From NCBI GenBank assembly GCA_028287745.1, contig JAQBPB010000014.1, positions 39,176-103,175 of the forward strand: a stretch of 64,000 bases of DNA, read 5' to 3'. Source of the DNA: Chloroflexota bacterium (GTDB taxonomy: Bacteria; Chloroflexota; Chloroflexia; Chloroheliales; Chloroheliaceae). A program made the position numbers and the translations under genes. The notes under the pieces were generated by a model. That model worked only from the letters and a program-made list of their open reading frames with translations. It made no database searches and was not told the DNA's origin. Below are positions 1 to 64,000 of this stretch, in pieces. Position 1 is the stretch's first letter. Each line of letters starts with the position of its first letter.

Positions 1-1461
1 GTGCCTCAGATTTTTAACACAATCACCGTAAGTGACGGAATCGCGATGGGCCACGAAGGAATGAAGTACTCTTTGCCCAGCCGCGAACTGATTGCTGACT
101 CAATTGAACTGGTCGCCAACGCTCACCGGCACGATGGTGTAGTTGCCATCGGCGGCTGTGACAAGAATATGCCGGGCTGCTTGATGGCCCTGGCTCGCCT
201 GAACATCCCGGCAGTCTTTGTCTATGGCGGTACGATTATGCCGGGCACCTGCGGTGGCCGGGACGTTGATATCGTCAGTGTTTTTGAAGCGGTCGGCCAG
301 TACAGCGCCGGGAAAATCGGCCTGGAAGAATTACGGGCGGTAGAAGTTAGCGCCATACCGGGCGCGGGTGCCTGCGGCGGCATGTACACGGCCAATACGA
401 TGGCTTCGGCTATCGAGGCCCTGGGTATGAGCCTGCCGGGCGGCGCCTCTATGCCCGCCGTAACTTCCCGCAAATCGGATGACTGCTACGCGGCCGGGCA
501 GGCGGTTGTGCGCCTGATCGAAAAAGGCATCACGCCCCGCGATATTATGACTAAAGAAGCTTTCGAGAACGCGATTACCTTTGGTCTGGCCCTGGGCGGC
601 TCGACTAACCTGGTCTTGCATCTCCTGGCAATCGCCCGCCAGATGGCCTTGCCCCTGACCCTGGACGATTTCGACCGGATTGGCCGCCGGGTGCCTCACC
701 TGGCCGACCTCAAACCGGGCGGACAATTCGCGATGACCGATCTCGACCGGGCGGGCGGCACCCAGGCGGTCCTGAAACTGCTTTTGGAAGGCGGCTTGCT
801 GCACGGCAATGTTATGACCGTAACCGGCAAGACTTTAGCCGAGAACCTGGAAAGCGCCCCTGGCTTAACTCCTAACCAGAAGGTCGTCCACGGGTTCGAT
901 AACCCGCTCTTCCCGACCGGCCCGCTGGTAATCCTGCGCGGCAACCTGGCCCCGGAAGGCGCTGTCTGCAAAATCGCCGGTCTGACAAAAATCGTCCATA
1001 CCGGCCCGGCTAAAGTCTTTAATGGTGAGGAAGCCACCTTTGACGCAATCATGAAGAATGAAATTGTCGCCGGAGACGTGGTGGTAATTCGCTATGAAGG
1101 GCCTAAAGGCGGCCCTGGCATGCGCGAAATGCTGGCCGTAACCGCTGCCCTGGTCGGGCAGGGTCTGGGCGAGGATGTCGCCCTGATTACCGACGGACGC
1201 TTCTCGGGCGGTACTCATGGCCTGGTGGTTGGGCATGTCGCCCCGGAAGCCCAGGTTCGCGGCCCGATCGCGGCCCTGCGCAACGGCGATATAATCACCC
1301 TTGACGCGCCAAACAACATCCTGAAAGTTGACCTGACCGCCGAAGAAATCGAGGCCCGGTTGGCCGACTGGCAAGCTCCCGAAATACCGCATTCGACCAG
1401 TGTGCTTTCCAAGTACGCCAAGCTGGTTACTTCGGCGGCTGAAGGCGCTATCACAATCTAG
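1..1461 (+). CDS. ilvD: Dihydroxy-acid dehydratase, 5'-truncated by the window edge
   Basis: Motifs [48 protein letters not shown] and ITDGRFSGG. The window begins inside the gene. Confidence 0.97.
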
Positions 1462-1478
1462 TTTTACAGCGTTTTGGA

Positions 1479-1537
1479 TAAATTAAAAGAGGGCAGTAAC
1501 AAGAAAGTAGTTCTTGTTACTGCCCTCTTTTAATTTA
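1479..1537. terminator. Bidirectional intrinsic terminator
   Basis: Perfect 27-bp inverted repeat (1479-1505 / 1511-1537) with A/T tracts, between convergent genes. Confidence 0.9.
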
Positions 1538-1578
1538 ATTTATTAACTGCTATAACAAGATTTTTATTACCGGCCGCT

Positions 1579-4434
1579 CTATTCTATCCCGGCAATGCTT
1601 TCTCGCAGGGCAGTATCCAGTGGGAATGGTTCCAGGGCCGCGAAAGCTTCCTCACCCAGGGACATTTTCAGGCGGTTGGCCTCGCGGTTAAATTCAGCCC
1701 GTTCGGAGAGCGGCAGGGCGGCCCAGACTTCCACCCGCAGGTTGGCGGCGGTCTTTAACCAGCGCCCGGCCAGTTTTAAGGTGGCGGGGTCGGCCCGGTC
1801 AAGGGTAATAGTGAAAGCCAGCCCTTCCAGGCAGGCAATCATAATTTTCTTCAGGCCCAGTTCAAACCCCAGCGCCCAGGCTTCTTTGAAGTGGACCAGG
1901 GCGGTTGTCTTATCGCGGGTGCGCCGGGCCACCCGGCCCAGTTCGACCAGGCTTTCGGCGGTACCCCAGCGGTCGCCCACTTCGCGCCGCAAATTCACAC
2001 TCTCCAGTAACAGGCTGCGAGCGTCAACATGGTTGTTTTCAAGACTGGCTAAACAGCCCAGGGCAGCCAGGCAGCGGCCAATCCCCCAGCGGTCGCCAAT
2101 TTCCCGCCGCATCTCCAGGCTATCGGTTAGCAACAGGCGGGCCTGTTTGAAATCACCTTCGGCGTAGGCAATTAAGCCCAGGTGTTGTAAACCGTGCGTC
2201 GCGCCAAGTTTATTGCCCAGCCCTTGCCAGAGCGCCAGGCTTTCTTCCTGCCAGCGGCGGGCTTGCTCGTAGTCTCCCTGCTGGTAATCAACCGCTCCCA
2301 GGTTACTCATCGTCATGGCTATCCCGGCAATATCTTCTTTTTCCTGCCAGATAGCCAGGCTTTCCTGGTAAATTTCGCGGGCCCTGGGGTAATTGCCCTG
2401 GAACCAGTTTGCCAGGCCCAGGGTATTAAGCGCGTCCGCGATCCAGAATTTATTGCCGGTCTGGCGGGTAATCTCCAGGCTTTTTTCCAGCAGGGCCCGG
2501 GCCTCGGTGTATTTGCCAATCCGGTTGGCGATATTACCCAGGAAAAGTAAGGTCTGGGCGCTTTGCGTCTTATCCTGTAAATCTTCCCACAGTTGCAGGC
2601 TTTTTTCCAGCAAGGGCTGGGCTTCTTTGTAATCGCCCTGTAAATAAGCCAGGCGGCCCTGCCCGTCCAGGGCCCTGGCCCGGGGTGCCAACGGTTCTTC
2701 AGAGCACTGGGCTAAAGCCCGGTACAACCAGTCGCGGCCTTCCAGAAAATAACCCCTTAGTTCCCAGAACAGGCTCAGTGACCCGGCCAGTTTCAGGGCC
2801 GCTTGCTTGTCACCGTCCGGCCTATCCATACTCAACGCCCAGTTAAAGGCCGCACGCAAATTGTTATATTCGTCTTGCAGCCGGTCCAGCCAGCGTTTGG
2901 TCTGAGGGCCTCTTAACTCGGTTCCGGCTTGCTCGGCCAGGTCCAAAAAATAGGCCAGGTGGCGCTCCCGGAGCTGGTCTATTTCTTTGCTTTCGACCAG
3001 TTTTTCCAGGGCAAACTCGCGAATTGTTTCCAGCATTACCAGGCGCGGCTCACCTTCCGCCCCTTCGGCTTGCTGTAACATGCTGTTATCCAGCAGCGCC
3101 TGGATCCCTTCCAGAATTTCAAAATTAGTCGAAGTCTGGTCTTCAGTATCCGGCTCGCGGCAAATTATTTCCACCGCTTCCAGGGTGCTGCCCCCGGCAA
3201 AGACCGCCAGCCGGATGAAAAGGCGAGCCTGTTTGGGCGTCAGGAGTTCGTAGCTCCAGTTAATCGTGTTACGCAAAGCTTGCTGCCGCTCCGGCATATT
3301 TTGCGCGCCCCTGGTCAGCATATTCAGGCGGGGAGTTTCCCCCGGCCCGGTTAAGCGAGCTAGCATGGCCTGGGGCGTATATAATTTGCTGCGCACGGCG
3401 GCCAGTTCAATAGCCAGGGGCAGTCCATCCAACCGGCGGCAGATTTCGGCTACGGCCAGGCTGCTTTCAGTGGTCAATTCAAAATTGTGCTGGAGCGCCC
3501 TGGCCCGCTGCAAATAGAGCTGGACCGCCGAAGATAAAACGATGCCGGGACCGGGAAGCCCGGCCGAGGGGTCCGGGAGGTCCAGGGGCGGCACAACAAG
3601 CTCATTTTCCTCGTACAGGTGCAGCACCGCCCGGCTGGTAACCAGGATTTTCAGGCCCGGCGCGGCCTGTAACAGGTCGCTGACCAGCGTGGCGGCCGGT
3701 AAAACCTGCTCATAATTATCCAGCACCAGCAGCAGTTGTTTATCCTGCAAATAGGTTTTAAGTTTTTCCAGCAAGGATAAATTGCCGCTTTCGATCAAAC
3801 CCAACTGGTGAGCGATGATTGAAACGACCAGTTCTGGGTTGCTGATAGGGGCCAGTGATACAAAAAAGACACCGTCCGGAAACTTATCGGTAACCTGGCG
3901 GGCTACTTGCAGGCCTAAACGGGTTTTGCCGATACCGCCCGGCCCGGTCAGCGTAAGCAATCGAATCTGAGGCTGGTCCAGGAGATTGGCGACCTGTTCA
4001 ATTTCGCGTTCTCGCCCAATCAGGGGAGTGAGCGGGGTGGGTAAATTGTGCCGGGGTTTTTTGGCCTGGTCAGATTGCGGCCTGGCGGCAACAACCGGGC
4101 CTGGTTTTAGGGGTAACGGTCCGGCGGTCCGGTCAGGCTCCAGGCGGGCTAGCGGTTCTTCCTGCCACTCTTCCTCGGTAAAGCTGTCGGGGGTCAAACC
4201 GGCCAGGGCCAGTAATTCAAAGGCTTCGGCCCGGGTACGTAGCGCTTCCCACTCCGCCAGAATTTTAAGAATACCCCGGATTTCCAGCGAAGTGAAGTTG
4301 GTTGAATTTACTCCATTAAGCTTGTTGCTCAGCAGGGTAGGATGCAGGCCCAGTTGATAGGCCAGGGCAAGCTGGGACCGGCCGCTTTGGCGCCGGTAAT
4401 CTCTTACTCTATTTCGAAATTCAGCCAGATTCAT
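1579..4434 (-). CDS. XRE-HTH + NB-ARC/STAND ATPase + TPR regulator
   Basis: N-terminal HTH (SQLALAYQLGLHPTLLSNKLNG), HNLPTPLTPLIGRERE, Walker A GPGGIGKT, LLVLDNYEQV, LDGLPLAIELAA and C-terminal TPR repeats. Confidence 0.9.
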   Translation of the reverse strand: MNLAEFRNRVRDYRRQSGRSQLALAYQLGLHPTLLSNKLNGVNSTNFTSLEIRGILKILAEWEALRTRAEAFELLALAGLTPDSFTEEEWQEEPLARLEPDRTAGPLPLKPGPVVAARPQSDQAKKPRHNLPTPLTPLIGREREIEQVANLLDQPQIRLLTLTGPGGIGKTRLGLQVARQVTDKFPDGVFFVSLAPISNPELVVSIIAHQLGLIESGNLSLLEKLKTYLQDKQLLLVLDNYEQVLPAATLVSDLLQAAPGLKILVTSRAVLHLYEENELVVPPLDLPDPSAGLPGPGIVLSSAVQLYLQRARALQHNFELTTESSLAVAEICRRLDGLPLAIELAAVRSKLYTPQAMLARLTGPGETPRLNMLTRGAQNMPERQQALRNTINWSYELLTPKQARLFIRLAVFAGGSTLEAVEIICREPDTEDQTSTNFEILEGIQALLDNSMLQQAEGAEGEPRLVMLETIREFALEKLVESKEIDQLRERHLAYFLDLAEQAGTELRGPQTKRWLDRLQDEYNNLRAAFNWALSMDRPDGDKQAALKLAGSLSLFWELRGYFLEGRDWLYRALAQCSEEPLAPRARALDGQGRLAYLQGDYKEAQPLLEKSLQLWEDLQDKTQSAQTLLFLGNIANRIGKYTEARALLEKSLEITRQTGNKFWIADALNTLGLANWFQGNYPRAREIYQESLAIWQEKEDIAGIAMTMSNLGAVDYQQGDYEQARRWQEESLALWQGLGNKLGATHGLQHLGLIAYAEGDFKQARLLLTDSLEMRREIGDRWGIGRCLAALGCLASLENNHVDARSLLLESVNLRREVGDRWGTAESLVELGRVARRTRDKTTALVHFKEAWALGFELGLKKIMIACLEGLAFTITLDRADPATLKLAGRWLKTAANLRVEVWAALPLSERAEFNREANRLKMSLGEEAFAALEPFPLDTALRESIAGIE

Positions 4435-4875
4435 TTTTTACCAACCTGGAAAATTACCCGGATATTAACCTTGAATCGGGCATCAATTTCTTGACGGAAA
4501 GATTTCGGGCCTGCCAGATCCGTAAGTCATGAAATATTATCTATAGACTGGCTAAAAACCAATGGTCTTTAGACTTAATATTGACCGGATAATTTATGAC
4601 CGGGTACTAAATGTAGGTTTCAAATGAGCAATACTGGTGCAAGCATAGCTTATCTTTTCAAAAGAAGCAAAATTTTGCTATTTATAATACAACTCAACTT
4701 TTGTACTACTTGTGGCTAAACCTTAGGTTTATTATTTTATTTATGGTGTATTTTCAATATACGCTGGTCATAATTATGCTCCATATAAAATATATAGTCT
4801 ATTTTCTGGTTGCTAAAGCTCTTTGGAAATAGAAGCAATTGAAGTTCTATAAATTGATAAGGGAGAATTTTTATC

Positions 4876-5220
4876 ATGGACAATAAAGACCTTTTTTATG
4901 AAATTGAAGAATTAGATATTTCGGAAAATTTTAAAGCAAATATGATAATCGTTGAAAATAATGGCACCGGGCCGGCTTATCTGGGCTGGTGTGAAAGCCT
5001 TGCCATAGATATGACTGTGGCTGCCCCTTTAGCAGGGGACGGTCCCGCCAGCGTGTTGGTTTTACCTTTTGCTGATGTTGGGCTGCTAACACGCAAAGGT
5101 AACCCAATTCCCGCCCCGGATAACTGGCGAGAACGGGTGGTCCGGTCTTTAGAATTTCAGGATTATCTCCTGGTAACGCTGGAGGAAGACCTGGAGCTAA
5201 ATGCGATTACTACTTATTAA
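4876..5220 (+). CDS. Hypothetical protein (114 aa)
   Basis: ATG preceded by AAGGGAG SD; no recognised motif. Confidence 0.6.
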   Translation: MDNKDLFYEIEELDISENFKANMIIVENNGTGPAYLGWCESLAIDMTVAAPLAGDGPASVLVLPFADVGLLTRKGNPIPAPDNWRERVVRSLEFQDYLLVTLEEDLELNAITTY

Positions 5221-5405
5221 ATAAAATTATTGAATAAACGATCTTTAAATTAAATTTGATTTCTGTGTTTCAAGGGGTTTATGCGGGTTTGATTATACTT
5301 TATATGGTAAACTACAGTGGCTGGTAAGTGAACTTATATATAACCCTTCTTCAGACAGGGTATAATCAAACCGGCGTTACGGCTGGTTAGCGGTATTATT
5401 TCTGA

Positions 5406-5690
5406 TTAGGTAAGTGCCAGGGGGTATTTAGTGGCAGTCTCTGGGACATCTTCACCACGCTTATGGTGATAGGCTAGACGAGATAAAAGGGCGTTAAATT
5501 CCAGGTAATCTAACCCGGCCATCTTATATATCCAGCTTTCATTGGTAAACCCGGCATCCACCACTTTTTGGAGTTCGATCAGTATTGTAGCTTCATCAGG
5601 ATAAAGTGGTTGTTTTGGTCCGGAAGCCAGCAATATTGTGGCTAACCCTTTACTGGCCTTAAATATAGAAATGGCTTGTGTTATATACAT
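5406..5690 (-). CDS. Hypothetical protein (94 aa)
   Basis: Only long ORF in an AT-rich stretch; no recognised family. Confidence 0.5.
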   Translation of the reverse strand: MYITQAISIFKASKGLATILLASGPKQPLYPDEATILIELQKVVDAGFTNESWIYKMAGLDYLEFNALLSRLAYHHKRGEDVPETATKYPLALT

Positions 5691-6131
5691 TAATATACCT
5701 TAGAATTTAAACCAGCCTTTATAATAAATCGATGTTAAACTGAAATAGTTGATTTCGAGTATGCTCAGGAAAAGTGTTACATTTGTAAATGCAAATTCGG
5801 ATCTAAATAGAATCTAGTAATAAATCCAAAATCGAGCAAATAAAGTTTTGAAAAGTTTCTACGCCAGGTTAAGTTGTTTTACTGAAACCTAGTAATATAC
5901 ATTACTGGATTTTAGCGGGTGTTATGTACGCTAACGTACATTGTGTTATTGTAGCATATATTTACTTCTACGTAAATATTACTTTCGTCTATATCTTTAA
6001 GATTTCCATATAAAGATTTTAATAAAAAATTGCCAGTAGTAGTAACTTAAACAAAAAATATGAATAGAACGTGACTCTCCTTTATACAACATATATTATA
6101 TATAGACTATTGTTTTAACAGGAGAAAAGAG

Positions 6132-6872
6132 ATGAAAAACACACAAAGTATAGCCGAAGATAAAGTAGCTTCCGCTTCGAGTAACAGTTTACTTGAGGTT
6201 TTACCGCTGGAAGAACGCGAGCGGTTTTATGCTAAAGTTGATCTGGTGGACCTCGAGGTACGCACAATATTCTATGACCTGAACGGGACAATAGATTATA
6301 TTTATTTTCCGGTAACCTGTGTTGGCTCTATTCTGACCGTCATGGCGGATGGTTCAAGGATCGAAGCCAGTACAGTGGGCAATGAGGGGATAATCGGGTT
6401 GCCGGTATTTTTAGGGCAGGATTGCTCACCCCAACTGGTGGTCTGCCAGGTGCCGGGACAGAGTTTGCGCATGAAGGTAGATGTATTCAAGCAACTTCTA
6501 AAAGAAAGCCCGACCATGCAAATGGTTTTAGCTCGTTATACCCAGATCTTATATAACCTTGTATCCCAATCGGCGGCCTGTAACCGGCTGCATTCGATTG
6601 AAAAACGCTGTTCCCGCTGGCTTTTGATGACCCATGACCGGGTGGGCGGTGACCAATTCCTTCTAACCCATGATTATCTAGCAAGTATGCTGGGGGTGCG
6701 GCGGGCCACCGTTACGGTCGCGGCGGGTATACTCCAAAAAGCCGGGTACATTCGTTACAGCCGGGGCATCATTACAATATTGGACCGGCAAGGCCTGGAG
6801 TCCGTCACCTGCGAATGTTTTCATACTATAAGGGAGGATTTTAACCGGTTGTTGGGACCGGCCAGACAATAA
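6132..6872 (+). CDS. Crp/Fnr family transcriptional regulator
   Basis: cNMP-like domain (IYFPVTCVGSIL...VGNEGIIG) and C-terminal HTH LTHDYLASMLGVRRATVT; AGGAG SD. Confidence 0.93.
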   Translation: MKNTQSIAEDKVASASSNSLLEVLPLEERERFYAKVDLVDLEVRTIFYDLNGTIDYIYFPVTCVGSILTVMADGSRIEASTVGNEGIIGLPVFLGQDCSPQLVVCQVPGQSLRMKVDVFKQLLKESPTMQMVLARYTQILYNLVSQSAACNRLHSIEKRCSRWLLMTHDRVGGDQFLLTHDYLASMLGVRRATVTVAAGILQKAGYIRYSRGIITILDRQGLESVTCECFHTIREDFNRLLGPARQ

Positions 6873-6944
6873 AAGACCCGGGAACTTTCAGCCGGGTCAC
6901 GGTTACTCTAAAAATTGGCCGCCATGTCCTGGCGGCCAATTCTG

Positions 6945-7931
6945 TTAATAGCCCCGCTTTTTATCCACAATATTTTTCAGTTCTTCTCCTTTAATATACC
7001 GCTGCAACTGCGCGACAAAAAATTTGAAAGAGTTCTGCTCAAGCCGTTTAAACATCCCGGCCGAATGGGGCGTTAATATAACGTTATCCAGTTCCCATAA
7101 CGGCGAGGAAGCCGGTAAAGGCTCTTGTTCGAAAACATCCAGCCCGGCTCCGACAATGGTTCCGGCCCGGAGAGCTTCGACCAGCTCCTGTTCTTTGACC
7201 AGTTGACCCCTGGCGATATTAACCAGTATTGCGCTCCGTTTCATCTGTTCGAATTGGGCTTTGCCCAGTAGACCTTTGGTTTCCGGGGTTAGCGGGGCAG
7301 TTACCACTACAAAATCGGACTGCGCCAGCAATTCGGGCAGTTGCTCGTTTGAAAGGGCCTGGTCCAGGTATTCGGCCGGGGCCTGGGGGTTGGACCGGGT
7401 GGCGATTACCCGCATTCCAAAGGCTTTGGCACGCTTGCCGATTTCCGTCCCAATTTTACCGTAACCGATAATGCCGCAAGTCTGGCCGGTCAATTCATCT
7501 AACTGGCCCAGGGCATTAAGCTCTTTCCAGCTCCATTCCTTGCGTTTTTGGGCTTCCCATTGGAAAGGCATCTGGCGGGAGAAATTAAGAATAAAGGCCA
7601 TCACCTGGTCCGCGACAGAGGCGGCAATCACCCCGGCCCCGTTGGTTAAAATTACCGGGCTATTTACTACCGCCTGGTCAGCCAGTACCAAATTAACCCC
7701 GACCCAGGGAATATGCATCCATTTCAGGTTAGAGGCTGTTTTGAAGCGTTCAGCCCGCGGGTCCCGCACGTACATTACTTCGGTCTCTTTTAGAGTTTGC
7801 TGTACTTCCTGGTCACTCAGTTCTTTTAAGCCGTTGATAAAACGCCCCCCTTGCGGCTTGAGCATTTCTTCAACCTGACCGGCCTGTTCGGGTGCAACCG
7901 TCTGGTCCGAAACAACCGTTAATTTACTCAA
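6945..7931 (-). CDS. D-isomer-specific 2-hydroxyacid dehydrogenase
   Basis: GIIGYGKIG Rossmann motif, VNIARG, GAGLDVFEQEPL and ILTPHSAG. Confidence 0.93.
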   Translation of the reverse strand: MSKLTVVSDQTVAPEQAGQVEEMLKPQGGRFINGLKELSDQEVQQTLKETEVMYVRDPRAERFKTASNLKWMHIPWVGVNLVLADQAVVNSPVILTNGAGVIAASVADQVMAFILNFSRQMPFQWEAQKRKEWSWKELNALGQLDELTGQTCGIIGYGKIGTEIGKRAKAFGMRVIATRSNPQAPAEYLDQALSNEQLPELLAQSDFVVVTAPLTPETKGLLGKAQFEQMKRSAILVNIARGQLVKEQELVEALRAGTIVGAGLDVFEQEPLPASSPLWELDNVILTPHSAGMFKRLEQNSFKFFVAQLQRYIKGEELKNIVDKKRGY

Positions 7932-8105
7932 CTTATTTCTCCTCTTGTTGATTTTATCTGCTCCATTACGTGTCTGCCAAGCATATCATATAATGCTGCT
8001 TCCGTAGGAAAAATGACGTTGCAATCTGCTATAACAGGGTTTAGATTGCGCTATTTGGTATTTGCCGTTATCATCTGGCGGCATAAATATTAAAGGAGGT
8101 AAAAC

Positions 8106-8633
8106 TTGATAATTGCTTATAATGGTAAGACCCCCAGGATTGGGCGGAACGTTTTTATTGCGCCAAACGCTACCCTGATTGGCGACGTAATTATCGAGGA
8201 AGGGGCCAGTATCTGGTTTGGAGTGGTCCTGCGGGCCGACCAGAACCAGATTATCATCGGTGCCGGGGCTAATATCCAGGATAATTCGGTGCTGCACACC
8301 AACGAAGAAGACGGGCCAACCGTAGTTGGGCCGGATGTTACGGTCGGCCACTCCGTCACAATGGAAGGCTGCCGGGTGGGCCAGGGCGCCGTTATCGGTA
8401 TGAACGCGGTTGTGCTGGGTGGCGCTGAAATTGGCGAAAAGGCTATGGTTGCGGCCGGGTCGGTCATCGGCGGCAACTTCAAAGTGCCGGAAGGCCATCT
8501 GGCGGCGGGAATACCGGCCGTGGTTAAAAAGCCTCTTTCCGGCGCGGCCCTGGAAGCGGTCCATACCAGCGCCGGGCACTATCACCATTTGCGTGACGAA
8601 TATCTAAAAATGGGCATCGGGCGGCCGGAGTAA
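8106..8633 (+). CDS. Gamma-carbonic-anhydrase-like hexapeptide repeat protein
   Basis: IGDVIIEEGASIWFGVVLRAD, NIQDNSVLH and VTVGH; AAGGAGGT SD before a TTG start. Confidence 0.92.
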   Translation: MIIAYNGKTPRIGRNVFIAPNATLIGDVIIEEGASIWFGVVLRADQNQIIIGAGANIQDNSVLHTNEEDGPTVVGPDVTVGHSVTMEGCRVGQGAVIGMNAVVLGGAEIGEKAMVAAGSVIGGNFKVPEGHLAAGIPAVVKKPLSGAALEAVHTSAGHYHHLRDEYLKMGIGRPE

Positions 8634-8638
8634 GCCGG

Positions 8639-10411
8639 TTACGATTGGCCGGTTAATAATCCAAATAGCAGCAGCCCGGCTCCTGCGAACAGGATAACCA
8701 CTCCCAGGCCAATTCCCAGGTTGGTGGGCAGCCGGAAGCGGTGCCGGCCCATTATCTTTGAGTTATTGCCTACAAACAGAATAAAGACGAGTAAAATTGG
8801 GGCCAGCAGACCGGCCAGGATATTCGCCAGGAACATCAGTTGCAGCGGCTGGAAGCCCAGCATAGCTACTACCAGCGAGGCCAGTAAAGCTACGGTCAAA
8901 ATGAGGTAAAAACCTTCATTTTGCCAGGGCTTTTTGGAAAGACTGGAAGGCCAGCCGAAACTCCCGGCCACGCCATACGAGGTGCTGGCTAATAAGACCG
9001 GTATGGCGATCATTCCGGCCCCAATCAGGCCTACTCCCACCAGGTATTTACTGAAAACCCCGATTAAAGGCTCCAGCAAGTTGGCCGCATCGGCCGCCGT
9101 ATTGATTTCTCGATGACTCACAAAAGCGGTCGCGGCGGTCGTGATAATGACACTGTAGGCAATCAGATTGCCGCTGATAACGCCTGCCCCAATATCAAGC
9201 GAGGCGCTTCGAATCTTCTGGTCGGTCGAACCGGCCCGCTGCGCTTCGGTTTCGCCCTGGACCTGCCAGAAGAATTGATAGGGCGTAAGGGTCGCCCCCA
9301 GCACCGCCACCGAGGTACTTATTCCTATAAAAGAAAAATCAACCCGTGGTATAAAAGTATGGCTTAAAACATCGCCCCAGTTTGGCCGGGCCAGGAACGC
9401 GGTCAGGAGGAACGCCACGAAGGCGAAGCTCATACAAATAAAGACTTTTTCAAACCGGTCGTAGCTCTGGTAAACGGTGATATACCACAGCACCAGGGCT
9501 ACCGGCACGATAAACCAGATAAAACCCAGCCCGGTAATAAGTTCAAAGCCGGTGCCAATCGCCACCAGGTCGGCCGCAATCAGGGCGATATTCGCGATAA
9601 TCAGGGCCAGCGAGGCGGGCCAGGCCACCCAGCGGGTGTAATTTTCCCGCAGAATTTCACTCAACCCTTTTTGGGTTATCCGGCCTATCTTGGCGCAACC
9701 AAATTGGACCGCCTGTAAGATGGGTGTTGTCAGCAGGACCAGCCAGAGCTGGCTGTAACCGGTCCGACTGCCCGTGACCATATATGAGGTTACGGCTGAC
9801 GAATCATTTCCGGCCATCCCGGCCAGGAAACCCGGCCCGATCTTTTTCAGAAAGTTCTCGGGCCTGGGGTTGTCCACGCCAGGCTCACTTTTTCCAGTTG
9901 CCCGGGCCGGGTAGGAAGAGTTTCTTCCGGGATTCGCTTGTCCACCGGTCTCTTTTTGTTGATCGATGGCGGCTTCATTTTCTTCCAGACCGCGAGCAGT
10001 CGGCAGGACGGTTTGAACTTTATCCAGGGGATCCTGGTGACCTTCTTCCGGGGCGGTGCCTTCGGTTTGCCGGGATATCCGGTCTTTGGATTCTAATTGT
10101 TCCGCGCCGGTTGGCGTTAAAGCTTCGACTTCCGCGTGATTGGTCTGAAGTTTTACTTTGGCCGGTTCACTGCCATTTTGTTCAACTCCCTCGATTCTAT
10201 CGGCGGGGATTTCCAGGGTTTTGTTAAATAAAACCCCCTTTTGAACTATGATCTTGTCGAGATTGCCAGCTTCATCATGTTTTACTTCGGTTACTTTAGG
10301 TTTACTTAAATCCGCTTCACCCAGGTCGCCTTCGATTGCTTCTACCAGCATGCCAGGTTCAATTTCATGGTTAGCCGTGCCATCCGGCTTTGAATTTTGC
10401 TTTTGGTCCAT
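8639..10411 (-). CDS. NRAMP-family divalent metal transporter with an N-terminal soluble (PRC-barrel-like) extension
   Basis: GPGFLAGMAGNDSSAVTSY (TM1), GATLTPYQFFWQ (TM6) and about 11 hydrophobic segments; ~185-aa hydrophilic N-terminus. Confidence 0.85.
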   Translation of the reverse strand: MDQKQNSKPDGTANHEIEPGMLVEAIEGDLGEADLSKPKVTEVKHDEAGNLDKIIVQKGVLFNKTLEIPADRIEGVEQNGSEPAKVKLQTNHAEVEALTPTGAEQLESKDRISRQTEGTAPEEGHQDPLDKVQTVLPTARGLEENEAAIDQQKETGGQANPGRNSSYPARATGKSEPGVDNPRPENFLKKIGPGFLAGMAGNDSSAVTSYMVTGSRTGYSQLWLVLLTTPILQAVQFGCAKIGRITQKGLSEILRENYTRWVAWPASLALIIANIALIAADLVAIGTGFELITGLGFIWFIVPVALVLWYITVYQSYDRFEKVFICMSFAFVAFLLTAFLARPNWGDVLSHTFIPRVDFSFIGISTSVAVLGATLTPYQFFWQVQGETEAQRAGSTDQKIRSASLDIGAGVISGNLIAYSVIITTAATAFVSHREINTAADAANLLEPLIGVFSKYLVGVGLIGAGMIAIPVLLASTSYGVAGSFGWPSSLSKKPWQNEGFYLILTVALLASLVVAMLGFQPLQLMFLANILAGLLAPILLVFILFVGNNSKIMGRHRFRLPTNLGIGLGVVILFAGAGLLLFGLLTGQS

Positions 10412-10533
10412 TTAGGTTTCTAATTAATCCCTATACTAAGTATTTTTACCCAATTCAGGAATAACTAGCATAGCCTATGCCAGTTTAAATATTTAGGGCC
10501 AAAACCATACTCCGGTTAAAATTTTAACCGGAC

Positions 10534-11463
10534 TTACCCGGCCGGAGAATCCTTTTCAACCGGAAAGCCCGGCGCGGTACCCCACTCTTCCCAGGAGGCG
10601 TCATAGAGAGCTAGATTCCTGAACCCGGCCAGGTAGAGCGAAAACAGGCCCAGTGAGGCCGAGATACCGACCCCGCAATAGGTAATAATCCGGTGATCTG
10701 GTTCTATCCCGTTATCCAGTGCCTTTTGCCGGAGCAGGGGCGCGGGTAGATAGGTCCAATCGGCCGGGTCCAAATTCGTAGACGAGGTTATATTGACCGC
10801 GCCCGGAATATGCCCGGCCCGCATCGGTTTCCGGGCGCCTATCTCTATCTGGCTGGCTTCCTCAGATAGGTAGCGGCTACCGGGCGGCGTCCAGACGGCT
10901 TTCCCGGCGAACTGTTCGGGTGGCCGGGTATCTACCAGGCGGGTCCGGGAGTCTGACCGGTTGATGGAGTGCTGTATCTCGTCAGCCGTAGCCCGCCAGC
11001 CAGGCTGCACCTTGCAGGTAAAAGGAGGGCCGGGAACGGGGGTAGGGTTTTCAACTTCAACCGGCCGGTTTTCGGACTGCCATTTCGTCCAGCCGCCATT
11101 TAAAACCGCCACCTGCTCGTGCCCGTAATACTTAAGAGCCCACCACAGGCGCGTGGAACCCGAGTAATCGTAGTCGCTGTACACAACAATCCGGCTGGTG
11201 TTTTCGATCCCGGCGCGGCTCATGACCGCCCCAAACCGGTCAGGCGGCAGCAGCATATAACGCAGCCCGGCCTGGTCGGTCCAGGCGATATCCAGTTCCC
11301 AATCCAGGTGAACCGCCCCGGGGATGTGCCCGGCCCGGTACAGGTCCTGGCTGGAAGTGCCGTCACCGCGCCAGCGGGCATCAATAATTTTCAGGTCTGG
11401 GTTATCAATATGGTCGGCCAGCCAGTCCGTTTCTACTAGCGGCCGTTCTAAAAAGTCTATCAT
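10534..11463 (-). CDS. Tandem-domain rhodanese sulfurtransferase (SseA/MPST-like)
   Basis: YRAGHIPGAVHLD, VAVLNGGWTKW, active-site loop TYCGVGISA and YDASWEEW. Confidence 0.94.
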   Translation of the reverse strand: MIDFLERPLVETDWLADHIDNPDLKIIDARWRGDGTSSQDLYRAGHIPGAVHLDWELDIAWTDQAGLRYMLLPPDRFGAVMSRAGIENTSRIVVYSDYDYSGSTRLWWALKYYGHEQVAVLNGGWTKWQSENRPVEVENPTPVPGPPFTCKVQPGWRATADEIQHSINRSDSRTRLVDTRPPEQFAGKAVWTPPGSRYLSEEASQIEIGARKPMRAGHIPGAVNITSSTNLDPADWTYLPAPLLRQKALDNGIEPDHRIITYCGVGISASLGLFSLYLAGFRNLALYDASWEEWGTAPGFPVEKDSPAG

Positions 11464-11861
11464 CAGGTACTTTCCGGCTTTGTTGCTTATTATTGTCTAA
11501 GTTATTGGGACAGTCTAAATTTGTAAAAGTTATCCCTTCTGGCAGTGCTACCATGCGATAACTACCGCCGGACCGCAGGCCATTATACCTGAATTAGCAA
11601 GCAACACAGCTAACCATCAGGTCCAGCTGGCCGCCAACTGGCCGCAAAGTAATGATACGGGATAATATATGCAAAATAAATCCTTTTCGCACTTGCAAAC
11701 AGTTGCAAAAGTCTGGACTTGGAGTTACAATTACAAAAGTAAAATCCATACAGCACTTTGTTTGCTTTCTGCTTCACTTCAAAAGTCGCCGGGTCCCACC
11801 ACAATTATAACGTTCAATTTTAGAGCTGCTCAGATATTGCTTCGATAGGGAGAATTTAGTA

Positions 11862-13151
11862 ATGCATATACCTGATGGTTATTTAAGTCCGATTGTTTCG
11901 TTAGGCGCAGGAGCTGTAACCATACCGGTCTGGGCAATTGCCAGCCATAAGGTTAAATCCGTCCTCAATAACCGGACAGTGCCGTTACTGGCAATTTTCT
12001 CTGCTTTTGTCTTTACCATTATGATGTTTAACATCCCGGTCCCCGGTGGGACGACCGCGCACGCGGTAGGCGGCACTTTGATTGCCGTGGTGCTGGGGCC
12101 GTGGGCGGCCGTGCTGGGGGTCAGTATGGCTTTGATTTTACAGGCTCTGTTTTTTGGCGATGGCGGTGTCCTGGCTATCTTTATTAACTGCCTGAATATT
12201 GGCGTGGTCCTGCCATTCGTGGGTTACTATACCTACCGTCTGTTGGCGGGTCGTTCCCCTTTACTGTCTGGGCGGCGGGTCTGGGCGGCCGGTATCGCGG
12301 CTTTTATGGGAATTACGGCGGCCGGGCTGTTAGTCGGGCTTCAACTTGGCCTGCAACCCCTGTTATTTAGCGAAAACGGCTATGCTCTCTACAGTCCCTA
12401 CGGTCTGGGTGAAGCACTCCCGGCTATGCTTATTTCGCATGTCCTGGGCGCCTCTATTGTCGAGGGATTTGTTACAGCCCTGGGGGTAGCCTACTTGCAG
12501 AAAAACCACCCTGAGTACCTGACCACTTTGAAAAGTATGGTAAGCGGCTCCAACGTACCGGAGGGTCAGGCCACCCGGCGGCCGCTCTGGCAAACCGGCC
12601 TCATTTCCGGTTCAGTCGCTTTAGTGGTCCTGCTGGCCCTGGGCTTAATTTCCGGCGGCGGCGACCCGGCTAAATTATTCGGGACCGATTGGACGACTGT
12701 CCGCTGGAGTGACGTCGGCATAATGATGTTGATTGTAGCCATTATTTTCGCTATCCTGGTGCCGCTGACCTGGTTAATACTCCCGGCCCGGATTAAGAAA
12801 GTCGGTACATATTTTATGGCGGTAGCTGTAATCGCTCCCCTGGGCCTGATTACGCCCGGGTTTGCCTATGGCGAAGGCAGCGCCGCGGATGTCCAGCAGG
12901 CTTTTGGCTATGTCCCGAAAGGTTTGCACGCCTTCTCCAGCTTCTTTAGCGCGCCATTTGCGGATTATAATATACCTCTACCATTTTTCAATGGGAGCGA
13001 GGCGCACCTCTGGCAGCAAGCGGTAGGTTATGAAATTACCGGCATAATTGGTATTCTGCTGGTAGGGGCAATCGCCTATGGGCTGGCCCTGTTAATCGGT
13101 AAGACCAAAAAGGGGCCGGGCGATAATACAATCCGGGAGGCCCAGGTTTAG
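11862..13151 (+). CDS. cbiM: Ni/Co ECF transporter substrate component (NikM/CbiM) fused to an N-type/PDGLE-like domain
   Basis: N-terminal MHIPDG signature, GTTAHAVG and a C-terminal SAPFADY segment. Confidence 0.92.
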   Translation: MHIPDGYLSPIVSLGAGAVTIPVWAIASHKVKSVLNNRTVPLLAIFSAFVFTIMMFNIPVPGGTTAHAVGGTLIAVVLGPWAAVLGVSMALILQALFFGDGGVLAIFINCLNIGVVLPFVGYYTYRLLAGRSPLLSGRRVWAAGIAAFMGITAAGLLVGLQLGLQPLLFSENGYALYSPYGLGEALPAMLISHVLGASIVEGFVTALGVAYLQKNHPEYLTTLKSMVSGSNVPEGQATRRPLWQTGLISGSVALVVLLALGLISGGGDPAKLFGTDWTTVRWSDVGIMMLIVAIIFAILVPLTWLILPARIKKVGTYFMAVAVIAPLGLITPGFAYGEGSAADVQQAFGYVPKGLHAFSSFFSAPFADYNIPLPFFNGSEAHLWQQAVGYEITGIIGILLVGAIAYGLALLIGKTKKGPGDNTIREAQV

Positions 13152-14032
13152 TGAGCAGTTCAGCCCGGCTGGGACGATCACCCGCCCGTAAAAAACAGAA
13201 GCAAAGCCTGGGTTGGTTGGAAAAAACCCTGGCCGGGATAACCAGCTCGATTGCCCAGGCGGTCTTTACCGAGGAACACTCGCGTAAGGCCGGGTGGCTT
13301 CAGCAACTCGACCCCCGGGCCAAACTGGGAATGTTCCTGGCGATGGTCCTGGCGGGGAGCTTTACCGGTTCTTTTCCGGTCCTGGTGGGGCTCTATCTGG
13401 TTACTTTACTGGCGGCTCGTCTCAGCCAGGTGCCGTTTGACTTCTTCGTCAAGCGTGTCTGGTTGGGCATCCCCTTTTTTGCCGGTATTGTCGTAGTACC
13501 CTCCATCTTTTTTACGCCGGGTGAGCGGCCGCTTTCATTTACAGTGGGGTCCTTGATTATTGGCCCATCCATACCGGGCCTGATCGGGGCCTCTATTTTT
13601 ATTTCCCGCGTGGCGGTCAGTGTCTCGCTGGCGGTCCTGCTGGTGGTGACCACGCCCTGGGCCGATTTGCTCAAGAGCTTGCAAGCCCTACACGTACCCC
13701 AGGTTTTCATTTTGCTGCTGTCCATGACCTACCGCTATATTTTCCTGTTCTTGCGCTCGGCGGTCGATATGTTCGAAGCCCGCAAGAGTCGGATGGTGGG
13801 TTGGACCAGCGGCAAAGAGCAGCGTAAATGGATCGCAGGCTCGGTTGGCAACCTGATGAACCGCTCCTTTAAAATGAGCAACGATGTCTATTCGGCGATG
13901 CTGGCGCGGGGCTTTACCGGGGAGACGCGCTCCTTTAATACCTTTCGTATGGAGGGCCGGGATTGGACCGCCCTATTTTTAACAATCGGGGTCGCTGCGG
14001 CGGCGGTATTTGTCCAGAGGTTTATTCGATGA
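13151..14032 (+). CDS. cbiQ: Ni/Co ECF transporter T component
   Basis: LQQLDPRAKL, MTYRYIFL and AMLARGF; overlaps the cbiM stop codon. Confidence 0.92.
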   Translation: MSSSARLGRSPARKKQKQSLGWLEKTLAGITSSIAQAVFTEEHSRKAGWLQQLDPRAKLGMFLAMVLAGSFTGSFPVLVGLYLVTLLAARLSQVPFDFFVKRVWLGIPFFAGIVVVPSIFFTPGERPLSFTVGSLIIGPSIPGLIGASIFISRVAVSVSLAVLLVVTTPWADLLKSLQALHVPQVFILLLSMTYRYIFLFLRSAVDMFEARKSRMVGWTSGKEQRKWIAGSVGNLMNRSFKMSNDVYSAMLARGFTGETRSFNTFRMEGRDWTALFLTIGVAAAAVFVQRFIR

Positions 14033-14832
14033 GTTCCGATTTTTCAGCTAACCGGACCGAGCCGGTATTTCAATTAAAGGGCGTGCGCTACCTTTATAAC
14101 GGGCGGCAAATAGCGCTGGACGGCATTGACCTGGAAGTGGGCCGGGGTGAGCAACTCGCCCTGCTGGGAGCCAACGGCAGCGGCAAATCGACTCTGCTAA
14201 AACTGCTGGACGGTATTTTTGGCCCAAACAGCGGCACAATGCGGGCCCTGGGCCGGGATATCGCGGCGGTCGCTTCCGGCCTGGACTCTTTCCGGTTTCA
14301 CCGCGAGGTGGGCCTGGTCTTTCAGGACCCGGATGTCCAACTGTTCAGCGCCACCGTTTTTGACGATGTCGCTTTTGGACCGCTGCAACTGGGTTTGTCT
14401 CAGGCCGAAGTCCGCCAGCGCTGCGACGAAGCGCTCGAAATAATGGAAATCACCCACCTGGCCCGGCGCGCTCCCTTTGAATTGTCCGGCGGTGAAAAGA
14501 AAAGGGCCGCGATTGCTTCGGTCCTATCCTTGGGGCCGGAAGTTATTCTGCTGGACGAGCCGACCGCCGCGCTGGACCCACGCAGCAAGTGGCTGCTGGT
14601 CAGCCTGATTCAGAAGCTGGGACAGGCCGGTAAGACTATCATCACGGCCACCCATGAGCTGGAAATCGTCCCGCTGATCGCCTCACGCGTAATTGTCCTG
14701 GGCGAAAACCGCCAGGTTCTGGCCGACGGTCCGGCCCGCCAGGTCCTCGAAGACACTGACCTGCTGGTGAAGGCGAACCTTATTCATCCCGAGTTGCATT
14801 ACCTGGGCCATTTTCAACCCTCTATGGGCTAA
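14029..14832 (+). CDS. cbiO: Ni/Co ECF transporter ATPase
   Basis: GANGSGKS, VFQDPDVQLF, LSGGEKKR and LLDEPT. Start moved to ATG 14029, which makes an ATGA overlap with the cbiQ stop. Confidence 0.92.
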   Translation: MSSDFSANRTEPVFQLKGVRYLYNGRQIALDGIDLEVGRGEQLALLGANGSGKSTLLKLLDGIFGPNSGTMRALGRDIAAVASGLDSFRFHREVGLVFQDPDVQLFSATVFDDVAFGPLQLGLSQAEVRQRCDEALEIMEITHLARRAPFELSGGEKKRAAIASVLSLGPEVILLDEPTAALDPRSKWLLVSLIQKLGQAGKTIITATHELEIVPLIASRVIVLGENRQVLADGPARQVLEDTDLLVKANLIHPELHYLGHFQPSMG

Positions 14833-14866
14833 ACTGCTGCACCCCAGCAAGAAAAGATAAGCCGCA

Positions 14867-15130
14867 ATGGATACCTTTCTAAATTTAATCCTGGCCCTGG
14901 GCTATATCCTGGCAGTACCCGCCCTATTTATAATCATTCCGGGGTTCCGAAAGACAAGCCGGTCTAAACCTTCCGGCCTGGTAATGGCGGCGGAAGTGCT
15001 TGGCACCGGCTTGATTGTAATCGGTTGGTTGGGACTGGGTAACTATATGGCCGTCCTGATCAACGCCACCTGGTTGGTTTTCATCAGCGTTTACTGGTGG
15101 CGCAGGCAGTCGGGTGAAAAAGCGGATTAG
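14867..15130 (+). CDS. Small membrane protein (87 aa, about 3 TM)
   Basis: Three hydrophobic segments; 34 nt after cbiO on the same strand. Confidence 0.7.
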   Translation: MDTFLNLILALGYILAVPALFIIIPGFRKTSRSKPSGLVMAAEVLGTGLIVIGWLGLGNYMAVLINATWLVFISVYWWRRQSGEKAD

Positions 15131-15132
15131 TC

Positions 15133-15930
15133 CTAGCGCGGGCGCTTGACCTCAAGTTTGCTGCTGATTAAGGACAGAATGTAGCAGACCACGAAATAAA
15201 TCATCCCCACGATAAACATTGTTTCCAAAATATTGCCGTTGAACTGGTAAAGCTGCTGGCCCTTGCGGGTGAGTTCCTGCAGGGCAATAATCGCGGCTAA
15301 TGAGGTATCTTTGGTCAGGGTGATAAGCTGGCTGACAATCGAAGGCACCATGCGGCGCAGTGCCTGGGGCATTACGATCAAATAAAGAGTCTGGTAAGGC
15401 CGCAGTCCCAGCGAATAAGCCGCTTCAAGCTGGCCTTTTTCCACCGATAAGATACCGGCCCGGACCACTTCGGCCAGGATTGCGCTGGTGTAAATCGTCA
15501 GCCCGATAACCGCGAACCAGATGGCATCCAGCTTGACTCCAATTTTGGGCAGCCCGATAAACGCATAAAAGATAATCAGGTAGGAAGGCAGCGCCCGGAC
15601 TACTTCGATGAATACCACCGAGGGAACCGAGATAATCGGGTTGTTGGACAGGCGTCCCAGGGCCAGGATTACCCCGAATATCATGCTTAAAATAACCGAA
15701 TAAAAGGCTACTTGCAGGGTTACCCAGAGGCCGTCCAGTAAAAAGGTCCAGGTGGACCAGATGGAAAATGGCTGCCAGTTACCGTTGGTAGCCGCCGGTA
15801 CAAGTACAAACAGCACTACCAGGGCCAGTACGCCCCAGCCAATAATATTAAAGAGGTTCTTATAGTTAAAGTAGTCCTGGAGGCGCCGCTGGTATCCAAC
15901 CATGCTGCCGGTGGTGTTTTGCACTGCCAT
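15133..15930 (-). CDS. Polar amino-acid ABC transporter permease
   Basis: EVVRAGILSVEKGQLEAAYSLG (EAA motif) and LTKDTSL. Confidence 0.94.
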   Translation of the reverse strand: MAVQNTTGSMVGYQRRLQDYFNYKNLFNIIGWGVLALVVLFVLVPAATNGNWQPFSIWSTWTFLLDGLWVTLQVAFYSVILSMIFGVILALGRLSNNPIISVPSVVFIEVVRALPSYLIIFYAFIGLPKIGVKLDAIWFAVIGLTIYTSAILAEVVRAGILSVEKGQLEAAYSLGLRPYQTLYLIVMPQALRRMVPSIVSQLITLTKDTSLAAIIALQELTRKGQQLYQFNGNILETMFIVGMIYFVVCYILSLISSKLEVKRPR

Positions 15931-15934
15931 TAGC

Positions 15935-16639
15935 TTACCTTGCTCCTCTCAGGTTTAACCGGATTGCGCGCAATGGGTTCAATTTCTTTTCCAGGTAACT
16001 TACCAGCCAGCCCAGCGGCAAAGTTAAAACCAGGTAGAAAATAATAACCGCTGTAAAGACCTCGAACGTCCGGAAGGTCCGGTTATTGACCTGGCTGGCG
16101 TTGTACATCAGTTCGGCCAGACCGATAGCGGTCAGGACGGCTGAGTTTTTAACCAGCGCGATAAGCAGGTTGCCAAGGGGTGGTATAACCAACCGGACTG
16201 CCTGTGGAATAATAACCAGGCGCAGGGTTTGCATCATCGAGAGGCCCAGCGAACGGGCTGCCTCGGTCTGGCCGGGCGCTATTGCCAGCAAACCGGAACG
16301 GATTGTTTCTGCCACATAAGCCCCGGTATAGAGGGCCAGAGCCATGGTACCAACTACAAAAGACTGGTTAAATTCCAGCCCGAATACCTGGAACTGCAAC
16401 CTTAGCCCCAATTTTGGCAGGCCAAAATAGAGCGCCAGGGCTTGTACCAGGAAAGGGGTATTGCGGAAAAATTCAGTATAGACAATCGCCAGAACTTTAA
16501 GCCCGCCACTGGGTGTAACCCGCAAGACTGCTACAACAATACCAATAATTAACGATAAAATGGCGGCAAAAATTGAGATATAAATTGTAGTGAGAAACCC
16601 GCTGAGAAATAAATCCCCATTCTCAAATATTACATCCAT
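15935..16639 (-). CDS. Polar amino-acid ABC transporter permease
   Basis: EFFRNTPFLVQ and ETIRSGLLAIAPGQTEAARSLG. Confidence 0.94.
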   Translation of the reverse strand: MDVIFENGDLFLSGFLTTIYISIFAAILSLIIGIVVAVLRVTPSGGLKVLAIVYTEFFRNTPFLVQALALYFGLPKLGLRLQFQVFGLEFNQSFVVGTMALALYTGAYVAETIRSGLLAIAPGQTEAARSLGLSMMQTLRLVIIPQAVRLVIPPLGNLLIALVKNSAVLTAIGLAELMYNASQVNNRTFRTFEVFTAVIIFYLVLTLPLGWLVSYLEKKLNPLRAIRLNLRGAR

Positions 16640-16730
16640 CGCTTGTCTACACCTTTTTTAAGTCCAGGATACTACTAAACCAATAAAAGGCGCAGTCCCG
16701 GGTAGGGGACTACGCCCTGCGCTTAAACTG

Positions 16731-17678
16731 CTATTTAGGCGGTTCAGCCGAAGTGCCGCTGGCCGGCTTGATGTTCTTGTCGTAGATGGCTTTCCAGCGT
16801 CCGTCCGCTTTCATCGCCTGGAGAGTACCGTTGACGAAGCTATAGAGTTCGGGGCGGCCCTTTTTCATGCCGATACCGTAAGGCTCCTGGGTGAACTGGC
16901 CGCCTACCACTTCGAATTTGTCGGGGGCGCGCAATTTCAGGCCGAACAGAATTACGTCATCAGTTGAAACAGCATCTACCTGGCCGTTTTCAAGGGCGGT
17001 GTAGCATTCAGCGTAACCGGCAAAGAGGGTCAGTTTGGCCGTAGGCGCTTTCTCTTTGATGTTTTTCTCGCTGGTGCTGCCCTGGGCGGAACATACATTC
17101 TTGCCTCCCAGGTCGTTAACGCTCTTGATCGGGCTGCCCTTGGCGACCAGTAACGACTGACCGGCATTATAATAAGTGTCGGTGAAGTCAATTTGCTTCT
17201 TGCGGTCTTCGTTGATGGTCATAGTGGCGATTATCAGGTCAACTTTGTCTTCTTGCAAGAACGGGATGCGGTTGGCTGAAACGGCCTCCACAAACTCAAC
17301 TTTGGTCGCGTCGCCCAGCAGGGCTTTGGCAAACTCTCTAGCGAAATCGGCATCAAACCCGTCTACCTGATTGGTGGCCGGATTTTTGAGACCGAAGGTC
17401 GGTTGGTCGAACTTAACGCCAACGATCAGCTTACCGCGCTGCTTGATGGTATCAAGGTAACCGCCACTGGTCGGGACGGGTCCACTTGCCGCAGCCGCAG
17501 TAGTAGCTGCTCCGGCCGCTGCAGTAGTGGCTGCTCCAGCAGCGGCGGTGGTAGCCGCAGCTGCAGTAGTTGCGGCCGGGGCGGCCGTATTAGTGTTGTC
17601 ACCGCAAGCGCTTAAAAATAAAGCTGCAAACAGGCTGACTATCACTAATAGAGCTGATGAGCGAAATCTCTTCTCCAT
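16731..17678 (-). CDS. Glu/Asp-type ABC substrate-binding lipoprotein with an Ala/Thr-rich linker
   Basis: Lipobox FLSAC, TTAAA repeats, RGKLIVGVKFDQPTFG, TMTINEDRKKQIDF and EPYGIG. Confidence 0.93.
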   Translation of the reverse strand: MEKRFRSSALLVIVSLFAALFLSACGDNTNTAAPAATTAAAATTAAAGAATTAAAGAATTAAAASGPVPTSGGYLDTIKQRGKLIVGVKFDQPTFGLKNPATNQVDGFDADFAREFAKALLGDATKVEFVEAVSANRIPFLQEDKVDLIIATMTINEDRKKQIDFTDTYYNAGQSLLVAKGSPIKSVNDLGGKNVCSAQGSTSEKNIKEKAPTAKLTLFAGYAECYTALENGQVDAVSTDDVILFGLKLRAPDKFEVVGGQFTQEPYGIGMKKGRPELYSFVNGTLQAMKADGRWKAIYDKNIKPASGTSAEPPK

Positions 17679-17710
17679 TACGTATTCTCCTTATCGTAAT
17701 AAAAAGTAAC

Positions 17711-18448
17711 TTAGTGTTTCAGAATCTTACTGAGAAAGAGCTTGGTCCGCTCTTCCCGGGGATTGGCGAAGAACTCTTGCGGATTTCCTTCTTCGACAAT
17801 ATTGCCTTCATCCATGAAGATTACCCGTGTGCCTACTTCACGCGCAAAGCCCATTTCGTGGGTTACGGTTACCATAGTCATACCTGAACGGGCCAGGTCA
17901 CGCATAACATTCAGGACTTCCTGAATCATTTCAGGGTCAAGGGCTGAGGTGGGTTCGTCAAAAAGCATGATCTTAGGGCTCATGCACAGCGCCCGGGCAA
18001 TGGCTACCCGCTGCTGCTGGCCGCCTGAAAGTTGCGCCGGGTAAGCTTCCGCTTTTTCTCCGATGCCGACCCGCTCCAGGAGGGCCCGGGCGGTTTTCCC
18101 GGCCTCGGTTTTGTTCATCTTGCGGACTTTCATGGGCGCCAACATCAGGTTTTGCAGGACAGTCATGTGAGGGAAAAGGTTGAACTGCTGGAAAACCATA
18201 CCAGTCTCCATGCGAACCTTGTTAATATTCGCCCGGGGAGAGGCCGTATCAATCCCATTAACTAAAAGGTTGCCTCGATCCACATTTTCCAGGTGGTTAA
18301 TACAGCGCAGGAAAGTACTTTTCCCGCTGCCGCTGGGACCGCAAACTACCACAACTTCTCCTTCGGAGATTGTGCAGTTGATACCTTTTAATACATGGTT
18401 TTTACCGAAGAATTTATGAACATCCTTAAATTCAATAACAGGGGTCAA
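17711..18448 (-). CDS. Polar amino-acid ABC transporter ATPase (GlnQ-like)
   Basis: [35 protein letters not shown] and VTHEMGFA. Confidence 0.95.
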
Positions 18449-18602
18449 AATAATACCTCTTATACTGGATAAATTCTAGATGCTGCTATTTTGCTGGGGC
18501 TGTAAGAGAACCGACTTTTATTTCCTGCTCGCCCGCGTTGGCTAAGAAGACATGCCTGCAGTATACATCAGAGTTCGTTAAATATCAAAATAACTAAGGA
18601 GA

Positions 18603-18950
18603 TTAGTCAACTTTGACCAGGAGAAATTCACCTTCAATTAAGACCGGGTAAGTCGGCAGGCAGACCGGGACCCCAGGGGAAATATTCTCGCCGGTCCGCA
18701 CATTAAACTGCCAGCGGTGCAGGTAGCAGCGGACCAGTTCGCCTTTCATATCCCCGGCCCAGAGCGGCCAGCCCTGGTGGGGGCAATTCGCCGCGAAAGC
18801 ATAATAATTGCCACTGACGTTCGCCAGCGAGAGCTTGACCGTACCGGCGGTCGCCTCGCGCACCTGACCGGGCCTGATTTCTTTTAAGCGGGCCACCCGG
18901 GTATAACCATCCTGCCGGACCGGTTCTTTATCTTTACTAAAAAGGGCCAT
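18603..18950 (-). CDS. Rieske [2Fe-2S] ferredoxin
   Basis: CPHQG...CYLH Rieske ligands. Confidence 0.9.
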   Translation of the reverse strand: MALFSKDKEPVRQDGYTRVARLKEIRPGQVREATAGTVKLSLANVSGNYYAFAANCPHQGWPLWAGDMKGELVRCYLHRWQFNVRTGENISPGVPVCLPTYPVLIEGEFLLVKVD

Positions 18951-19134
18951 AAAAATTAATCAACATAGTAAAAAGGTCAACGGATATACCGCAGTCCGTT
19001 AGATAAAACTGGTAATATTAGTAAGTTTTGCATGTCTTTAAATACCGCTGTTCCCGGTTAAACCGGCTATTTTGTAACAACTTAACGGCTTACGCCAGGA
19101 TCGAATTCCGTTAACCGTTCAACATTAGCCCCTG

Positions 19135-19671
19135 TTAAACCGGTTTTGGCGGCCAGCTAACCGGCTCGTAATCCGGCCGGTTATATTCCGGATAGGCCCA
19201 GTAATGGCGGGGTAACTTTTCTTTACCGTGATAAAGATAGTTCACCAGCGGCTCGCCCAGGCTGGGCTGGACCAATAAGGCCGGGACTTCTTTAAACGGC
19301 ACCCAGCGCACCGCCCGGACAGCCAGGTCGGACCCGGCGGTTACTTCCGGCACCCGGCTGACTTCTTCCAGCAGGGCCAACTCAAAGACACAGGTTACAA
19401 AATGCCGCCGGTCCTGGTCGGTCTTGGCATCAATTACGAATAGCAGGTCACCCGCCCGGACGGCCAGGCCGGTTTCTTCTAAAACTTCTCTTACCACGGC
19501 TTCCGGGTGTTGTTCGCCCGGTTCCAGGCGCCCGCCCGGCAGCGACCAGCTAAGTTCCGGCCTGCCGTAGTCATTACCCACCAGCAAAACCTGGCCCTGG
19601 AAAGTTAATATCCCCTGGGCGACATTATAATTGACCCATTCTCCCGGTGGCGGTGTAATAAATGATGTCAT
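19135..19671 (-). CDS. Nudix hydrolase
   Basis: Nudix box GGRLEPGEQHPEAVVREVLEETG. Confidence 0.93.
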   Translation of the reverse strand: MTSFITPPPGEWVNYNVAQGILTFQGQVLLVGNDYGRPELSWSLPGGRLEPGEQHPEAVVREVLEETGLAVRAGDLLFVIDAKTDQDRRHFVTCVFELALLEEVSRVPEVTAGSDLAVRAVRWVPFKEVPALLVQPSLGEPLVNYLYHGKEKLPRHYWAYPEYNRPDYEPVSWPPKPV

Positions 19672-20738
19672 TGGGGCAGTCCCAGTTCTTGCCGGACCTG
19701 GTCTCGCTGTCGGGCCAGGCGCGGCGTCAGCTCGGCATACACATTATTAAAGAAACCGTCCGGTGAGGGAGCCGGGTAGTCAAAGGCTTTCTGGACCTGA
19801 CCGGTTAAGTAGGCTTCGACCTCCTGCACCAGGGACATATCCCCTTTTTCATCCAGGTAGCCGCCGTCAAACAAAAAGCGCCGGAAGCGTTTGAGCGGGT
19901 CTCTGGCTTCCCACAGGCTCAAATTTTCGGGTGGGCAGTAGCGGGTTGGATCGTCGGCGGTACTGTGGGCCGCCTGGCGGTGGGTGATTGCTTCGACCAG
20001 GGTCGGGCCGCCGCCACTGCGCGCCCGGTCTACCGCTTCTCGCATCACGGCATGGACCGCCAGAATATCGTTACCATCAACCAGCCGGGCCGGGACTCCA
20101 AAGCCTACACCACGCTGGGCCAGGTGTTTCGCGGCGTATTGTTTGTGACTTGGTACGCTTATGGCCCAGCCATTATTGACCACTACCATTACCAGGGGTG
20201 ATTGAAAGACCCCGGCAAAGTTCAAAGCTTCGCTAAAATCGCCTTCGCTGGTTGCGCCATCCCCACAGGTGCCGACTACCACCGAATCTTCTTTCTTTAT
20301 TTTGGCGGCCATTGCCAGTCCGGCTGAATGCAGGGTCTGAGTGCCAATTACGATAGTAAAAGGCAGGCAGCGCACATCAGGCCCGGCCAGTTCCGGCGGG
20401 GGTGGAAAACCCCGGCAAAAGTAGGCTATTGCGGCCGGGGTAACCCCTTTTAACAAATAGCCGCCCATCTCACGGGGCGAGGCGGTCAGCCAGTCCTGGG
20501 CCAACAAAGGAGTCGCCAGGCCGACCGCAATCGCTTCCTGGCCGTTGGAAGGAATCCAGGTAGTCGCCCGGCCCTGGCGTTGGAGCGCCACCAGCTTATT
20601 GGAGAAAAGCCGGGTTAGCCACATAGTCCGGTACCACTCAAGCAGCCGGGCCGGTTCTAGACCTTCCGGCAGCGGGCCGGTCACCTGTCCATCCTGATTC
20701 AATATCTGGTAAGGTTGTTCGAATTCTTGGTTTCGCAT
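19668..20738 (-). CDS. pdhA: 2-oxoacid dehydrogenase E1 alpha subunit (PdhA/BkdA type)
   Basis: LQRQGR, ThDP motif GDGATSEGDF...VVNNGWAIS and HSTADDPTRY. Confidence 0.9.
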   Translation of the reverse strand: MRNQEFEQPYQILNQDGQVTGPLPEGLEPARLLEWYRTMWLTRLFSNKLVALQRQGRATTWIPSNGQEAIAVGLATPLLAQDWLTASPREMGGYLLKGVTPAAIAYFCRGFPPPPELAGPDVRCLPFTIVIGTQTLHSAGLAMAAKIKKEDSVVVGTCGDGATSEGDFSEALNFAGVFQSPLVMVVVNNGWAISVPSHKQYAAKHLAQRGVGFGVPARLVDGNDILAVHAVMREAVDRARSGGGPTLVEAITHRQAAHSTADDPTRYCPPENLSLWEARDPLKRFRRFLFDGGYLDEKGDMSLVQEVEAYLTGQVQKAFDYPAPSPDGFFNNVYAELTPRLARQRDQVRQELGLPQ

Positions 20739-21032
20739 GAGTCCTTATTTCATAAAGTTTATTAAAAAACCTTTACTACCAAACTCTCCACAGTATATCA
20801 TCTAGCCATTGACCCATCAAAATTCAGCTCCTTAGTTGGAATTATCAAAATGTTAACTTAATAAAGTTAAATCTTAATGCTTTTCTTACCTGTTGAGGCA
20901 TACTCCTTGCTCCTATACAAAGAAGGTGCAATTTAATTTGGAAATACTTCCCGGTTGGAAGTGAGAGTCCCGGAACAAACCGGCTTTTTGGCTGGTATGG
21001 GACCGTAGAGCAACAAGAAGGAGCAAGAAAAA

Positions 21033-21593
21033 ATGGCTGATTCGAAAACAATTTTGCAAAAATATGTCAGTGACATGTTAGCCCTGGAGTCGCACATCTA
21101 CCAGGCAATTGATAAGCAAGTTAAAGAAAACGCGGATGACCCGGAAATTAGTAGCAAGTTTTCCACTTATGCGAATACCATAAAATCGCACCGGGACGCC
21201 CTGGAATCCCGTCTGAAAGCGCTGGGTGGTGCTGCCAATAGCCCGATAAAAGAAGGCGTCGCCGCGCTTTTCGGTGTAGCGGCCGGGGTAATTGATAAAT
21301 TCCGCTCCGAAGAAGTTTCTAAAAACTTCCGGGACGATTTTACCGCCTTAAGCTTGAGTTTAGTGGCTTACCAGATGTTACATACTACCGCGCTGGGGCT
21401 GGGTGACCGCGAAACGGCCGAACTGGCCGCCGGTAATGTTAAGGACAATGCCCGGTTCGTCCGCGAGATCGAACGGCTGATGCCCAGGATTGTGGTGCGT
21501 GACCTGAAGAAGAACCATGACGAAGCGGCCCCGGCTATTAACGAGGGTGCCGTGAAAGAGACCGAGGACCTGATTACTGAAATTTGGAAGTAA
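21033..21593 (+). CDS. Ferritin-like DUF892/YciE-type stress protein
   Basis: YVSDMLALESHIYQAI, HRDALESRLKALGG and helical ferritin-like spacing; AAGGAG SD. Confidence 0.8.
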   Translation: MADSKTILQKYVSDMLALESHIYQAIDKQVKENADDPEISSKFSTYANTIKSHRDALESRLKALGGAANSPIKEGVAALFGVAAGVIDKFRSEEVSKNFRDDFTALSLSLVAYQMLHTTALGLGDRETAELAAGNVKDNARFVREIERLMPRIVVRDLKKNHDEAAPAINEGAVKETEDLITEIWK

Positions 21594-21624
21594 TCTGCCC
21601 TGTTAACTTTTCCAGGTAATAGAA

Positions 21625-21663
21625 GCTATCGCGGTAATAGGTTTGCCGCGATAGCCTTTTTTT
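21625..21663 (+). terminator. Intrinsic terminator
   Basis: GCTATCGCGG / CCGCGATAGC stem followed by a T run. Confidence 0.85.
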
Positions 21664-21953
21664 GTGTTTTATCCTGATAGTTATTTTGCTGGCTTTATTC
21701 GAAGGCAGGCTTAAAGCTTGGTATAATGTTCGGTAGAGAGGGCGCATCGGGTTCGCCGGTTATAAATAAAACTGATTTTTGGGTTTGAGGCTGCAAGGGA
21801 AACGGCCCGGACAATCCTATTAAACCGAGCTGCTCGAAAAAGTGTACAATAGCGCCGCTCGAATTGTTTTGCAGACGGTTTATCTTTAAACCTGATTTTG
21901 AGGAACTGGCCGGTCGCGTAGTTTGTGCGACCCTAACTATCTGTAGAGAATAC

Positions 21954-22430
21954 ATGGAAAACTTGGACGAAAACCTTCTTGAGATGATTTTAGATTTGGA
22001 TAGCCGGGTGACAAGGCGAATCAGGGCCGGCTGGCCCGGCTCCTGGATGCAGGTCACTTTACCGCCGGGCCACATCCGGGCCTTATTTATTATTGAGGCC
22101 GGTGGGGCCAGGACGCCGCGTGAGGTCGCCAGCCTGTTACAAATAGGCCGGACCTCAGTCACAGGGTTGCTTGACCGCCTGGAAATGGAAGGGCTGTTAA
22201 CACGTTCGATTGACCAGGCCGACAAGCGCAGTTTCATCCTGGATTTAACCGCTAAAGGCAAGGCGATGGTCCAACAGATTGATGACATCCGGCGGCAGCA
22301 GGTCCGCAACGGCCTGGTCTTGATGGGAAAATCGGACCTGGTAGCTCTGAGGACCGGGCTGGCTGCCCTTTCGACAGCCCTATCAAGCCAGACCTTACCC
22401 GTCAACCTGGAAACTGAACCTGAAGACTAG
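21954..22430 (+). CDS. MarR family transcriptional regulator
   Basis: TPREVASLLQIGRTSVTGLLDRLEMEGLLTRSIDQADKRSFILDLT. Start placed at ATG 21954. Confidence 0.9.
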   Translation: MENLDENLLEMILDLDSRVTRRIRAGWPGSWMQVTLPPGHIRALFIIEAGGARTPREVASLLQIGRTSVTGLLDRLEMEGLLTRSIDQADKRSFILDLTAKGKAMVQQIDDIRRQQVRNGLVLMGKSDLVALRTGLAALSTALSSQTLPVNLETEPED

Positions 22431-22807
22431 GGACAGGTTCCCGGTCTTTAAGGGTTGCCCTGGTTTAACTCGATTACTAAAGTTGAGCCTTACCTGCTGT
22501 CCCGTACCTGGAATGTGTAAAATGGGTTATTTCAAAGTAACCCTTTTCAATTCCTCCGGGCGTTGGCCGTAGGGACGCACATTTGCTTAATTTATAAAAC
22601 AGTCATTACCGGCCGGATCATCTCTGTCATTTTTATTTCTTCCCGGATCTGGTTGTATTTATTATATTTCTGGCCCGGTTGCCAATTACTTCAAAACAAT
22701 GCCTGAGAGGAACTGGATTTTGTTGTCGTGGACTGAAAACACGGCGAATTTAAAAGTCCTGTTAATATGGCACTATATTTGTAGCAGCGGGCCTTTAAAG
22801 GTGTTTT

Positions 22808-24871
22808 TTGGCAATAATAAATAGTACCAACCAGCCACCAGGCTTGCGCGGCAAGTTCCGGAAATTTTCGTATGCTCCACGCCCGGTTGACCTTTTGTGG
22901 TTGCTTCTTTTCCTCATACTACTGCCAGAAGTAATCCGGTTCTTTATTCATTCCTGGCAGGTTTTAACCTGGGAATGGCAGATTGATTTCGATGAGGGGT
23001 TTAACCTGGATGCCAGTTGGAAGCTGGCTAATGGCGTTAATATTTACGGCCAGGCCCAACCCGATCAATTTATTGCTGCGCCCTATCCGCCTGTCTACTA
23101 TATCCTGTGCGCCGCGTTCCAGAAGGTATTTGGTTACGGAATGCTGGGCGGCCGCCTGATTTCATTTGTCTCTTCCCTGGCGATTGGCCTATTTATTTTT
23201 CTCTTTGCCCGCCGCTTATCGCTAACCTATTTCAAGCTGGGCCGGGTAGACGCTTTTCTGGCCGGGTTGCTGGGGCTGTTTACCTGGTTGTCGCTGAATG
23301 TGACCCTGGTCTGGGGCACCTTTTTTAAACAGGATATGCTGGCTATGGCCCTGGCTATCGCCGGACTGTGGTTTACCTGGCGCTGGGTTGACCAGGAAAT
23401 AGGACGCTGGTCCATGCTGCTAGCGGCCGGGCTGTTGACGCTGGGTTTTTATACCAAACAAAACGAATTGGCGGCCCTGGGGGTTGGCTGGCTATATGTC
23501 GTCCTTAAAGACTGGCGGCGGGGCTTAAAATTTGGCATAACCCTGGCGGTTATGCTGGCGGTGCCTTTCCTGGTCCTTGACCTGTTAACAAAACACCGCT
23601 TTTATTTTGATGTTTTCGTGGCCCAACAGGTTCCCTGGATCCTTGATGATTTCCTGCGGCGGTTGACCACCCGGATTTTGCCCGATCACCTGCTGCTGAT
23701 TGTCCTGGCCCTGGTCTTTAGCCTGCTGGCTCTTAATGGGCTGGTCCGGAAATGGGCCAAACGCGAATGGCATGCCCCTCACATGGTGTTGATCTGGCTG
23801 GCAGGCGGCACTTTTACCCTGATAACGGTCGGTTCTTACCAGAGCGGCTACAACCACGCCCTGAACTTTTTCCCGCCCGTAGTTGTAGGGGCGGCCGGGG
23901 TTATGGCCTGGTTAATCAGCCTGGCCGGCCGGGCCGGACAGGGCCAAAGGCAACTGGCTTTCGGCCTGGCGGCCCTGGCGGTAGCGGGCGGGCTGGCCTG
24001 GCAGTTTTATCATTATGCCGATAGCAACCTGTATTACTCGGCCGGAAATATGCCCTCACAGGTCCGCCGCGAAATGCTGGAAGGGCTGGTCAAGCAGGTT
24101 GGACAGGCCCCCGGCGATATTTTATCGGAAGACATTTACCTTCAACTTAAAACCGGCCGCCCGGTAATTTATGACGACCTGTATCATATGGCCCTGCAAG
24201 CCGAAGCCGGGCAGTGGGATGAAAGCCGCTTTGTAGCGGATTTAAAAGCCCGGCGCTTCAGTGTCATTTTGCTGGGTCAGGGTTCCCGCCGCTTTACCGA
24301 TACGGGCTGGGAAGCTTTGAACGCCAACTACCGCCTGATTTTCCCGGACGGTATCGCCTTATGGCGGCCCCGCCCGCAACCTCTCTTGCCGCAGCACCAG
24401 GTGGATTGTGAGGTCGGAAATACGTTTGCCTTCAAAGGAGTTAGCTATGGCCGTCCGGGGAATGACAGGGACTTAAACCTGACTACTTACTGGCAGGCCC
24501 AGGCTAAAGCGGCTGAGAATTATACTTTCTTTGTCCACCTTTTGGACCCTTCCGGTAAAGTGGTGGCCCAGCGTGACGCGCCGCCGAGCGGGTGGCGGAT
24601 TGCCAACCCCCAGGCTCTTATCAAAGAAATGCAGGATTTACCGCAGACCCAGGAACAGCCGCTTCCGGCTACCACGTGGGCCAGCGGAGATAGTATGCTG
24701 ATTAATCAGACCTTGCCGCTACCGGCCGGGACAAAGCTGACGGGGGATTACCGCCTGATTGTGGGAGCTTATAGTCTGAAGAGTAACGGCGAGCTGAATT
24801 CATTAGCGGTTAGTTGTGCCACGCCCGGTGCCGCCAGCGAGAACGTTATCAATTTGCCGCCGCCACGTTAA
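22808..24871 (+). CDS. Multi-TM GT-C (ArnT/PMT-like) glycosyltransferase-type membrane protein with a C-terminal extracellular domain
   Basis: DFDEG in the first loop, YPPVYY, GRLISF, KQDMLA, YTKQN and a C-terminal NYTFFVHLLD...QRDAPP domain. Confidence 0.75.
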   Translation: MAIINSTNQPPGLRGKFRKFSYAPRPVDLLWLLLFLILLPEVIRFFIHSWQVLTWEWQIDFDEGFNLDASWKLANGVNIYGQAQPDQFIAAPYPPVYYILCAAFQKVFGYGMLGGRLISFVSSLAIGLFIFLFARRLSLTYFKLGRVDAFLAGLLGLFTWLSLNVTLVWGTFFKQDMLAMALAIAGLWFTWRWVDQEIGRWSMLLAAGLLTLGFYTKQNELAALGVGWLYVVLKDWRRGLKFGITLAVMLAVPFLVLDLLTKHRFYFDVFVAQQVPWILDDFLRRLTTRILPDHLLLIVLALVFSLLALNGLVRKWAKREWHAPHMVLIWLAGGTFTLITVGSYQSGYNHALNFFPPVVVGAAGVMAWLISLAGRAGQGQRQLAFGLAALAVAGGLAWQFYHYADSNLYYSAGNMPSQVRREMLEGLVKQVGQAPGDILSEDIYLQLKTGRPVIYDDLYHMALQAEAGQWDESRFVADLKARRFSVILLGQGSRRFTDTGWEALNANYRLIFPDGIALWRPRPQPLLPQHQVDCEVGNTFAFKGVSYGRPGNDRDLNLTTYWQAQAKAAENYTFFVHLLDPSGKVVAQRDAPPSGWRIANPQALIKEMQDLPQTQEQPLPATTWASGDSMLINQTLPLPAGTKLTGDYRLIVGAYSLKSNGELNSLAVSCATPGAASENVINLPPPR

Positions 24872-24920
24872 GTTCTGGCGTCTGGCTGGGCACCCAAAAA
24901 TTATAAATTCAGCCTGGTGC

Positions 24921-25187
24921 TTAAAACAAACCAAAACTAAGGCAGGCCAGGACCAGTAAAACCAGCCCAACCGCGAATAGCGCCAGGGCCAGGCGGCGCT
25001 GCAAGCCGCTGCTCCGCACCAACCGGCCATGGTCGGTATGGGCCGCGATACCCCTGGCGAAAACTTCGGCTTTTCCGGCGGGGTTAAACCCGGCTACCTG
25101 CTTTAACCACCAGGCCCGGCGGCAGTAGACGTACGCGCCAATTTCGCTGGCCCGGATAACCGGTTTCTTAGCTCTGGGTTTGCTCAT
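24921..25187 (-). CDS. Small protein with a Cas4/AddB-like N-terminal motif and a C-terminal TM helix
   Basis: IRASEIGAYVYCRRAWWL...RGIAAH followed by a hydrophobic C-terminus. Confidence 0.75.
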   Translation of the reverse strand: MSKPRAKKPVIRASEIGAYVYCRRAWWLKQVAGFNPAGKAEVFARGIAAHTDHGRLVRSSGLQRRLALALFAVGLVLLVLACLSFGLF

Positions 25188-25209
25188 AAATTTTCTCTGG
25201 AAGACTAAA

Positions 25210-25626
25210 TTACCGGAGGGAACGGCTGGAGCCCAGCCGGAAGCCCTGGACCGCTAACTGGCGCAGGTGCAAAAGGCCCAGGTGGGTCATACCTTCGGTT
25301 TCAGTATGCAATACCGCTCGCTGTAAGTAAATATCCTGTAAGTCTTCTTCGCCCAGGGAAGGGGTCTCGCGGGGATTTTCGAGATTAAAAGATAGACCGG
25401 CAAAGTTATCAAAAACATTGATCAATGCGCCGACAACCGTCCTTTCGGTTTCACCGGTAAAAGGTCCGGTGCGCTGGAGCCTTTCCGAAAGGAGCCGGTA
25501 ATAAGTTCTAGCCGGTATCAATTCGCCTTCGATTATTCGCCCGCCAATCAGGAGTGTACAGTTAATCTCCAGCTCCATTTGCGGCAGGTTATTGATCAGG
25601 TTGATCAGAAATTCAAGTTCGCGCAT
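25210..25626 (-). CDS. GvpU-like protein (stand-alone)
   Basis: Pattern [I/C]TLLIGGRIIEGELIPARTYY...IYL..A...VQGFRLG resembles GvpU. An alternative TTG start lies at 25641. Confidence 0.6.
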   Translation of the reverse strand: MRELEFLINLINNLPQMELEINCTLLIGGRIIEGELIPARTYYRLLSERLQRTGPFTGETERTVVGALINVFDNFAGLSFNLENPRETPSLGEEDLQDIYLQRAVLHTETEGMTHLGLLHLRQLAVQGFRLGSSRSLR

Positions 25627-25662
25627 TTTAACCAGGCACAATCTTCTCTAAAGCAATAAACT

Positions 25663-25702
25663 GAAAAACCCCGCTGACCTGACGGCCGACGGGGCTTTTT
25701 TC
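25663..25702 (-). terminator. Intrinsic terminator or attenuator hairpin
   Basis: Minus strand AGCCCCG...CGGGGTT followed by TTT; G-U pairs form only on the minus strand. Confidence 0.75.
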
Positions 25703-25776
25703 ATATGGACTTTTAATCCCCTTTCAACTAATCACAAATGAAACTTGCATTTCATAATAATCAACTTAAAAGGATC

Positions 25777-25833
25777 TTATCTATCCACCTGATATCTCAT
25801 TAAGTAAACGTGCAGTTTGACGTTTGGAAACAT
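25777..25833 (-). CDS. Unannotated 18-aa small ORF (MFPNVKLHVYLMRYQVDR)
   Basis: Strong SD AGGAAGGGAGG about 9 nt before the ATG, with its own promoter and terminator. Confidence 0.55.
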   Translation of the reverse strand: MFPNVKLHVYLMRYQVDR

Positions 25834-25901
25834 TACTGTTGTCCTCCCTTCCTGCTTTTGCTTTTTGAGGTACATTTGGCTTGCGCCTTTGGTACGTAAT
25901 C

Positions 25902-25930
25902 ATACTAGCATAGAAAATCGATTCCGTCAA
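25902..25930 (-). promoter_or_regulatory. Sigma70-type promoter
   Basis: TTGACG-N17-TAGTAT with a TGn extension on the minus strand. Confidence 0.7.
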
Positions 25931-26141
25931 CCCCTTTCAGCCCCTAGATATGACTTTTTAATATACATTTAATGTTAGGCTAACTATATTAATAATAGGC
26001 ATTTATAATAGTCATTATACTACTTCCCACCCAGGCGGAGCTTCTAAAGGTCTGTTATTTGCTTCATTACAAGGTATCTTTTGCCGGACGGAATAGCCGG
26101 GCTGGAATAAGGACCGGTCAGGCCCGGGGAACAGGAAAATA

Positions 26142-27704
26142 ATGAGCCGCAAAGCAATAATAGTCGGGGCGGGCCATAACGGCCTGGTGGCGGCCTGCTA
26201 CCTGGCAAAAGCCGGGTGCCAGGTTGAAGTTCTGGAGGCCGGGGACAGGCCCGGCGGCGGCGCTCGCACGGACGAACGGCTGCCGGGTTACCGCTTTGAT
26301 ATGCACTCGGTTGCCCATAATATTATTAATATGACCAGCATACCCCGCGAACTTGATTTAAAAGGGGCCGGGCTATCCTACCATCAAATGGACCCTTTTA
26401 TGGTCGCCGTCCGGGCCGATGGCAAAAGAGTCCGCTTCTACCGTTCGCTGGAAAAGACCCTCGAGTCAATCGCCGGGTACGACCCGGAAGAAGCCGAAAC
26501 TTACGCCCAGTTTATGCGGCTTGCCATGCCCCTGGTGAAACTGGTCATGCCCGCTATCCGGGGCGACACCAATCCTTTCAAAGCCTACCCGCCGTTAATC
26601 CCCGAGCTGATCAAAGCACTGCGGCTGGAAGGCGGGCCGTTAAACCTGGCCCGTGACCTGTTGAGCCCCTATGAATCCTTACTCAAGCGGCGGCTCAAGA
26701 GCGACCTGACACGCGGGCCGGTCAGCGCCTACGCGGCCCACGGCAGCCTCGGTCCCAATGTGCCGGGCGCGGCCTTTTTCACTTTCTGGCAGGCCGCTTT
26801 TCATCTTTACGGGCAGTGGCACGCCATCGGCGGCTCGGAAGCCCTGGTAAAAGCACTCGTGTGCCGCCTCGAAACGCTTGGCGGCAAAGTCCGCTGCCAG
26901 GCCCCGGTGGCCCGAATTGAACACCGCGCCGGGCAGGTCCGAGCGGTCGTCCTGGAAAACGGCGAGCGGTTGGAAACTGCGGCGGTAATAACGGCCATGC
27001 ACCCCCGGACGGCCTTACTTGACTTGTTGGAACCACCCTTAACCGGCAAAATCGTGAAAGAAGTGGCGGCCTTGCGCACTTCCAACGTGGTCCAGGGGTT
27101 GGTCCATGTCGCGGTGGACCGCCTGCCGCCTTACCCCGATATCCGGCCGGAAGATTACCTGGGAATGCAAAGTTTTGTTGATAACCTGGATGAGATGACC
27201 CAGGGTTTTATCCAGGCTGAGGCCGGTTACCTGCCGGACCCTTTGCCGCTCTACGCTTTCACAAACTCCTCCTCCGACCCCAGCCTGACCGATACGCCCG
27301 GCCATCACACCGTCTACCTGGCCTGCCCTTCAACCCCGGCCCGCCTGAAAAAAGGCGGCCTGGCCGGGTGGGACGGCCCGCTTAAAGAGGTCTTCCTGGA
27401 GCAGAGTTTAGCGGGTCTGGAAGCCCGCGCCCCTGGCTTCCGGGACACTATCCGGGGCGCGGCGGCTTTCACTCCTCTTGAGATGGAAAAATTAAGCCGC
27501 TGGCCGCTCGGCCACCCGATGTACCTGGACCTGAGCCTGGACCAGCTTGGTTTATTCCGGCCCACCCGCAGCCTGGCAAACCACCGTACCCCCGTAGCAG
27601 GGCTTTATCTTTCCGGCGCTGGGACTGCCCCGGTCGGCGGAATCGCCGGGACTCCCGGCAAAAAAGCGGCTATGGCCCTTTTGAAAGATTGGAAGATAAT
27701 TTAG
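26142..27704 (+). CDS. Phytoene-desaturase-like FAD oxidoreductase (COG1233 type)
   Basis: IIVGAGHNGLVAACYLAKAG, GGSEAL and TPVAGLYLSGAGTAPVGGI. Confidence 0.88.
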   Translation: MSRKAIIVGAGHNGLVAACYLAKAGCQVEVLEAGDRPGGGARTDERLPGYRFDMHSVAHNIINMTSIPRELDLKGAGLSYHQMDPFMVAVRADGKRVRFYRSLEKTLESIAGYDPEEAETYAQFMRLAMPLVKLVMPAIRGDTNPFKAYPPLIPELIKALRLEGGPLNLARDLLSPYESLLKRRLKSDLTRGPVSAYAAHGSLGPNVPGAAFFTFWQAAFHLYGQWHAIGGSEALVKALVCRLETLGGKVRCQAPVARIEHRAGQVRAVVLENGERLETAAVITAMHPRTALLDLLEPPLTGKIVKEVAALRTSNVVQGLVHVAVDRLPPYPDIRPEDYLGMQSFVDNLDEMTQGFIQAEAGYLPDPLPLYAFTNSSSDPSLTDTPGHHTVYLACPSTPARLKKGGLAGWDGPLKEVFLEQSLAGLEARAPGFRDTIRGAAAFTPLEMEKLSRWPLGHPMYLDLSLDQLGLFRPTRSLANHRTPVAGLYLSGAGTAPVGGIAGTPGKKAAMALLKDWKII

Positions 27705-29698
27705 AAGTGGAAGCCCAACAGGTTCCAGTAAAGCAGGAAAACTACGAATACCAGTGCGGTCAGCGTTAGCAGGGTGTAATAAAGGCGGCCCCAGGCGGTC
27801 CAATAGCGGTTTTTCCAGGCCAGGGCGGTCCCGGCCACTAATACAGGGGTTAGCAGGGTGGTTATAAGCGGCAGGCAGAGTAGCGGCAGCAGCACCACCG
27901 GCACGCCGTACATAAAATCATCCCGGTAGGCCACAATTGTAATACCCAGGCCGCTCAAGAATACCAGGCTCAGGATGGAATAGACCAGCGAAATGCGCCA
28001 GAGCAGGTGGGGAGTATCCGGAATCTTGGTCTTGAATTTATCCGCCTGGCTGCCTTTTTTTAGGTTGGTGGCGGCCCAGACCAGCGGCCCGAGGGTGAAA
28101 ATCAGGGCAATGCCACCGGCCAGCATTATCTGGAAAAAACCCTGCTCGTACCAATCCAATTTCTGGTAATCGTTCAGGCCGACGAACATATTGGTGACGT
28201 TTCCCAGCCCATCCTGCTCGAAATACAGGTATTCATTGCTAAAGGCGTTGCCCTCGACCAGCCTGAAAAGCTGCGGTTCGATTTCAACCCAGTGGCTGGG
28301 ACGGTACAACTGGCTGTCCGTGGGTAACATTATTGTTCCATCCGGGTTAGCAATTACCCGGCCCTGGACTGTGACCGCAAAAAGTTTTTCCAGGGAAGTA
28401 CGATTATAACGGCTGGACCGGTAAACCCCGGCAAACCGGGCCACATCTTCGGTTCTGGTAGCAATCGCCGCCGGTGGTTTAACCGGCGTGGCCGGTGGGA
28501 AATAGCGGTCGATGAATTCCTGGGCCAGCTTTTCGCGGGGCATATTAATATCCCGGTTGTAAGAGACAAAGAAGCCCACCTGCTTGTCCGGGATTAAAAG
28601 CAGCAGGCTGGCAAAGCCCGGCCAGTTGCCCTCGTGGTAGAGCGCCCGGATACCGTTGTGAAAATATTCATCAAAGCCGTAAGTAATCCCGTTTAAGGCC
28701 GGGTGATGGGTGTACTGGCGGGTTTGCAGTTCCTGGACCGTTTTCGGCTGTAATATCTGCTTATTCTCATAGCGGCCCGCTTGCAACTGGGCCAGCATAA
28801 AATGGGCAATATCGTTGGCGGAAGCGTTCAAAGCCCCGGCCGGGGCGATTTGCTGGTAATCGAAGGGCAGCGGTTGCAGGCTGTTCCAGGCGTACTTGTA
28901 GCCGGTGGCCCGGGAGGCCGCCTGCTCCTGGGAAGTTGTAAAACTGCTGTAACGCATATCCAGCGGCTGCAAGATGTTCGTCTGGACATAATCTTCAAAA
29001 GGTTTGCCCGTAATGGTTTCAACCAGGTGTCCGGCCAGGGCATACCCGTGGTTGGAATAAGTGTAGCTTTCTTGCTGACCGGGCGGTTCGACCAGGGCTG
29101 GTAGCCGACGTTTCAGATATTCGCCAAGCGGCAACACGTCCTCCGGGTTCCGGGTGGCAATACCGATTTCCTGTTCTTCAAACCCGGCGGTATGGGTTAA
29201 AAGGTTAGCGATAGTTACCGGGCGGCCAAAATTATTGGTCAGCTTGAAATCCGGCAGGTAGCGATTTACATCATCTTGCAGGTTCAGCTTGCCCTGTTCG
29301 GCCAGTTGCATAATGGCGGTAGCGACAAATAATTTGGAAATCGACCCCACTCGGAAAAGGGTCTGCTCCGGTGAAATTGGGTGGGTCCGGGCGGTGGTCG
29401 TAAAGCCGTAACCCTTGCTGAAAGAAAGCTGCCCATCTTTAACCAGGGAAAAGGTCGCCCCGGTCAGGTGGTAGCGGGCCATCTGGTCAGCGAAAAAGTT
29501 ATCCAGGTAAGTTTCCAAAGCGGCCCGGTTAGAAAGGTCAGCCGGGGCGTCATCTTCTGAGGCCCTGAACTGGGCCGCCGGTGACGCGTAGGGAATAGAC
29601 CCGGCCCTGGCACTATCTTTCAGACCCACCAGGCCGGGCAGGAGCATGCAGATCAGTATAACTAATGACCACAGTCGATTTTTCGGAAATGTCCCCAT
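27701..29698 (-). CDS. Serine hydrolase (beta-lactamase/AmpC family) with a signal peptide and C-terminal TM helices
   Basis: FRVGSISK (SxxK), LLTHTAGF, YSNHGY (YxN), HEG and 3 C-terminal TMs. Confidence 0.9.
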   Translation of the reverse strand: MGTFPKNRLWSLVILICMLLPGLVGLKDSARAGSIPYASPAAQFRASEDDAPADLSNRAALETYLDNFFADQMARYHLTGATFSLVKDGQLSFSKGYGFTTTARTHPISPEQTLFRVGSISKLFVATAIMQLAEQGKLNLQDDVNRYLPDFKLTNNFGRPVTIANLLTHTAGFEEQEIGIATRNPEDVLPLGEYLKRRLPALVEPPGQQESYTYSNHGYALAGHLVETITGKPFEDYVQTNILQPLDMRYSSFTTSQEQAASRATGYKYAWNSLQPLPFDYQQIAPAGALNASANDIAHFMLAQLQAGRYENKQILQPKTVQELQTRQYTHHPALNGITYGFDEYFHNGIRALYHEGNWPGFASLLLLIPDKQVGFFVSYNRDINMPREKLAQEFIDRYFPPATPVKPPAAIATRTEDVARFAGVYRSSRYNRTSLEKLFAVTVQGRVIANPDGTIMLPTDSQLYRPSHWVEIEPQLFRLVEGNAFSNEYLYFEQDGLGNVTNMFVGLNDYQKLDWYEQGFFQIMLAGGIALIFTLGPLVWAATNLKKGSQADKFKTKIPDTPHLLWRISLVYSILSLVFLSGLGITIVAYRDDFMYGVPVVLLPLLCLPLITTLLTPVLVAGTALAWKNRYWTAWGRLYYTLLTLTALVFVVFLLYWNLLGFHF

Positions 29699-29996
29699 TC
29701 ATTGATCCATTAACCATGTTTTATGAAACACTAACCCGTGACGGCTTATATGTCATCTAGGATAATAGAAGTGGGGGTCCCTGGCAAGTCTAATCAATAA
29801 AAGGCCCCTTTTTGGAGAAGCCCGCAAGTCTTTGGAGGTTCAAGAAAGGGTGTTGGAGTAACTTTCACAAAGAATTTTGTATAAATTTGATTAGTAGCTA
29901 ATTAGCGTTATAATGCTACTATTACATTGTACTCAAGCCGTTTGTGAAAACCTAAACCGCCAAATTTAGCCAACTGAACTACTCAGGAGTAGCGTT

Positions 29997-30752
29997 ATGA
30001 CTCAAATGCAGCCGCCGTTAACCCTTTCACTTATCACTTCGCTACTTTCATTTCCCCAGCCGCCCTCTTTCCCACGGCCGCCCTCCTTGCCGCAACCTCC
30101 TTCGCTACCTCAAGTACCACAGGTACCGACGGTCCACGGTCCGACTTTCCAGGGGCCGACCTTTCAGGGGCCATCCTTAAATGGCACAACCTTGCAGGGC
30201 CCCTCGATGCAAGGCCCCTCTTTCCAGGGGCCTTCAATGCAGGGTGGCCCATCTATGCCGCCTTCGTCTAACGGGACCAGGTCAGGGGAAAGAGCCGGTT
30301 TCTGGTTGGGCGTGCTTATTTTCGTGTGGTCGCTGGCTTTTATCGCGATCATTGTCTTACTCTTATATATAGCCGGTATAAACCCCTTAAACTTCCAAAA
30401 ATATAAGTCGCAGGCGGTCCTGGAAGCTTTTACCGGTGCCGGGCTGGAAGTCTCACGACCGGCCGGTTTTGGCTCTACCAACGGTTTTGGTAACCAGGTG
30501 GTCCCATTTACCTACCAGGACGGGTTTAATTTTGCTATCCCCGGCTCCGGTGCTAACGCCACCGGCAATATAACCAGTTTTAGTACAGGGTCCGAACTCG
30601 ATAAAGCTAAAATTTACCTGGCAAACCTGGCCAATGCCGGTACAACTTCTTACCGGGTATTTACCAGGGATAATATTTTGATCTACCTGACCAACGTGAC
30701 GTCCGAAGTTAAAGCCAAACAATATGAGGCCGTCCTGCTCAGTTTGAAATAG
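29997..30752 (+). CDS. Single-pass membrane protein with Pro-rich and pentapeptide repeats
   Basis: AGGAG SD, GP[ST][FLM]Q repeats and a TM segment at about residues 101-127. Confidence 0.75.
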   Translation: MTQMQPPLTLSLITSLLSFPQPPSFPRPPSLPQPPSLPQVPQVPTVHGPTFQGPTFQGPSLNGTTLQGPSMQGPSFQGPSMQGGPSMPPSSNGTRSGERAGFWLGVLIFVWSLAFIAIIVLLLYIAGINPLNFQKYKSQAVLEAFTGAGLEVSRPAGFGSTNGFGNQVVPFTYQDGFNFAIPGSGANATGNITSFSTGSELDKAKIYLANLANAGTTSYRVFTRDNILIYLTNVTSEVKAKQYEAVLLSLK

Positions 30753-30819
30753 GCTACAGCTTTTTTTGACGGGTAAGGCCCAATTCCCCCCGAATTTTTA
30801 TAAAAAGCTGAAAATCGGC

Positions 30820-30848
30820 TTGACATTCGAGGTCGGAATTGTTATACT
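30820..30848 (+). promoter_or_regulatory. Sigma70 promoter of the tRNA gene
   Basis: TTGACA-N17-TATACT. Confidence 0.9.
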
Positions 30849-30869
30849 GACCAACGTCAAAAACATTAT

Positions 30870-30943
30870 GCGCCTGTAGCTCAGTTGGATAGAGCGTTTG
30901 GTTGCGGACCAAAAGGTCAGGGGTCCGAGTCCCTTCAGGCGTA
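30870..30943 (+). tRNA. tRNA-Arg, anticodon GCG (CCA not encoded)
   Basis: Cloverleaf with acceptor GCGCCTG/CAGGCGT, D-arm TAGCTCAGTTGGATAGAGC and anticodon arm TTTGG-TTGCGGA-CCAAA. Confidence 0.92.
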
Positions 30944-30966
30944 TCACAGTGACACCAATAACGATT

Positions 30967-31000
30967 GAGGCTCAAATTAACTTTTGAGCCTCTTTTGTTG
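30967..31000 (+). terminator. tRNA terminator
   Basis: GAGGCTCAAA / TTTGAGCCTC stem followed by a T-rich tail. Confidence 0.85.
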
Positions 31001-31228
31001 TATAAGGAGTCACTACTCGCACCTTATGTCTTAGTGAAAAGGCCCGCTCGACATTATAAGAAATTTATTCTTGGATCAGAAAACTTTAATTTGCTACATG
31101 TAACCAATTGGGTTCCCTACCTTTGTAGAAGCAATGGGCGGTGCAATAAAAGTATTTGAAAGTATCAAGAACAGAAAAGAAGCGGGTGAGTAAATGCTTA
31201 CTTATAACCCTGTGAACCTTCCATGAGA

Positions 31229-31455
31229 GGCTATCCTTTAACCGGGGTAGCCCTTTTGATTTTTACCATGCTTTCACCAGGCTAATCCCTACTAACACTA
31301 CCGCTCCTGGCGAGGGCGCACACGCCTCCCTGTTAACGGCGGGTTCATTTCTTCCCTTTTGCCCGCCGTGTAGCTACCCTCGGTTCTTATACGCAAAGCC
31401 GGGACTCTTTCAGAGAGTATCCCAGTGACAGCGAAATCCGGCCAGGGGCTGGGTT
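31229..31455. ncRNA. Candidate structured non-coding RNA (class unresolved; 6S-like possible)
   Basis: GC-rich non-coding island with several long pairings: 31240-51/31373-85, 31336-43/31362-69, 31304-11/31441-48 and 31401-08/31414-23. Confidence 0.45.
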
Positions 31456-31550
31456 ATTGTGGTTTAAAAGCCTAGCTTTAGTTAAAAACGCTGGGTATAA
31501 TAAAGCGCTGGTTTTATTTTTGTAATCATTAAAAGTGGGAAAGTGACGCT

Positions 31551-32357
31551 ATGGCCCTAAAAATTGCTACCTGGAACGTCAATTCAATTGCCGCCCGGCT
31601 GCCTCTTGCCACCCAATGGCTGGAAAGCTATCTTCCCGAACAACGGCCGGATATTATTTGTCTTCAGGAAATAAAGTGTGTTGACGAGAAGTTCCCGGCA
31701 GCCGCCTTTGCCAGCCTGGGCTACCAGTCGCTTGTCTACGGGCAACCGGCCTATAACGGCGTGGCTATCCTGGTGAAAGATGAAATGGCGGCCGGTATAA
31801 CCGAAATTCAAAAGGGTATGCCCGGCGAAGAGGAAGGCGCTCCCCGCCGGTTGCTATCGGCGGTTATAAATGGCTTGCGCGTGGTCAACGTCTATATTCC
31901 CAACGGCCAGGCGGTCGGCGCTGAAAAGTATTATTACAAACTGGACTGGCTGGCCCGCTTGCGAGCTTACTTTGACAGCCTGGGCGATAACAGCCAGCCG
32001 GTGGTATTGCTGGGTGACTTTAATGTCGCGCCCGACCCGCTGGATGTCTACGACCCGGCGGTCTGGGAAGGCAAGATTTTGTTCAGCCAGCCCGAAAAGC
32101 AAGCCCTCCAGGTGGTTAAAGATTGGGGCCTTATTGACACCTTCCGGACCCTCTACCCGGACACGGTGGCTTTTTCCTGGTGGGACTACCGCCAGGCCGG
32201 TTTCCGCCGCAACCTGGGCCTCCGGATTGACCATATCTGGGTGACTCCGCCGCTCATGCAGGTGTGCCGGGAAGTTGTAATTGAAAAGGAACCGCGCGGC
32301 TGGGAACGTCCTTCCGACCATACGCCGGTCGTAGCAACTTTTGAGCTGGTAAAGTAA
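31551..32357 (+). CDS. xth: Exodeoxyribonuclease III
   Basis: KIATWNVNSI, LQEIK, YNGVAIL, NVYIPNG, GDFN, RIDHI and SDHTPV. Confidence 0.96.
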   Translation: MALKIATWNVNSIAARLPLATQWLESYLPEQRPDIICLQEIKCVDEKFPAAAFASLGYQSLVYGQPAYNGVAILVKDEMAAGITEIQKGMPGEEEGAPRRLLSAVINGLRVVNVYIPNGQAVGAEKYYYKLDWLARLRAYFDSLGDNSQPVVLLGDFNVAPDPLDVYDPAVWEGKILFSQPEKQALQVVKDWGLIDTFRTLYPDTVAFSWWDYRQAGFRRNLGLRIDHIWVTPPLMQVCREVVIEKEPRGWERPSDHTPVVATFELVK

Positions 32358-33143
32358 ATGGATAACAGCCTTTTTCCACCGGATAATCCTTTCCCGGCTT
32401 TAGACCGGCCGGTTAAAATTGGTTGTTCCGGTTATTCTTACAAACACTGGCGCGAGGTCTTTTACCCGGCTCGACTGGCGGCTAACCGCTGGCTGGAATA
32501 TTACACCCACTTCTTTCCGACGGTCGAGCTTAATACAACCTTTTACAACATGCCCGGCCAGAAAACTTTCGAGGCCTGGGTTAGAAATACCCCGGAAGGT
32601 TTTATCTATTCGGTCAAAGCCTACCGCCTGATAACCCACATGAAGAAGTTGAATGAGCCGCAAGAACCCCTGGCAAAATTCTACGAACGGGTGGCAGCGC
32701 TTGGCCCGAAACTCGGCCCGCTCCTGTACCAGCTTCCGCCGAACTGGCACTACAACCATGACCGCCTGGTCGAATTTCTAAAACTGCTCCCGCCCGATAA
32801 GCAGCACACTATTGAAATCCGCGACCCTAGCTGGCTGAATGACCGCTTCTTTTCGGCGCTGTCCGACTACCAGGTGGCTTACTGTATCAGCAGTTTACCG
32901 CATTATAAAACCCCGGTCGTGCGGACCGCGCCATTCAGTTATTTCCGTTTTCACGGCAGCGGCAAGATGTATGAGTATGATTATTCGCTGGAAGAATTAC
33001 AGTTCTGGCGGGACGAAATCCTGCGGCTGCATGGTGACGGACACCCGGTCTATGTCTACTTCGATAACGACCCCTACGGCTGGGCGGTTAAAAATGCCCG
33101 GCAACTCATTGGACTGGTCAATGAGGCCGGGCCGTTAGCCTAG
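32358..33143 (+). CDS. DUF72 (YecE-like) TIM-barrel protein
   Basis: IGCSGYSYKHW...FYP, TVELNTTFY, LYQLPP, YFRFHG and YVYFDND. Confidence 0.92.
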   Translation: MDNSLFPPDNPFPALDRPVKIGCSGYSYKHWREVFYPARLAANRWLEYYTHFFPTVELNTTFYNMPGQKTFEAWVRNTPEGFIYSVKAYRLITHMKKLNEPQEPLAKFYERVAALGPKLGPLLYQLPPNWHYNHDRLVEFLKLLPPDKQHTIEIRDPSWLNDRFFSALSDYQVAYCISSLPHYKTPVVRTAPFSYFRFHGSGKMYEYDYSLEELQFWRDEILRLHGDGHPVYVYFDNDPYGWAVKNARQLIGLVNEAGPLA

Positions 33144-34291
33144 ACCGGTGATTTACCGACTATCCGGGCGTAGTTGGTCGGGTCGGTCGCGCCTTCGGTG
33201 CTGATAAGCAGTACCCGCGAGGTTCTGGTTATACCCAGTCTTTCCCGCATTTCCGCCGAATGCTCCCCGGTCAAAATCTCGAGCAAGCCGCCCAGCCCGG
33301 AAGCGCCGGTCTCCCCCGAAGTTATCCCGGACTCGGCCAGCTTTCGCATGCCCTCGCGGGCCCTTTCATCCTCAATCGCCAGGAACAGGTCAATGCCGCC
33401 GGAAAGCAGCGGCCAGGCCACCGGCGAAGGCGTCCCGCAATTAAGCCCGGCCATAATTGAAGTATGCGGTCCTGGCACAGTGACAATTTTACCGGCCTGC
33501 ATAGAAGCCAGGGCGCAATCCGCGCTGACCGGCTCGATACTGACTAAAGCGGGCCGAGCGGCTTGCCCCGGCTGGCGATAATGCCGGACCATGGCCGCCG
33601 CCAGCGCTCCCACGCCTACCTGGACCAGGGCTACGTCCGGCCCGTCGGTGCTCCACCTTTGCAGTTCTTCGTCAATTTCCCAGAAAATAGTCGAATAGCC
33701 TTCGGCAATCCAGCCCGGCACTACCTCGTAACCCGGCCAGGAAGTATCCGAAATGACCAGGCAGCGCTCCCCGGCTTCACGTGAGGCCAGTTCAACCGCA
33801 TCATCATAGCTGCCCTGGACTTCCGTGACGCTGGCCCCTTCGCTTTGAATACCTTTGATACGGGCCTCGGCGGTCCCGGCCGGGACAAAAATGCGGGCTT
33901 CCAGGCCCAACCAGCGGGCCATCCGGGCAACCGCCCGGCCGTGGTTGCCATCGGTTGCGGTTGCCAGGGCTAGCGGTTGGAGAGCCGCCAGTTGGGTTTT
34001 AACTTCATCCAGGGTCTGCCAGGGTTTGAAAGGGCCGAACCGTTCTTCCAGCGCCCGGTAAGTCGCCCAGGAGGCTCCTAGAATTTTGAAGGCGGGCAGT
34101 CCCAGCCGCCAGGACTCGTCTTTTACCCACAGGCCTCCCAGGCCCAGTTGCTCCGCCAGCGGTGCGGCATTTACCAGGCGGGAAGGGGCATAACCGGGCA
34201 GTTTCCGATGGAAATCCAGGGGTTCCCGGCTGACCGGCTCAACCTCCAACCGGTCTTTTACATTCGGGTTAAAATAAAATGGAGCCTCCAT
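33140..34291 (-). CDS. Diaminopropionate ammonia-lyase family PLP enzyme
   Basis: KDESWRLGLPAFKILG, TATDGNHGRAVA, QVGVGALA, MAGLNCG and STEGATDP. Confidence 0.9.
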   Translation of the reverse strand: MEAPFYFNPNVKDRLEVEPVSREPLDFHRKLPGYAPSRLVNAAPLAEQLGLGGLWVKDESWRLGLPAFKILGASWATYRALEERFGPFKPWQTLDEVKTQLAALQPLALATATDGNHGRAVARMARWLGLEARIFVPAGTAEARIKGIQSEGASVTEVQGSYDDAVELASREAGERCLVISDTSWPGYEVVPGWIAEGYSTIFWEIDEELQRWSTDGPDVALVQVGVGALAAAMVRHYRQPGQAARPALVSIEPVSADCALASMQAGKIVTVPGPHTSIMAGLNCGTPSPVAWPLLSGGIDLFLAIEDERAREGMRKLAESGITSGETGASGLGGLLEILTGEHSAEMRERLGITRTSRVLLISTEGATDPTNYARIVGKSPV

Positions 34292-34815
34292 TATTGCCTT
34301 TCTGAAAACTTAGATCGTTGGTTACCAGTATCAGGTTGGGTGGTGCTGCTCCGGCTTATTATATTACTCACCAGGCGCTTGCTCAATAAGTAAAGTCCCA
34401 GGGCCACGGCTACTATAATCAGGCTCCCGGCAATATCCACCAGGTGGTGCACTCTCGCATAGACCCTGGCCAGCCCAATCAGCAAAGCCAGCGCCCACAT
34501 TACCAGCCCCACTCGCCAGTTCGCCAGGGTCACGACCGCCGCGACCACCGCTACCAGCAGGGTATGGTCAGAAGGAAACCCGTTATCCAGGGCACCGGGT
34601 ATCAGGGGCGGCTGGCCGCTAACCACGAAGGGCCGCGGACTGGAAATAAGTTGGTCTAAAACTCTGGAGAGTAAAAAGGCAATGCTTCCGATGAAAACCG
34701 TGGCAAAAGCCAGTTCCAGCCAGCGCGAGCGCTGCCGCCAGGCCAGGTATGCCAGCGCACCTATGATAAGCAAAATAAAAAGGTATTGGGCCACAAAACC
34801 CGCAATTTGATCCAT
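34291..34815 (-). CDS. PAP2 phosphatase (BcrC/undecaprenyl-diphosphatase-like)
   Basis: SPRPF, FPSDHT and ARVYARVHHLVDI. Start placed at ATG 34815. Confidence 0.88.
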   Translation of the reverse strand: MDQIAGFVAQYLFILLIIGALAYLAWRQRSRWLELAFATVFIGSIAFLLSRVLDQLISSPRPFVVSGQPPLIPGALDNGFPSDHTLLVAVVAAVVTLANWRVGLVMWALALLIGLARVYARVHHLVDIAGSLIIVAVALGLYLLSKRLVSNIISRSSTTQPDTGNQRSKFSERQ

Positions 34816-35453
34816 AATTCTTCCTTCTAAGCCAGGGTAATTCAAATTTTTTCGATTATTAACCAGCGAATAATACTTTATCATAGAAAAATGAGATGTG
34901 ACTGAAGGTAGCTTTATTTGCTAAAAAATAGCTGGTTTTGTTACGGGAAAAAACAAAATCTAATTTTACCGATACCCAGGTGTGGCCCTGTTGATGGAAA
35001 AAAAGAGGACTTAACCACCAAATGTGGATAAACTTTTGAATTCGCCCCTTTTAATTTTTGCCCGGTTTATGTTATAGTTACTCCTATCTGAAGCAAATAG
35101 TTTATTAGCATAGACGGACAAAACCAGCCTTAAAAACCGGGTGGCTGAGAACATATTTGAGCTTGGTTAGCCTCTTTGAACTCAATCTATTTAGTACGAT
35201 TGGCTAAATGCCCGCAATCTTACGTTCTTTATGTTTGTGCCAGGAAAAGTAAATTAACTATCCAACAGATGGCTTGGAAATGTCTGTAACTTTAGATGGT
35301 TTGTCCGGTAAGGTACTCAAAATTCATTGAATGTAACTCTTGTAGTTTATTTAATCTATTTTGTTACAACCAATCGCTAAAAGTTATGATACCGGGTGAA
35401 CTGGAAGCCAGCTATAATCAGGTTTGGCCGTAATCGGCCTACAGGAGTCCAAC

Positions 35454-37076
35454 ATGAGTATGGGAAACTCTGGTAATACTACCACCAGTACGAGCAATGC
35501 CGAAATCAGTAACCTGCTGGTTCAGGGGTTTAAGGCGGCAAAAGAAGGGCGCCGGGACGAAGCATATGAAGTATTCTGCAATGTCGTGCGGCGTGACCCG
35601 AATAATGAATTAGGTTGGCTCTACCGGGCGGCTACCACTGAAGACCTCTCTGAGGCTTACGTTTGTTTGCAAAGAGTGCTGGCTATAAACCCGGCCAACG
35701 AAAAAGCCCAGCGCGGCGTCGAGCGAATCCAGAACCGGCTCAGCGCTGAAAGCAATACCCGGAACGCCACGGCTACGGCTGCCGGGGTAGAGGCGGTTAG
35801 CTCCGACTTGAATGGCGCGGGCGCGCCCAGCCCCCGGATTGCCGAAAAAGACGTTATTTCCGGCTTTAATCCGGGCTTTACCAGCCAGCCCCAACCCACT
35901 ACTTCCGGGCAGTCTACCACTCGCTATCCTTACCAGGAAGCTCCTTCACCGTTTAATCAGAATCAAACTCCCGCCCAGGATGCCGAGGCCGCGCCGCCGC
36001 CGTACCGGCCCGACTTTGGGTCATATAATCCTTCGGCCGCTTCCGATAGGCCGCTGACGAACCCGGGCCGGGCTGGCCTGGCCGGTTCAGCCGCCGGTAT
36101 CGGTGCGGCTGCCACTGAATATACCGCTTCCAACTCTGATAACCAGGCCGCCGCAGACGAAGAACTGGTTGATGAGCCGGTTTACGCGGCGGGCGCACCA
36201 GCCGGGCGGGTTGGTTCCGAGCGAGAAACCAGCAATGCCCGGAAAGCGGGCGTCGTTGGTGGGCTGGCTTCGGCCAGGCTGCGCGGACGGGCGGCTTTTG
36301 GCACCGAGTCCCCAACCGGCCTGGACGAGACTGGCAAACGCCGGTCCCGTATGATTTTGCTGCCGCTGCTTGTTTTAGGCGTGTTGCTGGCAATCGCGGC
36401 CCTCGCCCTGTTATTGCTGCCCAACAATAATATCGGGACTACCAACACCAACCAGGCGGCGGTCCCGGCTACTAATACTGTGAGCAGCGCCAGTCTTTCG
36501 ACTACCACCGGTGCCGCTCAAGTGGCCCCGACTAACGCGGCGGCGGTAACAGTGCCCGTAGTGGGCGCGACTACTACCAGCGCGGCCCAGGCTACAACCG
36601 CTCCGGCACCTACAACAGCAGCCCCGGCACCTACAACAGCGGCCCCGGCTCCGACAGCGGCCCCGGTAGCCACTACCGCCGCCCCGGCGGCCCCGGCGCC
36701 TACCCAGGCTCCGCCACCGCCCCCGGCTACCACAGCGGCGCCACCTCCGGCTCCCACGCTGCCCCGGGCGGCGATTTACGTAATTAAGTCGGGCGATAAC
36801 CTGACCAGGATTGCCGCCCAGTACAGCACCTCTATCGCGGCGATTGCGGCAGCTAATCCCACGGTTGACATAAATCGGATTTTCTCCGGCAACCGGTTGG
36901 TTATCCCGGTTTCCCGGCCTGATTTCCGGGGCAAAGGCGGCGCTATCCTGGCCCCTAACGAAACTCTCCAGACCCTGTCCGACCGCTTCAAGGTCAGTGT
37001 GGATGAGATTACCCGCTTTAATGGGCTGACCAACCCGGCCGATGCCAAACCGGGTGACGCCATTCTTGTCCCCTAG
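35454..37076 (+). CDS. TPR + TM + Thr/Ala/Pro linker + 2x LysM protein
   Basis: N-terminal TPR (AAKEGRRDEA...DPNNELGWL), one TM, YVIKSGDNLTRIAAQY and TLQTLSDRFKVSVDEI. ATG 35454 follows an AGGAG SD and a TATAAT at 35413. Confidence 0.85.
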   Translation: MSMGNSGNTTTSTSNAEISNLLVQGFKAAKEGRRDEAYEVFCNVVRRDPNNELGWLYRAATTEDLSEAYVCLQRVLAINPANEKAQRGVERIQNRLSAESNTRNATATAAGVEAVSSDLNGAGAPSPRIAEKDVISGFNPGFTSQPQPTTSGQSTTRYPYQEAPSPFNQNQTPAQDAEAAPPPYRPDFGSYNPSAASDRPLTNPGRAGLAGSAAGIGAAATEYTASNSDNQAAADEELVDEPVYAAGAPAGRVGSERETSNARKAGVVGGLASARLRGRAAFGTESPTGLDETGKRRSRMILLPLLVLGVLLAIAALALLLLPNNNIGTTNTNQAAVPATNTVSSASLSTTTGAAQVAPTNAAAVTVPVVGATTTSAAQATTAPAPTTAAPAPTTAAPAPTAAPVATTAAPAAPAPTQAPPPPPATTAAPPPAPTLPRAAIYVIKSGDNLTRIAAQYSTSIAAIAAANPTVDINRIFSGNRLVIPVSRPDFRGKGGAILAPNETLQTLSDRFKVSVDEITRFNGLTNPADAKPGDAILVP

Positions 37077-37101
37077 TCCGGTTTACCCGGGCCTATAAAT
37101 T

Positions 37102-37151
37102 AAAAGCTCCTCTGGAACCTGTTTGCAAAACGAGTTCTCAGAGGAGCTTTT
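37102..37151. terminator. Bidirectional terminator
   Basis: AAAAGCTCCTCTG / CAGAGGAGCTTTT between convergent genes. Confidence 0.85.
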
Positions 37152-37269
37152 TTCTACCTACCCATTAAGGAGTCCCGGTAAAACCTATCTTCTTAAAACG
37201 TGCTTAAAGTGCGGTTTAAAACATGCTTTATCCGTGCACCATTCAACGTTCACCCTTACCCGTGCTACG

Positions 37270-37632
37270 TTATCCCCGGTAAACCAGTGTGGTAATGCGG
37301 TCGTCGGTTTCGATAAATTTGCCGCTGGCAACCAGCAGGGCGAAAATAAAAGGGGCTTTGCGCTGTGCCTTGAGGCCCCGGACCTTCAAACTTTCTTTGG
37401 TCAGTTCCCGGTCCCGCTGGCCGTAGTAATCCAGCACTTCCTGGATCCAGGTCCATTCTACCTCGGTCGCCGGTTTCCAGGTGCCGGTCTTATCCTGGCT
37501 TTCGACCAGTAAGCCGTTTTCGGTCACCTCGACAATGCGTTCCCCCAGCGAGGACCGGCCCAGTGTCTTGATAGTTTTACCTTTCAATTGCCGGGCTCTA
37601 GCCTGGACCGCCTTCATATCTTCTTCTGCCAT
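37270..37632 (-). CDS. Hypothetical protein (120 aa)
   Basis: ATG with a GGAG SD upstream; directly downstream of clpS. Confidence 0.7.
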   Translation of the reverse strand: MAEEDMKAVQARARQLKGKTIKTLGRSSLGERIVEVTENGLLVESQDKTGTWKPATEVEWTWIQEVLDYYGQRDRELTKESLKVRGLKAQRKAPFIFALLVASGKFIETDDRITTLVYRG

Positions 37633-37679
37633 TCCCTATTTTCTCCTTAAAGTAGCTAGTAGCCCTGACTAAATCCCGG

Positions 37680-38015
37680 TTATTCATCCGGTTCAATTGT
37701 GCAGCCCAGCCCATAACTTAAAATTCGCTCCTGGTAAAATTCGGCCGTCTCCTGGGGAACCACAATCACAACCGCAGTGCCTTCATTGTGGGCGGTTACC
37801 ATTATTTCCAGGGCGTCCTGTTCCTTCAGGGAAGGGACCGACTTTACCAGGGCCACCACTACGTAATCCATAGCGTGAAAATCGTCATTATGCAAAATCA
37901 CTTTGTAGGGTGGGCATAATTTGTTGAACACTTCACGGTCAATTCCAGGCGTGGTATTAGTTTTCCTCGTGAAAGGGGCCTGGTTGATTAACGGTTGGTA
38001 TTTTTCCTCTATCAC
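37680..38015 (-). CDS. clpS: ATP-dependent Clp protease adaptor ClpS
   Basis: PPYKVILHNDDFHAMDYVV and IMVTAHNEGTAVV. Confidence 0.93.
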   Translation of the reverse strand: MIEEKYQPLINQAPFTRKTNTTPGIDREVFNKLCPPYKVILHNDDFHAMDYVVVALVKSVPSLKEQDALEIMVTAHNEGTAVVIVVPQETAEFYQERILSYGLGCTIEPDE

Positions 38016-38260
38016 TGTAACTACTCCGTCAGGTTAACTCATCAAACCAGTCTGGTAAAGGCAAGTTGGATTAGAACCTGAAAATTATACAATAGGGCCG
38101 CCAATTGCTTCAACCTCAAGAACTTACTTATTCAGTTAATTATGCCAGCATTTTAAGTATTAATGCAAATTCGAGCTTGAAAATCCCTTGCCTGGGTGTC
38201 ACCCGGTCAAAAACCAGGCCGTTAATCTTCAGGAATATATTGCCTTTTAAACAGCAGTTT

Positions 38261-38282
38261 TGTTATAATAAAACAAATGTTC
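38261..38282 (+). promoter_or_regulatory. Extended -10 promoter overlapped by a LexA (SOS)-like box
   Basis: TGtTATAAT (38261-69) immediately followed by AAAC-AAAT-GTTC (38271-82), one mismatch from GAAC-N4-GTTC. Confidence 0.6.
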
Positions 38283-38418
38283 TGGCTATCGGGACCAACT
38301 TAATTATTTAACTTTCCAATTTAACCTCTTACATAACGTGATAGGTTTTGCCGGTACAACAAAAGTTGCTGCCTGATAACCATGATTTAAGTAAATTATC
38401 AGCGGAACTGGAGGCTTT

Positions 38419-39270
38419 ATGGTTGGCAATCAGAATATTCCTATTTTGGGCCACAACCGGATTCGGCGGACATGGCACAAAGACCAGTGGTTTTACTCTG
38501 TCCTGGATGTAATTTCGGCCCTTACCGACTCTAAGAGACCGGATGTTTACTGGTTGGCCCTGAAAAAGAGACTCAAAAACGAAGAATTTAACGAAGCGGT
38601 GGTCCAGATTGAGTACTTAAAACTTGGTGACGAGGACGGCCAGTATAAGTATAGCGTAGCGGCTAACCGCAAAACTTTGCTGCGCTTGATTCAGTCTATT
38701 CCCTCCTCCAAAGCGATGCCCCTGCACCAGTGGCTGGCCCAGATTGGTGAGGAACGCCTGGAAGAAATCGAGAACTACAACCGGCTGCTTGAGCGCATGA
38801 AAGCCGCCTACATAGCGTTGGGTTACGGCCAGGAATGGATTGAGCAAAACATTAGAAATATTGCAATCAGTAACTACCTGCTCAACGATTGGCAAGATCG
38901 CGGGGTCAATCAGATAGACCAGCTTGATAAGCTGATCAGGGAAATTTACAAAGGGGCTTTTGGCTTGCACCTCCCGGTTGCCCCGGAGGATAGTCTTTTA
39001 CCGGCTCGCCCGGTCAGGCGCAGGAACATGTCTTATATCGAATTTGCCCTGATTTCTTTGGGCGAATCCATCGCAAGTATGCTTCATAAAGACAACGACA
39101 GCCAGGGCTTTGAAGCTATCTACCAGGATATAACCAGGGTCGGAAGCATAGTCGGGGAGATGCGACAGGTTATTGAAAACTCGCTCGGAAAACGGCTCGA
39201 CTCGCCTGTAAAAAATTACCCGGCCGGGGCACCAGGCTCACAGCTTTCAATGTTTGATGAGATGCGCTAA
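38419..39270 (+). CDS. BRO-N domain protein (antirepressor/DinD-like)
   Basis: IRRTWHKDQWFYSVLDVISALTDS...YW..LKKRL and LLRLIQSIPSSKA. Confidence 0.85.
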   Translation: MVGNQNIPILGHNRIRRTWHKDQWFYSVLDVISALTDSKRPDVYWLALKKRLKNEEFNEAVVQIEYLKLGDEDGQYKYSVAANRKTLLRLIQSIPSSKAMPLHQWLAQIGEERLEEIENYNRLLERMKAAYIALGYGQEWIEQNIRNIAISNYLLNDWQDRGVNQIDQLDKLIREIYKGAFGLHLPVAPEDSLLPARPVRRRNMSYIEFALISLGESIASMLHKDNDSQGFEAIYQDITRVGSIVGEMRQVIENSLGKRLDSPVKNYPAGAPGSQLSMFDEMR

Positions 39271-39330
39271 CCCGGCCTTGACGGCATAAGGATCTGGCGG
39301 CAGGTTTAGAAAACATGCAGCCAAACTTTT

Positions 39331-39359
39331 TTGCAATTTAAGCCTCGGAATGTTATAAT
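39331..39359 (+). promoter_or_regulatory. Sigma70 promoter of the glyQS leader
   Basis: TTGCAA-N17-TATAAT. Confidence 0.8.
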
Positions 39360-39384
39360 TAAGTGTACAATTAAACATTTTGGC

Positions 39385-39661
39385 AATGAAAGAGAATAGT
39401 AAATTCAGCTTTTTCCTTCCAGAGAAACCGCGCCGAAGGTCCCCTCGCAATATATGGGACCGGGGCTGAGAGTGCGGCACAAGGTTAAACCAGGCTAAAT
39501 TGAAGGGACTCTGGAGCCAGTCTTACTAAAGAGGGGGCGTTCTTTGGAGCCTGATTAAGCAGGCAAGGCGTCAACCAGGGTGGAACCGCGAGACTAGCAG
39601 CCTGTAAAAGGCGTTGGCCCTCGTCCCTGGCCGTTTTATTCGGGCCGGACGAGGGTTTTTT
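39385..39661 (+). promoter_or_regulatory. T-box riboswitch (glycine) with terminator
   Basis: T-box AGGGTGGAACCGCG (39577-90), AGAGA and GCTGAG stem I motifs, AGTA/GAA loop-E and terminator CCCTCGTCC...GGACGAGGG followed by T's. Confidence 0.92.
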
Positions 39662-39715
39662 ATTGCCTGAAATCCCAGAACCGGCATAGTTTGGAATAAA
39701 AGGAGGGTTTCGCAA

Positions 39716-41110
39716 ATGTCAGGCGATACCACACAAGAAATTACTAATACGCCAACACCCGCCGATGTTACAATGGATACCATTGTTTCCCTGTGCAAGC
39801 GGCGCGGTTTTGTCTTTCCTTCGGCCGAAATCTATGGCGGTTTCGGCAGCACCTACGATTACGGCCCGTTAGGAGTCGAGTTGCTCCGCAATGTCCGCAA
39901 CCTGTGGTGGAAATCAATGGTCCAACTGCGCGATGACGTGGTCGGGCTGGAAGCTTCCATATTAGGCCCGGAGAAAGTTTACGTTGCCAGCGGTCACGTT
40001 GCCAATTTCTCCGACCCGCTGGTGGATTGCAAGAGCTGCAAGCGCCGCTGGCGGCTCGACCACCTGGAAGAAGGCCACTACGAGGCCGAATATGGTCCGA
40101 CTAAACGCAACCCGAAGGGCGAGATTATTTGTCCGGCCTGCGGCGGCGAGTTGAGCGAACCGCGCAAGTTCAACCTGATGTTCAAGACCAGGGTCGGTGT
40201 GACCGAGGACAGTTCTTCGGTGGCTTACCTGCGGCCGGAAACCGCCCAGGGTATGTTTATTAACTACGCCAATGTCCAGACCTCGACCAGCCGGAAGCTG
40301 CCTTTTGGTATTGCTCAAATTGGTAAAAGTTTCCGCAACGAAATTACCCCCGGTAACTTCGTCTTCCGCACCCGCGAGTTCGAGCAGATGGAAATGGAGT
40401 TCTTCGTCAAGCCAGGCACCGACGACGAATGGCACGATTACTGGGTCAAAGAACGCTATAACTGGTATTTGAACCTGGGAATCACGCCGGACCGCTTGCG
40501 CCTGCGGCCTCACGCCAAGGACGAATTATCCTTCTACTCCAAGGCTACCAGCGACGTCGAGTATCTTTTCCCCTGGGGTTGGGGCGAACTGGAAGGCATT
40601 GCCAACCGGACCAATTACGACCTTAGCCAGCATGCCGAACACAGCGGCAAAGACCTGAGCTACTTTGACGAGGAAAACAAGGAGCGGATTGTCCCGTTTG
40701 TAATCGAACCGGCGGCGGGTGTCACCCGGACGGCCCTGACCTTCTTGATTGACGCCTATCACGAGGAAGTCGTTAACAACGAAAAGCGGGTTGTCCTGCG
40801 CTTCCACAAAGATATTGCGCCGGTTAAGATCGCGGTCCTGCCGCTCTCCAAGAAGGAAGCCCTTTCCAGTCTCTCCAAAGAGATTGCCAGGAAGCTCCGG
40901 CCGCGCTGGATGACCATGTACGATGAAACCCAGGCTATCGGCAAGCGGTACCGGCGGCAGGATGAAATCGGCACGCCTTACTGCATTACGGTTGACTTCG
41001 ACAGCCTCGAAGACAACGCCGTAACCATCCGCGAACGCGACTCCATGACCCAGGTGCGGGTACCTATTGATGACCTGGTCCGGGTGATGTCTGAAAAGCT
41101 GGATGGTTAA
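39716..41110 (+). CDS. glyQS: Glycine--tRNA ligase, homodimeric type
   Basis: SLCKRRGFVFPSAEIYGG, YLRPETAQG, FRNEITP, REFEQME, IEPAAG and RRQDEIGTP. Confidence 0.97.
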   Translation: MSGDTTQEITNTPTPADVTMDTIVSLCKRRGFVFPSAEIYGGFGSTYDYGPLGVELLRNVRNLWWKSMVQLRDDVVGLEASILGPEKVYVASGHVANFSDPLVDCKSCKRRWRLDHLEEGHYEAEYGPTKRNPKGEIICPACGGELSEPRKFNLMFKTRVGVTEDSSSVAYLRPETAQGMFINYANVQTSTSRKLPFGIAQIGKSFRNEITPGNFVFRTREFEQMEMEFFVKPGTDDEWHDYWVKERYNWYLNLGITPDRLRLRPHAKDELSFYSKATSDVEYLFPWGWGELEGIANRTNYDLSQHAEHSGKDLSYFDEENKERIVPFVIEPAAGVTRTALTFLIDAYHEEVVNNEKRVVLRFHKDIAPVKIAVLPLSKKEALSSLSKEIARKLRPRWMTMYDETQAIGKRYRRQDEIGTPYCITVDFDSLEDNAVTIRERDSMTQVRVPIDDLVRVMSEKLDG

Positions 41111-41115
41111 GAAAG

Positions 41116-41535
41116 AGTAGTCAGAGGGGAAGCAGGAGAAGTAGGGAGCATTAAGAAGTTTGGGAGGGAGTAGGAGAAATAGCCTGTAGTTAGCAGGTGG
41201 TGGTTGGTAGATTTTGGGTATACTTGAAGGGTCGTATCCCGGAGATTAGCCGGCCACCCCTCTAAAAGTTATGGTCAAAACCATTTCATGAGTATTAGCC
41301 ACCGGCTACCTACTGCCCCCTACTTTCTTACTTCCTACTACCTTCTAATATCTAGCCGGTACCTTCTGACCTTAGCTCATAGGAACCGGCTAACACCTGT
41401 TAACTTCTGCCCATTGATTACTGATTACTGACTACCTGATACTACTAACGCATCTACCGTACGCGGACTCTCTCATAGTCCCGACAACCAACCATCAACT
41501 ACTTCGTACCAACTGACTACTGACCTCTGACTACT
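41116..41535. repeat. Intergenic low-complexity element with CTGACTA-type heptamer tandems and 12-bp terminal inverted repeats
   Basis: AGTAGTCAGAGG (41116-27) is the reverse complement of CCTCTGACTACT (41524-35). Heptamer runs occur at 41414-34 and 41513-40. Confidence 0.6.
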
Positions 41536-41558
41536 GACAACTTCCAACGAGGTAAAAA

Positions 41559-42371
41559 ATGTATCTCTTCCTGGTAAGGCACGGACAATCGGTCTGGAAC
41601 GCTGAAGAGCGTCACCAGGGGTGGCAGGATGTGCCGCTATCGCCGCTGGGCGAATTGCAAGCCGAACGAATAGGCCAGCGCCTGAAGGACCAGCCTTTTG
41701 ACTACAGCTTTAGCAGCCCGATTTACCGCTGCTATCAAACGGCGGCGGCAATTGTCCGGGCGAAGGGCCTGGAGCCTGAAACCACTTTGCAGAAGCTCGA
41801 AGGCTTGAAAGAAGCCCGCCTGAGCGCCCGCCTGGAAGGGGTCTTTAGCAAAGAGCTGACCAAAACCTGGACCAAAGAACAAAAAGAACGCTTTCGGGAC
41901 GACTACACCTTTAAGTTTGACGACGGCGAGTCGGTCCAGGAAGTGATGGCGCGGACGATACAGGTCTTTACCGAAATTGCCATGCTTAGCGAAGAAGCGC
42001 CTCCCGAACCACCCCAGGAAAGCGATGACGCGGCGGAAGTCGGAGCGGCCTCGCGGGATGTTGTCCGGGCCGGTTCGCCTGAAACGGATACCCAGCAGCA
42101 GGCCACCGAAAGGCCCAAAATAATCCCTAAAACCGCCCTGATAGTCACTCACTGCATCAATGTCCAGCTTATGGTCCTGCATGCCCTGAACGCGACCGAT
42201 ACCGTCGTCAAACGCCAGACCAACATTGACCGGCTTCAAATCGGGAACTGTTCGTTGAGTGTTATTGAGGTAAATCTCAAGGGCAAAGAACCTTTCTTCC
42301 GGCTGCTTTCCTCTAACGATGTCACCCACCTGGCCGGGTTAAAAGCTCCCGCCGCCCCGGAAAATAAATAA
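41559..42371 (+). CDS. Histidine phosphatase (phosphoglycerate-mutase family)
   Basis: LVRHGQSVWN, DVPLSPLGELQA, SSPIYRCYQTA, VTH and NCSLS; contains an acidic internal insertion. Confidence 0.9.
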   Translation: MYLFLVRHGQSVWNAEERHQGWQDVPLSPLGELQAERIGQRLKDQPFDYSFSSPIYRCYQTAAAIVRAKGLEPETTLQKLEGLKEARLSARLEGVFSKELTKTWTKEQKERFRDDYTFKFDDGESVQEVMARTIQVFTEIAMLSEEAPPEPPQESDDAAEVGAASRDVVRAGSPETDTQQQATERPKIIPKTALIVTHCINVQLMVLHALNATDTVVKRQTNIDRLQIGNCSLSVIEVNLKGKEPFFRLLSSNDVTHLAGLKAPAAPENK

Positions 42372-42385
42372 ATTGTCGTAACTGT

Positions 42386-42416
42386 AAAAGGCGGGTTTGG
42401 ATTGCCCGCCTTTTTT
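42386..42416 (+). terminator. Intrinsic terminator
   Basis: GGCGGG / CCCGCC stem followed by T6. Confidence 0.8.
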
Positions 42417-42505
42417 GCTTGTGGTAAACTTCACATATCTAAACTCTAGGCAGTACTTAGGCTAGTAATAAAACAGCTAAGCCAGTAATTGAAGGTGAAT
42501 AAGCT

Positions 42506-44152
42506 ATGTCAACGGAGAACACTAGCAGTTCCGGCCCGGCCCTTAACCCGGAGGCCAATTCGCGCTCCGGGGCGAGTAACACTGCTCCCGGCCCTGTTTC
42601 GGCTTCAACCGAGTCCAAAATTGAGCAGTTGCGCCGGATACGGCAGCAGGCCCAGCTTGGCGGCGGTCAGAAACGAATTGATGCACAACACGCTAAAGGC
42701 AAGCTGACTGCCCGCGAGCGCATCGAAATTCTGCTAGACGAGAATTCTTTTGTAGAACTTGACGCATTTGTAACACACCGCAGCAGCGACTTTGGGCTGG
42801 GCGAGCAGAAGTTTATGGGTGATGGCGTAGTAACCGGCTACGGCAAGATTGAAGGCCGTCTGGTCTTTGTCTTTTCGCAGGACTTCACGGTTTTTGGCGG
42901 CTCTCTCTCCGAAACCCACGCCGAGAAAATTGTCAAAATTATGGACCTGGCGGTAAAAAATGGCGCCCCGGTCTTTGGCCTGAACGACAGCGGCGGCGCT
43001 CGCATCCAGGAAGGGGTCCTTTCGCTGGGCGGTTACGCCGATATTTTCTTGAAAAATGTGCTGGCCAGCGGGGTAGTCCCCCAGATATCAGCTATTCTTG
43101 GCCCTTGCGCCGGTGGGGCGGTCTATTCCCCGGCCATGACCGATTTTATCCTGATGGTCAAAGATACCTCGCATATGTTTGTGACCGGCCCGAACGTGGT
43201 CAAGACCGTCACCCATGAGGATGTCAGTTTCGAAGACCTGGGCGGGGCAATGATTCATAACAGCACCAGCGGGGTTGCCCACTTCGCCACGGAAAATGAA
43301 GAACAGTGCCTTTTGACCGCCCGCCAGCTTTTCAGCTTCATGCCTTCTAACAACCTGGAAGACCCGCCTTTACTGCCGACCCAGGACCCTCCGACCCGGC
43401 GGGACGAAGAACTCAATTCGATTGTCCCGGCGCAGCCGAGCAAAAGCTACGATATGCGAGAGGTTATTCACCGCATCGTGGATGACGGCCAGTTTTTGGA
43501 GGTCCAGGAGCATTTCGCCGGAAATATTATTATAGGCTTTGCCCGGTTGGGCGGCCGCAGCGTCGGTATTGTAGCCCAGAACCCGGCGGTCCTGGCCGGG
43601 GTGCTGGATATTAACAGCGCCGATAAGGGCGCTCGCTTTGTGCGGTTCTGCGACTGCTTTAATATTCCGATTGTCACCCTGGTGGACGTACCGGGCTTCT
43701 TGCCGGGGGTTTCCCAGGAACACGGCGGCATCATCCGGCACGGGGCCAAGTTGCTATATGCTTACTGCGAGGCGACCGTCCCTAAAGTAACCGTGATTAC
43801 TCGCAAGGCTTACGGCGGTGCTTATGATGTTATGAGCAGCAAGCACGTCCGGGGCGACATTAACTTTGCCTGGCCGACCGCTGAAATAGCCGTGATGGGC
43901 GTGGATGGGGCCGTCAATATTATCTTCAAGGACCAGATCGAAAAGAGCGATAATGCTGAAGAAACCCGCAAGCGCCTGGTAGCCGAGTATACCGAGAAAT
44001 TCGCCAACCCTTACGTGGCGGCGGCGCGAGGCTTCATTGATGACATTATCGAGCCAAGGGACACCCGGCCCCGGCTTATTTCGGCTCTGGAGATGCTCAA
44101 AAACAAGCGCGATACTAACCCGCCCAAAAAGCATGGTAATATTCCGCTCTAA
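42506..44152 (+). CDS. pccB: Acyl-CoA (propionyl/methylmalonyl/acetyl-CoA) carboxyltransferase subunit
   Basis: [42 protein letters not shown] and KKHGNIPL. Confidence 0.93.
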
Positions 44153-44211
44153 TTTGAAAGTTTTAATAAACTGGCTTTTTAGGCCCGGATTGTCAACGAG
44201 GACTGTTAAAA

Positions 44212-45771
44212 ATGTCTAAACTTACCCGAATTAAAAAGGTTTTGATTGCCAACCGGGGCGAGATCGCGCTGCGGGTTATCCGGGCTTGCCGGGACCTTGG
44301 TGTTAAAACGGTGGCGGTGTACAGCGAGGCCGACCGCAAGGCTTTGCACGTGCGCCAGGCCGATGAAGCCTACCTGTTGGGCCCGGCCCCTTCCAAAGAC
44401 AGCTACTTGCGCGGCGATAAAATTATCGAAATAGCTAAAAAAGCCGGGGCCGACGCCATTCACCCCGGCTACGGCTTCTTATCCGAAAGGGCCAATTTCG
44501 CCCAGGCCTGCCAGGACGCCGGTTTGATCTTTATTGGTCCTCCTCCCTCCGCTATCGAAGCGATGGGCGATAAGGTCCGCGCCAAGCAGATTGCCCGGGC
44601 CGCCGGGGTGCCGCTGGTGCCCGGCATTGACCAGGAAGCGGAGGATTGGCAGTCCGCCGCCGAAACCGCCGCCCGTATCGGCTACCCGGTCCTGATTAAA
44701 GCTTCCGCCGGGGGTGGCGGTAAAGGCATGCGGGTGGTCCGCAGCGCCGAGGAAATCCAGGGCGCTTTTGAGGCGGCCACGCGTGAGGCCAGCGGAGCTT
44801 TTGGTTACGGTGGCGTCTACCTGGAGAAGATGCTGGAGAACGTCAAGCACGTTGAGTTCCAGCTAATGGCCGATACGCATGGTAACGTGGTCTATATGGG
44901 CGAGCGCGAGAGCAGCTTGCAGCGCCGCAACCAGAAGCTGGTCGAAGAAGCTCCATCGCAGGCCCTGGACGATGAAATGCGCCAGGCCATGGGCCGTGTC
45001 GCCGTAGCGGCTGCCCGCGAGGTCGGCTATGTCAACGCCGGGACGATTGAGTTCCTGGTGACACAGGACCGCCAGTTTTACTTCATGGAAATGAATACCC
45101 GCCTCCAGGTCGAGCATCCGGTGACCGAATTGACTACCGGGCTGGACATCGTAGCCGAGCAACTGCGTATCGCCGATGGACAGCCTTTGAGTTTCCGGCA
45201 GGAAGATATCCAGTCCCGCGGCTGGTCCATCGAATGCCGTGTAACCGCGGAAGACCCTTTTAATAATTTCCTGCCTTCGGTCGGGACGGTGCGCCGGACG
45301 GTACCACCGACCGGGCCGGGGGTCCGGCTGGACAGCGCGGTTTACGATGGGTACGAGGTTTCGCTCTATTACGACCCGATGATTGCTAAACTGATTACCT
45401 GGGGCAGCAACCGGGAAGAAGCGATTGCCCGGATGGAACGCGCCCTGGAGGAATATCAGATTTTTGGCATTCACACCACCATTCCTTACCACCAGCAGTT
45501 GCTTGCCAGCGAACCGTTTCGCAGCGGCGACTTCTACACCACTTCGCTGGAAACTAACCCGGCTTTGAAGCCAGACCCGGCGGCTCGGACCGACCAGCGC
45601 GAACTGGCCGCGATTATGGCGGCCCTGTTTGTCGAGCAGCGCCAGGCAGCCGGGGCGGGTGGCGTTTCTGGCAAAAACGGTGTGTCCGGCAGCAATGCTG
45701 AAGGGAACACGGCTACTGAAAAAAATGCCTGGAAAGAATTTGGGCGGCACGAGATGCTGCGCCGGGTTTAA
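44212..45771 (+). CDS. accC: Biotin carboxylase
   Basis: LIANRGEIA, IHPGYGFLSE, GGGGKGMR and EMNTRLQVEHPVTE. Confidence 0.96.
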   Translation: MSKLTRIKKVLIANRGEIALRVIRACRDLGVKTVAVYSEADRKALHVRQADEAYLLGPAPSKDSYLRGDKIIEIAKKAGADAIHPGYGFLSERANFAQACQDAGLIFIGPPPSAIEAMGDKVRAKQIARAAGVPLVPGIDQEAEDWQSAAETAARIGYPVLIKASAGGGGKGMRVVRSAEEIQGAFEAATREASGAFGYGGVYLEKMLENVKHVEFQLMADTHGNVVYMGERESSLQRRNQKLVEEAPSQALDDEMRQAMGRVAVAAAREVGYVNAGTIEFLVTQDRQFYFMEMNTRLQVEHPVTELTTGLDIVAEQLRIADGQPLSFRQEDIQSRGWSIECRVTAEDPFNNFLPSVGTVRRTVPPTGPGVRLDSAVYDGYEVSLYYDPMIAKLITWGSNREEAIARMERALEEYQIFGIHTTIPYHQQLLASEPFRSGDFYTTSLETNPALKPDPAARTDQRELAAIMAALFVEQRQAAGAGGVSGKNGVSGSNAEGNTATEKNAWKEFGRHEMLRRV

Positions 45772-45800
45772 CATGACCTGGGAGCTAAGGGAAAATTAAA

Positions 45801-46319
45801 ATGCTCTATTATTCTCAGATTGACGGCGACAGTCTCAAAGTTGAGATTTACACCGACCCGGAAGGGGCCACCCACGTAAAGCTGCCGGACGGCCGGGAAA
45901 TGCAGGTGGACTTCCAACCGGCCCTGGGCGAAGACCTCTTTTCGGTGATGGTTGACCACCAGTCGCACCAGGTCCATATTGAGCCGGGTGAAAACCGGGG
46001 CGAATATGAAGTAACCCTGGATGGACAGGTCTATCTGGTAAACGTCGAAACCGAACGGCAGCACCGCCTTAATGCCCTGGCTCCACGCCAGAACCTGCAA
46101 AGTGGTGAAATACAAATAAAAGCGCCCATGCCGGGCCTGGTTTCGATTGTTGCGGTGGAGGTGGGCCAGGCCGTAGAACAGGGCCAGCGCATCGTGATTC
46201 TTGAAGCCATGAAGATGGAAAACGAACTGCGCGCTCCCCGGGCCGGTACGGTCAAGGCGGTCAACGTCCAACCCGGCCAGACCGTCGAGCAAAACAAGGT
46301 TCTGGCCGTAATCGAGTAA
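45801..46319 (+). CDS. Biotin carboxyl carrier protein
   Basis: APMPG and EAMKMENE biotinylation motif. Confidence 0.95.
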   Translation: MLYYSQIDGDSLKVEIYTDPEGATHVKLPDGREMQVDFQPALGEDLFSVMVDHQSHQVHIEPGENRGEYEVTLDGQVYLVNVETERQHRLNALAPRQNLQSGEIQIKAPMPGLVSIVAVEVGQAVEQGQRIVILEAMKMENELRAPRAGTVKAVNVQPGQTVEQNKVLAVIE

Positions 46320-46350
46320 TTCGCCTGGACAATTAGTAGCCGGACAAGAT

Positions 46351-46394
46351 AAAAGAGGCACCTGGTAAAGCTAAATTACCGGGTGCCTCTTTTT
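46351..46394. terminator. Bidirectional terminator
   Basis: AAAAGAGGCACCTGGTAA / TTACCGGGTGCCTCTTTT. Confidence 0.88.
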
Positions 46395-46409
46395 AACCGT
46401 CAAAAACTT

Positions 46410-49400
46410 CTAGGCGGGGGTTTGTTTGACTGCTTTTACACAGTTCAATTTATTGCCTCCGCTGTTAGCCACAATTTGCTTGCCCTTGAAGTTTGTGACT
46501 GTAATATTCTTTACCTGGGAACCGTTCAAGGTCAGGCCGTCCACGCTGGCGTTTGTGCCTGAGCCATCCAGGATAACCGGATTATTACAATCGACCCCAT
46601 CAAGGTTAACCCCGGCCGGCACCGGGATTTTCATGAAGCCATCGCCGATTACCTTTATGGTGCGCGTGCCGGGCAATTCAAAGAAAATTGTAATTTTGGA
46701 GTTGGCCGGTATTTTGGCTAACGCATACGAAAGCGTGCCGCAGATTGTGGCAGTCCCGTCGTCAGTAGCCACATTAATATAGCTGATGTCACACGGCGGC
46801 GGCTGTGAACAGTTGTAAGAAACCGGTGAGGAAATCTCTAATGTCCAGCTATTTAGAGTGCCGCCATCCATATTTGCGCCGTCCGAAACTTCCAGCTTCC
46901 AGTTACCATTGGCAGCCTTCCCGATGAAGGCTGAAAGTGGCTGGGTTGGTTTGAACTCTCCGCTGAAAGGCGGTGTACCGCTGGCAATCGGGGCCGCAGC
47001 GGTATCGTCAAAGACGGTATCCGTATAATTATCGCCGTTGCCGCCGTTATTTTGGGTTAGAATAACGGTTGTGCCATCCGGACCAATCAGGGCTAAAGTT
47101 AAGTCCGCGTCGAAAGTATGGCTGATATTAACTTTAACCCGCACCTTACCAATTGGGCCGTTACTGTTAACAGGTATGGTGGAAGTTATGATTGGCGTTC
47201 CGACTTCACTGATAAGTTGCGGTGTATCGGCCGCATTGTAAGCAGTGGTTGACACTACCGGCTCGCCCAGTTTGAGTGTAATGTTATAACTCTGGGTACT
47301 ACCATTGTTATAAGTAAAAGTATGCGTCAGGCTGATATCTATGCCGCAACCCAGGCCGGGATCACTGGTAAACCTGTAATAAAACACGATATTGGTAACG
47401 GTTGCGCCCGCCGCAATATCGCCATAATTACTCGTACTGCTTGTAACGGTGACGCCCGGAGTATTGCTGGTTAGGGTTCCTACCACACCATTGGCCGCAA
47501 CATTCCCGTTGTTAATAATCCCGATAGTCAGCCGGACGTTTTCACCCGGCTCAGGATAGTTATCGCCATCGCCACCGCTCACTTTTAAGCTAACCTGTCC
47601 TAAAATCGGTGCGGGTGGCACTTCGTTGCTATTATAAATGACCAGGGCGAAATCCTGGTCAAGCGCGGTGGCGTTGTCAGGCACGCCGTCACCCGCCAGG
47701 TTAGCCGCGACCACTCGTACCGAGAATGTTCCGGTAATCCCCGCTGGTAAAAAGATACTCTCTACGTTATTTTTAAGGTCGGAAGCGCCGCCTGTCACGG
47801 AATTGCTACCGCTAAAAACGTTGCCTTTGTAGATTTGGCCGTTGATAGTCAGCTCTAAATCAAGGTTGTTGACATAACTATCGCCGGTAGTTGCGCCGGG
47901 AGCATCGGACCAGGCTAAAGTTACCCTGAACGGTTTGGTGCTGTCGACAACCGTGCCGACGCGGGAATACTGTTCGCCAGTAGTCGTAAACACCTTGCTC
48001 TGGTCGGTGAGGTCGCGCTGGACACCATCGAATATCCCGCCCAGGTTAAGGTTGCCCCAACCCTGGTTATTGCTGGGTAAAGTATCGCCGGTTTCGAAAC
48101 CGTTCAGGTAACGCGGCGAGTTCAGCATCAAAGCTTTGGCCATGGCCGGGCTTGGCACCGGGTTCAGGGTCTGCGTGGGCGCTTTGCTGGGGGCCAGGAC
48201 CCGGGCATAGTAGTTGTAGAGCAGGCTCATGCCGCCTGCCACTGCCGGGGCGGAGTGGCTGGTGCCGCTGGACCATGTATAGAGGGTCTGGGAGATAGTT
48301 TGCCCGGCCGGTTGCGAAATGTTTGGGTAGTATTTTTTGTCACCGGCACTGGCCCCGCAAACACCGGTCCCATTGTACCCGGCCGCCTGAGAGGCCGGAC
48401 CCTGGATGTGGATACCCGGCGCGACAATATCCGGTTTAATCCGGCCGTCCTTGGTCGGGCCACGTGACGAAAAGTCGGCCATATCGGCGGCATTATCGGC
48501 GTCACTTTTGCCGCAGCCGTCCATAATGCCATGGTCGCGTACATTTTCGGTAGCTCCAACGGTCAGCACATTTTTGGCTGTGCCGGGCGAACCAATCGTC
48601 ATTGCCCCTGATCCATCGTTACCGGCCGCAAAGACGTGCAGCATGGGTTGATTGCCCGCCACGGTGTAGGCTGCGTCACGGGTTAAGGCGTCATAAGCCT
48701 GGGCGGTAGCGTCATAGTTGCCGCCGGTCGGCGCGCCCCAGCTATTGGAGGTAATGGCGGCTCCGCTCTGGTAACTTTTAAGGACTACCTCGGCGTCACT
48801 ATTCCCACAATTGGTAATATCATAGGCACCGGTATTGTTAAAAATCTTGGTATGGGCCAGCGGGCCGAAGGGCGAGATACCTAATCCCCGGTTGAAGCCG
48901 TTCGCATCAACATAGGGTTGCCCGGCCTGGTTATTATAAGCGCCCACGATACCGGCATTCAGGTTGCCGTGACCGGCAACGCCATCGGCGGCAGGGTCAC
49001 CGGTACAGTTGACAGTGGCAACAACCCGGCTGGTGCCGTTGACTTTATCGCCTATGGTATAGAAATCGGGATGCGCCGGGCTGGTTGTGCCGTTATCTAA
49101 GCCGTCATCAACCACATCTACCACCGGGTAGTCCGCAGTGGTAGTGGGAAAGCCTTTAGAGGTCAGCCAGTCCAGGTAACCCGGGCCGCTTGGGACGACC
49201 AGGCCGTTGGTGGTAGTAACGTTTCCGGCGACAATCTGGCCCTGGGCTTCGTCCCGTTTTACCCTTTCGTGCCACTGTTCAATGTTAAAGACATCGGGCC
49301 ACTGCACAATATTATCTATTTCGTTAGAAGGCACTTCCAGGGTAATATTGGTGAACTTCAAAACCTGGGAAGGCATTTGAATGACCCGGCCCCCTATTTT

Positions 49401-50189
49401 CTGCAAACGCGACAGTGAAGCTTTTACCTGGCCTGTGTTGTAGAGCTGGACCGTAACTTTTACCGGGTTTCCGGTCTTACTATCCGGACGGTTTTTAAGC
49501 GCCGGGTCCAACCGGTAGTCGGTTTTATAAGGACCGGCCCATTGTAATTCGGTATCGCCGCTGGCGACCTGTTTATTTATCTGGTCAATCTGGGAACTGC
49601 CTGCCCAGATAACGTAGGCGTTGCTGGGCAGGTACATTACCGGGTCTACACCCAATTTTTTCAAACGGTCGAGCCATTCGGATTTAACCGGGCCGAAAAA
49701 TTGGATTATCCAGAACTGGGAGGTCGCGGCAAGCAGCCCGTTGTTACCGGGTGAGGGCGGTTGTTTGGTATCAATCGTGCCGGAGCGGACCCTGATCGTG
49801 TCAAATTCACCCGGCGTTTCCACGCTGCTTTTTTGTTTCAGGCTGTTCAAGCCGGGTTTATTCGACACCTTCCACAGGCTAAAGGAACCGTAATCGGCCA
49901 GCAAATAGCCGCCGTTTTTGGCGATATTATTAAGGGCGGCCCGGTCGGTGTTGTCCACCCGGATTTTGTTGTAGCCGGGCGCAAAATTAATACCGGGCGG
50001 TAAGGCGGTATTCGTAATTACCTGGGCCGAGTCGGCAGGTCCAGGATTGGTTTGGGTTGTATTTGTTTCTAATTTTGTAATTGCTGGTGCAGTATAACTC
50101 GTGGCCTGAGTTTGAAGTGGTAGTAGGTTTAAGCAGATAGTTATAATGAGCAGAATGTAAACAGGCTGGTTTACCGAAGGTTTTAGCAT
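46410..50189 (-). CDS. Secreted S8 subtilase with a proprotein-convertase P domain
   Basis: Signal peptide; catalytic D (VVDDG), H (GHG) and S (SGTSHSAP); FSSRGPTKDGRIKPDIVAPG; P domain ISHTFDADL...GNWKLEVSD. Confidence 0.92.
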   Translation of the reverse strand: MLKPSVNQPVYILLIITICLNLLPLQTQATSYTAPAITKLETNTTQTNPGPADSAQVITNTALPPGINFAPGYNKIRVDNTDRAALNNIAKNGGYLLADYGSFSLWKVSNKPGLNSLKQKSSVETPGEFDTIRVRSGTIDTKQPPSPGNNGLLAATSQFWIIQFFGPVKSEWLDRLKKLGVDPVMYLPSNAYVIWAGSSQIDQINKQVASGDTELQWAGPYKTDYRLDPALKNRPDSKTGNPVKVTVQLYNTGQVKASLSRLQKIGGRVIQMPSQVLKFTNITLEVPSNEIDNIVQWPDVFNIEQWHERVKRDEAQGQIVAGNVTTTNGLVVPSGPGYLDWLTSKGFPTTTADYPVVDVVDDGLDNGTTSPAHPDFYTIGDKVNGTSRVVATVNCTGDPAADGVAGHGNLNAGIVGAYNNQAGQPYVDANGFNRGLGISPFGPLAHTKIFNNTGAYDITNCGNSDAEVVLKSYQSGAAITSNSWGAPTGGNYDATAQAYDALTRDAAYTVAGNQPMLHVFAAGNDGSGAMTIGSPGTAKNVLTVGATENVRDHGIMDGCGKSDADNAADMADFSSRGPTKDGRIKPDIVAPGIHIQGPASQAAGYNGTGVCGASAGDKKYYPNISQPAGQTISQTLYTWSSGTSHSAPAVAGGMSLLYNYYARVLAPSKAPTQTLNPVPSPAMAKALMLNSPRYLNGFETGDTLPSNNQGWGNLNLGGIFDGVQRDLTDQSKVFTTTGEQYSRVGTVVDSTKPFRVTLAWSDAPGATTGDSYVNNLDLELTINGQIYKGNVFSGSNSVTGGASDLKNNVESIFLPAGITGTFSVRVVAANLAGDGVPDNATALDQDFALVIYNSNEVPPAPILGQVSLKVSGGDGDNYPEPGENVRLTIGIINNGNVAANGVVGTLTSNTPGVTVTSSTSNYGDIAAGATVTNIVFYYRFTSDPGLGCGIDISLTHTFTYNNGSTQSYNITLKLGEPVVSTTAYNAADTPQLISEVGTPIITSTIPVNSNGPIGKVRVKVNISHTFDADLTLALIGPDGTTVILTQNNGGNGDNYTDTVFDDTAAAPIASGTPPFSGEFKPTQPLSAFIGKAANGNWKLEVSDGANMDGGTLNSWTLEISSPVSYNCSQPPPCDISYINVATDDGTATICGTLSYALAKIPANSKITIFFELPGTRTIKVIGDGFMKIPVPAGVNLDGVDCNNPVILDGSGTNASVDGLTLNGSQVKNITVTNFKGKQIVANSGGNKLNCVKAVKQTPA

Positions 50190-50424
50190 GGCTTACGAAG
50201 CTCTCCAGTTGAATCTAATAAATAGGTTATCATTATAAATAATAAATCTCTCTTAAAAAATAGCTCTTTTTGGTAATATTATGTAGGAGTTTTAAATTTT
50301 AAGGTCAGGCTACATACCGCAACATAATAGCAAGTTCTTACCCTAAGTCAGGCAAATCGCTAAACATACCCAAAAATCTAATTTCTAAAATTCACAGGTA
50401 CACGGTGGTAAGGCAAACCGGGCT

Positions 50425-50474
50425 AACAATAAGGGTTGAACTTCTGTTTGATTAGAAGTTCAACCCTTATTGTT
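50425..50474. terminator. Terminator downstream of uvrA
   Basis: Perfect 21-bp inverted repeat, 50425-45 / 50454-74. Confidence 0.85.
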
Positions 50475-50493
50475 AATAGGCTACAACCGGGAA

Positions 50494-53454
50494 TTAAGAA
50501 GCGGCAGCCAGCTTTTTCTCGCGTTTAGGCGCTCTGACAGTTTCTTTTTTAACCGGTTTAATAGGTTCCTGGCCTTTTTTGGCCGCTTCTTTATTGAAGA
50601 TCTGTTTGAGATAATGGCCGGTATAAGAGCCGGGAACCTCGGCTACCTCCTCAGGGATGCCTTCAGCGACAATCATGCCGCCTTTGTTGCCGCCCTCCGG
50701 GCCAATATCCACAATCCAGTCGGCTACCTTGATGATATCCAGGTTATGTTCGATCACCAGCACGGTATTGCCGGTTTCGACCAACCGCTGCATGATATCA
50801 ATCAGTTTGGAAACGTCGTGGGTATGCAACCCGGTGCTGGGTTCGTCCAGCAGGTAGAGAGTCCGGCCGGTCGCCCGTTTGGAAAGTTCCGTGGCGAGCT
50901 TGACCCGCTGGGCTTCCCCACCGGAAAGGGTTGTTGCCGGTTGGCCCATCCGGATATAACCCAGGCCCACATCCACCAGCGTGTCGAGCTTGTTCTTGAT
51001 GGACGGGACATTGGCAAAAAACTCGCTGGCGACTTCAACTGTCATATCCAGGACATCTGAGATGCTCTTGCCCTTATAAAGAATTTCCAGGGCTTCGCGG
51101 TTGTAGCGCTTACCGTGGCAGACTTCGCAGGGTACATAGACATCCGGCAGGAACTGCATTTCGATTTTGATAATACCGTCACCCTGGCAGGCTTCGCAGC
51201 GCCCGCCCTTGACGTTGAAACTGAACCGGCCCGGTTCGTAACCGCGAGTACGCGCGTCCGGCACCTTCGAAAAGATGTCGCGGATTTGAGTAAAGACCCC
51301 GGTGTAGGTAGCCGGGTTCGAGCGTGGGGTCCGGCCAATCGGAGCCTGGTCAATTTCAATGATTTTATCAATATTCTCAATGCCAAGCAGCGTATCATGC
51401 TCGCCCGCTCGCTCTTTGGAACCGTACAGCACGTGGGCGAGCTTCCGGTACAGCGTATCGGTGATTAGAGTACTCTTCCCGCTACCGCTAACGCCGGTTA
51501 CCGCAATAAACTTGCCCAGCGGTACACTCAGGTCAACGTTTTTCAGGTTGTTCTCCCGCGCCCCTTTCAGAAGCAGGTGCTTGCCGTTACCTTTGCGGCG
51601 CTGGGTCGGGATACTGATTTCTCTGGTTCCACTCAGGTACTGGCCGGTAATCGAAGCGGGGTTCTGGGCGACTTCTTCCGGGGTGCCACGGGCGATGACC
51701 TCACCACCGTGTATCCCGGCTCCCGGTCCCATATCAATCAGGTAATCGGCCGAGCGAATCATTTCCTCGTCATGTTCGACCACAATCAGGGTATTGCCCA
51801 GGTTACGAAGTTTGAGCAGGGTGTTAATCAGGCGGGCATTATCGCGCTGGTGGAGGCCGATGCTGGGTTCATCCAGGATATACAACACGCCCATCAGGCT
51901 GCTGCCAATCTGGGTTGCGAGGCGAATGCGCTGGGCTTCACCACCGGCCAGGGTCGCGGCCGAGCGGTCAATCGTCAGGTAGTCCAGCCCTACATCCATC
52001 AAAAAGCCCAGGCGGCTGCGAATTTCTTTCAACACCTGGCGGGCAATCATGACTTCGCGCTCGTTGAGCTTGCCACTGCCGTTTTCCTGCTCGTCATTGA
52101 CCCACAGGCTGTTGAAAAACTCGATTGCCTCGCTAACCGAGCTGCGGACTACCTCCACAATTGATTTGTTGGCGATGGTGACGCTGATAGCTTCCTTTTT
52201 AAGGCGGCTGCCGTTACAGACCGGGCAGGTCTTGCCGATCATGTATTTTTCAATCTCGCTCTTCATATAGTCGCTGCTGGACTCTTTGTAGCGCTTCTTG
52301 AGTTCCGGGATGACACCTTCAAAAGTGGCCTCGGTAGAGGTGTTGCCACGCAGTTTGACCGTTACCAGGTCGCCGTTCAGGCCGTACAGCAGTACGCCCA
52401 GTTGCTCGCCCGTGAAGTCTTTCAGGGGCGTTGCCAGGTCAAAACTGTAGCGGGTACCAACCGCCGAAAGCAGGGCGCTCATATAGGTGCTGTTGTACTG
52501 GCCCAGGCGGTTCCAGGGTAAGACGGCTCCTTCGGCCACGGTCAGGCTGCGGTTAGGAATAACCAGGTCCGGGTCGAAGTCCAGGACCTGGCCCAGGCCG
52601 CTACATTCCGGGCAGGCGCCGTGCGGGGTATTGAACGAAAACGTGCGCGGCTCAATCTCGCCAACGCTGATGCCACAATACACACAGGCGTAATGTTCGG
52701 AAAAGCGCAGTTCTTCGCCATCCACCACCACAACCGTGACGATACCGGTACCCAGTTTAAGGGCGGTTTCAATACTATCGGTCAGGCGGTTTTTTTCGGG
52801 GTAGGTGCCGTCAGGCTCGCGCCGGATGATAATACGGTCCACCACCGCTTCTATGGTATGTTTCTTGTATTTCTCCAGCTCAAATTCTTCGTCCAGGTCG
52901 CGAACAACACCGTTGACCCGTACCCGCACGAAACCTTTCTTGCGCAGGTCTTCAAAAACGCCCTTGTGTTCGCCTTTGCGGTCCTTGATAATTGGGCCGA
53001 GAATCATCAGGCGGCTGCCTTCGGGCAGGTCGGCAACGGTATCGACAATTTGCTGGACCGTCTGGCGCGAAATCTCCCGGCCGCAATTAGGGCAGTGGGG
53101 ATGACCGATCCGGGCGAACAGCAGGCGCAGGTAATCGTAAATTTCGGTAATCGTGCCGACAGTCGAGCGTGGGTTGGTGCTGGTCCCTTTTTGATCAATC
53201 GAAATGGCCGGGGAAAGCCCTTCGATGTAGTCAACATCAGGTTTTTCCATCAAACCCAGGAACTGGCGGGCATAAGCCGAAAGCGACTCAACGTAACGCC
53301 GCTGGCCTTCCGCGTAAATCGTGTCAAAAGCCAGGCTGCTTTTTCCGCTGCCGGACAGACCGGTAATGACTACCAGCTTATCCCTGGGCATTTCGACATC
53401 AATATCTTTTAAATTATGCTCTTTCGCACCGCGCACAATAATCTTGTCGTGCAT
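50494..53454 (-). CDS. uvrA: Excinuclease ABC subunit A
   Basis: [28 protein letters not shown], two zinc fingers, [12 protein letters not shown] and [12 protein letters not shown]. Confidence 0.98.
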
Positions 53455-53819
53455 CCAAAACTTCCTCTTACACTATTATAAGTCCGGCCTGTCGTTTACC
53501 GCCGCTGACCGGAGTACGGCCCGCGCAAGATGCTAATGTAACTTCCAGAAAAGAAGAATATTTAGCGATTTACTCGCCAGCTTCTAATGGTTGTTACTTC
53601 AGCCATCCCAGGGCAGGTTCAACGTTACCGTGTAACGTTTTACGCTTCCACTTCCAGGCAAAAGCGAAAGTCATAAATAAAAATAACTCTTTCAAAAGAG
53701 CGAAAAAGCTATTCGGCATTGCTATAACTTATGTCGTTGGGCAAATACTGTGACTATATAATAGCACAAAATTGCTAAATTCACCAGTATTTTATATTTA
53801 TAAATAGACAGGATTGTTT

Positions 53820-54443
53820 CTATAAAGACCCGCCATCCTGGCTGCTGCCATCCAGCGCTTCATCATTTTCTTCATCCTGTCCACCCTGGTCAGCGGCTTC
53901 TTCCGGCGGCGGTGCGGTCTTGAGAGTAATATGAGTATTGGTGAAAATACACATCTCACCCGCAATCTGGATACCGTTCCGGGCGATTTCAGCGGCGGAA
54001 AGATTGGTATTGCGGAGGAGGGCTTTCGCGGCGGCCAGGGCATAGGTGCTGCCGCTGCCGATAGCGGCTATTTTATCATCCGGTTCTACTACATCACCTT
54101 CACCGGACAGGATTAAAACCTGGTCTTTATCGGCGATAAGCAGTTGGGCTTCCAGGCGGCGGAGCACCCGGTCGCTGCGCCATTCTTTAGCCAGTTCGAC
54201 GGCGGCTTTGCGCAGGTTACCGTGATATTGATCCAGCTGGCCTTCAAACTTTTCGAACAGGGTCAGGGCGTCGGCAACGGCTCCGGCGAACCCGGCCAGC
54301 ACGTGGCCGTCATACAGGGTGCGGATTTTCCGGGCGGTACTCTTCATTATAGTTTCGCCGAAAGTTACCTGCCCATCACCGGCCATGGCAACCTGTCCGT
54401 CCCGGACAACAGCAATAATGGTAGTGGCATGTGGTCTTTGCGT
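53820..54443 (-). CDS. hslV: HslV (ClpQ) threonine protease subunit; true start is upstream of the listed ATG
   Basis: The frame extends upstream of 54386 to [25 protein letters not shown]. Also [22 protein letters not shown] and CIFTN. Confidence 0.93.
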
Positions 54444-54632
54444 AAGGTACCTCCTGGAGTAAATGGACAGTTGGGATGAGAGATTTCATCCACAAATAAG
54501 TAGTTTACACCCTGGCCTACCCAAAAGCAAGTTTGCAGAGTACCCGTCTGATGGTATAATAATTGCATCTTAAAACCAGGAATTTTAGTGTAAACCAGTT
54601 AAATCCAGCGGTGATAGCAGGGACGGCCGATT

Positions 54633-55460
54633 GTGAGTGCAATAGATAAATTTGAGGGAATGGTCGAGGGAGTGGTAGAAGGCTCCATGAGTCGCCTATT
54701 CCGCAGCAAAATAAGCATGGCCGAAATCCAGAAGCGTTTGGAACGAGCTATGGAAGAGCGGCGCGAGGTGGCCGTAGGCAAAGCCTATGTGCCAAACCGC
54801 TACGAGGTATTCTTGCACCCGGCCGATTACCAGCATTTAACTGCCGAAGTTTTACCCAAAATTCAGGCCGAACAAACCCTGACCGAATATATCTTTAACT
54901 ACGCCCACGCCCGTAGCTTTATTTTCGGGGGTGGGAGGCCGCTGGTCTGGCTGAATCCGAACGAATCGGTCAGGCGGCGCAGCCTTATGATTAAAGCTTA
55001 TACGGTCGATCCGAACCAGGCCCGGGTAACCCAGGTCCCGGTGCCAAGCCTGGCCCCGGACCTGAATGCTTCGTCCGAAATACTTAACGGCGGTACAGCG
55101 GTAATGAATATCGGTGCATTACCACTAAATGGCGAACACCGGCCGGTCGGGGCGGTGGCCCGGCCAGAGGCCACCCTGGTGACTTTGGAGTATCCCAACA
55201 ATCATCCGTCAAAGTACATCCGCTTCAACAAAGATGTTACAATCGGGCGCGGCCTGGATAACGATGTTATTTATTCGGATGAAACACGGGTCTCCCGGCA
55301 ACATGCTCGCATCGAGTTTAAATACGGCCAGTTTTTGCTTTTTGACCTTAATAGTACCAACGGTACTCTGGTGAACGGTCGTCCGGTGACGCAAATCGTC
55401 CTGACTCCGGGGGACCGGATATCTCTGGGAGGCTTCGAGGTATTATTCCAGGTCGGTTAG
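54633..55460 (+). CDS. DUF3662 + FHA domain protein (FhaA-like)
   Basis: IQKRLERAME...YVPNRYEVFLHPADY and FHA motifs IGRGLDND, VSRQHA and DLNSTNGT. Confidence 0.9.
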   Translation: MSAIDKFEGMVEGVVEGSMSRLFRSKISMAEIQKRLERAMEERREVAVGKAYVPNRYEVFLHPADYQHLTAEVLPKIQAEQTLTEYIFNYAHARSFIFGGGRPLVWLNPNESVRRRSLMIKAYTVDPNQARVTQVPVPSLAPDLNASSEILNGGTAVMNIGALPLNGEHRPVGAVARPEATLVTLEYPNNHPSKYIRFNKDVTIGRGLDNDVIYSDETRVSRQHARIEFKYGQFLLFDLNSTNGTLVNGRPVTQIVLTPGDRISLGGFEVLFQVG

Positions 55461-55503
55461 TTTGCCGCCTGGGGCCATAAGCAGACAACTTCATGAGGAA
55501 ACA

Positions 55504-56013
55504 TTGACAGATACGATAGGATTCGACCTTTTTATTCTGGTGTTAAGAATTGCTTTTATTTTTCTTCTCTACTTTTTTATCTTTTTAGTGGTCCGCACTA
55601 TAACTAGAGAATTGAACCGGCCCACCCGGCGGCCGAATTACGTTCAACAAGCCTACCCGCCGGAAAGTTTTGTCGCGCCTGCGGCTGCACCCGGTGTCCC
55701 GGCAGGCAGCCCGACCGGCCGGTTGGTGGTGACCGAGGTCGGAAATGCCACTTCGGTCCGGCCAGGTGAAATCTTTCAACTGGGGCCGATTATGCCGATT
55801 GGCCGCCTGCCCGGTAACGCTTTAATCCTGGATGATGACTATGTTTCGAGCGAACACGCTCTTCTGGCCTGGCGAGAGGGCCGCTGGTGGTTGAGTGATG
55901 TCGCCAGCACAAATGGTACTTTTCTAAATGGACAACCGGTCACCCGGCCGGTCCAGGTAAACTGGGGAGATTTGCTCGGTATCGGTGGAGTGCGTTTAAG
56001 GCTGGAGCCCTAA
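55504..56013 (+). CDS. Membrane-anchored FHA domain protein (FhaB-like)
   Basis: N-terminal TM (LVLRIAFIFLLYFF), IGRLPGN, VSSEHA and DVASTNGT. Start is uncertain (TTG 55462 or 55504). Confidence 0.88.
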   Translation: MTDTIGFDLFILVLRIAFIFLLYFFIFLVVRTITRELNRPTRRPNYVQQAYPPESFVAPAAAPGVPAGSPTGRLVVTEVGNATSVRPGEIFQLGPIMPIGRLPGNALILDDDYVSSEHALLAWREGRWWLSDVASTNGTFLNGQPVTRPVQVNWGDLLGIGGVRLRLEP

Positions 56014-56210
56014 CCGGTTGCTTTAGGCCTTAAATGTAAGAGCGCCTTCTCAAAAGAAACGGTATACAGAGCAGTAAATACCAATTTCGACAAACATTGT
56101 GACAAAATGGCTTAATGACCGTTATATAAATATCGTTGTTGTTTTATCCGTTTTAGATTAGCTGTAATTCATTAAGTTTTGGTTTAAAAATATAAAAAGG
56201 TATCGCATTA

Positions 56211-58199
56211 ATGGAAAATCAATTACCCGGCGGTCCGGGACAACCCACTACTTCGTTCAGAGCTGGCCCACGGGTCTCACGCGGCCGGACGGCCCCGACC
56301 CGCACCAGGCGACCGCGTTGGCCGGTCATTATCGGCCTGGCCTTTCTCAGTTTACTTGTAGTAACGGTTCTCGGTTTCTTCGCAGTTAATGCCACTTTAG
56401 ACAGCCAGTACACCAATAAAATTGAACCCGGCGTCAGCGTAAGTGGCCTATATATCGGCGAAATGAGCCGGGATGAAGCAAAAACTAAAATTCTTAAATC
56501 CCTGGAAGGCTACACCCAGAAACCGGTGGTCCTGTCCTTTCAGGATAAGACCTGGAACCCTACCCTTGAGCAGTTGGGCGTAACCATTAACATGGATGAT
56601 ACGCTGGGTAAAGCGGCCGATTTTAATAAGGCCGGGTTCAGAGTCTTTAAGATGTTAAACCCACAGGGCACAAACCTGCCCATCGAAATTATGATGGATG
56701 AAGCCAAATTAAACGGCTATCTTTCCGATATTTCCGACCGCATCCGGCTGGACGCGATAGAGCCGACCGTAAAACTTGACCCGGAAGGCAAGCTGGTTAC
56801 TACCGAAGGCAAAATTGGCTTTAATGTCGATTACGATTCAACCTTAAATGCCCTCAAAAAGACCCTGGGTTCGCTTACTCCTACCGAGGAGAATTTACTG
56901 AAAGTCCACGATGTCGCGCCGGTGATCACGCAGGACGAAGTGGAGAGTTTCAAGAAAGCCCTCCAGCCTTACCTGAGCGGCCCGGTAACGGTCAGCTATG
57001 GCGGCAAAACCTGGACCTTTGACCAGAAGACTATTGCCGCGCAGTTAAAACTTAATATAAACCCGGACAAAAAGGAACCCAAACACCTGGGCTATACTTT
57101 TGATACCACTTACTTTGAAAAGTACCTGACCGACCTGGGAAAAACTATTAACCAGGCCGCTCGTGAAGGCGTGGTCGGCTGGGTCAACGGCAAGGTCGGT
57201 TTCGTCAAGCCCAGCCAGGACGGCCAGTTCCTTTCGGTGCCGCGCACCATGGATAACCTTAACCAGGCTTTCTTGGGGACCGACCCCGAAAAGCGAAATA
57301 CTGCCCTGTGGGTGGATATTAAAGAACCGGCCCTTTCTTCCAAATACCCCGAGCGCCTGGGTAAATTTGAAGTTATCGCTGAAGGGGTTTCCCAGTTTGC
57401 CGGTTCCGCGCCTGAAAGAGCCACCAACATTAAAGTCGGGGCCCAACATCTGAGCGGGGCTATTATTAAACCCCGCACCGTTTTCTCGTTCCTGGACACT
57501 ATCGGCGATATCAATGAAGCCGCCGGGTATGTCACCGGCTTCTCGATTGTAGCCGACCAGACTGTGCCGGATGTGGGCGGTGGGATTTGCCAGGTTGCTA
57601 CCACAGTCTTCCGGGCGGCTTTCAATGCCGGTCTGCCGATTCTCGAGCGCAACCCGCACGCCTACCGGGTGGGCTGGTACGAGGAATTAGGCGAGCCGGT
57701 CGGTTTTGACGCGGCGGTCTACCAGCCGGGAGTGGACTTTAAGTTTGAGAATAATTCCGATTATTATATGGCCGTAACCGCTACGGTTGAAGGTGGTAAA
57801 CTCTATGTCCGGCTGCTGGGCAATAAAATCCCCGGCCAGACCGTAAAGCTTATTTCCAACGGTGTTTCAAATATTAAAGACGCGCCCCCGGACCGTACCG
57901 AGGTTGACCCCAAACTGAAACCGGGCGAGAAGAAGCAGTACGACACTGCTCGCAAGGGTCTAACCACCAGTATTACGCGGGTGATTTTGATAGATGGCAA
58001 AGAGGTAAAGCGCACAACTTTTGCTTCGGTTTATCAGCCCTGGCCCAATATCTATAAGGTTGGCCCCACTCCTAAACCGGCCCCGACGCCTACTCCGGCG
58101 CCGGATAGCGCTAAACCGGCTGCCTCGCCCGCTCCCGCGGACAACGCTAAACCGGCCGCCACGCCGACACCAGCTCCAAAAACAACTCCCAAAGCGTAA
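56211..58199 (+). CDS. VanW-family protein with PG-binding and G5-like domains
   Basis: N-terminal TM, RATNIKVGA, GGGICQVATTVFRAA, ERNPHAY, DFKFEN and a Pro/Thr/Ala tail. Confidence 0.9.
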   Translation: MENQLPGGPGQPTTSFRAGPRVSRGRTAPTRTRRPRWPVIIGLAFLSLLVVTVLGFFAVNATLDSQYTNKIEPGVSVSGLYIGEMSRDEAKTKILKSLEGYTQKPVVLSFQDKTWNPTLEQLGVTINMDDTLGKAADFNKAGFRVFKMLNPQGTNLPIEIMMDEAKLNGYLSDISDRIRLDAIEPTVKLDPEGKLVTTEGKIGFNVDYDSTLNALKKTLGSLTPTEENLLKVHDVAPVITQDEVESFKKALQPYLSGPVTVSYGGKTWTFDQKTIAAQLKLNINPDKKEPKHLGYTFDTTYFEKYLTDLGKTINQAAREGVVGWVNGKVGFVKPSQDGQFLSVPRTMDNLNQAFLGTDPEKRNTALWVDIKEPALSSKYPERLGKFEVIAEGVSQFAGSAPERATNIKVGAQHLSGAIIKPRTVFSFLDTIGDINEAAGYVTGFSIVADQTVPDVGGGICQVATTVFRAAFNAGLPILERNPHAYRVGWYEELGEPVGFDAAVYQPGVDFKFENNSDYYMAVTATVEGGKLYVRLLGNKIPGQTVKLISNGVSNIKDAPPDRTEVDPKLKPGEKKQYDTARKGLTTSITRVILIDGKEVKRTTFASVYQPWPNIYKVGPTPKPAPTPTPAPDSAKPAASPAPADNAKPAATPTPAPKTTPKA

Positions 58200-58218
58200 G
58201 GGATAGTTATTTAAACCG

Positions 58219-58256
58219 GAAGGGCCAGTTACAAAGTAGCTGGTCCTTCTATTATT
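58219..58256 (+). terminator. Intrinsic terminator
   Basis: GAAGGGCCAGTTAC / GTAGCTGGTCCTTC stem followed by a T-rich tail. Confidence 0.75.
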
Positions 58257-58310
58257 TTGATTTGTACAATAATAAATAATACAAGAATAAATAAATAATA
58301 CAGGGGAAAA

Positions 58311-59534
58311 ATGGGAACCTCTCTAACTGCTTCAATAAAAACTCCTTATGGGCCGCTTATGCGGCTTCAAGTTGGCCTGGGCTTTCTGGCGTTTATTATG
58401 ATTGGGATGAGCGACGGCATGTTGGGTGTGCTATTGCCCAGTATCCGGGGCTATTACCAGGTTGACAAGGCTACGGTTAGCCTGATATTTCTTGCCAGCA
58501 CTTTTGGCTACCTGACTTCGGCTTTTGCCAGCGGGTTGCTGGTGGCTTCTATAGGTATCCGGCGCTTGCTCCTGCTGGGGGTCGGGGTTTACGTGTTCGG
58601 GGTCTGCCTGATAACCTTGCAGGTGCCTTTCCTGGTGCTGCCGCTTTGTTTATATTGCCTGGGTTTTGGCGTTGGCATTGTGGATGCCGGTTTGAATTCC
58701 TACTTCGTAGGTTTTCCCCGCAGCACCCTGCTCTTGAATTTTCTGCACGCTTTTTACGGTGTCGGCGCGCTTATCGGGCCCTTAATTGCTTCCGGTTTGC
58801 TGGAATTAAAATTCTTCTGGACGACCAGTTATTTTATCCTGATTGCAATCGGGGTCTTAGTATTGACTGGGATTACGCTGTTTTACGGCGCAACCAACCT
58901 GCACGTTTCCGATAGGGCCAGTAGCGATGATAGCAAGGAAAATGTCCTGTTTAGCGCCCTGCGCTTGCGGGTCGTCTGGCTGACCGCAGCCTTTTTGCTG
59001 TTCTATGTGGGCGCGGAAGTAAGTATGGGTACCTGGAGCTACAGCTTCCTGACCGAAGAGCGCCACGAAGCCGCCCTGCTATCCGGTTGGGCCGTCAGCG
59101 GCTTCTGGTTGGGCCTTACGATTGGCCGGTTAACGCTGGGACACGTAGGCGAGCGCTTTGGCAACAAACGCCTGATTCAAGGCTGCCTGACCGGCGTAGT
59201 GGTGGGAGTTTTGCTGGTCTGGCTGGTGCCTTTTGGCCCGGTGACAGCTTTAGGGCTGTGGATTACCGGCTTCAGCCTGGGACCAATTTTTCCGACCACG
59301 ATTGCCCTGATTTCTAACATGGTGCCTCACCGCCTGGTGCCAACCGCCATTGGCTTCGCGGCCAGCCTGGGTAGCATGGGCGCGGCCTTATTCCCCTGGC
59401 TGGCCGGTAACCTGGCCGAAAGTTTTGGCCTGTGGACTTTATTGCCTTTTATGGTGGTCCTGACAGTATTCATGCTAATGGTCTGGTTCTTTTTACAGGG
59501 CCGCCCAAAAATTGCGCCGCCCGTGGAAGGTTAA
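58311..59534 (+). CDS. MFS transporter
   Basis: 12 TM segments; GIVDAGLN, NFLHAFYGVGALIGP, YVGAEVSMGTW and GPIFPT. Confidence 0.92.
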   Translation: MGTSLTASIKTPYGPLMRLQVGLGFLAFIMIGMSDGMLGVLLPSIRGYYQVDKATVSLIFLASTFGYLTSAFASGLLVASIGIRRLLLLGVGVYVFGVCLITLQVPFLVLPLCLYCLGFGVGIVDAGLNSYFVGFPRSTLLLNFLHAFYGVGALIGPLIASGLLELKFFWTTSYFILIAIGVLVLTGITLFYGATNLHVSDRASSDDSKENVLFSALRLRVVWLTAAFLLFYVGAEVSMGTWSYSFLTEERHEAALLSGWAVSGFWLGLTIGRLTLGHVGERFGNKRLIQGCLTGVVVGVLLVWLVPFGPVTALGLWITGFSLGPIFPTTIALISNMVPHRLVPTAIGFAASLGSMGAALFPWLAGNLAESFGLWTLLPFMVVLTVFMLMVWFFLQGRPKIAPPVEG

Positions 59535-59997
59535 TAAAGCCAAAACGGTGTTGGAAAAGCATAAAACCGGAAATTACATATTAGAATTTTAATATAAAGG
59601 CGAAAAATCATCCTGTAGGGTGATGTTTTATAAAAAAGGGGGGATATAATTAGCATTAGTGGGATAATCCAATCCGTCTCACTATTTTTGAAAACCAGGT
59701 TAAAGGGGCATAGGTCCTTCCTTACCGGGTAACCGGAAATGGATTATTAATTACTTCCGTCTCTCTTAACCAGGTTACCTCAAATAAATTTATCCACTTC
59801 ACTCAATATCACAAACAAAGCGGCTGGCCTAACCCACTAGCCGCTTATTTTTTATATTTATCTTGATTATCAACTCCTCATAAAGTAAAATAGGCAGGAA
59901 AATAACCGGACAAATTTTCGGCTAATTTTATTTCAAGATTATTTGCCAGCGCCAGCCAGATTGTCTGGCGAACTATTAGAGCCGGTTGGGAGAAAAA

Positions 59998-62913
59998 ATG
60001 GCTGAGGACGAGAAGCAAAAATCAAAGACCAGGAAACGTGTAGTCCTTCAAGAAGAAAATACTACCCCTAAAGCTAGCACTGCAAAGCCCAGGAAGCGAA
60101 AGCCTGTCAAAAATTTGGAAGAACAGCAAACTGAAAATAAACCGTTTGAAGCTGAAAACGGGCCGGAAACCGCCGAGAGCCTGGTAGACCTGCCTGATAT
60201 GCTAAAACAATTGCTTGAGCACCAGGGCCAGGCGGTTGAAAGTTCTAAACCTGCCAGCCCGCGCCGTTCCCGCAAGACCCCCGGCCGTAAAGCGGCCCCG
60301 GTGTCGGATGCGGAAGCGCCTGAAAGCGAAATGCCCGAAATCCCTTCGATTTTGCCTATCCTCCCTTTGAAAGATACGGTTGTTTATCCTATGACCGTTT
60401 TCCCGCTGGCTGTCGGTCAGGAAAGGTCTATCCGGTTAATCGAGGAAATAATGCAAGGCGATGGGCCCCGGCTGGTTGGCCTGGTAGCTCAGAAGAATTT
60501 AGAAGTCGAACAGGCCGGGATCGGTGATACCTACACCATCGGAACCGTGGCCACCGTCCATAAACTACTTAAAGTACCGGACGGCACTATCCGGCTGGCT
60601 GTACAGGGGCTTGAAAAAATCAGGATTGTAGAATTTGTCGAAACCGAGCCTTACCTGAAAGCCCGGGTTGAAGTCGTGCAAGATGAGGACAATAAAAGCG
60701 TTGAAGTTGAAGCTCTCATGCGGAATTCAATTTCACTTTTCCAGCGGCTGGTATCCCTGGTACCGCAGATTCCCGATGAACTGCTTATAACCGCCATCAA
60801 TGTCGAGCAGCCGCGCCAGTTGGCCTACCTGATTGCCACCAGCGTCCGGATGGAACTGGAACAGCGCCAGGAAATCCTGGAAACTGCCAGTATCAAGACC
60901 AAACTGGAAATGCTGAATGCTTTCCTGACCAAAGAACTGGAAGTGCTGGAACTCGGCCGCAAGATACAAAGCCAGGTCCAGGACGAACTGGGTAAGACCC
61001 AGCGCGAGTACTTCTTGCGCGAGCAGATTAAAGCTATTCAGAAAGAACTGGGCGAGGACGACCCGCAGTCCGCCGAAATTAATCAGCTTCGCGAGCTGAT
61101 TCTAAAGTCCAAAATGCCGACCGAAGCCCGGCGCGAGGCCGAACGCGAGTTGGACCGGCTCTCTAAGCTGCCGCCCGCCGCTGCCGAATACGGTGTAATC
61201 AAAACTTACCTGGACTGGTTAACCACCTTGCCCTGGGACAAAAGCACCGAAGCGCCCCTGGACATTTTGCTGGCGAAAAAGGTCCTTGACGAAGATCACT
61301 ACGACCTGGAGAAAATTAAAGAGCGCTTGCTGGAATACCTTTCGGTCCGCAAGTTGCGCAATGACCGCCATCCTCAGCCGCCTAAAGCCGAAGCAAAGGA
61401 AGCGGCTACCACCGCTGTCGCTGACGGTTCGGCGGTCGTGGACGGCCTTGAAATCTCTTCTACTACCCTGAATGACGGGCCGCTGACTTACGAAGATGTC
61501 CATAACTTCAGCGGGCCGCGCGAACCAATCTTGTGCCTGGTCGGACCGCCAGGTGTGGGTAAAACCAGCCTCGGACAGAGTATTGCCCGGGCGCTGGGCC
61601 GCAAGTTCACCCGCATGTCGCTAGGCGGTATGCGCGATGAGGCCGAAATCCGGGGCCACCGCCGGACCTATATCGGGGCGCTGCCGGGCCGGATTATCCA
61701 GGCCATCCGCCGGGCCGAGTCGAATGACCCGGTCTTTATGCTCGACGAAGTAGATAAAATCGGCATGGACTACCGGGGCGACCCCAGTTCGGCTTTGCTG
61801 GAAGTGCTGGACCCGGAGCAAAACCAGGACTTCCGCGACCACTACCTGGATGTGCCGTTTGACCTGTCCAAGGTAATGTTTATCGCTACGGCTAACCTGC
61901 TGGACCCGATTCCGGCTCCGCTGCGCGACCGTATGGAAATTCTACAACTGGCCGGTTATACCGAGGAAGAAAAGGTCCATATCGCTTTTCAACACCTCGT
62001 GCCGAAGCAGTTGCGGGCCCATGCCCTTACGGAAGAAGATGCCGAAATTGAACACATGGCGATGCGCCGGGTTATTCGCGACTACACCCGGGAAGCAGGT
62101 GTGCGCAGCCTGGAACGGGAAATCGCGACAGTCTTCCGCAAGATTGCCCGGCGGGTGGCTGAAGGCAAGACCGGCAAAGTCGTTGTAACTCCCGACAACC
62201 TGAACGAGTACCTGGGCAAGCAGCGTTACTTCTCGGATGCCGCCGAACGCACTCAGCAGCCGGGTGTCGCTACCGGTCTGGCCTGGACCGAGGTGGGCGG
62301 CGATATTCTCTTCATAGAAGCCACCCGCATGCCTGGTAACAAGCAGTTGATTATCACCGGGCAGTTGGGCGATGTGATGAAGGAATCGGCCCAGGCGGCC
62401 CTTTCCCTGGTCCGTTCGAAAGCCAAAGACCTGGGAATAGAACCGGAATTCTATGAGAAAAGCGACCTGCACATTCATATTCCGGCCGGGGCTATTCCCA
62501 AGGATGGGCCTAGCGCCGGTATCACCCTGACCACCGCCCTGGCTTCGCTTTTGACCGGCCGCCCGGTCCACGGCGATGTAGCGATGACCGGTGAGATTAC
62601 CCTGCGCGGTAAGGTGTTGCCGATTGGCGGCCTGAAAGAGAAGATTCTGGCGGCCCACCGGGCCGGTATCAAGCGAATCATTCTGCCCAGGCTGAATGCG
62701 CGCGACCTGGACGACTTGCCAGAAGAGTTGCGGGACGAGTTGGAGTTCTTCCTGGTTGATAATATTGACGAGGTGCTGGAAGTAGCCCTGGAAAAGGCCG
62801 GACAACCCCACGTGGGAGCCGTTATCGAGCCTCCCCAGAACGCCCACCTGGTAAATAATGGTGCCAGCAAGCCAAAGGCCCCACGCAAGTCGGCTAAAAA
62901 GACCACAGAGTAA
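59998..62913 (+). CDS. lon: Lon protease (LonA)
   Basis: LON N domain, [27 protein letters not shown] (catalytic Ser) and PIGGLKEK. Start placed at ATG 59998. Confidence 0.97.
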
Positions 62914-62931
62914 GCATAAATAACTCGAATT

Positions 62932-62963
62932 AAAAGGACAGTCCGCCCGGGCTGTCCTTTTTT
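62932..62963 (+). terminator. lon terminator
   Basis: AAAAGGACAGTCC / GGGCTGTCCTTTT. Confidence 0.85.
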
Positions 62964-63244
62964 GTTGCTTTATATTTTCCTTGAATTTAAATACTTAAGG
63001 CCGGAAATTCGCCGCCGCAAGGGCAGCGATGGCACGTATCTTGTAATAGTAATAAGTACAAGCGGCAAATAAAACTTTGAGAAGAACCGGCCGCAAGGAA
63101 ATTTGTAAGCTTAGAAAATTGCCGGTTTGGCTAGTGTGACACCGGGTAGTGACTCGTTTTTATTAATTTGAACTGAACTAAATCTGGGACCAACGAGAGA
63201 AGTAAAAGTAAAAGAAAGTCTCGGGACTTTTGGAGGCAAGGAAT

Positions 63245-63838
63245 ATGGATACCTTTCGCAGTAATCAGGATAAAGAGAAAGATTTGGAAAACGGCTATGC
63301 TTACCAGTCGGCGGATTCACCTGCCTCCAACCCTACCCAATCCAAGGTAGCAAATGGTGGTTTCGGATATAGCCTCTTGAAAGCTTTGCGCTTGAGCAGC
63401 CAGGCCCAGGCCGCCAACCAGAACCCGGCGACCGACTATGAAACAGCAGGCCAGACCAACAATCTGGATAAAGGGGCTGAATTTGCCGGTTTTGTAAAAT
63501 CGGCCCGCTCCTATATCGAGCAGACTCCGGTCTACCGGGGCGAATACAAAAATCTCAGCCCGCTTTACTTTAATACCGAGCCGGTTGACAATGCCAATGA
63601 TACCAGCCTTGACCGTTCAAAACTCAGCAGTTACAGCCGGGCCCAGTTGTTTTTCTTACTTCGCCTGGAACGGTTCCTGCGACTTCGCCATCACTGGATT
63701 AGCGCCAGCCCCCGGTCCGATGAAACCTGGAAGACTGACCTCGTAATGCGCGGCATCTTTAGTGCCCTGCAGGATTGTATTACCCATGAAGTGGGTGACG
63801 ATGCCAGGCAGTTGCTTAAGAACTGGAATTGCTGCTAA
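63245..63838 (+). CDS. Hypothetical protein (disordered N-half, helical C-terminal domain)
   Basis: GGAGG SD upstream of ATG 63245; followed by a terminator. Confidence 0.7.
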   Translation: MDTFRSNQDKEKDLENGYAYQSADSPASNPTQSKVANGGFGYSLLKALRLSSQAQAANQNPATDYETAGQTNNLDKGAEFAGFVKSARSYIEQTPVYRGEYKNLSPLYFNTEPVDNANDTSLDRSKLSSYSRAQLFFLLRLERFLRLRHHWISASPRSDETWKTDLVMRGIFSALQDCITHEVGDDARQLLKNWNCC

Positions 63839-63936
63839 CTTCATTGCTACCGCTCCAGGGGTTTACAGCCCTGGGTATTAGTTGCGAAGTCTACTGAGTA
63901 TTAACAGCTTACTTCCCACTAAATCTATCGGAGAAC

Positions 63937-63979
63937 AATCCCCGGCCCTATTATTAATAGGCCGGGGATTTTTATTTTG
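63937..63979 (+). terminator. Intrinsic terminator
   Basis: AATCCCCGGCC / GGCCGGGGATT stem followed by a T tail. Confidence 0.8.
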
Positions 63980-64000
63980 TAAGCTGACCGTGGTTATGAT

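Follow-up and report, generated by a model that had tools for sequence, protein, structure and literature searches.

A stretch of 64,000 nucleotides from a Chloroflexota bacterium (GCA_028287745.1 JAQBPB010000014.1:39176-103175), referred to here as the window, was proposed in a preliminary description to carry on its minus strand, between positions 25930 and 25663, a complete small transcription unit encoding a peptide of 18 amino acids. The locus raises the question of whether this unit is transcribed, whether its short ORF is a gene, and whether it would serve as an independent small protein, a dual-function RNA or a leader-peptide attenuator of the genes that follow. Each element of a promoter-to-terminator unit with an 18-codon ORF was read on the minus strand, as follows.

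25925–25930, minus strand: −35 hexamer TTGACG (direct reading and consensus promoter scan)
25902–25910, minus strand: extended −10 element, TGc followed by TAGTAT (25907–25902) (direct reading and consensus scan)
25895, minus strand: transcription start G, 7 nt past the −10 box, where the RNA contig ends
25870–25895, minus strand: P1, 5'-terminal hairpin GUAC..GGC-GCAA-GCC..GUAC, present in 12/12 homologues
25867–25870, minus strand: CCUC/CUC(A) tract 3' of P1, nearly invariant in the alignment
25843–25847, minus strand: Shine-Dalgarno (SD) sequence GGAGG, 9 nt 5' of the ATG, inside AGGAAGGGAGG (25853–25843)
25826–25844, minus strand: P_SD, a small hairpin with a GNRA cap, predicted to pair codons 2–3 with the 3' half of the SD
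25777–25833, minus strand: 18-codon ORF plus TAA, product MFPNVKLHVYLMRYQVDR (ATG 25833; TAA 25779–25777)
25701–25792, minus strand: P4, long hairpin (folding and RNAalifold on 12 sequences)
25664–25700, minus strand: intrinsic terminator consisting of an A-tract, GCCCCGUCGGCC-GUCA-GGUCAGCGGGG and U5 (direct reading and ViennaRNA folding)
25210–25626, minus strand: downstream gene 1, 138-aa GvpU-like protein (ATG 25626, 37 nt past the U-tract, without a strong SD)
24921–25187, minus strand: downstream gene 2, 88-aa protein (Cas4-N-terminus-like motif; hydrophobic segment at the C-terminus)

The promoter (25930–25902) has a 17-nt spacer with the TGc at its end and scored 9/12 with the TG in the consensus scan. 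The leader, previously given as about 60 nt, measures 62 nt from the transcription start to the ORF, and the RNA predicted from G25895 to the terminator is ~232 nt long. The strong SD, the ATG and the TAA were all found where the preliminary description had placed them. The encoded peptide, MFPNVKLHVYLMRYQVDR, is charged and without a hydrophobic span.

Conservation and coding signature of the ORF

Homologues were collected from the loci of 24 relatives of the 138-aa neighbour and from one pattern scan of GTDB genomes. The scan used a 17-nt ORF pattern and returned mostly chance matches, together with at least four new true ones (L027, L050, L080 and L105). The resulting set comprises 12 distinct RNA homologues, all in MAGs labelled Chloroflexia, Chloroflexi or Chloroflexota, a taxonomic range that is to be taken as a lower bound. 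NCBI assigns one carrier, bacterium 54-19, to Ca. Chloroheliales. Since 8 of the 12 homologues were located through the neighbouring gene and not through the ORF, the presence of the ORF in these is an unbiased observation.

All 12 homologues exhibited a promoter of the form TTGAC[GTA], 17-nt spacer, TGn-TAnnnT, and a GUA[CU] motif followed 6–8 nt past the −10 box in eight of them. The leader was 61–69 nt long, GGAGG was present throughout at 7–10 nt 5' of the ATG, and the ORF was kept in every case, so that the conservation of SD and reading frame in relatives, which the preliminary description had named as a check, is established for the whole set. The peptide consensus was M[FY]P[NT][VI]K[RL][HQ]V[YLF]LMRYQVD; the residue after it was R, N, T or S. 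For L105, the ORF continued for four extra codons (...DNSGSF) with the stop displaced accordingly; the stop was in register in the remaining 11 and alternated between TAA, TAG and TGA.

Within codons 2–17, the variable columns numbered 4, 4 and 12 of 16 each for codon positions 1, 2 and 3, respectively, counts that are not independent events, the 12 sequences being phylogenetically related. The pairwise pN/pS of the ORF was 0.15. Leu11 was encoded by five different codons (CTA, CTG, CTT, TTA and TTG) and Arg7 by CGG or AGG, while the other two forward frames of the same stretch were interrupted by stops. Codon periodicity of this kind cannot be produced by RNA structure alone. The purifying selection on the amino acids suggests that the ORF is translated and that the sequence of the peptide matters; together with a start, SD and stop conserved in register, it matches the description of a small-protein gene. 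Two of the codons are rare in the genes of the window, namely AGA (3% of Arg) and CCA (9% of Pro), and the AGA at codon 13 was invariant in the 12 genomes.

Known families were searched for both the RNA and the peptide. With Rfam 15 at gathering thresholds the window yielded a tRNA only, a permissive search of 25300–26300 gave a best E value of 1.8 that matched the terminator shape only, and the seven homologue loci submitted to Rfam gave no match. The 22-aa peptide variant of L105 had no match in Pfam or NCBIfam, and there was no mention of the peptide in the literature searched. A degenerate 51-nt ORF pattern recovered only the 54-19 genome, already in the set, and the exact terminator pattern had 0 matches in JGI metagenome contigs. 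As no database or literature match was found for the peptide, the RNA and peptide are classed as a previously undescribed family belonging to familiar types of element.

Several known kinds of element were considered and rejected. A 6S RNA, a tmRNA and a RiPP precursor were ruled out by the architecture, the neighbouring genes and the peptide chemistry. A type I toxin-antitoxin system was set aside on the charged peptide with no hydrophobic span, the absence of a conserved antisense promoter-terminator pair and the weak folding of the plus strand.

The transcript in soil metatranscriptomes

The window matches contigs of a soil metagenome, and the source study of those contigs includes four metatranscriptome runs (60–84 Mb each). 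Each run contained one ~200-nt contig extending from 25691/25696 to 25895, with assembler word depths of 26, 354, 56 and 232, values that are only rough given that the RNA evidence consists of assembled contigs and not reads. For runs X21 and X22, the contig terminus fell exactly at 25895. The X22 contig continued beyond this position with CCC and Illumina adapter, and the X23 contig was fused at its opposite end to the read-1 adapter. The CCC can be explained by template switching at an RNA 5' end, which places that end at G25895, 7 nt past the −10 box, and the adapter orientation, the only source of strand information, points to a minus-strand RNA. The RNA was also present in two runs of two other studies (25698–25880), where the single listed change was TTA to TTG and synonymous. 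Two sets of studies, independent of each other, show a discrete RNA extending from 25895 to about 25691 in soil metatranscriptomes.

The DNA of the locus was covered at 12–16x in runs of 1.7–1.95 Gb. Relating RNA depth to DNA depth per run size, the RNA is several hundred-fold enriched per sequenced base. Across 16000–35999 in the same runs, the other transcripts were a gene at ~20.9–21.6 kb, covered at 3–16x, and short tRNA words; no RNA of the source-study runs mapped to the GvpU-like gene within this interval. The downstream operon genes were likewise undetected in the assembled contigs of 14 RNA runs.

At least 13 soil metatranscriptomes, from six studies, contained the L008 orthologue, and the eight runs examined on its locus showed the same pattern. 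With regard to read-through, one 2.7x contig, possibly derived from contaminating DNA, spanned the terminator of L008. Further expressed variants of the family, at 80% likeness to the window, reached 196–438x in other soil metatranscriptomes. These align across the SD-ORF core only, where their differences are synonymous or change Y10 to F or L; one of them has AGG at codon 13.

The RNA contigs of the window end 28–35 nt short of the predicted 3' end. Because the L008 contigs show similar losses at both ends (12–20 nt and 22–26 nt), the shortfall is regarded as a contig edge effect, with 3' processing also possible. Uncultured soil Chloroflexia do make this ~230-nt RNA, and at a very high level. 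The proposal of a complete promoter-to-terminator unit with an 18-aa ORF has accordingly held up, both in the boundaries of an abundant discrete transcript and in the conserved coding signature.

RNA structure and the downstream operon

The minus strand from 25895 to 25655 folded at −74.9 kcal/mol (z = −5.7, 0/200 shuffles as good), compared with z = −2.4 for the plus strand of the same region. The first nucleotide of P1 was +1 or +2 in each of the 12 homologues, whose P1 sequences differ. When the sequence-only alignment was analysed with RNAalifold, 6/7 of its pairs showed compensatory changes and 94% of cells were paired; the covariation score was reached by 0/500 shuffles, and slid registers dropped to 20–42% paired. 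The SD and the UGAG of codons 12–13 are each complementary to the CCUC tract 3' of P1. Pairing with the UGAG was present in the MFE structure of five homologues, without covariation, and homologue L136 is without the CCUC. P_SD was predicted in 11/12 homologues at −4.6 to −5.7 kcal/mol, with the AUG within its loop and stem.

The base of P4 (UCAgGUGGAU:GUCCAUaUGA) uses codons 15–17 of the ORF. It is followed by a lower stem, CCUUUU:GAAAGG, and a variable apex with a U-GCAA-G loop. The ATGAAA/TTTCAT hairpin of the 3' UTR in the preliminary description corresponds to the AUGAAA/UUUCAU stem in the apex of this long hairpin (25792–25701). The folding z-score of P4 was −5.7, and RNAalifold on the 12 sequences recovered the base and a CUUUUU:AAAGGG lower stem, mostly through G-C to G-U changes. 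Between homologues the apex ranged from ~20 to ~140 nt, and with large insertions in P4 the region from the stop codon to the terminator spanned 63–185 nt. A near-palindrome within the ORF (codons 9–17) formed a strong hairpin in only 4/12 homologues.

The terminator, which hardly varies between homologues, folded in ViennaRNA into an 11+4 bp stem with a GNRA-like loop. The sequence CCCCGUnGGCCGnnAGGUCAnCGGGGU5-6 was present in 12/12 homologues, and its pairing probability was ~1 in all folding conditions tried. A simple terminator scan missed this hairpin, its rules being an uninterrupted stem and a 3–8-nt loop. The hairpin and U5 proposed earlier are in place at 25700–25664. The earlier remark that the G-U pairs of this terminator form on the minus strand only needs one correction: the terminator core can fold on the plus strand too, and it is chiefly the long hairpin that shows the G-U-dependent bias between the strands.

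In every assessable locus, the unit lies directly upstream of an operon of varying composition, drawn from the GvpU-like protein, a PhoU-domain protein and a protein of ~86–95 aa (~88 aa). The GvpU-like gene was the next after the RNA in 10/11 assessable loci; in L105, the RNA was followed directly by PhoU and an 87-aa gene. Homologues of 86–95 aa closed the operon in L005, L008, L027, L105 and L135. The upstream genes were different at nearly every locus and included oxidoreductase, beta-lactamase-family, ROK, hydrolase, FGAR-AT, HEAT-repeat, epimerase and ABC permease genes. The distance from the terminator to the GvpU-like ATG was 28–42 nt in six loci and 67–186 nt in four. In the long spacers of L133 and L027, a scan for a separate operon promoter found only the RNA's own promoter; a conserved TATAAT in these spacers is without a −35 element, fell below the scan threshold and was rejected. 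In the window, one other promoter-like site was found in the gap between terminator and gene, overlapping the start codon of the gene. The unit is physically tied to the downstream operon and probably transcriptionally tied as well. Given a terminator that lies 28–42 nt ahead of the operon in six loci, and given that no consensus promoter besides the RNA's own was found, the unit is probably also the operon's promoter-proximal leader.

More distant GvpU-like genes (64–72% identity) are without the RNA. For L011–L013, the GvpU-like gene lies 22–41 nt behind a tRNA-Ser(CGA)/tRNA-Ser(GGA) pair, and for L010 it is preceded by a similar promoter and 5' hairpin, without ORF or terminator. The operon therefore repeatedly sits right behind strongly expressed stable-RNA genes, and the tRNA-Ser placement suggests that its expression by leak-through from such genes is a recurring arrangement.

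The position of the terminator upstream of the two genes was as first described; the names given to these genes stood up less well. The GvpU model NF041667 matched residues 5–52 of the 138-aa protein at 23.7 bits (E 4.6e-5) against a cutoff of 70, and no gvp genes were present near the locus or the homologue loci inspected. The Cas4 label of the 88-aa gene corresponds to a sub-threshold match (E 0.035). An AlphaFold model of the GvpU-like protein (pLDDT 67) retrieved Sm/LSm folds only, at non-significant E values of 0.2–2, and neither a Pfam LSM/Hfq match nor a PDB sequence relative was found for this protein. GvpU of B. megaterium has been proposed to bind the C-terminal tail of a shell protein (bioRxiv 10.1101/2023.06.01.543273); by analogy, the GvpU-like neighbour could bind the peptide.

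Possible roles of the unit

We favour, at about an even chance of being right, a genuine small-protein gene whose leaky terminator throttles the operon behind it; the mRNA of this gene, a small, distinct and abundant transcript that has a promoter and a terminator to itself, is possibly also dual-function. A strong sigma-70-type promoter with an extended −10 element would fire at G25895 and yield the ~232-nt RNA. P1 would close the 5' end and P4 with the very stable terminator the 3' end, and this hairpin armour would let the RNA accumulate far above neighbouring transcripts. The consensus SD would direct translation of the 18-codon ORF, while a small fraction of polymerases would read through the terminator and express the GvpU-like, PhoU and 88-aa proteins, giving a steep ratio of peptide to operon expression. 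The peptide presumably has a function of some kind, and our guess is that its partner is one of these three proteins.

Small first genes ahead of leaky terminators are known from pqqA before pqqB-E, sboA before alb and gvpA before gvpC. The present unit resembles these in its tiny first cistron, in a transcript level far above that of the downstream genes and in the hairpin or terminator between them. It differs in that no radical-SAM, protease, cyclase or gas-vesicle genes are nearby, and in that the peptide is shorter than the precursors and is without Cys or Glu/Tyr motifs. A gene for a bulk protein would be unusual with rare codons in its ORF and with SD and AUG inside a predicted hairpin. 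An 18-aa peptide would also never exit the ribosomal tunnel before its release, and a peptide acting in cis while nascent fits equally well.

The latter is the basis of a second reading, to which we give limited credence, namely a regulated leader-peptide attenuator in which the ribosome is made to pause close to the last codons of the ORF, either by the nascent peptide or by slow decoding of rare codons. The mechanism that goes with it, equally tentative, is that the pause would open the base of P4, alter stopping at the terminator and switch the operon on, the abundant RNA being the terminated leader. The elements follow the textbook order of promoter, leader, SD, 18-codon ORF, hairpin overlapping the last codons, terminator and operon ATG, and the short ORF between promoter and terminator, directly upstream of genes, is by its coding signature probably translated. 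The length is typical of leader peptides, such as TrpL (14 aa), MgtL (17 aa), ErmCL (19 aa) and TnaC (24 aa). As in arrest peptides, what is conserved is the amino-acid sequence and not the codon content; the peptide is conserved from end to end, is short enough to stay within the exit tunnel, and has the invariant rare AGA at codon 13. In situ, the leader is plentiful and the genes behind it are silent.

An attenuator would also need a route from the ribosome to the terminator. A ribosome at the stop codon would free a GGGG of P4, which in the window as well as in L006 and L133 could pair with the CCCC of the terminator 5' arm; however, this alternative comprises just 3–4 bp, is weak, and occurs in 3–5/12 homologues, of which only the three named are clear. 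Terminator pairing stayed at ~1 in 12/12 homologues whether or not the end of the ORF was masked as by a ribosome. No conserved antiterminator exclusive with the terminator was found among the 12 homologues by equilibrium folding with a masked ribosome and by folding of truncated transcripts, the two approaches that the search covered. The ORF palindrome was tried as the 1:2 region of an attenuator and rejected, being strong in so few homologues.

Other features are also difficult to reconcile with such regulation. The distance from stop to terminator varies about three-fold. Arrest at termination is disfavoured by the variable last residue (R, N, T or S), the variable stop and the shift of the L105 stop by four codons. 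There are no runs of codons for one amino acid, and the rare codon 13 is AGG in an expressed variant. In addition, the L010 promoter drives a GvpU-like gene without ORF or terminator, and in L011–L013 a tRNA-Ser pair takes the place of the unit.

Compared with the trpL, hisL and pheL attenuators, the unit shares an SD-led ORF between promoter and terminator before an operon, an ORF end that overlaps a hairpin, and the accumulation of a terminated leader. It differs in having no tandem regulatory codons and no conserved antiterminator competing with the terminator, in the varying ORF-terminator distance, and in conserving amino acids rather than codon content. The MRYQVD-R of the peptide bears a loose local resemblance to the MRNVD-K of ErmBL. 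With the arrest peptides (TnaC, SpeFL, ErmBL/ErmCL and PepNL, the last described in PMC11890864) it has in common a very short product, conserved over its full length and encoded upstream of controllable genes. Unlike in those systems, the residue before the stop and the stop itself vary, one homologue extends the ORF, and no antibiotic-resistance or catabolic gene lies downstream.

On balance, the lack of a conserved antiterminator and the ORF-terminator distance of 63–185 nt weigh against a classical attenuator. A ribosome paused on the conserved LMRYQVD might open the base of P4 and raise read-through of a terminator that is otherwise close to absolute, without a classical antiterminator hairpin, for which we see a slim chance. 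Such a sensory nascent peptide would, if real, represent a novel type of attenuator, dependent on its peptide and placed before a PhoU-type operon in an uncultured soil Chloroflexia lineage, and the terminated leader would persist as an abundant, stable RNA.

A third reading, which we consider unlikely, takes the RNA itself as the main effector, a trans-acting or protein-binding riboregulator, with the ORF as a second function or as a conformational control. The RNA is discrete and abundant like the housekeeping sRNAs, and structure extends from one end of it to the other, including hairpins with GNRA caps. Its CCUC tract, A-rich linker, and terminator with U-tail resemble the seed and chaperone-binding modules of sRNAs. 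Some ORF nucleotides (AGA and GUGGAC) are more constant than coding alone needs. The Sm/LSm folds retrieved for the downstream protein would suit such a role; however, the matches are non-significant, come from a model of pLDDT 67 and have no Pfam LSM/Hfq support. Against an RNA effector, the ORF with its codon periodicity is the best-conserved part, the single-stranded parts outside it are short and not universal (L136 is without the CCUC), the P4 apex is hypervariable, and no antisense partner or Rfam relative was found.

The dual-function sRNAs RNAIII/hld, SgrS/SgrT and SR1/SR1P are similar in being discrete, abundant, structured and terminator-ended RNAs of ~200–330 nt with a small conserved ORF. 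The present RNA differs from them in that its ORF is the best-conserved part and in that it is fixed in cis before one operon.

Finally, a chance reading frame within a structured non-coding RNA or an ordinary 5' UTR, yielding no peptide, is most improbable: the near-palindrome of codons 9–17 could make conservation there structural, but its hairpin is strong in so few homologues, and the 4/4/12 pattern, the low pN/pS, the five Leu codons at one site, the three stops at the same position, the consensus SD at the right spacing and the stops in the other two forward frames all speak against it.

The locus is a concrete, testable case for asking whether a peptide of this kind works in trans, on the ribosome that makes it, or jointly with its GvpU-like and PhoU neighbours. 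The locus was missed by gene callers and by Rfam, yet it gives by far the top transcript in 16000–35999. As a well-supported example, it joins the small group of conserved bacterial micro-ORFs that have fewer than 20 codons. For the uncultured soil Chloroflexia group related to Ca. Chloroheliales, the RNA is a candidate marker and probably an important physiological component.

Sequences preceding the GvpU-like gene in relatives

In the more distant relatives L011, L012 and L013, the place of the small RNA before the GvpU-like gene was taken by a pair of tRNA genes, tRNA-Ser(CGA) and tRNA-Ser(GGA), with a gap of 22-41 nt between the pair and the GvpU-like gene.

Regions with the tRNA-Ser pair before the GvpU-like gene
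L011, 5671-5972
L012, 5677-5979
L013, 2251-2499

The habitual position of the operon seems to be directly after stable-RNA genes. At the locus L010, which encodes a GvpU-like protein that is 72% identical, a promoter (TTGACT-N18-TATATG) resembling that of the small RNA was found together with a 5' hairpin immediately before the gene (5900-6000). The small ORF, the long hairpin and the terminator were all absent before this gene. Direct repeats, GATTTTAGA and CCTTCGAT, were also seen upstream of it.

Insertions in the small RNA and the operon spacer

Three homologues of the small RNA carried an insertion of about 100-140 nt at the apex of the long hairpin.

Apex insertions
L003, 4700-4900
L005, 5640-5790
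L105, about 3560-3400, minus strand

These insertions had motifs in common, namely GGAAYUUGYAAAG and, in L003 and L005, GCGAACUUUCUGCCGG. Different large insertions occupied the apex in L136 and L137, and none of these insertions matched an Rfam family. In L005, the terminator is separated from the GvpU-like gene by an inserted inverted repeat, long and GC-rich (CCGTAGGGGCG...CGCCCCTAC, 5840-6000), that resembles a REP-like element.

Transcription and other genes around the locus

At L008, a single contig of low depth (2.7x) from the soil metatranscriptome X38 spanned the terminator into the GvpU-like gene (5849-6009); its source is either transcription through the terminator or DNA contamination. 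In the window, apart from the small RNA, clear expression within 20 kb was limited to 20924-21593, at 3-16x in the metatranscriptomes that contain the small RNA. This stretch overlaps the DUF892-family gene annotated at the equivalent position of the related locus L001, a hint that the sampled cells were under stress or in a stationary state. A depth peak at 26163-26216 (up to about 170x versus 12x on the flanks), where many foreign contigs from both DNA and RNA runs piled up on a 50-nt stretch, was rejected as a feature of the locus; since the conserved dinucleotide-binding motif that opens an FAD-dependent oxidoreductase gene is encoded here, the peak was attributed to cross-mapping from other organisms.

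Further features of the window
29997-30752, plus strand, 251-aa ORF
30869-30945, plus strand, tRNA-Arg(GCG), within the stretch 30820-30992
30967-30992, bidirectional terminator after tRNA-Arg(GCG)

The promoter of the tRNA-Arg(GCG) gene is near-consensus (TTGACA-17-TATACT with TG, 11/12) and of the same style as that of the small RNA. The N-terminal half of the 251-aa ORF is Pro/Gln-rich and of low complexity, with repeats of PPSLPQ and GPTFQGPS, and a hydrophobic segment comes after it. Pfam records no family for this ORF.

Fold of the GvpU-like protein

The GvpU-like protein (25210-25626, minus strand) was modelled by AlphaFold at a pLDDT of 67. The best PDB fold matches of the model were exclusively Sm/LSm proteins, at a non-significant level (E 0.2-2; TM 0.27-0.30 relative to the query), and Pfam gave neither an LSM nor an Hfq match for the protein. 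If the resemblance is real, an RNA-binding protein adjoining an abundant RNA would be notable.

Follow-up and report, generated by a model that had tools for sequence, protein, structure and literature searches.

Bacterial genes start at AUG, GUG or UUG, and rarely at CUG or AUU/AUC/AUA; translation table 11 does not list ACG as a start codon. In E. coli and relatives, infC (which encodes IF3) and pcnB have an AUU start codon, and this weak codon is decoded by the ordinary initiator tRNA and proofread by IF3, which lets expression be tuned. ACG starts occur in eukaryotic cells and in eukaryotic viruses, where AAV VP2 and Sendai C′ are made from them with low or regulated output, and ACG-to-AUG editing of start codons is a familiar feature of plastids and plant mitochondria. 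The protease HslV works with the HslU ATPase, which is usually encoded directly downstream. The accepted bacterial start codons all have U at the second position (PMC6868393). In E. coli reporters, ACG falls into a class of codons with initiation measured at 0.1–1% of that of AUG, mostly with Met at the N terminus (bioRxiv 10.1101/063800); and in S. aureus HslV an N-terminal extension is cleaved off, exposing the catalytic Thr (PMC7468587). In our full-text search of a literature library, the ACG starts described were eukaryotic, viral, organellar or engineered, and none was a natural one belonging to a gene on a bacterial chromosome.

We analyzed a 64-kb stretch of Chloroflexota DNA (all of it hereafter called the window) and compared its hslV gene with those of relatives. 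The sequence comparisons make it very probable that this gene is translated from the ACG at 54443–54441 as a near-cognate start, with the ribosome-binding site directing initiation and selection preserving the codon; decoding by fMet-tRNA, cleavage of the propeptide and a regulatory purpose would complete this reading. The features to which we refer are as follows.

53820–54443, minus strand: hslV coding sequence of 207 codons plus the TAG stop (53820–53822), read from ACG and identified by translation, NCBIfam and Pfam
54441–54443, minus strand: ACG, the proposed initiation codon, the sole invariant triplet across the start region of 16 relatives
54450–54455, minus strand: Shine-Dalgarno sequence AGGAGG, 6 nt 5′ of ACG
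54444–54445, minus strand: TT at positions −2 and −1, immediately 5′ of ACG
54426–54440, minus strand: propeptide codons Q-R-P-H-A, from the start codon to the catalytic Thr
54423–54425, minus strand: Thr1 codon ACT, for the nucleophile at the N terminus of the mature protease, aligned with residue 1 of 1m4y and 1g3i
54486–54488, minus strand: in-frame TGA that closes the frame upstream, from translation
54384–54386, minus strand: ATG that comes first in frame and encodes Met20 of the mature protein, used as the start by gene callers in relatives
54502–54530, minus strand: putative sigma-70-type hslV promoter, TTGCTT (54530–54525), 17 nt, TAAACT (54507–54502)
53823–53918, minus strand: clade-specific acidic C-terminal tail, residues 176–207, past the part matched by Pfam, NCBIfam and PDB

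On the minus strand, the frame upstream of the proposed start reads TGA AAT CTC TCA TCC CAA CTG TCC ATT TAC TCC AGG AGG TAC CTT ACG (TGA at 54488–54486, ACG at 54443–54441) and continues CAA AGA CCA CAT GCC before ACT (54425–54423) ACC ATT; it is open from this TGA to the TAG at 53822–53820, and the protein of 207 residues read from ACG begins TQRPHA/TT, the slash standing before Thr1. The initial annotation had held that no canonical start precedes the catalytic Thr, and indeed no ATG, GTG or TTG lies in frame between the TGA (54488–54486) and the Thr1 codon (54425–54423); its coordinates for the hslV frame, AGGAGG, ACG, the Thr codon and the first ATG were all correct. It had also placed a perfect AGGAGG (54455–54450) 6 nt before ACG, which agrees with the 6-nt spacer TACCTT between AGGAGG and ACG (54443–54441) and with a spacing of 6–8 nt in all 17 clade members that carry ACG.

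The product belongs to the HslV (ClpQ) peptidases (MEROPS T1B) by both its equivalog models and its catalytic residues: it scores 272.9 bits against a cutoff of 137 for NF003964 (NCBIfam HslV equivalog; E 1e-81) and 263.1 bits against a cutoff of 157.75 for TIGR03692 (NCBIfam HslV equivalog); it matches the Pfam Proteasome family PF00227; its best PDB matches are all HslV (E 1e-63 to 1e-66); and Thr1, Asp17 and Lys33, counted from Thr1 in the translation, are all intact. From its Thr-Thr onward, the product aligns with residue 1 of the mature HslV structures 1m4y and 1g3i. The codon used for Thr1 itself differs among relatives (ACT, ACC, ACA and ACG).

This alignment bears directly on where translation can begin. 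A start at the first in-frame ATG (54386) or later would yield a shortened, non-proteolytic protein, since that ATG is Met20 of the mature protein and its use would, as the initial annotation pointed out, remove Thr1. Gene callers choose this ATG in relatives, and Met20 is conserved; however, a Met at that place is an internal residue in all HslVs, no Shine-Dalgarno site lies 5′ of 54386, and the 19 codons from Thr1 to the ATG align with residues 1–19 of mature HslV structures. These same 19 codons are under strong purifying selection, with pN of 0.02–0.14 vs. pS of 0.47–0.94 between relatives, and we therefore take the stretch 5′ of the first ATG to be coding. Such a shortened protein is accordingly hardly credible as the product of the gene, and translation from the upstream ACG is the reading that we pursue.

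The six codons that precede Thr1 when the protein is read from ACG are what would be expected of a propeptide. Outgroup HslVs have 3–10 codons 5′ of Thr1 (106 starts), and the six-codon hslV leader is thus ordinary for a Gram-positive-type HslV; the QRPHA motif resembles the HATT of B. subtilis CodW (PDB 1yyf). The short propeptide (M)QRPHA/TT predicted in the initial annotation is therefore in line both with the outgroup proteins and with the cleaved extension of S. aureus HslV (PMC7468587), and by analogy with the latter a free N-terminal Thr would arise through propeptide cleavage. B. subtilis CodW (PDB 1yyf and 2z3a) and S. aureus HslV (PDB 6kr1; PMC7468587) belong to the same family and likewise have a short extension ending in H-A before Thr-Thr; but the CodW and S. 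aureus genes start at ATG and stand directly before hslU, whereas the clade with ACG has no hslU at the loci compared and carries an acidic tail of 30 residues.

A canonical start could also have been lost from view through a sequencing or assembly error, or lost in fact through a private ATG-to-ACG mutation, possibly of a dying gene, and both error and private mutation had been considered when the ACG was first noticed. One C-to-T transition turns ACG into ATG, and most public gene calls start hslV later, which would fit such an accident. Against it, Logan contigs from soil-metagenome runs X1, X2, X6, X8 and X9, which come from five studies, contain the start region without differences, and one RNA contig reads ACG as well; inspection of the base at 54442, which the initial annotation had proposed for reads, thus returns ACG and not ATG in these independent assemblies. 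Strain variation, sought in other soil runs, was represented only by identical or unrelated pieces. ACG is moreover present in 16 other distinct relatives, down to ~75% protein identity, and dN/dS of 0.03–0.085 together with the intact Thr1, Asp17 and Lys33 does not fit a dying gene. We consider an error or a private mutation to have almost no probability.

Comparison of the start codon in related genomes, also proposed at the outset, favors a conserved ACG rather than an ATG. DNA of 20 distinct clade members was taken from genome, metagenome and assembly collections, and 17 of them have a Shine-Dalgarno sequence (AGGAG- or GGAG-type) followed after 6–8 nt by an in-frame ACG, which favors ACG initiation among the options first raised; with relatives keeping ACG in this proportion (17/20) and ATG found only in L175, a private mutation of the window sequence does not account for it. 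The canonical starts that replace ACG do so at exactly the same codon, with TTG in L161, which is sister to L002 in the tree, and ATG in L175; L163 is without ACG. In several members the alternatives are as restricted as in the window or more so: a canonical in-frame start before the essential residues is also absent in L001, L003, L004, L084, L170, L171 and L176, and L001, L170 and L176 have an in-frame stop just 4–5 codons 5′ of ACG, so that nothing further upstream can be the start. In L081, L173 and L162, by contrast, there is an in-frame ATG between ACG and Thr1 that has no Shine-Dalgarno site but could serve instead of, or besides, ACG.

Two members have start regions that call for separate comment. 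In L163, the public annotation (L163:3001, GCA_013390565.1) starts hslV at ATA (MQATT...); a TTG that lies eight codons upstream of this ATA and has GCGGAG 9 nt before it seems the more plausible start. In L177 (ERZ25039523 contig_92671, clade member P0035) several genes are split (tRNA_Me_trans, BPD_transp_1), which suggests uncorrected long-read indels; because its genes are broken on a contig of long-read type, we regard its start region, which offers canonical options, as unreliable and uninformative.

In a maximum-likelihood tree all 20 members form one HslV clade (support 100/99, stem length 0.72), and canonical starts are present in 17 of the 17 outgroups of that tree. None of 138 distinct outgroup hslV loci combines a Shine-Dalgarno site and ACG with lack of a canonical start; three of the 138 have a Shine-Dalgarno site and an in-frame ACG, each with an ATG one or two codons downstream. 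The start codons of 106 outgroup genes are ATG (83), TTG (14) and GTG (9). In this group of uncultured soil Chloroflexota, ACG is probably ancestral to a distinct HslV clade. No ATG, GTG or TTG occurs in the 20 codons 5′ of the Thr-Thr of a long-branch outgroup hslV, L053 (CADDZI010000039.1, near 2889; ...PPRRFHA/TT).

The divergence within the clade is large enough for conservation of a single codon to carry weight. Synonymous divergence between the window and clade members ranges from dS of ~0.9 to saturation, with dN/dS of 0.03–0.085. Among members that align without gaps, ACG occupies the start position in 13 of 13, vs. 8 of 52 at four other columns that are Thr throughout. Within the first 40 codons, third positions are invariant only at codons 1, 2, 20 (Met) and 25, and in the alignment of 16 start regions ACG is the only fully invariant block. 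At such divergence ATG must have arisen repeatedly, yet of the members sampled only L175 has it, and ACG therefore appears to be preferred and not merely tolerated. That ACG is conserved beyond neutral expectation and kept by selection is the best explanation of these patterns.

Other codons in the leader were weighed as starts. Translation might begin at CTG (54470–54468) or ATT (54464–54462), both of them codons that table 11 accepts, or at one of the ATGs that are present in other frames (54489, 54430) and reach the hslV frame by frameshifting. Neither the CTG nor the ATT, however, is preceded by a Shine-Dalgarno site, and neither is conserved; the corresponding positions in L001, L170 and L176 are followed by in-frame stops; the out-of-frame ATGs are missing from most relatives, and the ATG at 54430 is a by-product of the CAT-GCC codon pair. 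The probability that any of these is the start is accordingly very slight, and ACG remains the codon to be explained. An ATT codon lies immediately 5′ of ACG in L082 and L176.

Three further arrangements of the leader were considered and discarded. Upstream open reading frames from ATG 54489 (37 codons, in another frame) and from ATG 54568 (67 aa) are missing from relatives. A prfB-like frameshift site, which AGGAGG-TAC-CTT resembles, was set aside, as CTT is already in the hslV frame and no start precedes it. Translational coupling was dismissed because there is no upstream gene on the same strand, the neighbor being a divergent FHA gene, and because hslV has its own conserved putative promoter.

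The transcript itself is represented by one metatranscriptome contig, from run X23, the only run among the RNA data that covers the hslV start; it spans 54354–54494 without differences, so that the RNA consensus reads ACG, although this is a single contig of depth ~3.8x, in which minority variants would be lost and to which carried-over DNA could have contributed. Its end at 54494 lies ~7 nt past the TTGCTT-17-TAAACT promoter, which suggests a leader of ~50 nt with its putative transcription start there. Both promoter hexamers are kept in the six closest relatives, with a spacer that varies; the promoter has 8 of 12 consensus positions and is therefore missed by a consensus scan.

The RNA sequence bears on the possibility that C-to-U editing turns ACG into AUG in the mRNA, which would then be read normally. 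A specific editing site would be in keeping with the strict conservation of ACG, and start-codon editing of this type is established in plastids and plant mitochondria; however, whereas plant organelle ACG starts use C-to-U editing, the one RNA contig of hslV is unedited, being identical to the DNA across the site, an observation that counts weakly given its low depth, its consensus nature and possible DNA carry-over. In addition, no conserved structure or sequence surrounds the site besides the ribosome-binding site, and we know of no ACG-to-AUG editing system in bacteria. Editing is, in our judgement, very unlikely.

Alternatively, a dedicated device could read ACG, for example an initiator-like tRNA whose anticodon is CGU, or else an IF3 or ribosome so altered as to accept ACG efficiently. 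There is precedent for the former, since engineered E. coli initiator tRNAs with changed anticodons initiate at matching codons, and one paper reportedly describes engineered initiator tRNAs that start at non-AUG codons. But ACG use in the window is gene-specific: of its ~50 long open reading frames, hslV is the one in which a canonical start is farthest away (a gap of 33 codons) and the only one with a Shine-Dalgarno site and ACG without a canonical alternative, and no further ACG-start candidate was found among the ~50. Occurrence in only one of ~50 window genes speaks against a general device; moreover, the only tRNA in the window is a tRNA-Arg, and the conserved U at −1, described below, fits the normal initiator tRNA. 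Such a device is improbable, if a shade less so than editing, and a dedicated ACG decoder of either type, special tRNA or RNA editing, is improbable even when both are considered jointly. As ACG use is gene-specific in the window, we favor a gene-specific, selected weak start.

The immediate context of the ACG is consistent with its being read by the ordinary machinery. T occupies position −1 in 15 of 16 distinct members with ACG, vs. 35% in 106 outgroup hslV starts (binomial P 1.5e-6, a value not corrected for phylogeny). Quadruplet pairing of U(−1) with A37 of the initiator tRNA has been shown at scale in E. coli (PMC10018350), and the conserved U at −1 would fit the expectation for a normal initiator tRNA that copes with a middle-base mismatch. 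The start region is unstructured: no significant fold was found (z +1.26), the 16 start-region sequences yield no consensus structure, and the hslV start region has no match in Rfam. The absence of all three led us to reject an RNA switch or thermosensor, and the leader resembles a simple ribosome-binding site, open and strong, that is directed at ACG.

We propose that the unstructured, strong AGGAGG would set the 30S subunit on the ACG 6 nt downstream, where ordinary initiator fMet-tRNA would read ACG as a near-cognate codon with a middle-base mismatch; the conserved U at −1 would pair with A37 of the initiator tRNA and probably aid decoding of ACG. The product, (f)Met-QRPHA-TT..., would be a precursor from which the short propeptide is removed so that the catalytic Thr1 is exposed. 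Because the propeptide would be removed, the identity of the first residue would be irrelevant to the enzyme. The likely reason for such a start is that, being weak and sensitive to IF3 proofreading, it could hold HslV synthesis low or tie it to the state of the translation machinery; we infer low or regulated HslV expression to be the purpose of the ACG.

A close parallel is with infC and pcnB: as in hslV, a weak non-canonical start has been retained in different species for one particular gene, with an ordinary ribosome-binding site in front of it. The hslV ACG is a gene-specific near-cognate start like the infC AUU, but at a codon that is not accepted as a bacterial start: unlike the AUU of infC and pcnB, it breaks the conserved U at the second position. 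Unlike infC, too, the protease gene hslV has no evident autoregulatory logic. The E. coli reporter of Hecht et al. (bioRxiv 10.1101/063800) resembles hslV in having ACG behind a Shine-Dalgarno site; that reporter, however, is an artificial construct, whereas the ACG of hslV occurs naturally, is conserved and is the sole start that its chromosomal gene has. The ACG starts of eukaryotes and their viruses rely on scanning and Kozak context, in contrast to the bacterial Shine-Dalgarno site of hslV.

The clade also departs from other HslV systems in its partner and in its C terminus. We found no HslU-like gene in the 64-kb window nor in 18 other clade loci, whereas hslU lies beside hslV in 132 of 152 other loci, including 12 of 12 outgroups of Chloroflexota type. 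Clade members differ in what adjoins hslV: uvrA, a PBP gene, clpS or a sigma factor gene. All clade members have an acidic C-terminal tail of ~20–35 residues, closed by the motif L-x-G-S-S-x-[DE]-G-G-x-[LI]; no HslV model or structure extends over this tail, the Pfam, NCBIfam and PDB match ending near residue 175, and the tail could act as a docking or self-activating element.

A bolder version of our proposal is that ACG is the fidelity-gated start of an orphan HslV, whose tail might dock or activate it without HslU and whose output would be near zero until IF3 proofreading relaxes. If so, HslV would rise, for example, in stressed cells, or when ribosomes are immature or IF3 runs short, and a clean-up protease would be made exactly when translation turns sloppy. 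We regard this as a speculative extension, unlikely as it stands although by no means negligible.

Use of ACG has consequences for annotation. Of the 42 closest database proteins (≥71% identity; P0001–P0042), 31 are called from an internal MAGDGQ or later and are without Thr1, and the database entry of the window protein itself starts at MKSTARK and has 175 aa. The 31 entries lack the catalytic Thr because gene finders and NCBI table 11 disallow ACG starts; shortened in this way, HslV entries would be misread as inactive proteins or pseudogenes. Conservation of a natural ACG start in several species would add to the accepted set of bacterial starts, and the hslV gene with ACG would offer a clean natural system in which the initiator tRNA, the −1 base and IF3 are set against a middle-base mismatch.

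As to the surroundings of the gene, an order of FhaA-like gene and second FHA gene (divergent), hslV and uvrA is common to the window, L161 and L164–L168; in the window the FHA genes lie at 54633–56013 on the plus strand and uvrA at 50494–53454 on the minus strand, and a Lon protease gene is located at 59986–62910. The region 54502–54560 contains two back-to-back divergent promoters, conserved in the six closest relatives: a plus-strand promoter, TTTGCA-17-TATAAT (with TG), serves the FhaA-like FHA gene at 54633, and the putative minus-strand promoter, TTGCTT-17-TAAACT, would serve hslV.
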